Source of the DNA: a virus
Taxonomy: Duplodnaviria > Caudoviricetes
Virus record (IMG/VR): IMGVR_UViG_3300032277_002974
Coordinates: 1-36,870 of that record
Direction: 5' to 3' (one strand)
Length of the DNA: 36,870 nt
Shown here piece after piece: positions 1 through 36,870 of the stretch. The notes under the pieces were generated by a model. It was not told the origin of the DNA and ran no database searches. It saw only the letters and a program-made list of their open reading frames with translations. Position numbers and translations under genes: made by a program. Numbering within the stretch: position 1 is the first letter of the stretch; each line of letters starts with the position of its first letter.

Positions 1-3
1 GAG

Positions 4-1029
4 TTGGTTCGCTCAATGAATTGTTATTACAGTAACTTTATTGAAGGTCACGATACGCACCCAAGAGACATTGAAAGGGCACTGCATGAAGATTTCGATA
101 GTTCAGAGGACAAGCGAGATCTCCAAAAGGAAGCCAAGGCTCATATAGAGGTTCAATGCTTGATAGACAGAGGTGTTGCACCTCAGCAGGCTTTTTCAAA
201 GGGGTTTGCATTGTGGACTCACAAGGAATTCTGCAAGCGTTTACCTGAAAGCATGCTGTGGGCTAAGAATCCGGATACGGGTGAGGAGCTTCCAGTTGTT
301 CCGGGAGTGCTTCGTGAGACAGGAGTTCAGGTTGGAAGGCACATTGCTCCGAGGCATGAAGATCTTGATAAATTTCTAGTTCGCTTTGAAGAGGCATACG
401 CCCCGGCTTTGCATTCAAGGGTATGCCAGGTTATTTCTGTTGCAGCCGCTCACCATAGGTTTGCCTGGATACATCCGTTTATTGATGGCAATGGTCGTGT
501 AGCACGGCTTATGTCTCATGCATCTTTAAAAGAGCTGGGTATCGGCAGCAGCCTTTGGTCTGTGTCACGCGGCCTTGCAAAAAGAGCTTCTGATTACAAA
601 AGACTATTGCAGGCTGCAGATGAACAGCGCAATGGCGATCTTGATGGGCGCGGAGCGCTGTCGGAGAGAGCACTTACTGATTTTTGTGAATTCTTTCTGG
701 ATACGTGTATTGATCAGGTAGACTTTATGAGCAGCAGGTTGGAGTTAAAGAGTTTACAGTTGCGTATTGAACGCTATTGCGCTCATGAGGTGGATGCGAA
801 ACACCTGCTTCCCGGATCGTGGAACCTTCTTCGTGAAGCACTGTTATCCGGTGAATTTAGCCGGGGTAGTGCAGCTGGGTTGACAGGTAAGGGCTCAGTT
901 CAGGCAAGGAAAGTGTTGGCAAGATTGATTGAGAAAGGTTTGCTGGTTTCAGACACCCCCAAGGGAGCTGTGCGGCTTGGCTTTCCACTGGATGTGTTGG
1001 ATCAGTGGATGCCTGGTTTGTACCATTAA
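4..1029 (+). CDS. Fic family protein (probably 5'-truncated by the window), outside the integrated element
   Basis: Canonical Fic motif HPFIDGNGRVAR; N-terminal SNFIEG motif; C-terminal helix-turn-helix-like segment. Confidence 0.92.
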   Translation: MVRSMNCYYSNFIEGHDTHPRDIERALHEDFDSSEDKRDLQKEAKAHIEVQCLIDRGVAPQQAFSKGFALWTHKEFCKRLPESMLWAKNPDTGEELPVVPGVLRETGVQVGRHIAPRHEDLDKFLVRFEEAYAPALHSRVCQVISVAAAHHRFAWIHPFIDGNGRVARLMSHASLKELGIGSSLWSVSRGLAKRASDYKRLLQAADEQRNGDLDGRGALSERALTDFCEFFLDTCIDQVDFMSSRLELKSLQLRIERYCAHEVDAKHLLPGSWNLLREALLSGEFSRGSAAGLTGKGSVQARKVLARLIEKGLLVSDTPKGAVRLGFPLDVLDQWMPGLYH

Positions 1030-1078
1030 AGTGATTCCACACCCTTATTTACGCCATTTCTTAAAGAACAGCCTTGTA

Positions 1079-1117
1079 GAAAGAAAAATAGCCTAGATCA
1101 GTGTGACCTAAGCTATT
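1079..1117 (-). terminator. Rho-independent terminator, probably the original tRNA terminator
   Basis: Minus strand AATAGCTTAGGTCA-cac-TGATCTAGGCTATT is a 14-bp stem with two G-U pairs followed by TTTCTTT; lies just downstream of the tRNA 3'-end fragment. Confidence 0.75.
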
Positions 1118-1127
1118 GATTTATAAA

Positions 1128-1144
1128 TGGTACCTGAGGCCGGA
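1128..1144 (-). mobile_element. att site: duplicated 3' end of a tRNA (Leu-like)
   Basis: Minus strand reads TCCGGCCTCAGGTACCA, a T-arm/acceptor/CCA end resembling E. coli leuX (TCCGGCCTTCGGCACCA, the P4 att); the rest of the tRNA is absent. Confidence 0.85.
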
Positions 1145-1262
1145 AACACACTGACGATGTAAGTCAGTGATAATAAAGGCTTTCACTTTCATGATTAACC
1201 ATTACTACCACAACGGCTACCCTAGACGCGCTCCCGCATCCTTATTATGGAGTCGAACCCGC

Positions 1263-2123
1263 ATGCAGTCTTCTGGTGAATCTATAAAGAACAGAATGCT
1301 TGCCTACGCTGATGCAGCTGACGAAGCAGAGCGCGACGCAGTAGAAGCAGCGCGTACATACGTCCAAGGTTGTAACGATAAGGGTGAGCCCGTACGCATC
1401 CGACCAGTGCAGCTTGATATCTGGCAAGGAACCAAACTCGCATTACCTGTGATTCTAGCCAGATGTGCTTTATTCGCCGCCAGTAAGAGAGGTAAGCGAG
1501 TTGCTGTAGATCGTAAGCAGTTAGCGAGTTGGAAGAACACCTCAATAGAATATACAGGATTCGGCCTCACTCAGAACGATCTCGACATACTCTTGGCTAT
1601 CACGCGAACTGCCGAAGATGGTATCTGCCGTACGTCTGCAAATGGTCTATTACGAGCAGCAGGCAAAGCTATCGGTGGGGCAGGGGCAACGAGACTCAAA
1701 GGCCAACTTACTTATATGACGGCATGCGCTATTAAGATTCAGACACGAGAGAAGTCTTACACAGGCAACCTGCTTAATTGGGCCTATGACGAGAATACGG
1801 GTGAACTCATTATAGCTATCAATGGCAATCTGCGCGGCCTGTATGACTCAGTGAGCTATCTCGAATCAGAATGCCGTAAGAGCTTACGGAGTGATCTCAG
1901 CAAGTGGCTTCATGGCTACATATCATCGCATACCGCCACTATCGAACACCCACATAGGATCAAGGTAAAGACATTGCACGAGCTATCAGGTTCGAGCTAT
2001 AGCGACATGCACGCCTTTATCTTCGCTCTGAAGAAGTCTCTCCAGGAGATAGGGCAATTCCTTATGGCTTGGGATATCTCGCATACAGGAGTGCTGACCG
2101 TAGCCAAGTGCCAGGCTGATTAG
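1263..2123 (+). CDS. TrfA-like plasmid replication initiator
   Basis: LPVILARCALFAA...IEYTGFGLTQNDLDIL and LSKWLHGYISSH resemble TrfA family motifs; iteron cluster immediately downstream; start placed at ATG 1263 after GGAG (ORF open from 1167). Confidence 0.8.
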   Translation: MQSSGESIKNRMLAYADAADEAERDAVEAARTYVQGCNDKGEPVRIRPVQLDIWQGTKLALPVILARCALFAASKRGKRVAVDRKQLASWKNTSIEYTGFGLTQNDLDILLAITRTAEDGICRTSANGLLRAAGKAIGGAGATRLKGQLTYMTACAIKIQTREKSYTGNLLNWAYDENTGELIIAINGNLRGLYDSVSYLESECRKSLRSDLSKWLHGYISSHTATIEHPHRIKVKTLHELSGSSYSDMHAFIFALKKSLQEIGQFLMAWDISHTGVLTVAKCQAD

Positions 2124-2140
2124 TTCTCCGAACACGACAC

Positions 2141-2420
2141 TTGGTGCTAAACCACGCTCACGCCTTCTGACTTAGTACTAAACCACGCTACCCATCATAT
2201 TATTAGTACTAAACCACGGCAGAGACGATTTGTAGCCATTGGCATGGTTTAGTACTAAGTGAGCGGGGTTTAGTACTACGAGATATAGGTTTAGTACTAA
2301 TTAGGTCGTGGTTTAGTACTAATTATCCGATAGCGTCAAAGCGTTGGTACGTATAGCAATTACAGCCTTTTTCGGCAGCTATAATCTATTATAATCTATT
2401 AAAATATAGAAAATAGGCAA
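2141..2420. repeat. Origin 1: seven iterons plus AT-rich tract
   Basis: TTAGTACTAAACC-type motif direct at 2141, 2172, 2203 (31-bp period) and inverted at 2246, 2267, 2288, 2310 (21-22 bp period); ATAATCTATT x2 AT-rich tract at 2381-2400. Confidence 0.85.
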
Positions 2421-2808
2421 AAAGAAACCCTCCGAAGCATAAGCTAGGAGGGTTATTCTATCAGTAGTCATACTTGTTAAGGCTTGTCGTATCAGTCGTA
2501 GATCAGTTTGAATAAGCGCGATGGGTGATTATCTTCTTAGTGTAGTAAAACAGCTCTAAGGCTGTGAGCGCGCCTACCCGATAAACCATGCGAGTTGATG
2601 TTAGTGAAGCGTTAGATTGCTATACCTATACTACGGTCAATCATCATTCTACGCGAGGATAGTTGCCGTTGATTATACTTGGATCATACATCGTATCCAA
2701 GTGGGCTGAAGAAACAATATGAGTTGTCTCTATGAGCGAGTTACGGCTAAACTTCGACAATATGACTTATAAGAAAAATGACATAGAATATAGAAAAAGG
2801 ACGGTTAT

Positions 2809-3228
2809 ATGAGCGAAGAAATAGAATCAAGTAATGACGATAGGCGCGTATCTATATTCTATAGGAGTTATGGAATCGGTCTGGAAACAACAGGAGCTCC
2901 GCTTTATCACCGTAAAGGCGCTTATACGGTACAGTCGGACGGTGTTATTGATAAGAAAGTACTCAGAACTGTCTTGGCGGACAGCAGGCTTACTAAGATT
3001 ACTCACGCTAAACGTAGTTATATGGAGGACGGCAGGCTACACGTAGAAACCGATGCTGGTGAATGGGTAGTCGCACCTCAGTCAACTCTGACTTCGCAGT
3101 GCATTACCATCACTAGTGGCGATGGTAGCAAGCGCGGTCTGATGCTCACCAGCTTTGGTAAATCTGAGGTGACTGTACAGGAGCAAGGGAGTCATGACGG
3201 GTACGATGAGGAACTTTTAATCATCTAG
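2809..3228 (+). CDS. Hypothetical protein
   Basis: 139-aa ORF with AAGGA RBS and downstream terminator. Confidence 0.65.
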   Translation: MSEEIESSNDDRRVSIFYRSYGIGLETTGAPLYHRKGAYTVQSDGVIDKKVLRTVLADSRLTKITHAKRSYMEDGRLHVETDAGEWVVAPQSTLTSQCITITSGDGSKRGLMLTSFGKSEVTVQEQGSHDGYDEELLII

Positions 3229-3249
3229 CTAACACGTTGGGTTAATCAG

Positions 3250-3285
3250 CGGCCTGTTCCTTTATTGGGCAGGCCGTTTCCTTTT
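3250..3285 (+). terminator. Rho-independent terminator
   Basis: GCGGCCTGTTC/GGGCAGGCCGT stem then TTCCTTTT. Confidence 0.65.
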
Positions 3286-3327
3286 ACCTCCGTAACTCAT
3301 AAAATGTAGATACATCAAAGGTTTCTC

Positions 3328-3385
3328 TGGCCTTCAACCGTATGCCCCGTCTAAAGTCCGTTGTATAGATGATATCTAGATATCA
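3328..3385 (+). promoter_or_regulatory. Repeated promoter/operator, type A copy 1
   Basis: CAACCGtATgccCCGTCTAAAGTCCG...AGATGATATctaGATATCA, shared with 3896 and 15853 copies. Confidence 0.7.
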
Positions 3386-3409
3386 CAAAACGGAAACGGA
3401 GAGACACAA

Positions 3410-3820
3410 ATGACTACAGCCACTACTAAAACCACACTGCCTACTACTTGGGATCAGTTGAAAGTACTTAACCAGGCCGAGCTGGATACGATCATCAAGC
3501 AAGAGGATTTAGATATCGTAGCAAAGAACATTACCGAGACACGCGAGCAGGTCGCTGAAGACCTCAACATTGCCATCCCCGCTAAGACAGAAGAGAAAAC
3601 CAAGCCTGCCGCTAAAGCAACAAAGCCTGCCGAAAAGAAAACACCAACCAAAGCAACCAAACCTGCCGCTGATAAGAAAGTATCGACTAAAGATACAACC
3701 ACACGCGTTGCTTGCCGTATCGAGAATGCTACTCATAAGAAGCTTCAGGCAGAGATGAAGAAAACAGGTACATCACGCGCTGCTGTTATGAAGAAGATCA
3801 TCGAAGCTCATTACGCATAA
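3410..3820 (+). CDS. Putative ribbon-helix-helix (CopG-like) regulator with Lys/Ala/Pro-rich linker
   Basis: C-terminal RVACRIENATHKKLQAEMKKTGTSRAAVMKKIIE fits the RHH pattern; repeated TKPA(A/E)K linker. Confidence 0.65.
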   Translation: MTTATTKTTLPTTWDQLKVLNQAELDTIIKQEDLDIVAKNITETREQVAEDLNIAIPAKTEEKTKPAAKATKPAEKKTPTKATKPAADKKVSTKDTTTRVACRIENATHKKLQAEMKKTGTSRAAVMKKIIEAHYA

Positions 3821-3857
3821 GTACAGCTCAGAGTGAGATACTACGAGCCTGCTTACT

Positions 3858-3886
3858 AAAGCCCTGCCTTATCGGTGGGGCTTTCT
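3858..3886 (+). terminator. Rho-independent terminator
   Basis: AAAGCCCTGCC-ttatc-GGTGGGGCTTT. Confidence 0.65.
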
Positions 3887-3895
3887 GTTGGCCCT

Positions 3896-3964
3896 CTGTG
3901 AAGCCTTGGACAGCAACCGGATAGCCCGTCTAATCTTCCCGCTATAGATGATATAAAGATATCA
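3896..3964 (+). promoter_or_regulatory. Repeated promoter/operator, type A copy 2
   Basis: CTGTGAAGCCTTGGACAGCAACCGGAT...AGATGATATAAAGATATCA. Confidence 0.72.
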
Positions 3965-3985
3965 AAAGAGCACGGAGAGATTATT

Positions 3986-4726
3986 ATGCCAAACGCAGCC
4001 TTAGACAAGATTCAGGATCGCATCAGGAAGCTACTCGCCCTCGGAGAGTCTGCTAACGAACACGAAGCAAAGCTGGCAATGAAGAATGCTCAGAAGCTGA
4101 TGAACAAGTACAACATCGACCAAGCTGACGTACTGATCAACATTAGTTCATCCGATATCACACATGAAGACTTTCTAGAGACAGCTGCACCACATAGCAG
4201 CGTAGCGTCTCTGGGTGGTCACGTATGCCGTCTATTCGATTGTCAGGTGATCATCATGAAGAAAGTAGCGAGCCGTAGACATACGATGTTCCGCTTCGTA
4301 GGCACGACAGAGAACATCGCATCTGCGCGCTACATGCTTACTCACCTAATGACCTGCTGGAAGTCTATGCACATCGCCGACTTTAAAGCACATCAGGCCG
4401 ACACCCATCCTGCACTTCAGGCGAAGAAAGTGAGTTTCCGCAATGCTCATAGAGCTGGCTTCTCTGAGTCTATCGGCAAGCGTGTAGATAGCCTTCTGAA
4501 AGCTCGTACGACAGAGCTGAACAAAGCCTCCGGTAACGCAGCTCTGGTACCTGTCAAAATGTCCGAAGCGGTTAAGGCTTACTCAGACGAGAAGTTCGAT
4601 CTGAAGAAGGGCCGCGCAGGTCGCACTAGCTCGAACGCAGGACGCTCGGCAGGACGCGCAGCGGGCAACTCGGTTCCAATGGGAGGCGCGATTGCAGGTA
4701 AAGGCGCAGCAGGCGCACTTAACTGA
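3986..4726 (+). CDS. DUF2786-domain protein
   Basis: N-terminal KIQDRIRKLLALGESANEHEAKLAMKNAQKLMNKYNI is the DUF2786 signature; FVG...A and Gly-rich tail typical of the family. Confidence 0.85.
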   Translation: MPNAALDKIQDRIRKLLALGESANEHEAKLAMKNAQKLMNKYNIDQADVLINISSSDITHEDFLETAAPHSSVASLGGHVCRLFDCQVIIMKKVASRRHTMFRFVGTTENIASARYMLTHLMTCWKSMHIADFKAHQADTHPALQAKKVSFRNAHRAGFSESIGKRVDSLLKARTTELNKASGNAALVPVKMSEAVKAYSDEKFDLKKGRAGRTSSNAGRSAGRAAGNSVPMGGAIAGKGAAGALN

Positions 4727-4743
4727 ACTAGGCTCAAGGCAAT

Positions 4744-4778
4744 AAAAAGGGCGTGACCGATAAAGATCACGCCCTCTT
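4744..4778. terminator. Terminator hairpin (U-tract on the minus strand)
   Basis: AAAAAGGGCGTGAcc...aTCACGCCCT. Confidence 0.7.
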
Positions 4779-4780
4779 GC

Positions 4781-4891
4781 TTACGGTTTATCTAAGAACA
4801 GCGTGATAACACTTACCGCAATCCCTATTACTACCAGCAACTTATCTCTACTAACCGTTGCGGTTAAAACAAGTTTAAAGCTCATAATCAT
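4781..4891 (-). CDS. Small hydrophobic peptide (36 aa), not in the ORF track
   Basis: MIMSFKLVLTATVSRDKLLVVIGIAVSVITLFLDKP; stop directly followed by a minus-strand terminator. Confidence 0.4.
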   Translation of the reverse strand: MIMSFKLVLTATVSRDKLLVVIGIAVSVITLFLDKP

Positions 4892-5560
4892 CCATGCTAC
4901 GCCGATATTATCTTGCACGAGTTAACCAAACATCTAGTCTGGTCGTTAGCTACAACGCTCGGCAAACCTGATCAGCTATTTTCAGGCATGTCAGTGATTC
5001 GACACAGGGTGCCCTGTTACCGCAGGGCTACCCATCACTCAGAACCTTCAGAATCCATCCATCCGGCTCTCTTCTCTATCGAGTGTAGGCGCAAGCCCTA
5101 GGTGACAAGAAATCTCATGTCACTTCACTCATTTGCCCGCGAGTGTAACACGACCACCATGGTGTTAAGCAAGTCTGTAGCCTGTTTGCTCAGCAGCGAA
5201 CGTATGATTTACCCATCTGGCCGACAATCACGAAAGGTACATCCTCCCAGCCCAGGCAATTAACATCAAATACATCAGGCTTATCTAGAAGGTCAGTGGG
5301 CGAACCCTAGCCAGCTCTAGGTTCAAGCCGCTATGGGCGATTTATGGATTAGAGGAATTTTCTGATTATCGTAGGAATGAAATTTCCTATCTAAGCAGCC
5401 GTAGCAGGATATCTAGGCGAGTACTCGTATGTATTACGGAAACACGCTTAGAAGCTGATATAGGCAGGCTACTCAGTACGAAGCTATCGACGAGATACAA
5501 CGATAAGTTAGATCGACATAGAAGACTCTGATTTGGTATGAGGTTCCCTGTACATGCGGC

Positions 5561-6096
5561 CTATTTTGCCCGATAATAACGGAAACCAAAAAACTTTTAT
5601 CTCGTAAATATCTAATTTAAAAGATTATGTTCAAAACAGACGGCCTTATCCTTAGTGTAATATATATAGAAGGTGGGAGAAAGATCGGAGGAGTTAAACA
5701 CATACAATTCGAGTTACAGGCGCGTAGGTAGGCTATTTTACCCCATAATAATGGAAACCAAAAAACTTTTATCTCGTAAATATCTAATTTAAAAGATTAT
5801 GTTCAAAACAGACGGCCTTAATTTTGGATATAAGATATAAGATATACAACGAGGGGAGAAATGCCTAAGCACTAGATAGAGAAGCACCTACAATTCGAGC
5901 ACCGCACCTATAGATATGAGGCTATTTTACCCGATACCAAGGGAAACCAAAATAATTATATCTCGTAAATATCTAATTTTAAAGATTATGTTCAAAACAT
6001 CGTCCTTAATCTTGAACGTGATAATATAAGAGGTGTAGGTAGGACGGTTAAAGAACGGGGCGGGAATGCCCAAAGCAGCAACCACAATTTGAGTTA
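5561..6096. repeat. Three tandem ~170-190 bp non-coding units with an ~88-bp conserved core
   Basis: Cores at 5561-5648, 5733-5820, 5922-6008; 68 bp identical between copies 1 and 2; each followed by a variable part and ACAATTYGAG. Confidence 0.95.
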
Positions 6097-6125
6097 CATA
6101 TTATTATAAATATAGGAGGCCCTAG

Positions 6126-6815
6126 TTGGCAGAAAGTAATGTTACAGAACTACGGTCAGCGCCTGCCCCTATAAGCCTACACGGGGGAGCTAGCGACCTG
6201 ACTGACCAGACCTTCGGTAGATTGGTAGCCTTATACCCTACGAGAGTTAAACGCGGCATCCACTGGTACTGCCAATGCGCCTGCGGGAAACACACAACTG
6301 TAGGAGGGGGCCATCTTCGAAAAGGCCGCACTAGGTCTTGCGGGTGTCTACAGAAAGAGCTTGTCAGCGAGCGCACTAAGCAAATGCACAAAGACCCTGA
6401 CTTCAAGAAAGCTTTTATGGCGCGCAATAAGAAGCAGAGCACCGATCCTGTTTTCAAGGAAGCTCTTAGCCAGCAGATGAAGCGACAGCAGGCCGATCCT
6501 GAGATGCAGAAAAACAACTTCCTATCTTGCCACAAAGAACCTACCGCCTTCCTGTACATTAACAGGATCGACGCTAACTGGTATAAAGTTGGAGCAGGCC
6601 AAGAGAACAGAAGGTGTAAGGCTCTCGGAGATAATATCTTCAGCATAGAGTTGCCTACCCGTATAGCCGCCGAACTGGAATGCGATATCAAACGCAAATA
6701 CTGCTCGTCGGATCACCCTTATAAAAACGAGTGTAGGTATGAAGTGTTTTCTACCACCCATATCGAAGATGTAATGAAGTTACTGACCTCGTATCAACTA
6801 AAAGAAGCAGCATAA
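6126..6815 (+). CDS. Homing-endonuclease-like protein
   Basis: N-terminal DLTDQTFGRL...WYCQCACG...SCGC domain typical of phage HNH/AP2 endonucleases; DP(D/V/E)(F/M) repeats; C-terminal FLYI...WYKVG GIY-YIG-like segment; TTG start after GGAGG. Confidence 0.7.
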   Translation: MAESNVTELRSAPAPISLHGGASDLTDQTFGRLVALYPTRVKRGIHWYCQCACGKHTTVGGGHLRKGRTRSCGCLQKELVSERTKQMHKDPDFKKAFMARNKKQSTDPVFKEALSQQMKRQQADPEMQKNNFLSCHKEPTAFLYINRIDANWYKVGAGQENRRCKALGDNIFSIELPTRIAAELECDIKRKYCSSDHPYKNECRYEVFSTTHIEDVMKLLTSYQLKEAA

Positions 6816-6829
6816 TAGGAGCATGTACC

Positions 6830-7843
6830 GTGCCTAGCAAAATTAAATGGAAAAAGGCAGTCACGCCTCTTACCGCAGATCAGGCTAAGAACTTCACCAA
6901 GGTCGCTATTAAAGCGCGGCTCGGTATCGAAGTATCAGGCTCACATAGAACAAAGGGAGATTTCCACTTCCGCGTATTCTCTCTTGATTCCGGCGATAGT
7001 ATAAAATCGGCTGTATGGAATGTAGAGCATGCTGACGGACGTACTGAGAAAGTGAGTGGACAGAAACTCAGTTCCGATAAGTACGTTCCTACAAAACTCA
7101 TTCCCGCCGACAAGCAGAGAAATAGATTACCTTATGGCAAGAAGCTCCCTAAAGCTGCTCCACCCGAGCGTTACAATACTGCGATGTCATTATCTACATT
7201 CGCTAGCCGTCTGGACCACGCTGCTAATAAGACTGTTATCTACGATGGTACAGCAGGTAGTATTAAGAAGAGGAACAACACCACTCTGATACTCTTCTCT
7301 GGTAAGGTGCCAGGCACTGCTAAAGTCACCGACACTAAGAAGCCTATGGCCTCATGGGTAACGCTCATGAATCAGCTTCCTGTTGGTTACTTAATGATAG
7401 CCGATAATTATACGAAGCTGAAGAAACATTCAGAAGTCTCGTGGACTATCAACAAGCCTACGAGTAACGAAAAGAAGGCATATAAAATCTTTACGGATGG
7501 CAACTACTTCCCGTTCGTCAGAAAAGGGTTCATTGAAGGCTATATGAAGGTAGGAAACTCTATTCCTAGTCAGAAGCGTATAGGTGCAGAGGCTTTCGTT
7601 ATCACGAAGCCATTCGTAACGAAGTACAAGGCCCTACTAAACCCTACTAAGATCGACTTTATGAACCCCTCGGCTACAGGCAGTGTGTACTCTAAGAGTT
7701 ATATGACGCTTATGAAGAAGTTCCTGACAGAGATCAAAGAGGCTACAGGAGATACGACTGCCATCACGGGCCTATCGACACTCGATGACCTCACAAAAGA
7801 GGTGATCCATGATGGAGTACCTATGTCATTCTTCGTCTCCTAA
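6830..7843 (+). CDS. Lys-rich hypothetical protein
   Basis: 337-aa ORF, AGGAG RBS, GTG start, followed by terminator. Confidence 0.75.
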   Translation: MPSKIKWKKAVTPLTADQAKNFTKVAIKARLGIEVSGSHRTKGDFHFRVFSLDSGDSIKSAVWNVEHADGRTEKVSGQKLSSDKYVPTKLIPADKQRNRLPYGKKLPKAAPPERYNTAMSLSTFASRLDHAANKTVIYDGTAGSIKKRNNTTLILFSGKVPGTAKVTDTKKPMASWVTLMNQLPVGYLMIADNYTKLKKHSEVSWTINKPTSNEKKAYKIFTDGNYFPFVRKGFIEGYMKVGNSIPSQKRIGAEAFVITKPFVTKYKALLNPTKIDFMNPSATGSVYSKSYMTLMKKFLTEIKEATGDTTAITGLSTLDDLTKEVIHDGVPMSFFVS

Positions 7844-7877
7844 CCAAACAGCAACTCACTACCAATTACATTGATAA

Positions 7878-7908
7878 GAAAGCACCTCTACTCCAGGGGT
7901 GCTTTTTT
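7878..7908 (+). terminator. Rho-independent terminator
   Basis: AAAGCACCTCT-actcc-AGGGGTGCTTTTTT. Confidence 0.8.
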
Positions 7909-7954
7909 ATTATCCAGAACCTAATTCGAAAGACTACTACAGGAGGATCTAAAG

Positions 7955-8266
7955 ATGATCCCGATTATAAATCGTATCCACGAAATTCTGAATATCGACG
8001 ATCCCGCCAAGTGTTGGAATGTTGATACAACGAGGCATTCGACAAATATGAATGGTATCCCTGCGGCTCGATGCCCCGACAGGAAACTTACCTACACTAT
8101 CCGAAGGCTCATGTATGAGCGTTATCTCGGACGTAAACTAACAAACGGCGAGTCCGTTAAGCCCCGCAAAGAGCTATGCACATCAAAGCTCTGCTGTAAC
8201 CCCGCACACTCACGTTTACTTATTAAAGGAGCTAAAGATGGACCAAGCACAAGCACAGACACCTGA
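7955..8266 (+). CDS. Small His-Me-finger (HNH-like) protein, possibly catalytically degenerate
   Basis: CWN...RRLMYERYLG...CTSKLCCNPAH matches the phage HNH CW...HR..Y...G...H.C....C.NP.H pattern with His residues replaced. Confidence 0.6.
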   Translation: MIPIINRIHEILNIDDPAKCWNVDTTRHSTNMNGIPAARCPDRKLTYTIRRLMYERYLGRKLTNGESVKPRKELCTSKLCCNPAHSRLLIKGAKDGPSTSTDT

Positions 8267-8429
8267 ATTCACAGACGCCGCTAGAGCACTAGGCGTTGAG
8301 CTTCGCGGTCTACGTGACGACTTCAACGCTCGCTCAGATCGTAACATGGCAGCTATGCGGAAGATTATGGAAGCGAAAGGTATTGAGTTCGACGAGAGCG
8401 GTTATCCCACAGGCGTAAAGTCAGCGTAA
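8238..8429 (+). CDS. Hypothetical protein
   Basis: 63-aa ORF with AAGGAG RBS. Confidence 0.55.
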   Translation: MDQAQAQTPEFTDAARALGVELRGLRDDFNARSDRNMAAMRKIMEAKGIEFDESGYPTGVKSA

Positions 8430-8545
8430 CTGATTCTAAGCAGCAGTAGGATGAACTTTAAGTAAGTACTCGCCTCTAGTGCTTAAAACTCCATAGCGCC
8501 TGATAGAGACAGGCTACGCCTATTATATAGCAGAGGGAGATCGCT

Positions 8546-8812
8546 ATGAGATTAACCAAGGCCCGCATAGCAGCTCAAGAAGCTGTATGCTGGATAGAGT
8601 ACGACCGGATAGAAGCCGAATGCAATCTATGTTGGTGCTTGCTTCCATCTCCTTCAGAGATCGAAGTGGAGCAGACCAGAAAGGTTATGCAGAAAGTACG
8701 AAGGCGGCAGCAGGAAGCTTCAAGAAACAGAAAGGCTTCATTGCTCTCTTACAGAACGCAGTTGAGACAATCACTAAGTACGGCCTGTAACCCAACCACA
8801 AACTACCGATAG
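8546..8812 (+). CDS. Hypothetical protein
   Basis: 88-aa ORF with GGGAG RBS. Confidence 0.45.
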   Translation: MRLTKARIAAQEAVCWIEYDRIEAECNLCWCLLPSPSEIEVEQTRKVMQKVRRRQQEASRNRKASLLSYRTQLRQSLSTACNPTTNYR

Positions 8813-8834
8813 GAGGTCTGTTATTAAAAACTCA

Positions 8835-9698
8835 ATGTCTAAAGAAGAGATCGACAAAGCACGAGCAGAAGCAGTAAAGAATGGCTGCCCTGAGTCCCAA
8901 GCAGAGATTATCGGAAAGAAGATTTCGAGCTTCACTGTCACTGGCTATTCACACAAGAAGGGCAAGCACTACTTCACCACACAATGCGATTGCGGCAAAG
9001 AGATAGCAAAACGATACGACCTAATCAAGAAAGCAGCGCGTAATACCTCTGGCTACTGCTCCTCTCTATGCGGCCTGCGTAGGGTGAACGGCGTTGGTAT
9101 ATACGACGGAGCCGACGGCGAAACTCGTACATTATGCTACAGACGCTGGAAGGGTATGCTCTCCAGATGCTACAGCACTAACGACCTGATCCGAAAGCCC
9201 GCCTATAAAGGCTGTTCCGTCATAGAAGAGTGGCACACATTCTCTAATTTCAAAGAGTGGTACGAGTCCGATCCTTACCACAACGCTAAAGACGACAACG
9301 GCAACCGCTTTGAACTCGACAAAGATATCCTGCTCCAGGGCAACAAAGTATACGGACCAGATGCCTGTATGTTCCTACCACAGAGAATCAACACACTGCT
9401 GACAGATAGCAAAGCTTCCAGAGGGAGTTATCCATTAGGTGTGTACCGTAGTAAAAGTAATCGCAAGAACCCATACAGAGCAGCATGTGACGCTGGTAGA
9501 GTTCGAGGCAAAGAACGTCTCGGGCGCTTTACTACAGTTTCCGAAGCTCAAGCCTCATACCAGGATTTCAAATCAAACCTGATAGTAGAGATCGCATCAG
9601 AGTACGAAGTAGAAAGACCTGACTTGTACCAAGCTCTACTCAAACATGCCGACAAGATTCGTACTACACCATTAGTTGATGACTCTGACTTTCAATAG
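8835..9698 (+). CDS. HNH-type homing endonuclease with AP2-like C-terminal domain
   Basis: YRRWKGMLSRCY, YKGCSVIEEWHTFSNFKEW, LDKDILLQGNKVYGPDACMFLP, YPLGV...LGRFTTVSEAQASY. Confidence 0.82.
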   Translation: MSKEEIDKARAEAVKNGCPESQAEIIGKKISSFTVTGYSHKKGKHYFTTQCDCGKEIAKRYDLIKKAARNTSGYCSSLCGLRRVNGVGIYDGADGETRTLCYRRWKGMLSRCYSTNDLIRKPAYKGCSVIEEWHTFSNFKEWYESDPYHNAKDDNGNRFELDKDILLQGNKVYGPDACMFLPQRINTLLTDSKASRGSYPLGVYRSKSNRKNPYRAACDAGRVRGKERLGRFTTVSEAQASYQDFKSNLIVEIASEYEVERPDLYQALLKHADKIRTTPLVDDSDFQ

Positions 9699-9826
9699 AG
9701 CAGACCTGTAAGACGATAAGCATTCAACAACAGTACCTTGAATAGAAAGGACTTTGATTACAGATATCTACAACCTTCGTATAGCGCAGCACGGTAATAC
9801 AGCTGCTTATGACTTTGACTTTTTAA

Positions 9827-10072
9827 GACGTAGCGAGTCCCGACTCCTCCCCGCAGGGAGGGAGGGCGCAGCGTAGCGTCGCTATCTTTACTCTTTATTC
9901 TTTAGTCTTTAGAGATTCTGTAAACCGTTTAATACCAACGGTCTATAGATTTAGAGGTACCCACTTTGTACTTTAGAGGTACCCACTTTGTACTTTAGAG
10001 GTACCCACTTTGTACTTTAGAGGTACCCACTTTGTATCAATTTAGATTTAGAGGTACCCACTTTGTATCAAT
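9827..10072 (+). repeat. Origin 2: GC hairpin, AT-rich tract and five 21-bp iterons
   Basis: TTTAGAGGTACCCACTTTGTA at 9950, 9972, 9994, 10016 (22-bp period) and 10047; TCTTTA x4 tract at ~9885-9911; CTCCC-cgca-GGGAG hairpin upstream; precedes Rep_3 gene. Confidence 0.9.
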
Positions 10073-10139
10073 TCCATCTAAACCGTTATATAGAACCAAA
10101 TTAGAACACAAATTCCGGCCACTTGGCCGATACCAGCTA

Positions 10140-10219
10140 CCGATCTCAGATAGTCAGGAGTAGCTACCTGATGAACGACAATCGCCATTATTGGGTGGTG
10201 GTTATCTTCTGAGATTCGG
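10140..10219 (+). ncRNA. Three-way-junction RNA motif, copy 1 (rep leader)
   Basis: P1 CCGAUCUCAGA/UCUGAGAUUCGG, UAG, P2 UCAGG/CCUGA, UGAAC, P3, U. Confidence 0.7.
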
Positions 10220-10247
10220 CTCCCTACCAATATAGGAGTACATCATT

Positions 10248-11408
10248 ATGAACCAAGTAAAACCAACACAGAAGCAGAGCGCCAAGGCCTCTGAAAATAA
10301 GATCGCATTCAGCAGGGCGCTAATCTCAGCATCGTGCAGAATGACTGCGACCCAGCTTAAACTATTCATGCTGTCCCTTGCCGTTATCAATAGTAACGAG
10401 TCAATAGATGCCGCACACCGTACTATACAGTTCCAGAGTTCATCTTTTATAGATATCTTCGGAAACAATACTACATACGCCCGACTTAATGATGAGATGA
10501 GGGATATAGCTACTGCCGCCTTCGTAGTGTCCCGAGAGTTCGTGCAGGATGGTGTAGTAACTACCGACCACGTACCTGTGCCTATTTTCTCGAAAACGTC
10601 AGCCGCTGAAAACGGTGTAATTACGCTCACCTTCCGAGATGAGATTCTACACCACATCTTTTCTCTAGGTACAGATCAGCCTTACCTGCTTATGGCACTA
10701 GAAGGGATCGACCGGCTCAAGACCAAAGCAGCAATGCGCCTATATCTGGCGTTATTGGCGAGCTATAGAGAGAATGCCTTATCTAAGCGCAAGCCTCGCA
10801 TCGATCTAAAGAGCCTGCGCGCTACTCTGGACCTAACAAAGAATGCGACATACAGAGCTGTGAAGAGAAAACTAGATAGAGCTATCGCTGAGATTAATCG
10901 AACAGAAGGCGCGGACATTACCATCAACGGCTGCATTCCAGTTTCCGGCGGCAAGCCTGTTTATAAGGGTTCCAGACCAGCAGACGGTATAGAGTTCGAT
11001 GTGGACTACTCGGATCACCTTGGGAACTTCCCTGACAAGAGAATAGGCCGCGACGATAAAACAACCAAAGCTCTTGAGGATACTTTTCATGTTGCGCCTG
11101 AATCCAAGAAAAGGAAAAAGCTCGGTAAGTCCAAAGGCGAAAGAAAGTTCACCAAGACAGATACCCGCGCTGATATTCCTGTAGACGATCTTAGAGCAAA
11201 ACTGACTAACGCCGGAGACTCGGCCATACACCTGTTTGATCTGCTAGTTAAATCCAAGACGCTATCAGTGTCAGAAGAGGAGCTATTCCGCTATGACGAC
11301 ATCGAACCGCATAGCGACGCTGTGGAACTCACCGGATGCCTACGTCAACACGGCGCGTCTTTTAACAGCAGCTTGGGTAGCGTCAAGATGACGTACAAGA
11401 ACCTTTAA
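10248..11408 (+). CDS. Rep_3 (RepB-like) replication initiator
   Basis: NKIAFSRALISASCRMTATQLKLFMLSLAVI, ITLTF, LKTKAAMRLYLAL, KRKLDRAIAEIN are Rep_3 hallmarks; iterons upstream. Confidence 0.88.
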   Translation: MNQVKPTQKQSAKASENKIAFSRALISASCRMTATQLKLFMLSLAVINSNESIDAAHRTIQFQSSSFIDIFGNNTTYARLNDEMRDIATAAFVVSREFVQDGVVTTDHVPVPIFSKTSAAENGVITLTFRDEILHHIFSLGTDQPYLLMALEGIDRLKTKAAMRLYLALLASYRENALSKRKPRIDLKSLRATLDLTKNATYRAVKRKLDRAIAEINRTEGADITINGCIPVSGGKPVYKGSRPADGIEFDVDYSDHLGNFPDKRIGRDDKTTKALEDTFHVAPESKKRKKLGKSKGERKFTKTDTRADIPVDDLRAKLTNAGDSAIHLFDLLVKSKTLSVSEEELFRYDDIEPHSDAVELTGCLRQHGASFNSSLGSVKMTYKNL

Positions 11409-11416
11409 CTCCAAAT

Positions 11417-11504
11417 ACTGACCAGCAGATAGTCAGGCTTGATCACCTGATGAACAGAGCACTACCTATTTCTGAGATAGGCGGTGTGCCTTCTGCTGGT
11501 CGGT
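11417..11504 (+). ncRNA. Three-way-junction RNA motif, copy 2
   Basis: P1 ACUGACCAGCAGA/UCUGCUGGUCGGU, UAG, P2 UCAGG/CCUGA, UGAAC, P3 GCACUACCUAU/AUAGGCGGUGU. Confidence 0.7.
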
Positions 11505-11538
11505 CCCCCAATAACTCAGAATTTTATAGGAAAACATT

Positions 11539-12333
11539 ATGACAGCTTCAAACGAAGACGAAACAACCAATGCTTATCAGAGCGCAAGGAGCAACAAAAT
11601 GAGCATAGAAGTATACCGAGAACTATTGAAGGCAACAGGCACTAAGACATTCGGCAAAACAGACGAAGGCAAACGCCGAGGATTGATCCACGCGCTGGCT
11701 AACCTCGCAGAGGACAAGGTAGACGACTTATCCGAAGAAACCAAGAAGCGATGCGATGACGCACTAATACTTTCATCCTACAACTTCGTAGCTCCTGACT
11801 TCAGAGCGACAGATGCAGAATGGGATACGGCTCTTGCCGCTATTCCAGAAGGCACTCCGCTGATTACACAGGATGGAGTAGAGAAAGCCGTATCCCTTAT
11901 GGTAGATGTAGTTATGGGATCATTGATGCTATGCCAGCCAGCCACCGACCTTATTGTAGAGGACTCACGAGTTCTGAGGGTCGTAGGGCATCAGACTGGC
12001 CCTTGCGCGGAACATCATTTATGCCAGGCCGCGTACGATAGGTATCAGGAAGCCACCGCTCCGTATAACACTGCCCTAGATGAAGACAGGGAGCCTACGG
12101 AGGCTGAAGAAACGTCCCGCTTGGTACCGACACTATACGCAGTAGAGGCGAGGCTACTTCTTGGCTACCCCGTTTTCAGACTCAATATGTGGCGTGGTGG
12201 TGATACCGACGACGGTAAAGTGCTCAAAGTATGGGAGCTTATGCCTTTTGATATCCATATAGCGGAAGAAGTAGCCGCCAATCTGACTGAATGGATCGAA
12301 GCCCAGACAGTCCAAGAAACCGAAGTCGAATAA
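11539..12333 (+). CDS. Acidic hypothetical protein
   Basis: 264-aa ORF with AGGA RBS. Confidence 0.75.
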   Translation: MTASNEDETTNAYQSARSNKMSIEVYRELLKATGTKTFGKTDEGKRRGLIHALANLAEDKVDDLSEETKKRCDDALILSSYNFVAPDFRATDAEWDTALAAIPEGTPLITQDGVEKAVSLMVDVVMGSLMLCQPATDLIVEDSRVLRVVGHQTGPCAEHHLCQAAYDRYQEATAPYNTALDEDREPTEAEETSRLVPTLYAVEARLLLGYPVFRLNMWRGGDTDDGKVLKVWELMPFDIHIAEEVAANLTEWIEAQTVQETEVE

Positions 12334-12370
12334 CCAGCCGAACAACAATCCCAATTAAGGAGTACAACCC

Positions 12371-13006
12371 ATGACAAACCCATCACGCGCAGAATCAATT
12401 ACAGATGCGCTCGAATCTAAAGAAACGCCAACCACTAAAGACGGTGAGTTGCTACTAACCGCTCTGAGCCAACTGACTCTAGCAACTCAGGCTGATATCG
12501 AAGCTATGTACGCTAAACACGGCGCATCCATTGACCCTGCTACCGCCTCAAGCGCGCAAGCAGTACAGAATGTATTCGGAGAGCTTCAGGCATCTATCGA
12601 AGCTCTGACATACTTCTTAGCGGTACCTGAAGCTATCAACACGGCGAACAAGTACGTGGACCTCAACAGGAAGTTTAAGGACGACCTATCCAAGATCGAA
12701 AACGTACTCGCAAAGGTCAACTCAACAGACGGCGGATCTACTATCCCCGAAGCTTGGTTCGAAGCCCAGCTGGTTGCACCCGTATCACTAGACCATTTGA
12801 GCAGTTATCGCCTCGCCTTACTGGCATCAGATTGGCGGGGACAGCGCAACGTCAATCACAAAGATATCTCGTTCACCGCCAAGCACGTAAAAGCATTGAA
12901 AGATATTCGCTCTAAATTCATCAAGACAGTAACGGCTGACAAAGCTCCATCAGCCAAGCCGAAGAAGGCTCCTGTAAAAGTTATCCCTCAACCGGATATG
13001 GACTGA
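12371..13006 (+). CDS. Hypothetical protein
   Basis: 211-aa ORF with TAAGGAG RBS. Confidence 0.75.
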   Translation: MTNPSRAESITDALESKETPTTKDGELLLTALSQLTLATQADIEAMYAKHGASIDPATASSAQAVQNVFGELQASIEALTYFLAVPEAINTANKYVDLNRKFKDDLSKIENVLAKVNSTDGGSTIPEAWFEAQLVAPVSLDHLSSYRLALLASDWRGQRNVNHKDISFTAKHVKALKDIRSKFIKTVTADKAPSAKPKKAPVKVIPQPDMD

Positions 13007-13050
13007 AACAAGCAGCACACCAAAACCAAACCCGCGTAACTATATGCGGT

Positions 13051-13119
13051 CAGGGGAAGATAGGAGAGGCATAAGAAATCTCTCTGAACAGGCGCAACCT
13101 CGTCGCCTTTCTTCCCCTG
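13051..13119 (+). ncRNA. Three-way-junction RNA motif, copy 3
   Basis: P1 CAGGGGAAGA/UCUUCCCCUG, UAG, P2 GAGAG/CUCUC, UGAAC, P3 AGGCG/CGCCU, U. Confidence 0.7.
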
Positions 13120-13152
13120 TTCTAACGAGGACACTCAAACCGAGGTAACACC

Positions 13153-13356
13153 ATGACAACACCAACCAATTTGAACGACTCAATGCTGAAGATGAACGAA
13201 GCTGTTCAGAGCCTGACCGCATCCACTCACAAATGGGAATTGCAGAAAGCCTACCAGCAGGGACGTATGGACGCAGACCTGGCATCTATAACCAGTCTAT
13301 TGGATTCAATGACCGCACGCCTTAATACGTGGACTGAAGACCCCACACCAACCTAA
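13153..13356 (+). CDS. Hypothetical protein
   Basis: 67-aa ORF with GAGGT RBS. Confidence 0.6.
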   Translation: MTTPTNLNDSMLKMNEAVQSLTASTHKWELQKAYQQGRMDADLASITSLLDSMTARLNTWTEDPTPT

Positions 13357-13496
13357 CGAACACATAGAGCGGCGGTCCCTAACCAAGGCCGCCTAACTCT
13401 CGCTGACGATCACCATGATGTGACAAACCCAGCACCCAATAAATACAAACGGAGAACGCAAGAAGACCTGCACGCCAGGCACGCTTAATTAGCAAG

Positions 13497-14021
13497 ATGG
13501 AAACGAACCAAGAACAGTGGTTACCAGTAGTAGGTTATGAAGGCTTATACGAGGTATCCGACAACGGAAACGTAAGGTCATTAGATCGTACAGTCACAGT
13601 TACGCGTCACAACGGTACTTACATTAAACCAGTGCCAGGCATACTAATCTCCCAACGAGCACAGAACGGTTATAAAGTAGTACGACTGAGCAAGTGCGGC
13701 GCGCCCGATACCAAATACGTTCACAGGTTGGTAGCGGAAGCCTTCGTACCTAACCCAAATAACCTAGAGACAGTTGACCATATTGTAGAAGGTAACAAGC
13801 ACGACAACCGAGCTAGCAACTTGAGCTGGTTAGGCCGCGGCGATAACGCCAGAAAAGGCAATTATGAAAAGCCCACCACACTAAGAAACAGAACTACAGA
13901 AGAGGTACGATCATTTCCCTCTCTATCAGAAGCGGCACGCCAGCTTAAACTTAACATAGGGCATCTAGGCCAAGTCTCACTAGGCAAAAGAAAGTCCGTG
14001 TCCGACTGGATATGCGCGTAA
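13497..14021 (+). CDS. NUMOD4-HNH homing endonuclease
   Basis: EQWLPVVGYEGLYEVSDNGNVRS (NUMOD4), VHRLVAEAFVPNP...VDH...N..DN...NL (HNH), FPSLSEAARQL (NUMOD1/IENR1-like). Confidence 0.92.
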   Translation: METNQEQWLPVVGYEGLYEVSDNGNVRSLDRTVTVTRHNGTYIKPVPGILISQRAQNGYKVVRLSKCGAPDTKYVHRLVAEAFVPNPNNLETVDHIVEGNKHDNRASNLSWLGRGDNARKGNYEKPTTLRNRTTEEVRSFPSLSEAARQLKLNIGHLGQVSLGKRKSVSDWICA

Positions 14022-14067
14022 TTTCTAGAACAGCGCGATAACAAAACCAATACACAGGAGGCATACA

Positions 14068-14250
14068 ATGCCATCAACACGCAATGCACTAGAAGCCGCT
14101 CCAGGCTGGAACGTATCCAAAGAGATAAAGCTGGACGATCTACCAACGTCAGTACGCAGAGAATTAGCCACACCAGTTAAGTGTAGGAGCCGAGACGTTA
14201 TCCCGTACTCAGTATTCAAAGCGAAACAGAGTACTAGAGGCTCTGCGTAG
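14068..14250 (+). CDS. Hypothetical protein
   Basis: 60-aa ORF with AGGAGG RBS. Confidence 0.55.
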   Translation: MPSTRNALEAAPGWNVSKEIKLDDLPTSVRRELATPVKCRSRDVIPYSVFKAKQSTRGSA

Positions 14251-14364
14251 AACAGTCATAGAGCCGCCGATACCAACAAAAGAGGTAATCCCTCGCATTA
14301 AATAATCCAAACAGAGTAGCGGCGGCATACGTCAGTTCTACCAGATAAATACAGGAGCACATAA

Positions 14365-14898
14365 ATGCTTACTCCCCAGAATCCAACAACAGTGTCCCTA
14401 GTTACCGAGCAGACTAAAACCCCAAGCCTCCGCACATCAACTCTTCTGGTGGAATCGCTAGAGAAGAAACTCAAACCCGAGGCTGACCAAACTTACGACT
14501 TTTCTGACCTGATCAACATAGGTCGAAGACTTCTATACAAATGTAAGTCTGATCTCAGGATGATCAAAGCATCAGTTGATCTCAAACTCGAAGACAATAC
14601 ATCGACCATCCAACTTGCGAGAGAGACGGTGATGCTATTACAACAAGTGCAGGACGCTCTCGCATCCATAGCTCTATCCGACGAAGGCGCAGCCACGACA
14701 AAAGAACGGATTGAACTCCAGGTACTTGCTATGGGTTTCCGAGATTACTTAATCACAGTACAGGATGCAGGTTTCTCTATCGAGGCACACACAGCTATCG
14801 ACATCGGACCGACACCTCAAGAACTAGAAGCCCAAGCTGCATTGAAAGAATGCAACATAAACGCAGTCACCGCTCTAAAGCTATTAAACGCCATGTAG
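14365..14898 (+). CDS. Helical hypothetical protein
   Basis: 177-aa ORF with AGGAG RBS. Confidence 0.72.
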   Translation: MLTPQNPTTVSLVTEQTKTPSLRTSTLLVESLEKKLKPEADQTYDFSDLINIGRRLLYKCKSDLRMIKASVDLKLEDNTSTIQLARETVMLLQQVQDALASIALSDEGAATTKERIELQVLAMGFRDYLITVQDAGFSIEAHTAIDIGPTPQELEAQAALKECNINAVTALKLLNAM

Positions 14899-14928
14899 AG
14901 CCAACACACTACACAAGGAGGATACGCC

Positions 14929-15576
14929 ATCGACACTATCAAAGCCCCAGGCACACAATTTAGAATCCTCATAGATAACGAGAGGGGCAGAAAGCATGCA
15001 AAGGCAGTACTCGACTCTCTCGCATTCTTTAAGACTCCGGCAGTGGTGAGACGCATACTTGTCTATGCCCGGTCAAAGAAAGTAACCGTCCTTTTTAAGA
15101 AAGAAGGTATCCATGTGTTCAAGTCACTTTCAGACGAAAGGTTCGAAGCCAAAGTCATAGAGCTTACTGCCATTGTGAAGAAGAAGAGATTGGCATACGT
15201 AGCTCAGTACAGAAGAACTAATCACCACATGAAAGAACACCAATACGTACACCAAATCTTACTACCACAAGCTATAGCCATTCATAACCCAGACGCGCAG
15301 CTATATGCAGACTGTATAGCTATTCTTAATAAGCGACCTACTAACGACAGCCCTGCAATAAGAATAGCTAAACAAGAACTAAAGGACTTACCAACCTATA
15401 TACTCAAGTATGCAAAGAGAGAAGAGAACCACCTAGCACTACAAGCAATCGTAGAGCTACTTGGCAAAGGTAATAAGACTCTCACACGTAGACTTAATAA
15501 AGCCGGACTATCCCATCTACACACACCACTAACGGATACTCAGTTAATAGCTTTACGAGATACTATAGGCGCATAG
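14929..15576 (+). CDS. Basic hypothetical protein; probable ATC start (first canonical start GTG 15043)
   Basis: AAGGAGG 7 nt upstream of an in-frame ATC at 14929; frame open to 15576. Confidence 0.65.
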   Translation: MDTIKAPGTQFRILIDNERGRKHAKAVLDSLAFFKTPAVVRRILVYARSKKVTVLFKKEGIHVFKSLSDERFEAKVIELTAIVKKKRLAYVAQYRRTNHHMKEHQYVHQILLPQAIAIHNPDAQLYADCIAILNKRPTNDSPAIRIAKQELKDLPTYILKYAKREENHLALQAIVELLGKGNKTLTRRLNKAGLSHLHTPLTDTQLIALRDTIGA

Positions 15577-15852
15577 CAACACCACACCAATATAGGGTAA
15601 GTACTAAGCACCAATACACACACCACAACACACCATTACGAGTATACCACAACACACCATTTCGGGGCATTCACAAAGCGTTGTTATTCCTATCCCGAAT
15701 GATCTGAAGTACACCGAGGACCAATAACACCCGTGTAGATACATATTCGCCAATCCGAATATGTATACTATACCGATTCGGTATTCAATAGCCTGTATTC
15801 CTTACCCACGGCCAAACGTATCGGTATCCGGTGCGATTATCTTATGATGTCT

Positions 15853-15926
15853 TGATATCATAAACCTTGGACAGCAACCGGATGCGCCGTCTAAAGTCCG
15901 CACTATCAGATGATATAAAGATATCA
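15853..15926 (+). promoter_or_regulatory. Repeated promoter/operator, type A copy 3
   Basis: TGATATCA..CCTTGGACAGCAACCGGAT..CCGTCTAAAGTCCG...AGATGATATAAAGATATCA. Confidence 0.72.
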
Positions 15927-15946
15927 TTTAGTAGGAGGACACACAA

Positions 15947-16267
15947 ATGAAACTACTCACGGACTTCGGGCGCACCCTGACTAAACTCAGAGAGCAATCG
16001 GAAGACAACTCAAGCATTGCTCTGCGCCTAATGACAATAGCGATAGCTATGGACATGAGACGGGAAACCAACTTTCTGAAGATCATAGCCATCTGCCTCG
16101 ATCTCAACGAAGGCAGGGAGCAGAGGGCGTGCGTTACCCAGGCACTCGACGAAGCGGCCCAGGCTATTATGACAAATGCATTGCGCGTACTCGGCAAAGA
16201 GAAATTCGACCTGCTCCAGATGGCACTAACCACGCCTGTAGATCAACAACGCGTCGCAGTCGGATAA
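15947..16267 (+). CDS. Hypothetical protein
   Basis: 106-aa ORF with AGGAGG RBS behind repeated promoter. Confidence 0.7.
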   Translation: MKLLTDFGRTLTKLREQSEDNSSIALRLMTIAIAMDMRRETNFLKIIAICLDLNEGREQRACVTQALDEAAQAIMTNALRVLGKEKFDLLQMALTTPVDQQRVAVG

Positions 16268-16386
16268 GCCCGACTCACCACAGTTCCTGCTATCGGCATT
16301 CCTCCCTCCAATCCCTTGGCCGATAGCAGGTTTCATTACATAAGGGATTAGAGGAAAACAAACTAAGGATCTTGGAGGATCTAATT

Positions 16387-16767
16387 ATGAAGAAACTAAT
16401 GGCAGCAATGATTGTACTAGCTATGGGCTTATCGGCCTGCGGCAACTCAGATATCAGTGCTGAACTCAAGAGCGGTAAGCTCACTTACTGCCCAGGCTAC
16501 TCAATCGAACAGACAGTCAGAAATGTCGCTTATGAAGATGATATCTCGTGGGGAACCCATACCAATGACGGTATTATCGTCGTAACAATCGAAGCCACCT
16601 CAAAGATGGACGACAACGACGCACAATTGGAATTTTCTCAGCGCAGTGACGGTACGTTCCTTATCACTGGTGGAGTTGTCGATGGTCGCGCTATCCAAGA
16701 CAGTCAGGCCGCACTTATTAACACACTGTACTGCCAAGCCGCCGAGCAGTCAGGGGGCATAAACTAA
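16387..16767 (+). CDS. Lipoprotein
   Basis: MKKLMAAMIVLAMGLSA-C lipobox signal; GGAGG RBS. Confidence 0.8.
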   Translation: MKKLMAAMIVLAMGLSACGNSDISAELKSGKLTYCPGYSIEQTVRNVAYEDDISWGTHTNDGIIVVTIEATSKMDDNDAQLEFSQRSDGTFLITGGVVDGRAIQDSQAALINTLYCQAAEQSGGIN

Positions 16768-17027
16768 TGAGATACCACAACGCAACCTGCTACTGCTCCA
16801 CTGATAAGGTACAGGCTCAACATCGGTGGCTATGCGGCACATGGCTTGGGTGGATTATGTGGCCTATCGCTATCGGCTTCGCCCCTCTTCTATTCGGCCT
16901 ATCATTTCTGCTCTTATTATCGGATAGAACTATGTGCTTGAAGTGCGGTGCTACTTTAGAAGGCAACCAGGTTCACGAGAGAATCAACAAATCTGATGTC
17001 AAATGGGATCAAGGAGAAACATCATGA
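16767..17027 (+). CDS. Small membrane protein with Cys pairs flanking a hydrophobic hairpin
   Basis: CYC...hydrophobic stretch...CLKCG (LITAF-like arrangement); TAATG coupling to the lipoprotein. Confidence 0.6.
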   Translation: MRYHNATCYCSTDKVQAQHRWLCGTWLGWIMWPIAIGFAPLLFGLSFLLLLSDRTMCLKCGATLEGNQVHERINKSDVKWDQGETS

Positions 17028-17356
17028 ATAAACCAATCGCAACATTAATGATCGGGCTTATGCTCACCATGACTGGATGCGCTACGTACTCAGAAGGGCA
17101 GGCCGACGGTTATACCGCCAAGAACTCTGCTCACCAATACGAGCAGAGCTACAGTAAAGATCAACGCCAACATGACGCGGACCGCAATAAGACAGTCGCA
17201 GAAAGACAGAGCGAGTATGATCGACATGAGAATGCTAAGCAGGCCAGGGCGCACAAAGAGAACTCTGAAATGCGTAAGAATGTAGTAACAGGTATCGGCA
17301 CAGCGGCCGCTATCGGTGGTGCTGCTTATACTCTCAAACGTGTGCTGGACCAGTAA
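17024..17356 (+). CDS. Lipoprotein with coiled coil and C-terminal hydrophobic Gly/Ala helix
   Basis: MNKPIATLMIGLMLTMTG-C; AAGGAG RBS; ATGA overlap. Confidence 0.72.
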   Translation: MNKPIATLMIGLMLTMTGCATYSEGQADGYTAKNSAHQYEQSYSKDQRQHDADRNKTVAERQSEYDRHENAKQARAHKENSEMRKNVVTGIGTAAAIGGAAYTLKRVLDQ

Positions 17357-17357
17357 T

Positions 17358-17534
17358 ATGGATATCAGACTTATCGCAAAAGATAGCAAGACCAAGAAGG
17401 TCGTAGCTCGTATGTCTATGGCAGAGGCCACTAACGGCAGAGGTGAGTTACGATCCCATGCATCCAGGTTCATAGCGGAACAAGTGGCGCTCGGTAGAGT
17501 AGTTGTTACCGCCGACCCTTCCACGCTCCAATAA
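17358..17534 (+). CDS. Hypothetical small protein
   Basis: MDIRLIAKDSKTKK..., starts 1 nt after the previous stop, followed by a terminator. Confidence 0.5.
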   Translation: MDIRLIAKDSKTKKVVARMSMAEATNGRGELRSHASRFIAEQVALGRVVVTADPSTLQ

Positions 17535-17556
17535 GCACCACAGCACGCATCGTAGA

Positions 17557-17590
17557 AAGGCCCTTCCTAGCCGGAGGGCCTTCTCCTTTA
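17557..17590 (+). terminator. Rho-independent terminator
   Basis: AAGGCCCTTC/GGAGGGCCTT then CTCCTTT. Confidence 0.6.
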
Positions 17591-17651
17591 TAAGGTACGC
17601 CGTGTACCACCATCTGAGGTCCTATTACTATCAACCGGAAAGGAGATCGAA

Positions 17652-17810
17652 ATGAAAAAGAGGAAGCCAACTCTACGCGAACCACGCCGTAGGATTGAAT
17701 GGAACACAGGACAACGACTTCATGCTGATAAGCGCAAGAAGCTCGGACGCAAAGCCAAGCACAAAGATAGTTATTCAGATATGGCGATTATTACTAACCA
17801 TCATATCTGA
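17652..17810 (+). CDS. ArfA-like small basic protein (candidate ribosome rescue factor), 52 aa, not in the ORF track
   Basis: AAGGAG RBS; MKKRKPTLREPRRRIEWNTGQRLHADKRKKLGRKAKHKDSYSDMAIITNHHI; RKxKHK motif followed by a long mRNA hairpin. Confidence 0.55.
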   Translation: MKKRKPTLREPRRRIEWNTGQRLHADKRKKLGRKAKHKDSYSDMAIITNHHI

Positions 17811-17928
17811 ATAACCATCTACTAGAACTAAACCAAACGCCCACTAGAGCAGCTTAAATCATATAGGCGAGTGGTAGTACGGAATACATATAAAGGCTGC
17901 TTAGAACAGCCAGAGAGGAGGGGTCGAA

Positions 17929-18408
17929 ATGAACACAGACAAACTACAACTCGAAATCACTGTCACCGGTATAGAAGAAGTGGACGTATTCATATCCGTA
18001 GAGCTTGATGGCGACTCCCTTGATCTTATCGGCTGTAGCTGGGTAACACCCGTAAAAGACCACGGTAAAGTGTTCTGTAAACAGTGTCGTGAGAGTGGTA
18101 GTGAAGAATCTTTCGATACGTACGAAGCTCTGTACCTACACCATTTCGAATGCACTATGAAAGCTATCGAATACGTAATGAACGCAGAAGCTCTATGGGT
18201 GTACCGGACTGACGGCGGTTCCACTGCTGTAGATATCGACAGACTCGACCCCGCGCGCAAAGACGGTGTAGATGGTTGGTGTCTCGTACCTATCGAAAGT
18301 GTAGTAGTGGTACCACTCAGGACGGCAGAACGCAGAAGCCGTCACAAACGCGCAGTGCATAAATTACTGTCTCAGTGCTACGCAGACAACGCTCCCGCAG
18401 AAGCCTGA
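17929..18408 (+). CDS. Hypothetical protein
   Basis: 159-aa ORF with GGAGG RBS. Confidence 0.65.
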   Translation: MNTDKLQLEITVTGIEEVDVFISVELDGDSLDLIGCSWVTPVKDHGKVFCKQCRESGSEESFDTYEALYLHHFECTMKAIEYVMNAEALWVYRTDGGSTAVDIDRLDPARKDGVDGWCLVPIESVVVVPLRTAERRSRHKRAVHKLLSQCYADNAPAEA

Positions 18409-18671
18409 GATAAGACTCAGCAAAGAATAGCGACTTACGGTTGGGGTGGTTCCCGCGTGTTCCGTAAGTTGCTTGTAGATAATGAGCTTCACCTCCGTTT
18501 CTCATTATCTGCCCGAGGTAGCAGCGGCCGATAGATCGCTTTGTCTATCGGCTGCTCCTTCGATCCATTCACAATCCTGACTTTACTCTTACCAAATCTC
18601 ATAAATATATCTAACCATCATAATCAGCTGCCATGCTGAGTTTTGGTGCATCTACCCCAAGGAGAACAACT

Positions 18672-19046
18672 ATGAAGAAAACTCTAGCAGCTATTATGGC
18701 GGCAGCATTTCTGATGCTCGCTATCACACCTACAGTAAGCGCAGCACCACTTAGTAAATGCAAGGCATGCCATTCGATTACAGTAGACGGCAAAGCCAAG
18801 ATGGGTCCAAACCTGTTCGGTGTAATGGATCGCCAGCAAGGATCAGAAGAAGGCTACAAGTACGGAAGCTACCTGCAGGCGCAGAACGCAGCAGAAGCCG
18901 TATGGACTGAAGAAGCTCTACGGGATTGGATCGCAGACAGTAAAGGCGTTGCCAAAGAAGTAGGGCAGAAGACGAAGATGCCGAAACAAAAACTTACGGG
19001 TGAGAAGGCCGACGCGGTAGTAACTGCACTCCAGGCACTGAAGTAA
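18672..19046 (+). CDS. Class I cytochrome c (c2-like), periplasmic
   Basis: Signal peptide, CKACH haem motif, GPNLFGV, GYKYG, WTEEAL..WI, TKMP axial Met. Confidence 0.93.
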   Translation: MKKTLAAIMAAAFLMLAITPTVSAAPLSKCKACHSITVDGKAKMGPNLFGVMDRQQGSEEGYKYGSYLQAQNAAEAVWTEEALRDWIADSKGVAKEVGQKTKMPKQKLTGEKADAVVTALQALK

Positions 19047-19067
19047 TCAACGGTGGGCGAAGCATTG

Positions 19068-19358
19068 ATGAAGGACGACGCTCTACCACCACCACATACC
19101 ATTCCACCATCTGAAGAATTTAAGAACTATACCGGATTCGAACTCGGCGGCCTGACAGTACTTTACTACGCTGGCCGCGCAACGAAGTACGCCTTGTGGG
19201 TTGTCTCTTACGACAACCACGAGTTTCTAACAACAACGCGCAAACTCAACCAAGTGAAGAACCATCTGAAGAATCGGACCGAGTTATCTCAGGCTGATTA
19301 CGAGGATATCTTTTTCCACAAGAGCTTCGCGCATAGATCAGCTTCTAAGCAGGCATAG
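19068..19358 (+). CDS. Stand-alone homing-endonuclease N-terminal-like domain protein
   Basis: LPPPHTIPPSEEFKNYTGFELGGLTVLYYAGR aligns by eye with LPPERCEIPSHSSFNDLTGMTFDRWKVLYYIGR of ORF 29705-30496; start uncertain (19053 or 19068). Confidence 0.5.
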   Translation: MKDDALPPPHTIPPSEEFKNYTGFELGGLTVLYYAGRATKYALWVVSYDNHEFLTTTRKLNQVKNHLKNRTELSQADYEDIFFHKSFAHRSASKQA

Positions 19359-19506
19359 CCTGATATCTAAGTACTTACTCGCACCAAGTACTCAAAACAG
19401 CCCTAGAGCCTGTTTGAACTGACCAAACAAACCTAACCAACGAACATAATCGAGCAGATACCAGCGTATTCATTTACGAGAGCTATCTGCGCCCAGGAGT
19501 TACACC

Positions 19507-19716
19507 ATGAATCAGCCTAAGACGCTACATACGCTTACTGAGATCAACGAAGCCATCGAGAACGGAGAGAGCAAAGTCATCACCGTACACAGTGCAGCAG
19601 AGCTTCAAATGACAGAAGCCGTAGCCGAAGAGTTATTCACCAAGGTATTCGAGAACAATATGCAAATCCATTTCGTCGTAGAAGACACACGCATCGGTGA
19701 TCTAAATGCTGCGTAA
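19507..19716 (+). CDS. Hypothetical protein, first gene of the tail-module operon
   Basis: 69-aa ORF, AGGAG RBS, overlaps next gene. Confidence 0.65.
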   Translation: MNQPKTLHTLTEINEAIENGESKVITVHSAAELQMTEAVAEELFTKVFENNMQIHFVVEDTRIGDLNAA

Positions 19717-20029
19717 ACTAATCGAACGCTACAGAGCGAAATCCCTACGCAAGAAGATTAAGCGAGCGTTGACACAAGGAATCCCAGATACCGACTGTGT
19801 TGTAATCAACCTACAGAAACCGGAGCAGGCTCTACTACTATCCGAAGCCGATCACCTTGTATTCGCAGTACCGATCAAAGGGCTACAGAGCCTAGACGTA
19901 ACCAGCAGGAAGCAGTGCGCGCATGTAGTAGAACTACTAGGCGCGGGATACGGAACATCACCACTAGCCACGTACCTGCTGATACTGGATAACATGCTCT
20001 ACCGTTCGCTAAGAAGCGACCATGTTTGA
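19706..20029 (+). CDS. Hypothetical protein
   Basis: 107-aa ORF overlapping both neighbours. Confidence 0.6.
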   Translation: MLRKLIERYRAKSLRKKIKRALTQGIPDTDCVVINLQKPEQALLLSEADHLVFAVPIKGLQSLDVTSRKQCAHVVELLGAGYGTSPLATYLLILDNMLYRSLRSDHV

Positions 20030-20843
20030 TACCCGAAACCCAGCCCAATGGAAGCGAGCCAATCCGCTACCGTCAAACGGCATGCTATACGAGACAGATG
20101 TGCTGTACCGTGGCTATACGCTAGGTGAGCTATTGGTAGTAGGAACATCCGATCTGTCCATCCAGCAGAAAGTAGAAATTATGGCCCAAGGCATGATTCG
20201 GAATGACGGCAAAGATGTTTATGATTTAACCTTCTACGACTTCGCCTATGTCGGCCTACTCAGAAAGCTCGGAACGCTCGGCGACATGGCTACCTACACA
20301 ATGGCACTCGAATGCGATGTATGCCGTGAGAAAATGACCCGATCCCTTCGAGGCGACCACTTCGCCTTTTCCGATCTTGAGACAAAGTTTCCTTTCAAAG
20401 AGAAACTAGGCTCTACAACAACGACAGTCTCGCCAATCACGGTACGGAGGTACTTGGACATACTGCCTGAGACTGACTTCCATATCTTAGCAGCATCTAT
20501 GGGCATGTCCTTTGAGCAATTACTCACATCAGAGCACATCACAGAGATCGCGCATATCGAGCAACTGCTATGTCATACGCTGGAGCCAATCGACTTCAAA
20601 TGCGACTACTGCGGCAACAAGCGCAGCGTCGCTCTAGAGCTACTAAGCAATAGGCCAGAATGCTCTCTAGTTCTCCCCGAATTGAATCAGGCCGCCGCTA
20701 AGAGTTTATCAGAATCGCTATACGGTATGTCTAAGCATTTCAGCACTACACCTAATGAATTCTACCCCATGCAATTCAGCGACTACAGGAACATGGAACG
20801 ATTAGCTGCTAAGGCTCTCGAAGCATCTAGGCAGAAGAAATAA
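20022..20843 (+). CDS. Baseplate-hub assembly protein (T4 gp26/gp51-like)
   Basis: LPSNGMLY...YRGYTLGE motif, D..YV.L.R, two CxxC pairs (CDVC, CDYC), position before tube and tape-measure genes. Confidence 0.65.
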   Translation: MFDTRNPAQWKRANPLPSNGMLYETDVLYRGYTLGELLVVGTSDLSIQQKVEIMAQGMIRNDGKDVYDLTFYDFAYVGLLRKLGTLGDMATYTMALECDVCREKMTRSLRGDHFAFSDLETKFPFKEKLGSTTTTVSPITVRRYLDILPETDFHILAASMGMSFEQLLTSEHITEIAHIEQLLCHTLEPIDFKCDYCGNKRSVALELLSNRPECSLVLPELNQAAAKSLSESLYGMSKHFSTTPNEFYPMQFSDYRNMERLAAKALEASRQKK

Positions 20844-20871
20844 TCATAACCAAATATACAGGAGGCTATAC

Positions 20872-21369
20872 ATGCCACCCTTACTAAAAAGCGGCGTATT
20901 CCAATCTATGACAACTGTAGAATGGGGTTCAACGACAAACTGGGAAGTCTCTTTCCCGAGCGATCCAATGGCTGCGCCATTCAGGGAATACATTCCCGCT
21001 CAAACGATAAACACACCACACGGTAGCGTTACTGAGCAAGAGATCAGCTTTGGTAATAAGACAGCGCAGATTCCTCTAGGCACAAGCGCAGAGCAAATCT
21101 CAGTCACCTTCCTAGATAATGACGAGGATGTAGTACTCAATTACTTCTCCGAATGGATGGCCTACTTGACCGATGGCGGCACAGCGACAGAAACAGAAGC
21201 TGCCCGACTAATGGTATACACCAGAGCCAACAACTCGCTTACATCCTCAAATGATTATGCGGTCCGCGTTTACCCTATGGGAGAACTAACTTCTGAGATG
21301 GGCGAAACCGCAGGCGTACGTCAGGTATCAGTAACATTCAGAGTCGTTTCTATGGGTGATCCTCAATGA
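20872..21369 (+). CDS. Tail-tube-fold protein (gp19/gp54-like tube initiator)
   Basis: NWEVSF, QISVTFLDNDEDVVLNYFSEWM, VYP.G, QVSVTF; paralogous pattern to 24152-24670. Confidence 0.68.
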   Translation: MPPLLKSGVFQSMTTVEWGSTTNWEVSFPSDPMAAPFREYIPAQTINTPHGSVTEQEISFGNKTAQIPLGTSAEQISVTFLDNDEDVVLNYFSEWMAYLTDGGTATETEAARLMVYTRANNSLTSSNDYAVRVYPMGELTSEMGETAGVRQVSVTFRVVSMGDPQ

Positions 21370-21399
21370 ATAAATTTATAATAGAAAGGAGGCCGAGTA

Positions 21400-23433
21400 A
21401 TGGCTAAGCACTTACCATTTTCAGACGCCGTAGCTAAAGACAGGAACGGCGAAGGCCCCAAGAGTAGCTCCCTGAAAGATATGGAGCTGGAGAAGAACAG
21501 GCGCAGCTTCTTGCAGATGGCTGGATCGTTCCAACTCTCTACCAGTGCGCTCACAGACAGCATCGACTTCCTCTCTGAGAACGCTACAACAGACGATCAG
21601 AAAGAAGCGGTTGCCGTTATTGAGAAAGGCGCATTCAATCCGATAATCAAAGCTGTACGCGATAGAGAAAAGGTTACAAGCGAGCAGATGGCCACAACGC
21701 TTAATGATATTAAATTAGTATCAAGAGAGCTGCTTCAGGACTCGCAAACAGTAACCGTATCTACCGATAGATTTATGAGCGAACTCATAGGCCAGGCTAC
21801 GGACGAGACGAACAGCACTAGCGACAGAGTGCAGTACATCAAAGCTGTAAGCGATTTTGCTACTCAGTATGCTGACTTCAGTTCCTCTCAGACTAATGAA
21901 CTTGCGCCTCTTATGGAGTCAGTGCAGCTCGGAAACTCATTAACAGACGAACAGATATCTACACTGACTGAGTTTTCAGACAGCGTTCAATCACAGATCG
22001 GAGATACTAAGCTGAGTACTACTATCGGCGAGATTAACGGAACGCTGGCAAGCGTAGACTTCTCTGGTGACAGTAACATTAGAACGCTACAAGAAGGCAA
22101 CCTGGAAGAAACGCTAGTCCGGTTTGCTGAAAGCATATCCGTAGGCTCTGCTACTGCCGCCCAGGAACTCAATTCCAATATCGGTACTGCTCTAGGAATC
22201 AACGGTCCCGTAGGCGACATGCTCGGCGAAGGTATAACTAATCTCGGCGGTAAGATGGTCAGCGGATTAGGCTCTATGATTGCTGATAGTACCATAGGCC
22301 AAATAGCAGCAGACGAGATCGCAGCTATTAAGAAAAGGCGCGCAGACAAGAAAGCATTGAAGCGCGTACGTCGCCGTGAGATCAAACAAGCACGTTACGA
22401 GAAATGGCGTGAGCGTTTCGATACAGCATTAGGGCGTAAAAACGCCAAGCTCATCGATAAGGATGCTAAGGCCAGAGATGTCAAAAAGAACAAGGTAGAC
22501 GCTAGGCGCCATAAGGCCCTTACTGGTGCTATCGGAGAATCCAACAACTGGCTGATTCGTATATTCGCTATTCAGGCGATTATGGCCGTTCTGGGTAAGG
22601 CGTGGACCGCAGCCATATCAGCCATCGCCGCAGCTGCCTCTGCTGTTGGGCTAGGTGGTAAAGGTGGAGCCGCAGCTACAGGTAAACCAAGTAAGCTAGG
22701 CAAGGTTGCTAAATTCGGTGGTGGTGTACTCGCCGCTGGTCTCGCTGGGTACGATAAACAGCAAGAGCTGAAAGACAGAGAAGACCTTACGGGCGCTCAA
22801 AAGACCACACAGGTCGCAACTACTGCTATAGGTGCAGGCGGCGGAGCGGTAGCGGGAGCTATGGCAGGCGCTGCTATCGGATCTATTATCCCAGGCATCG
22901 GAACTGTTATCGGCGGTATCATTGGTGGGGCATTAGGCGCATGGGCTGGTTCAGAAGCAGGCGAAGCTACGGGCGAGTTAATATCCAAAGCACTACCGGA
23001 TAAAAACAGCACTTCGGTTACTCAGGATACCGTGGCTAAGTATATGGAGCTTGTTCAATCAGGCATGCCTAAAGCTGAAGCTATGCAGGCTTCTGGTATC
23101 TCACAGGCTAACGCTAGGAAGGCTGACTCCGGCGCAAGTGCAGAAGCTATCGTTGCCAGTAATCAGGTGGCGGCTATCGGCTTTAAATCTCAAAGCTTTA
23201 AACCCCAAGCTACTAAGACTGCGTTGGACAGCTCCGCTACTAAGAAAGTAACGGAACTGCGTAAGGAAGAAGCTATCCTGAGCAGAGCCGCTATGAAGGC
23301 TTCCGGTAAAGAACCGAATATCACAGTGCAACCAACACCAGTGGTAGTTCAGCCAGCACCAGCAATGCCTACTCCGAGAACCACATCTATCAACGATACG
23401 GGTCTATCAATCCTACAGAAGGGCTACGGATAA
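21400..23433 (+). CDS. Tape measure protein
   Basis: 677 aa, helical Ala/Ser-rich, two hydrophobic Gly-zipper stretches (GAVAGAMAGAAIGSIIPGIGTVIGGIIGGALG), Pro-rich C-terminus; flanked by tube genes. Confidence 0.78.
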   Translation: MAKHLPFSDAVAKDRNGEGPKSSSLKDMELEKNRRSFLQMAGSFQLSTSALTDSIDFLSENATTDDQKEAVAVIEKGAFNPIIKAVRDREKVTSEQMATTLNDIKLVSRELLQDSQTVTVSTDRFMSELIGQATDETNSTSDRVQYIKAVSDFATQYADFSSSQTNELAPLMESVQLGNSLTDEQISTLTEFSDSVQSQIGDTKLSTTIGEINGTLASVDFSGDSNIRTLQEGNLEETLVRFAESISVGSATAAQELNSNIGTALGINGPVGDMLGEGITNLGGKMVSGLGSMIADSTIGQIAADEIAAIKKRRADKKALKRVRRREIKQARYEKWRERFDTALGRKNAKLIDKDAKARDVKKNKVDARRHKALTGAIGESNNWLIRIFAIQAIMAVLGKAWTAAISAIAAAASAVGLGGKGGAAATGKPSKLGKVAKFGGGVLAAGLAGYDKQQELKDREDLTGAQKTTQVATTAIGAGGGAVAGAMAGAAIGSIIPGIGTVIGGIIGGALGAWAGSEAGEATGELISKALPDKNSTSVTQDTVAKYMELVQSGMPKAEAMQASGISQANARKADSGASAEAIVASNQVAAIGFKSQSFKPQATKTALDSSATKKVTELRKEEAILSRAAMKASGKEPNITVQPTPVVVQPAPAMPTPRTTSINDTGLSILQKGYG

Positions 23434-23470
23434 TGGCCTGTAAACTAATTAGAAAACCAACGAGGATATT

Positions 23471-24127
23471 ATGGCTATCGAAGCAGTAAGCATAAGACAA
23501 ACCGAAGAAGAAAATCTGGTCAGGATATATCAGTCGGGCACTGATAACTTCGTATCCGGCACACTTATGGAGGACATAACGCTCGGCGTTCAAGCTAACT
23601 GGTCTTCTGGCTCTGCTGTGACAGATGTAATCGACGGTGTAGGTAACCTAGCTCGCACTTTAGGTGGCGCTAACTACGACTCTATGAAGTCATTTGTGAA
23701 TAGCACGCGTGTTAATCAACCCGCAGCAGCACGCTGGGCTTCTACCTATCAATGGGCTGGTACAGATAGACCGACATTCAACGTGTCCATCGGCGCCTTC
23801 TGTCTAAAGGACACCGATGATGTCAGGGCGCAGCTCGCCCCTTTATTCGACTACACGCTTCCTCAGGTCATTGGCGGCGATGGCGGCGTTATCATACCAC
23901 CTCTCGGGTATAGGACGTCACTCAACGGCGCACAGGTCGAAGGAGTCTTGAGACTAGGAATCGGCCAGTGGTTCAGTGCTGGGGGACTTGTATGTTCAGG
24001 CGTCCAGACAGTATTCAGCAAAGTACTCAATAAGAAAGGTAAGCCCTTATTCGGGATCGCGAACGTCACCCTGCAACCAGCACAGGAGATATCTGCTGAT
24101 ACGTTCCGGCAGTACCTACGCCAATGA
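23471..24127 (+). CDS. Baseplate/tail-tube cap protein (gp48-like)
   Basis: QWAGTDRPTFNV, LRLGIGQWF, LVCSGVQTVFS, GKPLFGIANVTLQP; directly after tape measure. Confidence 0.58.
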   Translation: MAIEAVSIRQTEEENLVRIYQSGTDNFVSGTLMEDITLGVQANWSSGSAVTDVIDGVGNLARTLGGANYDSMKSFVNSTRVNQPAAARWASTYQWAGTDRPTFNVSIGAFCLKDTDDVRAQLAPLFDYTLPQVIGGDGGVIIPPLGYRTSLNGAQVEGVLRLGIGQWFSAGGLVCSGVQTVFSKVLNKKGKPLFGIANVTLQPAQEISADTFRQYLRQ

Positions 24128-24151
24128 TTTTAATTCAAACAGGAGGGCATA

Positions 24152-24670
24152 ATGCCTAGACCTACACCAGATCAAATTAGAGGCAGCGGTGATACGCTCA
24201 CCACATATAGGTGGGATGTCGCTTTCATGGATGGCGAGCTTATCGGGCTAGATTCCAATAATGTAAATTACAGGTGCAAGACTACGACATTGCCTAATAC
24301 GGATGTTGAGTTTGTCCCGGTGACGCTTAACGGCCATGCCTATCAACAGCCATCAACAGCCGATAGATCGGGCGAGATAGAGATGACATTCTACGAGAAC
24401 GATAGCGCCGCACTATTAGCTATCTTCAATACGTGGCTTGAGCTTACATTCAATCCGAAGACAGGAGCCCGTCTTACCAATTCAGATTTAAGGGTAGGAT
24501 GCCTAATTCGACTTCTGAATGGACAAGACGAGCGCGTTGCCGAGTACACACTATCGAACGTCTTTCTGAAGACGCTCTCCAACCCAGACTTGGGAAGCGA
24601 CAACGAAGCGTTCGAGATTACAATCACGCTGGTTTATTCTGGATACACTTACGACAGTACATCCAGCTAA
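24152..24670 (+). CDS. Tail tube protein (T4 gp19-like family)
   Basis: YRWDVAF, RCKTTTLP, GEIEMTFYE, FNTW, RLLNGQD..VAEYTLSNVF, EITITLVY. Confidence 0.82.
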   Translation: MPRPTPDQIRGSGDTLTTYRWDVAFMDGELIGLDSNNVNYRCKTTTLPNTDVEFVPVTLNGHAYQQPSTADRSGEIEMTFYENDSAALLAIFNTWLELTFNPKTGARLTNSDLRVGCLIRLLNGQDERVAEYTLSNVFLKTLSNPDLGSDNEAFEITITLVYSGYTYDSTSS

Positions 24671-24680
24671 CGATAACAAT

Positions 24681-24717
24681 AGCCCCATCATCTCTAATCG
24701 AGATGGTGGGGCTTTTT
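24681..24717 (+). terminator. Rho-independent terminator closing the tail operon
   Basis: AGCCCCATCATCTC-taatc-GAGATGGTGGGGCT-TTTT. Confidence 0.88.
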
Positions 24718-24886
24718 GTGTATATTCTCGCTGAGCTAAGAAACAGACGTATTGCATCTAGGTGCTACTATAGCCAGCGTACTGAAAACAGCTCTACGTG
24801 GATTCTATAGAGGCCATTTTAGACAGTACGGCACGAACGCTAGCGAATACTCCGACAACTCTACGATCTCTATAGATCCTCGTTGA

Positions 24887-24950
24887 TGTGAGTCCTTGGA
24901 CAGCGGCATAATGATATCATAGTATCACCTTATCGAGACGAAGGGAGACA
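24887..24950 (+). promoter_or_regulatory. Repeated sigma70-like promoter/operator, type B copy 1
   Basis: TGGACA-N17-TAGTAT with TGATATCA palindrome in the spacer. Confidence 0.8.
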
Positions 24951-24954
24951 CACA

Positions 24955-25566
24955 ATGGCACAGGAATTAAACGCGGTAGACGAGTCAAAATCCATTCGGA
25001 AATTTACGCCTCGTCAGGTACGCCTCGCAGAAGTCTATTTTCCTATCCTTGTCAGTCTCGCCAAGCACAAGCATGAGCTTACCTATAAAGAGCTGATCCT
25101 AAGAGCCCGTGACGAGAACCCAGGCGTACCTGAGCTTGAGACGGAGAACCCGCGCAATGTTGGTGGTACTCTCTACGTCATTCACGAGGTATGCCGCCAG
25201 AACGATCTACCTTCACTCAACGCTTTAATCATAAACAAGAGTACAGGCAAATGCGGCGCAGGTATTGTTAAGTGCGACGGTATCAACTCGCAGTCAGACG
25301 TAGAAGCCCAACGTGACGGCACATACGATACAGATTGGAGCGACGTTCTGGTTCAGTTCGATAGCCTGATCAAGCTCGAAGCAAGGAAAGCCGCTCCGGT
25401 TAAGCGACTGACGAAGAAGGAGGCACTAGACCTCTTCTCTGGCTACGCACTTACCAACAAAGCTACTCTGGACGTAGAGGCCGTGAAGTCTTCTCGTGAG
25501 TCGATCATTACGGATCTAATGGACGGCGCACACGCAGTAGACGTATTCGCAGAGTTCGCCAAATGA
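24955..25566 (+). CDS. Hypothetical protein with probable winged-helix domain
   Basis: LTYKEL...VGGTLYVI...C....LPSLNALIINKSTG..G.G pattern. Confidence 0.7.
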   Translation: MAQELNAVDESKSIRKFTPRQVRLAEVYFPILVSLAKHKHELTYKELILRARDENPGVPELETENPRNVGGTLYVIHEVCRQNDLPSLNALIINKSTGKCGAGIVKCDGINSQSDVEAQRDGTYDTDWSDVLVQFDSLIKLEARKAAPVKRLTKKEALDLFSGYALTNKATLDVEAVKSSRESIITDLMDGAHAVDVFAEFAK

Positions 25567-25635
25567 GCATTCACGCTATCTTGCCATCATGTATTAATGA
25601 TATCATTATTGCACTCTCACTCCAGGAGGCCACCA

Positions 25636-25800
25636 ATGGCAGATAAGAAAGAAGAGATAGTGAGCTTTGTAGTACGACTGCCGGCCAGCCTTGTGTTCGC
25701 TATGGACTCCGAAAGGCTCCATACGAAGGTTAGCCGGAACAAACAAGTACGCGACCTGATCGAAGCGAAGTACCCCGACGGCACATATAAGCCTGAGTAA
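25636..25800 (+). CDS. Ribbon-helix-helix regulator
   Basis: VSFVVRLPASL...SRNKQVRDLIE; own promoter TTGCCA-N17-CATTAT overlaps TGATATCA. Confidence 0.68.
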   Translation: MADKKEEIVSFVVRLPASLVFAMDSERLHTKVSRNKQVRDLIEAKYPDGTYKPE

Positions 25801-25837
25801 TCCTGGCAACCCGAACGTATCCCTTTAGTATCAGTAT

Positions 25838-26350
25838 ATGACCGCATTCACTAAGATTATCGAAGCTAAGAGGGCGCTACAGTCAGCAGTAGGCGACTTT
25901 CTAATTGATATCGATGATAGCCTACTATGTGAGCATAGCTTCAGTCTCTCGGCCCTAGAAGCCATTGAGATCAAGGCCGATAAGAGCAAGTCATACATAT
26001 ACGTATTCTCAACTAAAGAAGCCTCACAGATCAAAGAAGCTTGTCGTAAAATGAAGGCTTCCCAAACCAAGATCAAGCTCCCGCTTATCTCCAAAGCGAC
26101 TACACCAAGCGACTGTCTTTATGTAGGCAGCAGCACGACAGGAATCACCAAACGGATTAAAGAGCATCTGGGCTTCGGCCATGATTCGACATACTCGCTA
26201 CAGCTTAATAAATGGGCTGGTGGGATCGACGCGCAGATCATTCTAAAGGTCTATGAGTTCAGCGGCATAGAGCAGAGCATAGTACAGTTAATCGAAGACG
26301 GCCTTCACGAGAAACTTAGCCCAACCCTTGGCAAACGCGGTAGTAAATAA
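25838..26350 (+). CDS. GIY-YIG nuclease family protein
   Basis: YIYVF...CLYVGSS...KRIKEH, LIEDGL, P.LGK.G. Confidence 0.7.
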   Translation: MTAFTKIIEAKRALQSAVGDFLIDIDDSLLCEHSFSLSALEAIEIKADKSKSYIYVFSTKEASQIKEACRKMKASQTKIKLPLISKATTPSDCLYVGSSTTGITKRIKEHLGFGHDSTYSLQLNKWAGGIDAQIILKVYEFSGIEQSIVQLIEDGLHEKLSPTLGKRGSK

Positions 26351-26421
26351 GCTCGCTGTGAATCTCTGGCAACACCACATAAACCCTTTTATAATCAACA
26401 TTAAGGAGCAAACGGCAGAGG

Positions 26422-26488
26422 ACAACAAGGCGGTAGAACCGACTAGCATAATAGCTTCTCTGTAATCAGAGAGTGTTTACACCAAAGC
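26422..26488 (+). repeat. Long inverted repeat, left copy
   Basis: ACAACAAGGCGGTAGAACCGACTAGC (26 bp) plus AGCTTCTCTGTAATCA (16 bp) match the reverse complement of 29302-29347. Confidence 0.9.
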
Positions 26489-26745
26489 CACGCAGCACAA
26501 CACAGCAGCAAACCCGCACACGCCCACTCTTCTATTATCAGAACCGAATCTACTCCAGACTGTACCTAGCGACGCTGCGCCCTCCTATGTTATCAATATT
26601 AAAAGGAATCATGCTATCAAGCCAGCATGAATACATGCTCAATATTCTGTACAGTAATAGGCTCTCAAGTAGAATAAACAGAGGTTAATCAATCGCCCAA
26701 TACTCGATAGACGATACCGCAATGGACAGAATTAGGGGCAAGATC

Positions 26746-27495
26746 GTGAGTGATAAGACATACTTCATAGCATACTACCGAGTCTCTACCGATAGGCAGG
26801 GAGCAACTGGCCTTGGTATCGAAGCTCAAAGAGAAGCTGTACAGGCGTATGCTAAGACGATACCAAACGCGGAAGTCATAGAACACTTCACTGAGGTCGA
26901 GTCGGGCAAGTCAAATGACCGTCCTGAACTCGCCAAGGCAATCTACGAATGTGAACTCACCGGACATACTCTACTTATCGCCAAGCTGGATCGTCTCAGC
27001 CGTGATAGTCGATTCCTGGCAAACCTGCTCGCCGACGATCTCAACTTTGTATGCTGCGATATGCCGAAGGCCGATAAGGTCATGGTCGGCATAATGTCGT
27101 ACATCGCAGAGTGGGAACGAGAGCAGATTGGCAGGCGTACAAAATCCGCTCTGGCCGCACTGAAGAAACGATACGAAGAGGCAGAAGAAGGCAGCGAGCA
27201 TTATGGCAAGCGTCTGGGTAATCCGAACGGAGCAGAGCCGCTTATACGATCCGGTAAAGGGAACACAGGAGCCGTAGCCGCTATCAAGCAGAACGCCGAC
27301 GACTTCGCTGCTCATAAGATAAAGCTCATCGACAGTATTAAGGAGAACGGCATCACCACTTATAAGGGAATTGCCCGAGAGCTTAACCGCCGCAAGATCA
27401 GGACACCCAGGAATGGAGTATGGCATCCTTCGAGCGTCAGCAAGCTTATGAAACGAATACAGCGCGTAAGCGGTCCAATTCAGGCTAGGTGCTAG
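26746..27495 (+). CDS. Serine recombinase (resolvase/invertase family)
   Basis: YYRVSTDRQ, E.ESGK, RPEL, AKLDRLSR, AEWEREQIGRRTK, LGNP, C-terminal ARELN...TPRNGVWH; GTG start (ORF open from 26722). Confidence 0.95.
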   Translation: MSDKTYFIAYYRVSTDRQGATGLGIEAQREAVQAYAKTIPNAEVIEHFTEVESGKSNDRPELAKAIYECELTGHTLLIAKLDRLSRDSRFLANLLADDLNFVCCDMPKADKVMVGIMSYIAEWEREQIGRRTKSALAALKKRYEEAEEGSEHYGKRLGNPNGAEPLIRSGKGNTGAVAAIKQNADDFAAHKIKLIDSIKENGITTYKGIARELNRRKIRTPRNGVWHPSSVSKLMKRIQRVSGPIQARC

Positions 27496-27586
27496 TATTA
27501 CTTACTATCTGAAAACAGCTCTACGTGGATTCTATGGCTCAGTATTTGAGGCTACATAACGGATTCTAGCGATATACGAGAAAGAC

Positions 27587-27650
27587 CTGTGAGTCCTTGG
27601 ACAGTGGCATAATGATATCATAGTATCACCTTAGCAGCACGAAAGGGGAT
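27587..27650 (+). promoter_or_regulatory. Repeated sigma70-like promoter/operator, type B copy 2
   Basis: TGTGAGTCCTTGGACAGtGGCATAATGATATCATAGTATCACCTTA, 1 mismatch from the 24887 copy. Confidence 0.8.
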
Positions 27651-27655
27651 ACATC

Positions 27656-27934
27656 ATGGCGTCAAAAGTTAAACTCAACCAGCTAGATAGCACGGCCAAA
27701 GCGAACATCGCAGCAGTACTTAAAGTCATAACTGACGGTAAGCTAGATGAAGCGAATATCTTCTGTGGTATCCACGGCACTATCTTTGACGTTGACCCTA
27801 ACGACGCGCTGCCTATGCCTATCATGCGCCTGACTATGGAAGACATGAAGAAGCTCACCGAAATAGACGGCTTGAGATGGATGCAGAACACAGAAGTCGG
27901 CTACACATTCGGCGTTGAAGGCTCTGAGGTTTAA
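27656..27934 (+). CDS. Hypothetical protein
   Basis: 92-aa ORF behind repeated promoter. Confidence 0.68.
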   Translation: MASKVKLNQLDSTAKANIAAVLKVITDGKLDEANIFCGIHGTIFDVDPNDALPMPIMRLTMEDMKKLTEIDGLRWMQNTEVGYTFGVEGSEV

Positions 27935-27952
27935 TACAAACATAGAGGTACT

Positions 27953-28771
27953 ATGAAGACGATCACAGAAAACCAGTATGTAGGCGAAGTGTTCTACATC
28001 GCATACGGATTTGTCTATGTATGGACTCAGAAATCAACAGGCCGATTCTACGTAGGCAGCTCTACCAAGAATCCAGATAAGTATATGTGCTCATCCGCAG
28101 ATAGTGAGTTTAGAGGGCTACTAGAACAGGCTCCTTATGACTTTGAACGTGAGATTATAGCTGAGTATAGAAACTGCCCTGAAGACGATCTACGCGACCA
28201 CGAGCGCCGATTACTGAAAGCTGCTAAAGCCCAATGCTGGAGCCATTGCTTCAATTCAGCGCCGTTCGTTACTAATAACGCAGAGAGTGTTTTCAAGTCG
28301 GTATCGACCAGAACCACACCAGATGAGAATGGCAGCACTATCGCTAAAAGAGCTGCGATCAAGGCTGCGGCGACAATGGCAGTACCAGACGAGAATGGTG
28401 AGACTATAGCTCAGAGATACGGCAAGAAGGTATCCAAGACGATTACGACCCCTGATGAAAACGGAGAGACTATAGCCCAAAGAACGGGTAAGAGAATACT
28501 CGGACCAGGCAACCCTATGTTTGAGGGATACTTCCATACACCTTACGGGAAATTCTCGTCAGCTAGTCAGGCAGTCAAGGTCGCCAGTATTCCTATAACT
28601 GGCAGGACGCTAGCGCGATGGTGCAAGAATCCTGATGAAGTATTCACCAGCACAACCGTTCTACGCACCGCGTTTCTATCCGAGGCCGATATAGGCAAGA
28701 CGCGACGGGAGCTTGGTTTCTGGTTCGAGAAAGACAACTGTGAAGCCTTGGCCTATGTCACAGTGCCCTAG
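27953..28771 (+). CDS. GIY-YIG homing endonuclease (Seg-like)
   Basis: YGFVYVW...GRFYVGSS, Y..SS, FEREII, E..LL; three PDENG(S/E)TIA(K/Q)R repeats. Confidence 0.82.
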   Translation: MKTITENQYVGEVFYIAYGFVYVWTQKSTGRFYVGSSTKNPDKYMCSSADSEFRGLLEQAPYDFEREIIAEYRNCPEDDLRDHERRLLKAAKAQCWSHCFNSAPFVTNNAESVFKSVSTRTTPDENGSTIAKRAAIKAAATMAVPDENGETIAQRYGKKVSKTITTPDENGETIAQRTGKRILGPGNPMFEGYFHTPYGKFSSASQAVKVASIPITGRTLARWCKNPDEVFTSTTVLRTAFLSEADIGKTRRELGFWFEKDNCEALAYVTVP

Positions 28772-28805
28772 TACTATAACCCTATAGAAACGAAGGGGTT
28801 TTAAT

Positions 28806-29054
28806 ATGGATTTCAACGAGTGGTTATCGACGTTCTTGGAAGAGAAAGAAATTGACGCCGAGAGCATCACATTTGAAGTAGAAGGCCCAGAGTGGGGCGC
28901 GAACATCATACCGATGGTTACTGTCATCGAGCACATGAGAATCACATCACCAACCGAGCAGCAGGCGATTAAAGCTATGTTGATTAAGATAGACTTCGCC
29001 AACGCGCCAGTAGTTCCTTATTTCAAGCATCTAGCCCAGGCAATAGCCCGTTAA
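28806..29054 (+). CDS. Phage-type hypothetical protein
   Basis: 82-aa ORF with AAGGGG RBS. Confidence 0.7.
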   Translation: MDFNEWLSTFLEEKEIDAESITFEVEGPEWGANIIPMVTVIEHMRITSPTEQQAIKAMLIKIDFANAPVVPYFKHLAQAIAR

Positions 29055-29281
29055 TATGAACGAGATAGGTAATCCCTCGCATTACATATTCAAAACAGCG
29101 TAGCGGCGATCTAAACCAACGCTGTGAACCTCTGGCAAGGTATCAGGAAGCCTTTTAGAATCGGTATCAGGAGGTAGAGAAGTACCACGGCAGAGAAACT
29201 TTCGGGTAACCGGATAGCGTAATAGCTTCAATGTAAGGAGGGAGCGTGTACCTCCGGCGGCTGCGTGTGTGTAGTGCCATA

Positions 29282-29347
29282 GCTTTGGGTGAAGCAGGGA
29301 GTGATTACAGAGAAGCTGTGAGCTAGTCGGTTCTACCGCCTTGTTGT
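29282..29347 (-). repeat. Long inverted repeat, right copy
   Basis: Reverse complement of 26422-26488. Confidence 0.9.
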
Positions 29348-29433
29348 TTTGCTGATAAGGTGATTATAAAAGGACTCACACAGCGCGGCCAGGTATTCAT
29401 GTAGGCTTATATTCTTGCTATCATGTATTCTTG

Positions 29434-29712
29434 TTATAGAGCGTTCAGCTTCTCTACGGCCTCCGGTAATCCGACCACATGAGAGTCGCCTCCGATCTCC
29501 TGCAAGCCATCTTCGATAGCCGTCCAATCTATCTGCTTGAGAAGAGTTCCCAAGCTCCAGCCTCCGCAGTACGTATAAGCAGTATCTACGGCCGTGCGCT
29601 CGACTTCAGAGAGTTCTACATAATAGGTCAATGCGCGTACTGATTCGACCAGCTCGCACACATCATCTACGAGTAGGCTAGAGAGCATCCGTTGGTGAAG
29701 AGTGCTATACAT
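29434..29712 (-). CDS. Hypothetical protein
   Basis: 92-aa acidic ORF overlapping the upstream HNH gene. Confidence 0.6.
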   Translation of the reverse strand: MYSTLHQRMLSSLLVDDVCELVESVRALTYYVELSEVERTAVDTAYTYCGGWSLGTLLKQIDWTAIEDGLQEIGGDSHVVGLPEAVEKLNAL

Positions 29713-30496
29713 TAGGCTCTCCTGATTTCTCTGCTTCCATACCTGTTAACCAAGCCCAGCTTCTACCGCTCCATATACTCTTGATCGGTTGTGGGCTTAC
29801 TCCGTATTCAGGGGCTATGTCTTTCGGCTTTCTACCAGAACCCTTCAGGGCAAAAATCTCGATCACCTGCGCCTCTGTAAGCTTACTATTGTAGTGACCA
29901 CTGCCTCTGGCGAGAGTTCTATGACGAAGCTTATCTGCGTGATTTTCTTTAGCAGATTTCCACTCTAAGTGCGCGATATTCACACAAGCTTCGTTACCGC
30001 AGTTATGGGCTGCGTGATCTCTTCCTTTTGGAGGACTCCCTGCCTCGGTTAGTAGAATGGCCCTAGCTAGAGTCATCGGCTTGCCGCTAAGGCTTACTGT
30101 AGGTCTTCTACTACTCTTACTGAAGCTGTCGGGGAGTTCTATGCACGGTGTATCCTGAGTCTCTGCCTGATGGCACCAAGTCTCGAAAACTTCTCTTCGG
30201 TACCCTTCTAGCTTTGTTACCCCATCCGAGAATTTAGATGATCTGTCGGCCGTAACCTCACTGCTATAACAGCCGCATGATTTAGTAAGGTCTCGACTCA
30301 GGCTAGAACCGTGCACCGCTTTAAGCGTACCGCATTGACACTGACACCAGTACTTTGTGCGGCGGGTAAATCTCCCGATATAGTAGAGCACTTTCCATCT
30401 ATCGAAAGTCATGCCTGTTAGATCGTTGAAGCTAGAATGAGACGGTATCTCACAACGCTCTGGTGGTAGCTTGTTATCTGGCTTACTCGTAGTCAT
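29705..30496 (-). CDS. HNH (His-Me finger) homing endonuclease
   Basis: DLTG..F...WCQCQCG...SCGC N-domain; HAAHNCGNEACVNIAHLEW...EN; C-terminal SKLTEAQV..I HTH. Confidence 0.88.
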   Translation of the reverse strand: MTTSKPDNKLPPERCEIPSHSSFNDLTGMTFDRWKVLYYIGRFTRRTKYWCQCQCGTLKAVHGSSLSRDLTKSCGCYSSEVTADRSSKFSDGVTKLEGYRREVFETWCHQAETQDTPCIELPDSFSKSSRRPTVSLSGKPMTLARAILLTEAGSPPKGRDHAAHNCGNEACVNIAHLEWKSAKENHADKLRHRTLARGSGHYNSKLTEAQVIEIFALKGSGRKPKDIAPEYGVSPQPIKSIWSGRSWAWLTGMEAEKSGEPNV

Positions 30497-30963
30497 TTAC
30501 TGTTTCCTATTAGCTTCTCGAAAGCTTCCGCTTGTTTAATGGCTCCGTTGTCACCTTCTAGATTTGCAAAGTCACCTAAGTCATCCCTGCCGCCTTCTTT
30601 TAGGTGGCCGAATACCGTGAAGTAAGTTTTCCAGGATGGATCGTTTCTATAGTTGGCCGTTTCCTCTTCTGTAGCGTCATCTTCGAGCAATACGATCTCG
30701 CCAGTACGGATATGCTCGGCTACTTCGTCTACCTCAGTATTATCGTACTTGGTGAAGTCTATGAGAGCTTCCTTCCATCCACCCTGATTCGAGTAGATAG
30801 CCGACTCTTCACGGAAGCGAATAGAGCGAAACGTAGGGTGCTTATCAGCAAACACTTTCTTAGCTGCCTGCTCAATCAATAGCCGTAGCTCTTCACCATT
30901 GTAGAAAGTATTGATTTCGGCTGATAGCTCTATGGTGATCTGGACTTCTTGCCGTAACTCCAT
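30493..30963 (-). CDS. Hypothetical protein
   Basis: 156-aa ORF, GAGGAG RBS, ATGA overlap with next gene. Confidence 0.7.
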   Translation of the reverse strand: MELRQEVQITIELSAEINTFYNGEELRLLIEQAAKKVFADKHPTFRSIRFREESAIYSNQGGWKEALIDFTKYDNTEVDEVAEHIRTGEIVLLEDDATEEETANYRNDPSWKTYFTVFGHLKEGGRDDLGDFANLEGDNGAIKQAEAFEKLIGNSK

Positions 30964-31121
30964 TGCCGTAACTCCTCAATATAAAAGATAATACTGAGAG
31001 TATAAGGCTTCCGTTTAGCTGTACAGGGTAGTGATAACAAGTACTCAAGTACTCAAGCTGGCAAGATAATATGAACCCTTATAAAATCAGTACTACATTA
31101 TCGAAGGGAGGTAGTAGCTGG

Positions 31122-31664
31122 ATGGATAACGCTATCCTTAATAAGGAAAAGGACTTGCTGCTGGATGCTCAGAAGATGCTATCAAATCTTCATCGGGGAT
31201 CGCCGCCGCATTTGAAATACATATACGACTATCTGATGACGCGACTCCTGCCGCTTCGATTTAACCAGATTGAAGCAGAGCAGATGGCCGACGTAGTTCA
31301 TATCAAGCGTATAGAGATCGACCTGACAAACCCACTCGGCATTACTGAGGATCAACTGGTCCTACTGACCAAAACCAAGCAGCGTAAGATAAGAAAGCTA
31401 CAACGCGAAGCGAGAGCGCAGCCTATAGAGCCCGAATGCCGCCGTAGAGCAGGTTGGAACAACTTAGAAGACGAGTCATTACTTAATGAGTTCCTGTCTC
31501 TCTATGGAGCATCTAAGGCGGTAGAGCGGGATACAGAGATAGCAACGCGACTTAATAAAGAACACCACGAAGGCGAAGACGTCAGAACGCATAAAACAGT
31601 GTATGCCAGGCTACACGGTTTAGGGCTTCTGAAGATGGCGAAAGATGAAGGCACGCTAGCTTGA
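31122..31664 (+). CDS. Hypothetical protein, possible C-terminal HTH
   Basis: GGAGG RBS before ATG 31122 (ORF open from 31071); W...ED..L...IA..LN...RT...V.ARL..LGL. Confidence 0.65.
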   Translation: MDNAILNKEKDLLLDAQKMLSNLHRGSPPHLKYIYDYLMTRLLPLRFNQIEAEQMADVVHIKRIEIDLTNPLGITEDQLVLLTKTKQRKIRKLQREARAQPIEPECRRRAGWNNLEDESLLNEFLSLYGASKAVERDTEIATRLNKEHHEGEDVRTHKTVYARLHGLGLLKMAKDEGTLA

Positions 31665-31701
31665 TAGCATGTAATAATGACTACATAGGATACGGTGAAG
31701 A

Positions 31702-32352
31702 ATGGAAATACTAGCGGCAGTTCAATCGAAGGGCGGCGTAGGCAAAAGCACATTGGTAATCTCGCTGGCCGCAGCGTTTAGAACCCAACTCAATAAGCGT
31801 GTAGCTATTATCGACTGCGACCCAATCGGAGCCGCTCAGTGCTGGCATAGCCAAGTACTACAGCTAGATGATTCTCCACTTGCCGGAATCGACTTGTACA
31901 CGGTAACGACTCCGAGAGAATTGAACGAGATTAAGAGCATGCAGGATGACTACGACATAGTGATCCTCGATACGGCAGGCCACGATAACGCTACGGCAAA
32001 GAAAGCCATTGAGGTAAGCGACCATATACTGCTCCCATGCCGAGCAGGTGTATTCGATATAAAAGCGAGTAAGCACACCACGGATATGATCTCAGAATGC
32101 GGCAAGCTCGATAAGGTTCTAATGATCCTGACTATGACGATCCATAGAGCAGGTCTGACAGCAGATGCACGCGAAGCTATCGGGCAGCTATACCCAGAGA
32201 TCCGCTTGCTAGAAGCAGAGATGAGAACGTATGCCGGATACTCGAATACGCTGGCTAACGGTCAGACGGTATTAGACTGCAACTCATTAGCCGCACGGTC
32301 TAACTTCACCCAGATATTCAACGAAATCAGAAGCACGATAGCAGGGGCATAA
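31702..32352 (+). CDS. parA: ParA-family partition ATPase (short, type Ib)
   Basis: Deviant Walker A KGGVGKST, IDCDP, YDIVILDTAG, 216 aa. Confidence 0.93.
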   Translation: MEILAAVQSKGGVGKSTLVISLAAAFRTQLNKRVAIIDCDPIGAAQCWHSQVLQLDDSPLAGIDLYTVTTPRELNEIKSMQDDYDIVILDTAGHDNATAKKAIEVSDHILLPCRAGVFDIKASKHTTDMISECGKLDKVLMILTMTIHRAGLTADAREAIGQLYPEIRLLEAEMRTYAGYSNTLANGQTVLDCNSLAARSNFTQIFNEIRSTIAGA

Positions 32353-32353
32353 C

Positions 32354-32566
32354 ATGAAAAAGAATACATTGGCTGCGGCAGTAAAGACTTCTACAACACA
32401 GGCTCAGAAGTCAGATGGTAAGAAGTCCGAGAGTATCATTGTGCGAATCACCCCAGAGCTTAAAAACGCACTACGCCGAGAGATATTCGAAGCGAGTCTG
32501 ACGGGCGAGAAGCTCAGCATAAACGGTATCATCACGAGTATGCTGGAAGAGCGTTACTCCGACTGA
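32354..32566 (+). CDS. ParG-like RHH partition partner
   Basis: 70 aa directly after parA; flexible N-terminus then SIIVRITPELKNAL...SINGIITSMLE. Confidence 0.72.
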   Translation: MKKNTLAAAVKTSTTQAQKSDGKKSESIIVRITPELKNALRREIFEASLTGEKLSINGIITSMLEERYSD

Positions 32567-32946
32567 TTCTCGAACTGTGTGAGAAGCACTTCGCCGTTTT
32601 CGTCGATCCATACGTCAGCGATCTTGCATCCGTTAGAGCCGCCTTTGAAATGGTGATAGCGATAGCTGATAGAAACCCATAGGGCAGGGCTTGTGAAATC
32701 AGGAAACTCAGCAGCAGGGTTATAGCCGTGAGTCGTTCCACTGCCAGTTACTTGCAGCGTCTCGAACATACGGGGAACCATATACGGAGCAATATCCTTA
32801 CTGGTGATATCGAGGCTCCCTGATGCGTTTAGATCAACAACCAGGTCTACGCTAAGTCCAATGTGACCGCTAAGGATTCGCTCCAGTGTCTTACGCAGTT
32901 TCTGAGTATTTTTACCGAGTGATTTGAAGAACTTATCTTGTTTCAT
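32554..32946 (-). CDS. Hypothetical protein
   Basis: MKQDKFF... with AAGGAG RBS and TAATG coupling. Confidence 0.7.
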   Translation of the reverse strand: MKQDKFFKSLGKNTQKLRKTLERILSGHIGLSVDLVVDLNASGSLDITSKDIAPYMVPRMFETLQVTGSGTTHGYNPAAEFPDFTSPALWVSISYRYHHFKGGSNGCKIADVWIDENGEVLLTQFENQSE

Positions 32947-33257
32947 TATGCAGCTCCTTTCTTGATACCGATAGAGAACGATCCACATGCGTTGTAGACG
33001 GAGAAGCCTACGAAGCCGTCTGCGTCGATTGCTTCGAAGTAGTCACGGGCTCCGCGTCCTATGAAGTAAGCGCCATTCACGCCGAGAGAGTTCTTCAGGT
33101 TGTGCGTAGTATTCGCAGCTTTTACCCATTCTGGAGCGTCGAGGCTTTCCACCATGTCTGACTGTCCACTGAATGAGGACTCAAACTTGATATAGAGGTC
33201 CGATTTATTCTTACGAATGAATGCTTTGATAGTTGCCAGTGTTACGCGCTTTGCCAT
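32946..33257 (-). CDS. Phage-type hypothetical protein
   Basis: 103-aa ORF behind repeated promoter. Confidence 0.72.
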   Translation of the reverse strand: MAKRVTLATIKAFIRKNKSDLYIKFESSFSGQSDMVESLDAPEWVKAANTTHNLKNSLGVNGAYFIGRGARDYFEAIDADGFVGFSVYNACGSFSIGIKKGAA

Positions 33258-33259
33258 GA

Positions 33260-33324
33260 TGTATCTCCTTCGTCTCGTTAAGGTGATACTATGATATCAT
33301 TATACCACTGTCCAAGGCTTCACA
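33260..33324 (-). promoter_or_regulatory. Repeated sigma70-like promoter/operator, type B copy 3
   Basis: Minus strand TGTGAAGCCTTGGACAGTGGTATAATGATATCATAGTATCACCTTA. Confidence 0.8.
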
Positions 33325-33535
33325 GGGTTGGTGGGATTAGCTTCTCAGGCTTGTCAGATAGAAATACTGGTACGGCGCAAGTGCCTTTTCCTTCGATGAA
33401 CTTCAATACAGTTCTATAGCGATACGTACCGCATTCCGACGTATGAATGCCTTTAAAGTCACGATGCTTTTTCTTCCACTCTTCGGAAGTAATCGGAGTG
33501 TGTTTTGGGTGGTTAATAATAGGAGGGCGTTTCAT
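33320..33535 (-). CDS. Hypothetical basic protein
   Basis: MKRPP... with GGAGG RBS, ATGA overlap. Confidence 0.6.
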   Translation of the reverse strand: MKRPPIINHPKHTPITSEEWKKKHRDFKGIHTSECGTYRYRTVLKFIEGKGTCAVPVFLSDKPEKLIPPTL

Positions 33536-33918
33536 GCCTTGGCCTCCTGCATTTCGGTGATCCACTCGATCTGAGACTTCGCTTTTTCTAGCTCATCCCG
33601 TACGGCCTGATTGATACCAACTGCTTCGCCTTTATCGTCGTTGCCGTTCGTAGTAGTGGCCGCGATAGTCGAAGCGTCCTGCTTATTGAAGCGAGTAGCG
33701 CGGAGTGGGTTACATTCCCAACCTGCTGCGGGTCCAGGCATTACCTGATTGCCCTGAATGTTTGGGTTGATATAGATACCACCGCAACGAATAACGAATG
33801 GGGTAGAAGTGAGGCAGGCTATAGATAGGTGGCTCTCATACTCTTTGATAGCTTCTTCGTAGTGAGCCTTCATATCTGCTAGATAAACTTCTTTTGTTAT
33901 AGGTGTCTCTGTAGTCAT
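33532..33918 (-). CDS. Hypothetical protein
   Basis: 128-aa ORF behind repeated promoter. Confidence 0.72.
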   Translation of the reverse strand: MTTETPITKEVYLADMKAHYEEAIKEYESHLSIACLTSTPFVIRCGGIYINPNIQGNQVMPGPAAGWECNPLRATRFNKQDASTIAATTTNGNDDKGEAVGINQAVRDELEKAKSQIEWITEMQEAKA

Positions 33919-33919
33919 T

Positions 33920-33989
33920 GTGTATCTCCTATCTCGCTTCGATAAGGTGATACTATGATATCATTATATCTCTGTCCAAAGGTTCACAG
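33920..33989 (-). promoter_or_regulatory. Repeated sigma70-like promoter/operator, type B copy 4
   Basis: Minus strand CTGTGAACCTTTGGACAGAGATATAATGATATCATAGTATCACCTTA. Confidence 0.8.
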
Positions 33990-34176
33990 GAGTCATACAC
34001 AACTCCACTATTTTGACCCTACCCCGAACATCTGATGGAATGGGCGCATGTAATTCATATCTGTGAGAAAACTCCCGTAGATGCTTAATGCGTATTAGCT
34101 CGCGCTATCTACAACAGGGAAGGGCACTCCAAGTTAGCGGCGGCTAGATTGCCCTAGCGAAACTAAGGATAGCAAT

Positions 34177-34806
34177 ATGAATAACATAAACAAAACCGTA
34201 GATAACAATGAACTGACTGAAGAGGAACTGTATGAAGTGAAGGTGCAAGTGTTCTGCCGATATGAAGCAGAAGACTTTTACCGACACATGAAACCGTTTC
34301 AGCCTGCGCTTTGTGATAAACTGGACGATGAAACCATTATGCGTTTCTTCGGGGATGATAAGATAGGTGAAGACCTTCTTACCGCTACTGCCAGCGCTGT
34401 ACTGAATGGCTTTCGCAAGACTGATAAGGTCGAGATGAAAGATAATATGTTGCATGTGTTCGAGGGTAGGCATGAATGGGTATTCATCCCGCACTCGGAC
34501 ATCTCTGTAGCTTATTTTCAGAGTAAGCTCCTTTCGGAGTATTGCGAAGATTACGAGCAGCACTACCTAACCGACGATCACACTATTGTGCTCAACGGCG
34601 AACTAGACGGAGATAAGGCGATGGCCGTGCTCAGTACCTTTGGGGGCGAGATAGCCGATGATGCAAATTTGGTATGGCGCACAAACCCTCGCGGGAAGCT
34701 AAGGAAGCTAGCCAGAGATTTGGGTGAAGAGGAAGAAATGTCAGTAACCGCTTGTGCGACATCTGGCTACCACATTCACCAATCGAAAGGACTCTTACTC
34801 ATATAG
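34177..34806 (+). CDS. Acidic hypothetical protein
   Basis: 209-aa ORF with TAAGGA RBS. Confidence 0.7.
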   Translation: MNNINKTVDNNELTEEELYEVKVQVFCRYEAEDFYRHMKPFQPALCDKLDDETIMRFFGDDKIGEDLLTATASAVLNGFRKTDKVEMKDNMLHVFEGRHEWVFIPHSDISVAYFQSKLLSEYCEDYEQHYLTDDHTIVLNGELDGDKAMAVLSTFGGEIADDANLVWRTNPRGKLRKLARDLGEEEEMSVTACATSGYHIHQSKGLLLI

Positions 34807-34891
34807 ACTAGGTCTATCGGAGGAAGGGAATAACGGGTCAAAAACACGCGGCGTTGCGACCAAATAACGTAACACGCATTAGTATGATATA

Positions 34892-34932
34892 GGTGGGTAT
34901 GGCTCCAATCCGAGCTTTACCCACCATCCTTT
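34892..34932. terminator. Hairpin between convergent genes
   Basis: GGTGGGTAtGGCTC/GAGCTtTACCCACC. Confidence 0.5.
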
Positions 34933-35582
34933 TACTTCTTATCTCCAGGCTGAAGGTTGTTCAGGTAGGCTTTTAACTCAGCGCAGCTATAGACGGTTGT
35001 ACGAGGACCAAGCTTAACCGGAGTAAGTGGAATCTCTCCCGATTTGATCTTGGCATACAATCCGCTCTTACTTATAGAGATAAAGCGCAAAACGTCCGAT
35101 ATCCTGTAATAACCTTCATTCGGTATCGAAGCGGCTCTTTTTCGGTCACGTAGAATCGCCGTAGAGCTGTTTTTACCCTCTTCGGCTAGTGCTACTATCT
35201 CTTCAGTATTACAATTATTCGTTGGTACGCTTACGTCAGCGACTTCAGGTGTACTCGTGATAAGAAAGGCAGGCGTTTCGATATCCAGCGTATTGCACAA
35301 CGATCTAAGCTGTTTTGCGGTTACTGTATCGTTACCGGACGCGCCGAGCAGATCAATGCTCTTTCTCATGCTTTCGTATTCGCCGTACGTGTCGTCTACA
35401 TCATCTGGGTCTATCAGATCGAATACGGCTACAGGTGGCTTGACCGCCTTTCCGTTATAGCGGCCAAGAAGATAGTCGGCGAAGTCATCAAGCTCGTACA
35501 TACCAACCATAAAGATAGCGGCTTGGTGTACGTTGAAGCTCTTGCGCTTCTGTAGAATCTTGATTGCTGTATCAGTCTTCAT
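34932..35582 (-). CDS. AlpA-family regulator/excisionase with long N-terminal extension
   Basis: C-terminal YYRISDVLRFISISKSGLYAKIKSGEIP.TPVKLGPRTTVY is AlpA-like; overlaps integrase stop. Confidence 0.8.
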   Translation of the reverse strand: MKTDTAIKILQKRKSFNVHQAAIFMVGMYELDDFADYLLGRYNGKAVKPPVAVFDLIDPDDVDDTYGEYESMRKSIDLLGASGNDTVTAKQLRSLCNTLDIETPAFLITSTPEVADVSVPTNNCNTEEIVALAEEGKNSSTAILRDRKRAASIPNEGYYRISDVLRFISISKSGLYAKIKSGEIPLTPVKLGPRTTVYSCAELKAYLNNLQPGDKK

Positions 35583-36816
35583 CGTATTTGTAGTCCTTGC
35601 GCTTCGGTAGTTCTGTATCGGCTCGCAGAGCATCTATCAGGTCACTATACCATTGGAGTAGGGCGGTTCTAGCAGGTAAGTGCATTGCTCTGTTATAGAT
35701 GCCGCGAGTACCTGAGATAGCATGAGCAAGTTGTAGCTCTACGGCATCAGAAGGCCATCCTGCTTCGTGCGAGATCGTACTGAAGGTTGTTCTGAATCCA
35801 TGAGGTACAACTATGTCGCTGGAGTAGCCCAGACGAGCAAGACAGGCATTAGCTGTACCGTCCGAAGTAGGGCGTTTCCAAGTGCGAGAGGATGGGAAGC
35901 AATACGTCTGTTCTCCTACTCCGGTAAGTAGTCGAAGCTCCTTGAAATACCCCTCTACCTGTCTCGACATTGGTATGAGCAAATCTTTTCGCATCTTCGT
36001 ATGTTCGGCAGGTACTACGATCATGTGAGCTTTCCAATCGAACCAACTCCATTCCATTATTCGAAGCTCTCCAGGCCGCAGAGCTAGGTGAGGCATGATC
36101 TTCATAAGCTGCTGCACAGGATACGTAGCTGCGAGTGTATCAATCGCCCGTATCAACTGACCGAATTGCGTTGGATTGGTGATAGCTGCGCGGTTCTCTA
36201 CTTTCAGTTGTGTGATAGCTCCTTTCAGAGCGTAGGTGACGTCAGTCTCCGCTCTTTCTGTAGCTACGGCATACCGCGCAATCCGACTGATAATAGACTT
36301 TATACGGTGTGCTGTTTCTATATGGCCTGCGCTCTCTGATACCCTCATTACAGCGAGTACTTCAGATGCTTTTAGATCCGCGAAAGGTATGTGTCCTATG
36401 TGGGGTAGAATTAGCTTATCAAGTTTGCGCTTTGTCTCGTTCAGTGTGCGCTTTGATACCTGCTGCTTGTCGAGCCATTCTGTAGCTACAGCCAGAACAG
36501 TATTACCCGTATCAGTTGCGGCGTTAAGCCTATGGCGTTTTCTTGCTACTGACGGATTTACACCTTGGTCAAGTAGCTCTCTGGCCGCATCGCGTAGCTC
36601 TCTGGCTTCTTTCAGAGTTGTCTTAGGGTAGGTACCGAGTGATAGGGTTTTCTGCTTCGAGTCGAAGGAGTAAGCAAACCGCCATCCCTTACTGATCTTT
36701 CCTGTTCTGGCAGAGCGTTCTACCAGTAGAGATAAACCCAGACTGTCATACAGCTTCTTGCGGTTCTTATCCTTCGATAGGGATGCGTTTTGAGCTTTAA
36801 GGTTTGTTAACGCCAT
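35572..36816 (-). CDS. P4-type tyrosine integrase
   Basis: MALTNLK, KLYDSLGLSL, KQKTLSLGTYP..TLKEAR (arm-binding domain), LRPGEL, K, HGFR, QLAH, YNR. Confidence 0.96.
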   Translation of the reverse strand: MALTNLKAQNASLSKDKNRKKLYDSLGLSLLVERSARTGKISKGWRFAYSFDSKQKTLSLGTYPKTTLKEARELRDAARELLDQGVNPSVARKRHRLNAATDTGNTVLAVATEWLDKQQVSKRTLNETKRKLDKLILPHIGHIPFADLKASEVLAVMRVSESAGHIETAHRIKSIISRIARYAVATERAETDVTYALKGAITQLKVENRAAITNPTQFGQLIRAIDTLAATYPVQQLMKIMPHLALRPGELRIMEWSWFDWKAHMIVVPAEHTKMRKDLLIPMSRQVEGYFKELRLLTGVGEQTYCFPSSRTWKRPTSDGTANACLARLGYSSDIVVPHGFRTTFSTISHEAGWPSDAVELQLAHAISGTRGIYNRAMHLPARTALLQWYSDLIDALRADTELPKRKDYKYDED

Positions 36817-36870
36817 AACCGCATTTAACACCAATAATAAGGCCGTGGGAAGGGGTAGGAATATCAGCAA

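Follow-up and report, generated by a model that had tools for sequence, protein, structure and literature searches.

Among described RNAs, the closest to those considered here belong to the int-alpA motif of Rfam (RF02996), which is typed 'Gene; sRNA' in that database, reportedly originates in a 2017 survey by Weinberg and, as its name leads us to presume, lies between an integrase gene and alpA. Its members share the junction P1-UA-P2-GAA-P3-(C)U-P1, often carry a palindromic P2 loop, and have a P3 loop that complements two downstream repeats, the second of them at the Shine-Dalgarno sequence. The motif was found in 36 of 151 sampled Pseudomonadota genomes; three copies at G153:C26 are not in one operon, and two of these run straight into other sequence. 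Literature searches, mostly of open papers, yielded no functional study of int-alpA, and the supplement of the survey may already note the loop pairing; the motif is a table entry in PMC12370729, and 'alpA' is absent from the main text of the survey (PMC5737381).

The window (the whole stretch of 36,870 nucleotides of viral DNA that was analysed) encodes three junction RNAs on the + strand, at the positions given in the preliminary description: copy 1 (10140..10219, identified by fold, model search and alignment) in the rep leader, copy 2 (11417..11504, by fold) 8 nt past the rep stop codon, and copy 3 (13051..13119, by fold and model search), the P2 loop of which is non-palindromic. All are predicted to fold as three-way junctions (-31.4, -39.7 and -28.9 kcal/mol for copies 1, 2 and 3, z-scores -4.82, -4.41 and -4.31, none of the folds being equalled by any of its 200 shuffles). 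When the three are aligned, 58 of 60 paired cells (96.7%) can pair, in an alignment fitted to the structure before pairing was counted; none of 500 shuffles reaches this level, and slid registers pair at 45-52%. A covariance model, the check that had been proposed, recovers copy 3 from copies 1 and 2 at 24.9 bits (E 1.5e-4), as the only other match in the window below E 0.1. An 11-RNA alignment has 95.3% of cells paired and changes on both sides in 17 of 20 pairs. A conserved RNA fold with compensatory stems, as first described, is thus borne out by the z-scores, the pairing and the held-out match. Both sides change in 14 of the 20 pairs of the three-copy alignment; as a correction to the first description, P2 is identical in copies 1 and 2.

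The window copies have UA after P1, a GAA-rich J2/3 and a short pyrimidine J3/1. The junction nucleotides are UA, GAAC and U in copies 1 and 3, whereas copy 2 spends the U in P3; unless the J3/1 U is used in this way, its first P3 pair is A-C, because of which a strict descriptor matched copies 1 and 3 only. The AGA:UCU pairing described earlier is not invariant among the relatives. The distance from RNA to start codon (28, 34 and 33 nt for copies 1, 2 and 3) agrees with the approximately 30 nt first noted. No fourth copy was found in the window, either by a model of the window copies only (R2, no further match below E 0.05) or by a model of the window copies and eight relatives (R3, none below E 0.5); a candidate at 31164-31241 on the - strand was rejected for a fold at chance level (z 0.09). 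One DNA sequencing run spans the region with zero variants, and may be the element's own source.

The copies sit in a replication operon on the + strand, and no junction RNA was found where the element's own integrase and alpA genes meet. Just upstream of copy 1 are five 20-nt iterons (9951..10067, starting at 9951, 9973, 9995, 10017 and 10048), which by analogy with Rep3 plasmid biology are likely the Rep-bound origin. The first gene (10248..11408) encodes a 386-aa replication initiator assigned by family search to Rep3, with distant relatives only, no close relatives having been found in homology searches. Downstream are a 264-aa ORF without a match in the family search (11539..12333), a 211-aa ORF that has no junction RNA of its own (12371-13006), a 67-aa ORF after copy 3 (13153-13356) with weak unnamed look-alikes in the protein atlas, a NUMOD4-HNH gene identified by family search (13497-14021) and a 60-aa ORF that starts at 14068. 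The phage-like mobile element resembles a satellite or partial provirus, and a tail-tube query returned no loci. The suggestion that these are probable regulatory RNAs tied to downstream gene starts, that of rep included, is supported.

The family had not been recognised, and the window copies indeed match none in Rfam: the whole window gives 0 matches at gathering thresholds, the region at E<=10 gives one chance miRNA match on the opposite strand, and RF02996 itself gives 0 matches in the window at E<=10 (gathering threshold 35.8 bits). Yet relatives of the copies lead to that family. Two of them, L146 and L186, score 24.3 and 22.1 bits with RF02996, below the gathering threshold, and R3 finds 12 of 30 RF02996 loci at the member coordinates with E<=0.4 (5 at E<0.03, best 2.3e-4), compared with a best E of 0.052 for R2. 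The nearest relatives (L137, L182, L183 and L186, in Zetaproteobacteria) lie between an integrase gene and an AlpA-like gene, the latter called from a weak Pfam match (E 0.09) for L137 and from reading of the ORFs for the other three. At seven phage loci the genes that follow match HNH_3 (three loci), GIY-YIG (one) and DUF1376 (one). Junction bases vary over the relatives (GAAC, GAAA, GACA, AAAA). Judged by sequence and predicted structure, the window RNA is a long-P2 variant of the int-alpA motif and no new class.

Simpler searches for further copies gave little. Exact-stem patterns had 0 matches in viral contigs. A looser pattern in which AGA/UCU was retained matched 41 loci, and the three stems were present at none of them. 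The strict pattern had 0 matches in genome contigs and in metagenome contigs found the same element only (L042 and L043), which, being 100% identical to that of the window, is not independent. A pattern search of 133 Zetaproteobacteria genomes gave 15 matches in 13 genomes, judged by eye to be chance, and BLAST of single copies against phages and plasmids gave short chance matches only. Out of 10 relative loci, L140 and L142 (unscored) and L141 (marginal, E 0.035) were dropped.

Computation shows that the P3 loop co-varies with sites in the spacer before the start codon across relatives. The apical loop region (L3) of copy 1 (10188..10195 in the predicted fold, partly closed by weak G-U pairs) has a single 6-nt target (10227-10232) in the loop of a predicted hairpin (10220..10238) that pairs the rep Shine-Dalgarno sequence (10234-10238, unpaired probability 0.00-0.26). 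L3 of copy 2 (11470-11476) has a strong near site in its spacer (11507..11531), 11515-11521 being a 7/7 complement, and a weak match to the Shine-Dalgarno-like AGGA at 11528-11531 (-1.9 kcal/mol). L3 of copy 3 (13095-13103) has two 6-nt targets (13125-13130 and 13141-13146), the second overlapping the Shine-Dalgarno sequence of the 67-aa ORF; this is the canonical two-site form, compared with one strong site each in copies 1 and 2. The loop-spacer match beats shuffles of the RNA's own 45-nt spacer (600 each) at p<=0.05 in 31 of 38 parsed RNAs, with p values of 0.062, 0.017 and 0.002 for copies 1, 2 and 3; seven RNAs miss this level, and L145 has no site at all. The 38 derive from 42 inputs (L179, L161 and L169 were unparsed, L165 too short), and L180 and L181 are repeat contigs of L145 and L147. 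Over 10 distinct loops of the window type, complementarity averages 11.6 nt with the own spacer versus 6.1 nt with swapped spacers (0 of 20000 permutations), a result inflated by related sequences and by anti-Shine-Dalgarno-like loops. Among six later matches from Zetaproteobacteria, three have p<=0.002 and the others 0.059, 0.19 and 0.82 on strict pairs, and all six have distal-site duplex energies of -7.8 to -12.6 kcal/mol.

The P2 loop of copy 1 (10159..10166), which recurs in L146, L184 and L187, contains six self-complementary nucleotides, or eight if the closing pair is counted, and that of copy 2 (11438-11445) is likewise self-complementary. Self-duplexes of the two are predicted at -5.5 and -5.4 kcal/mol and their cross pair at +1.6; by computation, the P2 loops of the three copies do not cross-pair. 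Palindromic P2 loops of at least 6 nt occur in 5 of 9 distinct loops (0.75 expected) and in 5 of 5 later matches (0.44 expected), the latter test being in part circular, since loops of this kind were among those that trained the model. The palindrome is absent from copy 3 and from 14 of 27 RF02996 members, which share one tetraloop. Copy 3 combines the canonical two-site form with a P2 loop that is not palindromic.

We give roughly even credence to a model in which the three elements, as divergent leader RNAs of the int-alpA type, are translational throttles of Rep and two other proteins. The match of the P3 loop to a site beside the ribosome landing site suggests that the RNAs limit the protein made: paired with the ribosome-binding region, the loop would hold down synthesis of Rep and the two other proteins. 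The UA/GAA junction would position the loop to dock either on the near site, as a cis pseudoknot, or on the Shine-Dalgarno site. Two like transcripts might also kiss through the palindromic P2 loop, such that the loop of one RNA covers its partner's initiation region, in which case repression would rise with transcript dose. Before the iteron-linked rep gene this could give copy-number or superinfection feedback with no separate antisense gene. Genes downstream of the relatives (HNH_3, GIY-YIG, DUF1376) need tight dosing, which counts for the throttle reading. Against it count the loop-spacer match of copy 1, which by itself falls short of significance and involves a loop partly closed in the predicted fold, the weak Shine-Dalgarno match of copy 2, and the fact that not all relatives have the palindrome. 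Of 44 RNAs, 12 have a U-rich tract after P1 and no window copy does; a general role of P1 as an intrinsic terminator was therefore discarded.

The direction of control is not set by comparing site strengths, since near and distal sites are equally strong (25 versus 18 of 44, p 0.18), and a rather unlikely alternative reverses it: as in ColIb-P9 repZ, a precedent at a rep gene (PMC4705826), pairing of L3 with the near site would open a structure that hides the Shine-Dalgarno sequence, and a dimer or an antisense RNA would be the off state. In copy 1 the Shine-Dalgarno sequence is predicted to be paired, and the L3 target lies in the loop of the hairpin concerned; the near site is the only strong one in copies 1 and 2. 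Copy 1 lies between a promoter-like site (10390-10361) and a terminator-like site (10130-10115) on the - strand; however, the promoter scan gave fewer sites than chance predicts (4 against 9.1), and no leader peptide was seen before rep. The second site of copy 3, like that of most relatives, coincides in part with the Shine-Dalgarno sequence itself, an arrangement that suits repression.

Control in trans is an unlikely reading, in which an antisense RNA of the type of C4 in P1 and P7, beside which the P4 CI RNA is to be named, would be released from the transcript by cutting or termination and silence several leaders through its free loop, the sequence of which would set the immunity or incompatibility type. 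Complements of the copy 1 loop occur in 5 of 8 operon leaders versus 1 of 39 others (Fisher p 2e-4; 0.5 expected from shuffles, p 7e-4). Three of the five sites are exactly 21 nt before a start codon and three are in leaders without a junction RNA: 6 nt at 12350..12355, 21 nt before the 211-aa ORF; a 10/10 complement of the loop region at 13433..13442, 64 nt before the NUMOD4-HNH gene; and 6 nt at 14047..14052, 21 nt before the 60-aa ORF. The copy 2 spacer has an 8/8 complement of copy 1 L3 (11507-11514), and the copy 1 loop pairs better with that spacer (-9.1) than with its own (-6.5). C4 too is a three-stem RNA with a variable loop that sets specificity (PMC5320573). Against this, the pattern is missing for copies 2 and 3 and unsupported at 13 other loci (4 of 91 leaders, 2.3 expected). 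It was also noticed post hoc: once the own site is granted, 13 out of 928 8-mers perform no worse (0.014, with three loops tried). The pattern could just as well be due to a tag common to the spacers or to a relic of duplication, the scarcity of U-rich tracts after P1 does not favour release, and the Rfam C4 family matches none of the window copies. A related scheme, to which we assign a similarly small probability, makes copy 1 a master RNA: rep transcripts would dimerise through a palindromic loop, the free P3 loop would then read a short tag beside the ribosome-binding sites of five genes, and copies 2 and 3 would be orthogonal, reprogrammed units. If true, this would be self-sensing control of copy number and incompatibility with no antisense gene, and a new form of replicon control.

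The put/nut-like antitermination site, processing site or helper-protein switch of the preliminary description found no positive support, the evidence favouring pairing between P3 loop and translation initiation region. It is decidedly improbable that the replication genes are licensed on infection through antitermination or through a switch to which a helper-phage protein, a host protein or a small ligand binds. The UA/GAA core, which is conserved across phyla, might serve as a binding pocket, the likeness of the element to a satellite or partial provirus also speaks for this view, and protein or ligand input could be layered upon the pairing mechanism; however, base pairing alone accounts for the loop-target covariation. 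The genes that follow the motif are unrelated, as are the elements and hosts that carry it, which leaves no obvious protein partner common to all. The scan lists no separate terminator-like site between the copies on the + strand, its sole call there (10181-10199) being the P3 stem of copy 1. Cleavage of the operon mRNA, by a self-cleaving ribozyme or at an RNase processing site, is very improbable. A multistem junction with conserved unpaired bases is repeated between genes, and copies 1 and 2 contain the heptamer CUGAUGA, half of the hammerhead core (CUGANGA and GAAA strands around three stems). However, the heptamer is made by the P2 strand there and is missing from copy 3, no GAAA strand stands where its hammerhead partner should be, no Rfam ribozyme model gives a score, junction bases vary across relatives, and the Shine-Dalgarno targets point to translation.

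With three differently programmed copies, one of them at an iteron-linked Rep, loop and target swaps and dimer tests are possible within one natural system. If the throttle holds, it would be a portable, reprogrammable RNA control of dose-sensitive genes in mobile elements. Action of copy 1 on other leaders, if real, would amount to a novel means of setting replicon copy number.

The proposed throttle resembles several known systems in part. RNA structures that hide the ribosome-binding sites of T4-type homing endonuclease genes are a precedent (PMC2988022): structure limits translation of a dose-sensitive gene, as proposed here, but those hairpins are simple and bypassed by late promoters, whereas here a junction, a covarying loop and a duplicated target are found. 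In ColIb-P9 repZ the site with which a hairpin loop pairs lies immediately before a rep Shine-Dalgarno sequence hidden in a hairpin, and plasmid copy number is controlled at translation (PMC4705826); that system has no three-way junction and depends both on a leader peptide and on a distinct antisense RNA. Neither of these was found here, and no window copy matches the ColIb-P9 element in Rfam. The C4 RNA of P1 and P7 is a three-stem RNA within the transcript it controls whose variable loop targets ribosome-binding sites and sets specificity (PMC5320573); both of its loops are antisense and RNase P releases it, whereas in the RNAs considered here a single loop is antisense, the second being self-complementary. 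With int-alpA the window copies have the junction in common, and copies 1 and 2 also the palindromic P2 loop. In place of a P2 of about 4 bp and the linker GAAAA they have a P2 of 6 bp with a loop of 8-11 nt and the linker GAAC, P3 is extended in copies 1 and 2 with loops that are not anti-Shine-Dalgarno, and, unlike int-alpA with its integrase-alpA location, the three copies lie together in a rep operon.

The window carries three three-way-junction RNAs (stems P1, P2 and P3) on the plus strand, at 10140-10219 (copy 1), 11417-11504 (copy 2) and 13051-13119 (copy 3), and the architecture given in the preliminary description was confirmed in the sequence and by folding (z-scores of -4.8, -4.4 and -4.3, respectively). 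The junction RNA is a real and well supported feature: 58 of 60 cells of the three-copy alignment are paired, both sides change in 14 of 20 pairs, and when copy 3 was left out, a model of the other two copies recovered it at E 1.5e-4; the next match was at E 0.16. The stems had been called fully compensatory, which is slightly too strong, because P2 has the same sequence in copies 1 and 2 and the first P3 pair of copy 2 is a mismatch. Start codons follow the ends of the RNAs at distances of 28, 34 and 33 nt, in agreement with the spacing of about 30 nt described earlier, and the window has no fourth copy.

The RNA family, at first unrecognized, proved to be divergent kin of the Rfam motif int-alpA (RF02996), tied to it through intermediates, though no part of the window matches RF02996 at E<=10. 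Searches that kept AGA/UCU returned no relatives, or the window's own element again. A covariance model of the three window copies (R2) had one match among 133 Zetaproteobacteria genomes (33.4 bits), in an island adjoining tmRNA with the order integrase, small ORF, RNA, ORF, AlpA-like gene. A pattern loosened on this match (P2 and junction letters fixed; P1 and both loops free) identified 10 viral loci, seven of which score 29-50 bits with R2 and precede genes for HNH (three), GIY-YIG (one) or DUF1376 (one) proteins or genes without a Pfam match (two). In the set of 11 RNAs made up of the window copies and relatives, 95.3% of cells are paired and 17 of 20 pairs covary. A model of the window copies plus eight relatives (R3) matched 7 of the 133 Zetaproteobacteria genomes, six of these matches being new and three of the six located between integrase-like and AlpA-like ORFs (judged from translations). 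In viral loci L139, L143, L144, L145, L147 and L148, the RNA starts at TATCTTTG, near oriented position 3985-3995; these six RNAs may be the starts of their own transcripts, because TATCTTTG fits the Bacteroidota -7 promoter box. In Zetaproteobacteria loci L184, L185 and L187, the RNA lies just downstream of RelE/HigB-type toxin-antitoxin-like gene pairs (judged from translations).

One viral relative scores 24.3 bits and a later Zetaproteobacteria relative 22.1 bits against RF02996 (cut-off 35.8), the consensus of which has the same junction as the window-type RNAs. In a sample of 151 Pseudomonadota genomes, RF02996 matches 36, and 33 of these exceed the cut-off. With R3, 12 of 30 RF02996 loci are matched where the member itself lies, the best at E 2.3e-4; R2 by itself does no better than E 0.052. 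Because the formal score failed and yet intermediates connect them to RF02996, the window copies are classified as a long-P2 variant of int-alpA, not as formal members; int-alpA is a catalogued family, and the long-P2 form is a new variant. The motif reportedly originates from Weinberg et al. 2017; the main text of that paper does not contain 'alpA', and no functional study of int-alpA surfaced in the literature searched. One locus, L188 (G153:C26:2650-5157), has three RF02996 copies in 2.5 kb, interspersed with toxin-antitoxin-like pairs and a fragment of an integrase. Two of these copies have the same 5' flank and no 3' spacer of the usual kind, a sign that insertions may have occurred repeatedly at the RNA.

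In both the window variant and RF02996, the P3 loop complements one or two sites in the stretch of about 45 nt that follows P1; the near site lies 3-12 nt beyond P1, and the distal one at or beside the Shine-Dalgarno sequence. Loop and target covary: 31 of 38 parsed RNAs (42 inputs, 4 dropped) beat shuffles of their own spacer (p<=0.05, 600 shuffles each), and loops match their own spacers better than swapped spacers in every group (0 of 20000 permutations). Copy 3 has two 6-nt targets, the second on the Shine-Dalgarno sequence (p 0.002), and copy 2 has one 7-nt target, with a Shine-Dalgarno match of just -1.9 kcal/mol (p 0.017). The single 6-nt target of copy 1 is in the loop of a predicted hairpin that pairs the Shine-Dalgarno sequence (p 0.062). 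Three of the six later Zetaproteobacteria matches reach p<=0.002; the other three miss on strict pairs. Overall, near and distal sites are of equal strength (25 versus 18 of 44). Only 12 of 44 RNAs have a U-rich tract after P1.

The P2 loops are often self-complementary: 5 of 9 distinct loops of the variant contain a palindrome of at least 6 nt, where 0.75 would be expected, and 7 of 8 distinct loops of RF02996 contain one of at least 4 nt, where 2.2 would be. Palindromes are also present in 5 of 5 loops of the later matches (0.44 expected), a partly circular result as R3 was trained on such loops; two of the palindromic hexamers are new. Copies 1 and 2 have differing palindromes (self-pairing -5.5 and -5.4 kcal/mol, cross-pairing +1.6). 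Two observations count against a general role: the P2 loop of copy 3 has no palindrome, and 14 of 27 RF02996 rows have one non-palindromic tetraloop in common. The curators of int-alpA may already have recorded both the palindromic P2 loops and the loop-to-spacer pairing.

From sequence and predicted pairing, we infer that the P3 loop does pair with its targets, with repression as the outcome, and that the RNAs dimerize. There is about an even chance that the RNAs are translational throttles: the P3 loop would pair with the Shine-Dalgarno region, holding translation down, and dimerization would make repression dependent on transcript level. In the canonical form the Shine-Dalgarno sequence is overlapped by the distal site, and the genes downstream of the RNAs are ones whose dose a mobile element must keep under tight control; both points favor this reading. 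An activating pseudoknot, for which the available text of PMC4705826 offers a precedent in ColIb-P9 repZ, suits the anatomy of copy 1 and is a doubtful possibility; a released antisense RNA resembling C4 (precedent in the available text of PMC5320573) is an unlikely one. Protein or ligand switching, or antitermination, is improbable, and cleavage at the junction RNA highly so. The throttle and these other readings are partly compatible, not fully exclusive.

The copy 1 loop has complements in five of eight presumed-operon leaders (rep and the genes starting at 11539, 12371, 13497 and 14068), compared with 1 of the 39 remaining window leaders (Fisher p 2e-4), the operon extent and some gene starts being the analyst's assignment. 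Shuffles predict about 0.5 such operon leaders (p 7e-4), and 13 of 65,536 8-mers match the loop's leader count, every one overlapping the same word; the pattern was noticed post hoc and, given the loop's own site, its chance is 13/928. Three sites are exactly 21 nt ahead of the start; the site in the copy 2 spacer matches at 8 of 8 positions, and the one upstream of the HNH gene at 10 of 10. Neither copy 2 nor copy 3 has a loop with a comparable pattern in the window, and 13 other loci gave 4 of 91 versus 2.3 expected. The pattern may reflect trans or long-range action, or may simply be a common spacer word to which the copy 1 loop adapted. That copy 1 is a master RNA, with dimerized rep transcripts whose free P3 loop would read a tag at five genes, seems unlikely.

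Other repeats occur in the window. A promoter-like cassette, TTGGACA then TATAATGATATCATAGTATCAC, has four copies (24895, 27596, 33316 (-) and 33981 (-)) and a related form at 3905 and 15866; it precedes unrelated genes, has an inverted-repeat, operator-like core, and probably defines one regulon. A second intergenic motif, beginning TCTAAGCAG (5390, 8435, 19344 and 17905 (-)), three copies of which extend over about 56 nt, is possibly a further promoter or operator class. Three non-coding, AT-rich direct repeats of 88 nt lie in 5561-6009 (spacing 172 and 189 nt, 83-97% identity). Duplicated intergenic blocks of 43-55 nt (14270-14324 with 29054-29108; 26354-26480 with 29120-29251, part of which also maps onto 14283-14324) are possible recombination or nuclease-insertion scars.

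The window, classed as a 36.9-kb provirus of an estimated 27% completeness and present in one microbial-mat DNA run from which it may derive, encodes a P4-type integrase, an AlpA-like gene product, ParA, a resolvase, Fic, several HNH and GIY-YIG nucleases, and a Rep3 initiator with five iterons. Relatives have the RNA at the integrase-AlpA junction, but it is absent between the window's own integrase (35572-36870, minus strand) and the ORF ending in an AlpA domain directly after it (34932-35633, minus strand). The c-type cytochrome at 18672-19046, the start of which resembles a signal peptide, is a host electron-transfer gene aboard a mobile element; the host is likely one of the Zetaproteobacteria, because the closest named relatives of this protein are from Mariprofundaceae (50-62% identity). 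No capsid, portal or terminase family matched in the window (48 and 46 ORFs scanned), which has two tail-tube-like genes, a tape-measure-like gene and a PmgG-like gene at 20022-24670. The record may simply be incomplete, and the fragment is compatible with either a satellite or a partial prophage. These tail genes recall the PLE satellites, which, according to the available text of PMC12987554, have a partial tail module and build chimeric tails.

Follow-up and report, generated by a model that had tools for sequence, protein, structure and literature searches.

Sequence comparisons of a 36,870-nt stretch of viral DNA (IMG/VR record IMGVR_UViG_3300032277_002974, hereafter the window) indicate that five intact genes, namely those for a tail assembly chaperone, a gp54-like ring, a tape measure protein, a PmgG-like ring and a tail tube protein, together encode the inner tail parts of a large myophage and are carried on a head-less element integrated at a tRNA gene. 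The element is nearly complete within the window (Table 1). We give roughly even credence to the reading that it is a PLE-like satellite, which would build its own tail core on the baseplate of a helper phage.

Boundaries, host and gene content of the element

The preliminary description had presented the DNA as an element running from an att site to an integrase. Its bounded and integrated nature is supported, with the left edge set by an att core that duplicates the 3' end of tRNA-Leu(CAA). The repeats downstream of the TrfA-like gene were rejected as the att site, being iteron-like, and a Fic gene was rejected as a member of the element since it lies outside the att core and at a three-fold higher contig depth. 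The core is identical to the tRNA-Leu(CAA) 3' end in two of the five Zetaproteobacteria genomes searched, with one mismatch in a third. In the source run the contig branches at 1144 into a 10-nt loose end corresponding to the tRNA T-arm, i.e. an empty-site junction, and filled and empty att junctions are both present in this one run. Together with the P4-type tyrosine integrase and an AlpA-type protein at the opposite end, these features point to site-specific integration and excision, as is general for satellites. The intact copy of the tRNA is predicted to lie ~200 nt upstream of the integrase, just past the end of the window: tRNA-Leu stands ~210-220 nt upstream of the integrase in three of five related Zetaproteobacteria loci, and the Logan contig ends 170 nt beyond the window, at the predicted tRNA position. 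The Logan contig of run X1 spans 16871-36870 with 0 differences to the window; it probably derives from the same source reads, and the agreement only rules out an assembler slip. Rfam and ARAGORN gave no match on the window.

The host is probably a zetaproteobacterium and likely an iron-oxidising marine bacterium. Besides the att core match, the clue is a cargo cytochrome c of a Zetaproteobacteria-type family, whose gene shows DNA-level matches in Zetaproteobacteria genomes. The best genome matches of its homologue P0156 (57% identity) all fall in Mariprofundaceae/Zetaproteobacteria. The island also contains a broken 89-nt fragment of a host gene. Its remaining content includes a Rep3/RepM-type initiator preceded by iterons, a weakly matched TrfA-like replication protein, a ParA-family ATPase, a small serine recombinase and seven homing-endonuclease-type genes recognised by family-library matches.

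The preliminary description had recognised no capsid, portal, terminase, sheath, wedge, fibre or lysis genes, and none of these, nor a spike gene, was found with PHROGs, Pfam and NCBIfam in 54 ORFs. Likewise, 33 HMMs built from ten donor-group loci detected no head, neck, sheath or baseplate genes in 418 six-frame stretches. A gp27-like hub is absent from the element, and no terminator, hub or membrane anchor gene was detected in it. The element hence displays the incomplete virion gene set general to satellites. The only family-less ORF above 300 aa encodes a basic 337-aa protein (54 K+R versus 28 D+E) with no family-library match, no usable ESM Atlas match and a single-sequence fold prediction of pLDDT 32. 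Neither a small terminase nor a packaging site nor a capsid-size gene was identified, which counts against the satellite reading; a diverged small terminase may sit among the short family-less ORFs.

Table 1. Principal features of the element, with positions in the window
Feature	Position	Strand	Remarks
att core	1128-1144	-	Duplicated 3' end of tRNA-Leu(CAA); left edge of element
TrfA-like replication protein (weak)	1167-2123	+	Pfam TrfA E 0.015, below cut-off
Iteron-like repeats	~2145-2331		3' of TrfA-like gene
Basic ORF, 337 aa	6830-7843	+	Without family
22-nt iterons	9928-10073	+	Upstream of Rep3 initiator; direct-repeat families D2, D3
Rep3/RepM-type plasmid replication initiator	10248-11408	+	Pfam Rep3_N E 1.8e-18
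Cytochrome c, Zetaproteobacteria-type family	18675-19046	+	Pfam Cytochrom_C; cargo, host clue
Repeated intergenic motif, family D4	19343-19398	+	Just upstream of tail operon
Acidic ORF, 69 aa	19507-19716	+	First operon gene; strong RBS
ORF, 107 aa	19706-20029	+	Overlaps both neighbours
gp26/gp51-like tail assembly chaperone	20022-20843	+	273 aa
gp54-like tube-fold ring	20872-21369	+	165 aa; PHROG tail tube E 8.9e-9; orthologue HMM E 7e-20
Tape measure protein	21400-23433	+	677 aa; PHROG tape measure E 1.6e-13
PmgG-like tube-fold ring	23471-24127	+	218 aa; PmgG-like E 2e-7
Tail tube protein	24152-24670	+	172 aa; tail tube E 1.6e-20; gp19/BplB fold
Intrinsic terminator closing operon	24681-24713	+	-28.6 kcal/mol
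Small serine recombinase	26722-27495	+	Pfam Resolvase E 1.6e-25
ParA-family ATPase	31702-32352	+	NCBIfam ParA E 1.6e-37; followed by 70-aa probable partner
AlpA-type excisionase/regulator domain protein	34932-35633	-	Pfam Phage_AlpA E 2.6e-4, at cut-off
P4-type tyrosine integrase	35572-36813	-	PHROGs/Pfam/NCBIfam matches

The tail operon and its large-myophage origin

The five tail ORFs, earlier described as intact, are uninterrupted plus-strand frames within 19507-24717 with HMM and PHROG matches, and the proposed set of three tube-fold proteins and a 677-aa tape measure was recovered by PHROG, orthologue HMMs and Foldseek. They are arranged in the order chaperone, gp54-like ring, tape measure, PmgG-like ring and tube. 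The operon, first described as one of five genes bounded by terminators, does contain these five but begins with two ORFs of 69 and 107 aa, neither of which yielded a significant family match; a terminator is present at its 3' side, whereas none was found at the 5' side. The D4 motif upstream of it, which occurs in three copies (at 5389, 8434 and 19343), is a possible promoter or operator. A clear RBS of its own precedes four of the five tail genes, their GC3 (0.46-0.55) is like that of the rest of the element, and their lengths match those of phage orthologues.

The supposed large-myophage origin of these genes is upheld by their 1:1 orthology, at 18-33% identity, with the five genes that separate the sheath gene from gp53 in 110-280-kb myophages, seen in the cultured phages Ab1-TPeters, GR7B, EP_H11, Carin-5, Va2 and GN1. 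The hosts of the tail-module group include Acinetobacter (Ab1-TPeters), Escherichia (EP_H11), Vibrio (GR7B and Va2) and Cobetia (Carin-5), and the group also contains Yersinia GN1/YerA41 and Pseudomonas Peetri. In the P1 (bioRxiv 2025.07.21.665459) and T4 (PMC3004832) structures, the five correspond to the components from which the tube starts or which line it. A tree of 21 rows (excluding L008, L141, L142 and L146, each without one gene) joins the element with Carin-5/GN1 with support of 0.897 and long branches, on account of which neither phage was accepted as a named donor. The branch of the element measures 1.44 substitutions per site, with the frames still open, and conserved columns are largely kept in the chaperone (17/19), the gp54-like protein (9/11) and the PmgG-like protein (10/11).

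The 165-aa tube-fold protein is the orthologue of the gene next after the tube in the donor phages; this position, taken together with the P1 baseplate description, suggests that it is the first starter ring, equivalent to P1 Tub and T4 gp54. The AlphaFold model of the PmgG-like protein (pLDDT 85.6) has a P1 baseplate chain as its top Foldseek match (E 1.3e-8), and the ring is predicted to be the T4 gp48 equivalent, seated on the hub of the helper; PmgG itself is described as a gp48 homologue in the P1 structure (bioRxiv 2025.07.21.665459). The phrog label "head morphogenesis" for PmgG was rejected, as the P1 structure and Foldseek identify a baseplate ring. The tape measure matches an HMM made from two phage tape measures (E 1.2e-11), has two hydrophobic segments and keeps a C-terminal motif, scoring best among 418 C-termini; no lytic domain was detected, and tblastn against 50,697 phage records gave no match at E 1e-3. 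The alignment of the 172-aa tube agrees with P1 BplB and T4 gp19. This protein keeps 13 of 21 conserved columns, against 15-21 in 23 phage tubes, and its 115 bits lie below the scores of all of these (125-248), a divergence that would fit a poison or relaxed selection equally well.

The protein initially called a gp26/gp51-like hub protein does belong to the T4 gp26/gp51 family, as seen from ESM Atlas features (0.94, PF12322), structure matches of TM 0.69-0.78 and an E of 7e-26 to the HMM of phage orthologues; it is a hub-assembly chaperone and not a structural hub. It keeps four zinc cysteines and is devoid of the +1 shift site that the donor phages conserve. The tube-recruiting "T" part is probably, on weak support, carried in frame at residues ~221-268: an ungapped profile placed this frame at rank 1 of 284 frames (against shuffles, 1 of 5000 and 3 of 1000), and hhalign gave E 0.006 with a probability of 6%, whereas HMMER local search did not recover it, pairwise BLASTP failed (E 3.0) and Pfam and PHROG provided no support. 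In lambda, the short chaperone form is described as needed in ~30-fold excess (PMC5009743, PMC3296357), and more gpGT lowers the yield (PMC3296357). By analogy, a chaperone made in its long form only would by itself build tails poorly, and given the lambda ratio a foreign ruler would need coating by the short form of the helper.

Relationship to known satellites and searches for relatives

The preliminary description had proposed a search for the same cassette in other integrase-bounded islands. No second copy emerged from any collection searched, i.e. 133 Zetaproteobacteria genomes, two overlapping samples of 401 Pseudomonadota genomes, pattern scans of IMG/VR and GTDB, and 72,556 plasmids, among which one phage-like plasmid was the only match. 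The element is hence known from a single copy, which counts against the satellite reading. Word-index protein searches with the PmgG-like and tube proteins retrieved the window's own proteins only; a full HMMER scan gave 285 matches, the best at 39% (P0003, on a 12.7-kb contig), and no helper closer than 39% emerged. Single-protein pattern scans of IMG/VR (tube, integrase and 337-aa ORF) and a tube pattern scan of GTDB gave no match, a metagenome pattern scan returned the source contig (L011) only, and alignment scans recovered ordinary phages only.

P4-like satellites are defined by Psu, Sid, delta and the alpha primase-helicase, none of which was found with PHROGs, Pfam and NCBIfam in the 54 ORFs, and PICIs and cf-PICIs by a primase-replicase, small terminase and capsid module, none of which was detected in the element. 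It resembles these families in its P4-type integrase, AlpA, tRNA site and putative helper dependence, and differs in being 2-3 times their size and in carrying tail genes that they borrow. Unlike R-type tailocins and eCIS, it shows no sheath, wedge, spike or hub beside the tube with donor-group HMMs and family libraries. PLEs reside in Vibrio cholerae with ICP1 as helper, and their core genes include a RepA_N initiator and a serine integrase, as against the Rep3 initiator, tyrosine integrase and Zetaproteobacteria clues found here, and ICP1 is absent from the tube, PmgG and chaperone matches.

The PLEs are nevertheless the closest parallel in organisation. They form chimeric tails with ICP1, and PLE11 swaps the TMP, TAC and hub BhuB, with the tube coming from ICP1, according to PMC12987554. 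Shared with them are an integrated head-less state, a tape measure and a tail assembly chaperone encoded on the element and only distantly similar to those of phages, a large myophage as the likely helper, and homing-endonuclease-type genes, whose exchange between PLE and helper is described in PMC10448857. The element differs in encoding the tube, which PLE11 borrows, along with both starter rings, and in having no gp27-like hub; in its 36-kb size, its tRNA-Leu site and P4-type tyrosine integrase, its Rep3 and TrfA-like replicons and its ParA; and in its likely Zetaproteobacteria host and other donor lineage. Putative E. coli satellites with a capsid, tape measure and one baseplate part (PMC10448857) share the tRNA-adjacent tyrosine integrase, own tape measure and partial tail set, but encode capsid proteins and RepA_N, with no mention of a tube in the available portion of that report. 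The P1 "spearhead" BplB-Tub-PmgG (bioRxiv 2025.07.21.665459) and the myophage tail module share the tube, gp54-like protein, chaperone, tape measure and PmgG; in the element these are reordered, and the sheath, gp53, hub, spike, wedge, neck, head and +1 site are gone. Consistent with the initial impression that no described satellite family has a T4-like tube module, we found no satellite with its own tube in the satellite literature searched.

Proposed life cycle and alternative explanations

Under the satellite reading, infection by a 110-280-kb donor-group myophage would trigger excision of the element, which would then replicate from its plasmid-type origins and express the tail operon. 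The PmgG/gp48-like and gp54-like rings and the tape measure would dock on the hub and wedges of the helper, and the chaperone, probably in its long G-T form only, would load the element's tube subunits around its own ruler, the helper giving sheath, terminator, fibres, head and packaging motor. The resulting tails might be insulated from weapons aimed at the tube or ruler of the helper, and helper baseplates would be drained, as is described for PLE11 with a smaller set (ruler, chaperone and hub). More tentatively, and with somewhat less than even confidence, this could be the first satellite to make the whole DNA-conducting core of a contractile tail and borrow only the outer machine, with the long-form chaperone diverting baseplates and upsetting the helper's ratio.

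To our knowledge, known tail inhibitors are single small proteins. Blocks of tail assembly do occur in satellites and prophages, as described for Tai (PMC11364771) and the single-gene inhibitor Rta (PMC12987554), which resemble the element in being mobile-element genes aimed at the tail pathway, an aim that is putative here. A rather doubtful, though compatible, explanation is a tail-poisoning defence, in which decoy cores of diverged tube and rings with the long-form chaperone tie up baseplates, tube or ruler of an incoming myophage and yield tail-less particles, the island spreading by another route or not at all. The unusually diverged tube, the chaperone without shift site (given the gpGT effect on lambda yield; PMC3296357) and the lack of any packaging gene found speak for it, whereas the 5-kb structural set, with full-length ruler and docking motif, both starter rings and tube, resembles an assembly pathway more than a single inhibitor, and PADLOC (library of 2023) returned no match on 34 ORFs. 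That an ordinary island took up the genes as a remnant or hitch-hiking piece of a phage-plasmid or large temperate myophage, and that they now lack a function, appears improbable. Temperate donors with plasmid replicons do exist, as a 128-kb Pseudoalteromonas plasmid holds the whole tail module, and the lost shift site and diverged tube could be early decay in an island that also bears the broken host gene fragment. Against this, no donor-type head, neck, sheath or baseplate genes surround the five, the flanking structural genes leaving no trace in six frames. The donor order, tube-gp54-chaperone-TMP-PmgG, is converted to that of the element by at least two moves with no gene broken, and the genes have their own RBS and terminator, matching composition and open frames despite deep divergence. 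Among 43 distinct IMG/VR contigs that carry these genes (many of them near-duplicates), the sheath adjoins the tube in 42 and the remaining one is cut off, so that a remnant left by chance should still contain the sheath. Gene order and boundaries argue against a simple deletion remnant.

A split system, with head, sheath and baseplate on another resident element or beyond the integrase and a joint particle or tailocin-like device as product, seems quite improbable: the contig ends 170 nt past the window at the expected tRNA, and the 133 Zetaproteobacteria genomes have no PmgG-like gene and, for the tube, two weak eCIS-type matches only. Still more remote is a core repurposed as a sheath-less tube in a non-phage role. 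In theory a hollow tube of fixed length could be built from tube, rings and ruler alone, and the tube is diverged, but the T4 tube is described as needing the assembled baseplate as nucleus (PMC3004832), and the genes for a terminator, hub or membrane anchor went undetected.

So far only one family of satellites has been shown to remodel tails, and in it the tube is borrowed (PMC12987554). If the more tentative reading of a whole self-made core is true, the element would be a mirror image of the capsid-forming PICIs and, as far as the searches showed, the first satellite candidate in Zetaproteobacteria. The donor group also names 110-280-kb myophages as the likely helper class for bacteria of which very few phages have been characterised. 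Its chaperone offers a natural example, open to experiment, of the loss of a tail chaperone frameshift. Under the satellite reading, the tube-ruler core would be a separable module, mountable on a foreign baseplate and sheath at ~25% identity, which bears on the tolerance of contractile tails to exchanged components and on what satellites gain from carrying tail genes at all.

Gene content and ancestry of the inner-tail cassette

The sequence analyzed is an IMG/VR provirus record of 36,870 nt that forms part of a 39,816-nt metagenome contig, with both beginning at the identical base. The five tail ORFs lie where the preliminary description had placed them and are all uninterrupted. Of the terminators said to bound their operon, a strong one is present on the 3' side and none was found on the 5' side; the operon opens with two small unassigned ORFs preceding the cassette. 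A large myophage had been named as the likely helper, and the cultured phages nearest to the tube, PmgG-like protein and chaperone are large myophages of 110-265 kb. The nearest cultured relatives of the tube share 20-28% identity with it (41 of 50,697 phage records matched), while the closest cultured relatives of the PmgG-like protein and chaperone include 18 and 20 matched phage records, respectively.

The corresponding block in Ab1-TPeters, GR7B, EP_H11, Carin-5, Va2 and GN1 has the order sheath, tube, second tube-fold gene, chaperone, tape measure, PmgG-like gene and baseplate genes. The Rhizobium phage locus deviates in having other genes after the tube, and the Peetri locus is visible only from the second tube-fold gene onward. 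The block order of Ab1-TPeters recurs on a 128-kb Pseudoalteromonas "plasmid" (NZ_CP072685.1), which is probably a phage-plasmid given that it bears a complete tail module of this group. Every cassette gene of the window is a one-to-one ortholog of a single gene of the phage block. In the P1 tail, a Tub ring and a ring of PmgG, a homolog of T4 gp48, are described as carrying the tube (bioRxiv 2025.07.21.665459), and in T4 the platform for tube growth is given as gp48 plus gp54, the ruler as gp29 and the hub-assembly chaperones as gp26/gp51 (PMC3004832). The orthology, taken together with these roles, makes the cassette the entire inner core, namely two starter rings, ruler, chaperone and tube; for the ring protein of 165 aa we infer a gp54-like role from position and fold class.

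Missing virion genes, boundaries and host

The 54 ORFs yielded no match to head, portal, terminase, sheath, wedge, spike, fiber or lysis genes in PHROGs, Pfam and NCBIfam; a weak "endolysin" PHROG match falls on the glycine-rich part of the tape measure. Thirty-three HMMs were built from ten loci of the donor group (110-280-kb myophages with an orthologous tail module), with targets including capsid, portal, protease, terminase, neck, sheath, gp53, hub, spike, gp25 and wedge. Against 418 six-frame stretches of the window these recovered the five cassette genes as sole matches, two further hits at E 0.03-0.06 being noise. Only 13 frames reach at least 250 codons, all assigned save two (337 and 264 aa), and the gaps between genes contain no frame above 93 codons. 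Since donor-group capsids are ~470-490 aa and sheaths 520-1035 aa, neither fits the remaining frames; a small diverged terminase may be present. The initial impression of a capsid-less element thus withstood both the donor-group HMMs and the frame lengths, which detected no cryptic head or sheath gene in the window.

On the left the element is bounded by a 17-nt core, and two Mariprofundus genomes have exactly this sequence as the 3' end of their tRNA-Leu(CAA) (two of the five genomes searched are exact, and one has a single mismatch). In the source run, contig depth is 44.9 over 1-1144 against 14-15 for the element, and the contig forks at 1144, with one branch entering the element and the other the tRNA T-arm. 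Filled and empty sites therefore coexist in this run, contig depth not being a measure of cell fractions. At the opposite boundary a contig extends 170 nt beyond the window and breaks at the point where three of five related integrase loci carry tRNA-Leu. The core and the position of the break thus define an element of ~35.9 kb lying almost wholly inside the window, with an intact tRNA predicted at its far end.

A cytochrome c2 cargo gene, through its homolog P0156, and a short piece of a host gene independently point to a zetaproteobacterial host. The latter corresponds to the 3' end of the gene preceding rplI in the operon rpsR-DUF2232-like-rplI-dnaB, and sits in a 1.4-kb non-coding stretch; it may be a recombination scar or an antisense RNA. 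eCIS-type tube genes occur in two Zetaproteobacteria genomes, with a sheath in one (L100) and apparently alone in the other (L099).

Several other features were observed. The AT-rich repeats have unrelated spacers and no Rfam match, and might be origin-like or a small-RNA array. Both families of promoter-RBS modules share a GATATC core and precede unrelated small genes, which suggests a co-regulated, cassette-like gene set. The serine recombinase might lie in an invertible segment or act at res sites. One of the seven homing-endonuclease-type genes has a zinc-finger part with a putative likeness to PLE CapR.

Features of the element, in window coordinates
Feature	Position	Strand	Remark
tRNA-Leu(CAA) core	1128-1144		17 nt
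Host gene piece	5210-5297	antisense	89 nt, ~80% identical; gene before rplI
AT-rich repeats	5561-6009		88 nt, three copies; spacing 172 and 189 nt
Cytochrome c2	18675-19046	+	host-type, periplasmic; cargo
Promoter-RBS modules, one family	24887, 25597, 27588, 33270, 33934		45-73 nt
Promoter-RBS modules, other family	3322, 3901, 15862		45-73 nt
Inverted repeats	26422-26488, 29282-29347		26 nt, 100%; flank 2.9 kb with serine recombinase
23-nt motif	24758, 27485, 35151		one copy immediately after serine recombinase gene
HNH or GIY-YIG genes	6126, 7955, 8835, 13497, 25838, 27953, 29705		zinc finger at 6126

The tail chaperone

Chaperone genes of the donor phages contain an in-frame CCN-UUU-C, 16-39 codons upstream of the stop, with a conserved open +1 frame. 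This arrangement was found in 11 of 14 loci of a first set (absent from Carin-5 and GN1, variant in Va2), in all 23 loci of a second set whose gene end is complete, and in 13/13 of a further set, the three sets overlapping. Across the donor loci (L001-L010, L121-L168) the gene end shows a conserved CCN-UUU-CG and an open, conserved +1 frame. A programmed +1 frameshift is probable throughout this group (Ab1-TPeters, GR7B, EP_H11, Peetri and IMG/VR relatives), and the motif with its +1 frame is the G/G-T arrangement of tail chaperones; five GenBank phage loci annotate the short product only. In lambda, T is described as binding the tube protein, with a 30:1 ratio being important (PMC5009743, PMC3296357).

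The chaperone gene of the window has neither the shift motif nor a short-form ending, and continues in frame for 54 residues resembling the phage T frame (rank 1 of 284 frames; equaled by 1 of 5000 shuffles; hhalign E 0.006). HMMER and BLASTP did not detect this likeness, and the T-frame score is 1.5 against 19-60 for phage members. On balance, we favor the view that the T part is carried in frame. An in-frame long form is not new in itself, T4-like chaperones having been the subject of a 2022 paper; the unusual aspect would be a long form lacking a short partner in the element.

Probable maintenance and possible role of the cassette

Four alignment scans gave 43 distinct IMG/VR contigs, many of them near-duplicates, and the sheath directly precedes the tube in 42, the remaining one being cut by the contig end. 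None of the 43 has the gene order of the window, and none shares a further gene with it. The cassette is reordered relative to the phages with its genes undamaged, their lengths are those of the phage orthologs, ribosome-binding sites are present and GC3 is island-like. Most conserved columns are kept, except in the tube (13/21, phage range 15-21), and the ruler ends in the conserved C-terminal motif of 20 phage rulers. This combination favors maintenance of the cassette, known from a single copy, over decay, and a dead remnant is accordingly rather improbable. The ruler also has a hydrophobic segment (479-518), as do four of eight phage rulers.

The cassette could be the set needed by a satellite that mounts its own core on the helper hub, within the helper sheath, a reading to which we give an even chance. 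Packaging a 36-kb genome in the head of a 110-280-kb phage would then need concatemers or a capsid-size factor, both hypothetical. That the operon instead poisons tail assembly is a weaker though credible proposal, which both the diverged tube and the locked chaperone fit; the two activities can be compatible, as in PLE11. A split system is less probable than even a dead remnant, and a stand-alone tube the least probable of all, these three ranking below both core replacement and poisoning.

PLE satellites are described as having their own ruler, chaperone and hub and borrowing the tube (PMC12987554), whereas the present element encodes its own. Putative E. coli satellites are credited with a capsid, a ruler and one baseplate part (PMC10448857), and a marine satellite survey treats tail genes as helper functions (PMC9618062). 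The literature searched, mostly open-access main texts, holds two reports of satellites that carry tail genes (PLE and the E. coli ones) and contains no satellite with its own tube, and supplementary gene lists may hold a precedent; it likewise reports no satellite of Zetaproteobacteria, with subscription journals thinly covered. The element is real, well bounded and apparently intact. Represented by one copy and with no candidate helper, it is a candidate tail-remodeling satellite with the largest inner-tail set found in the literature searched.
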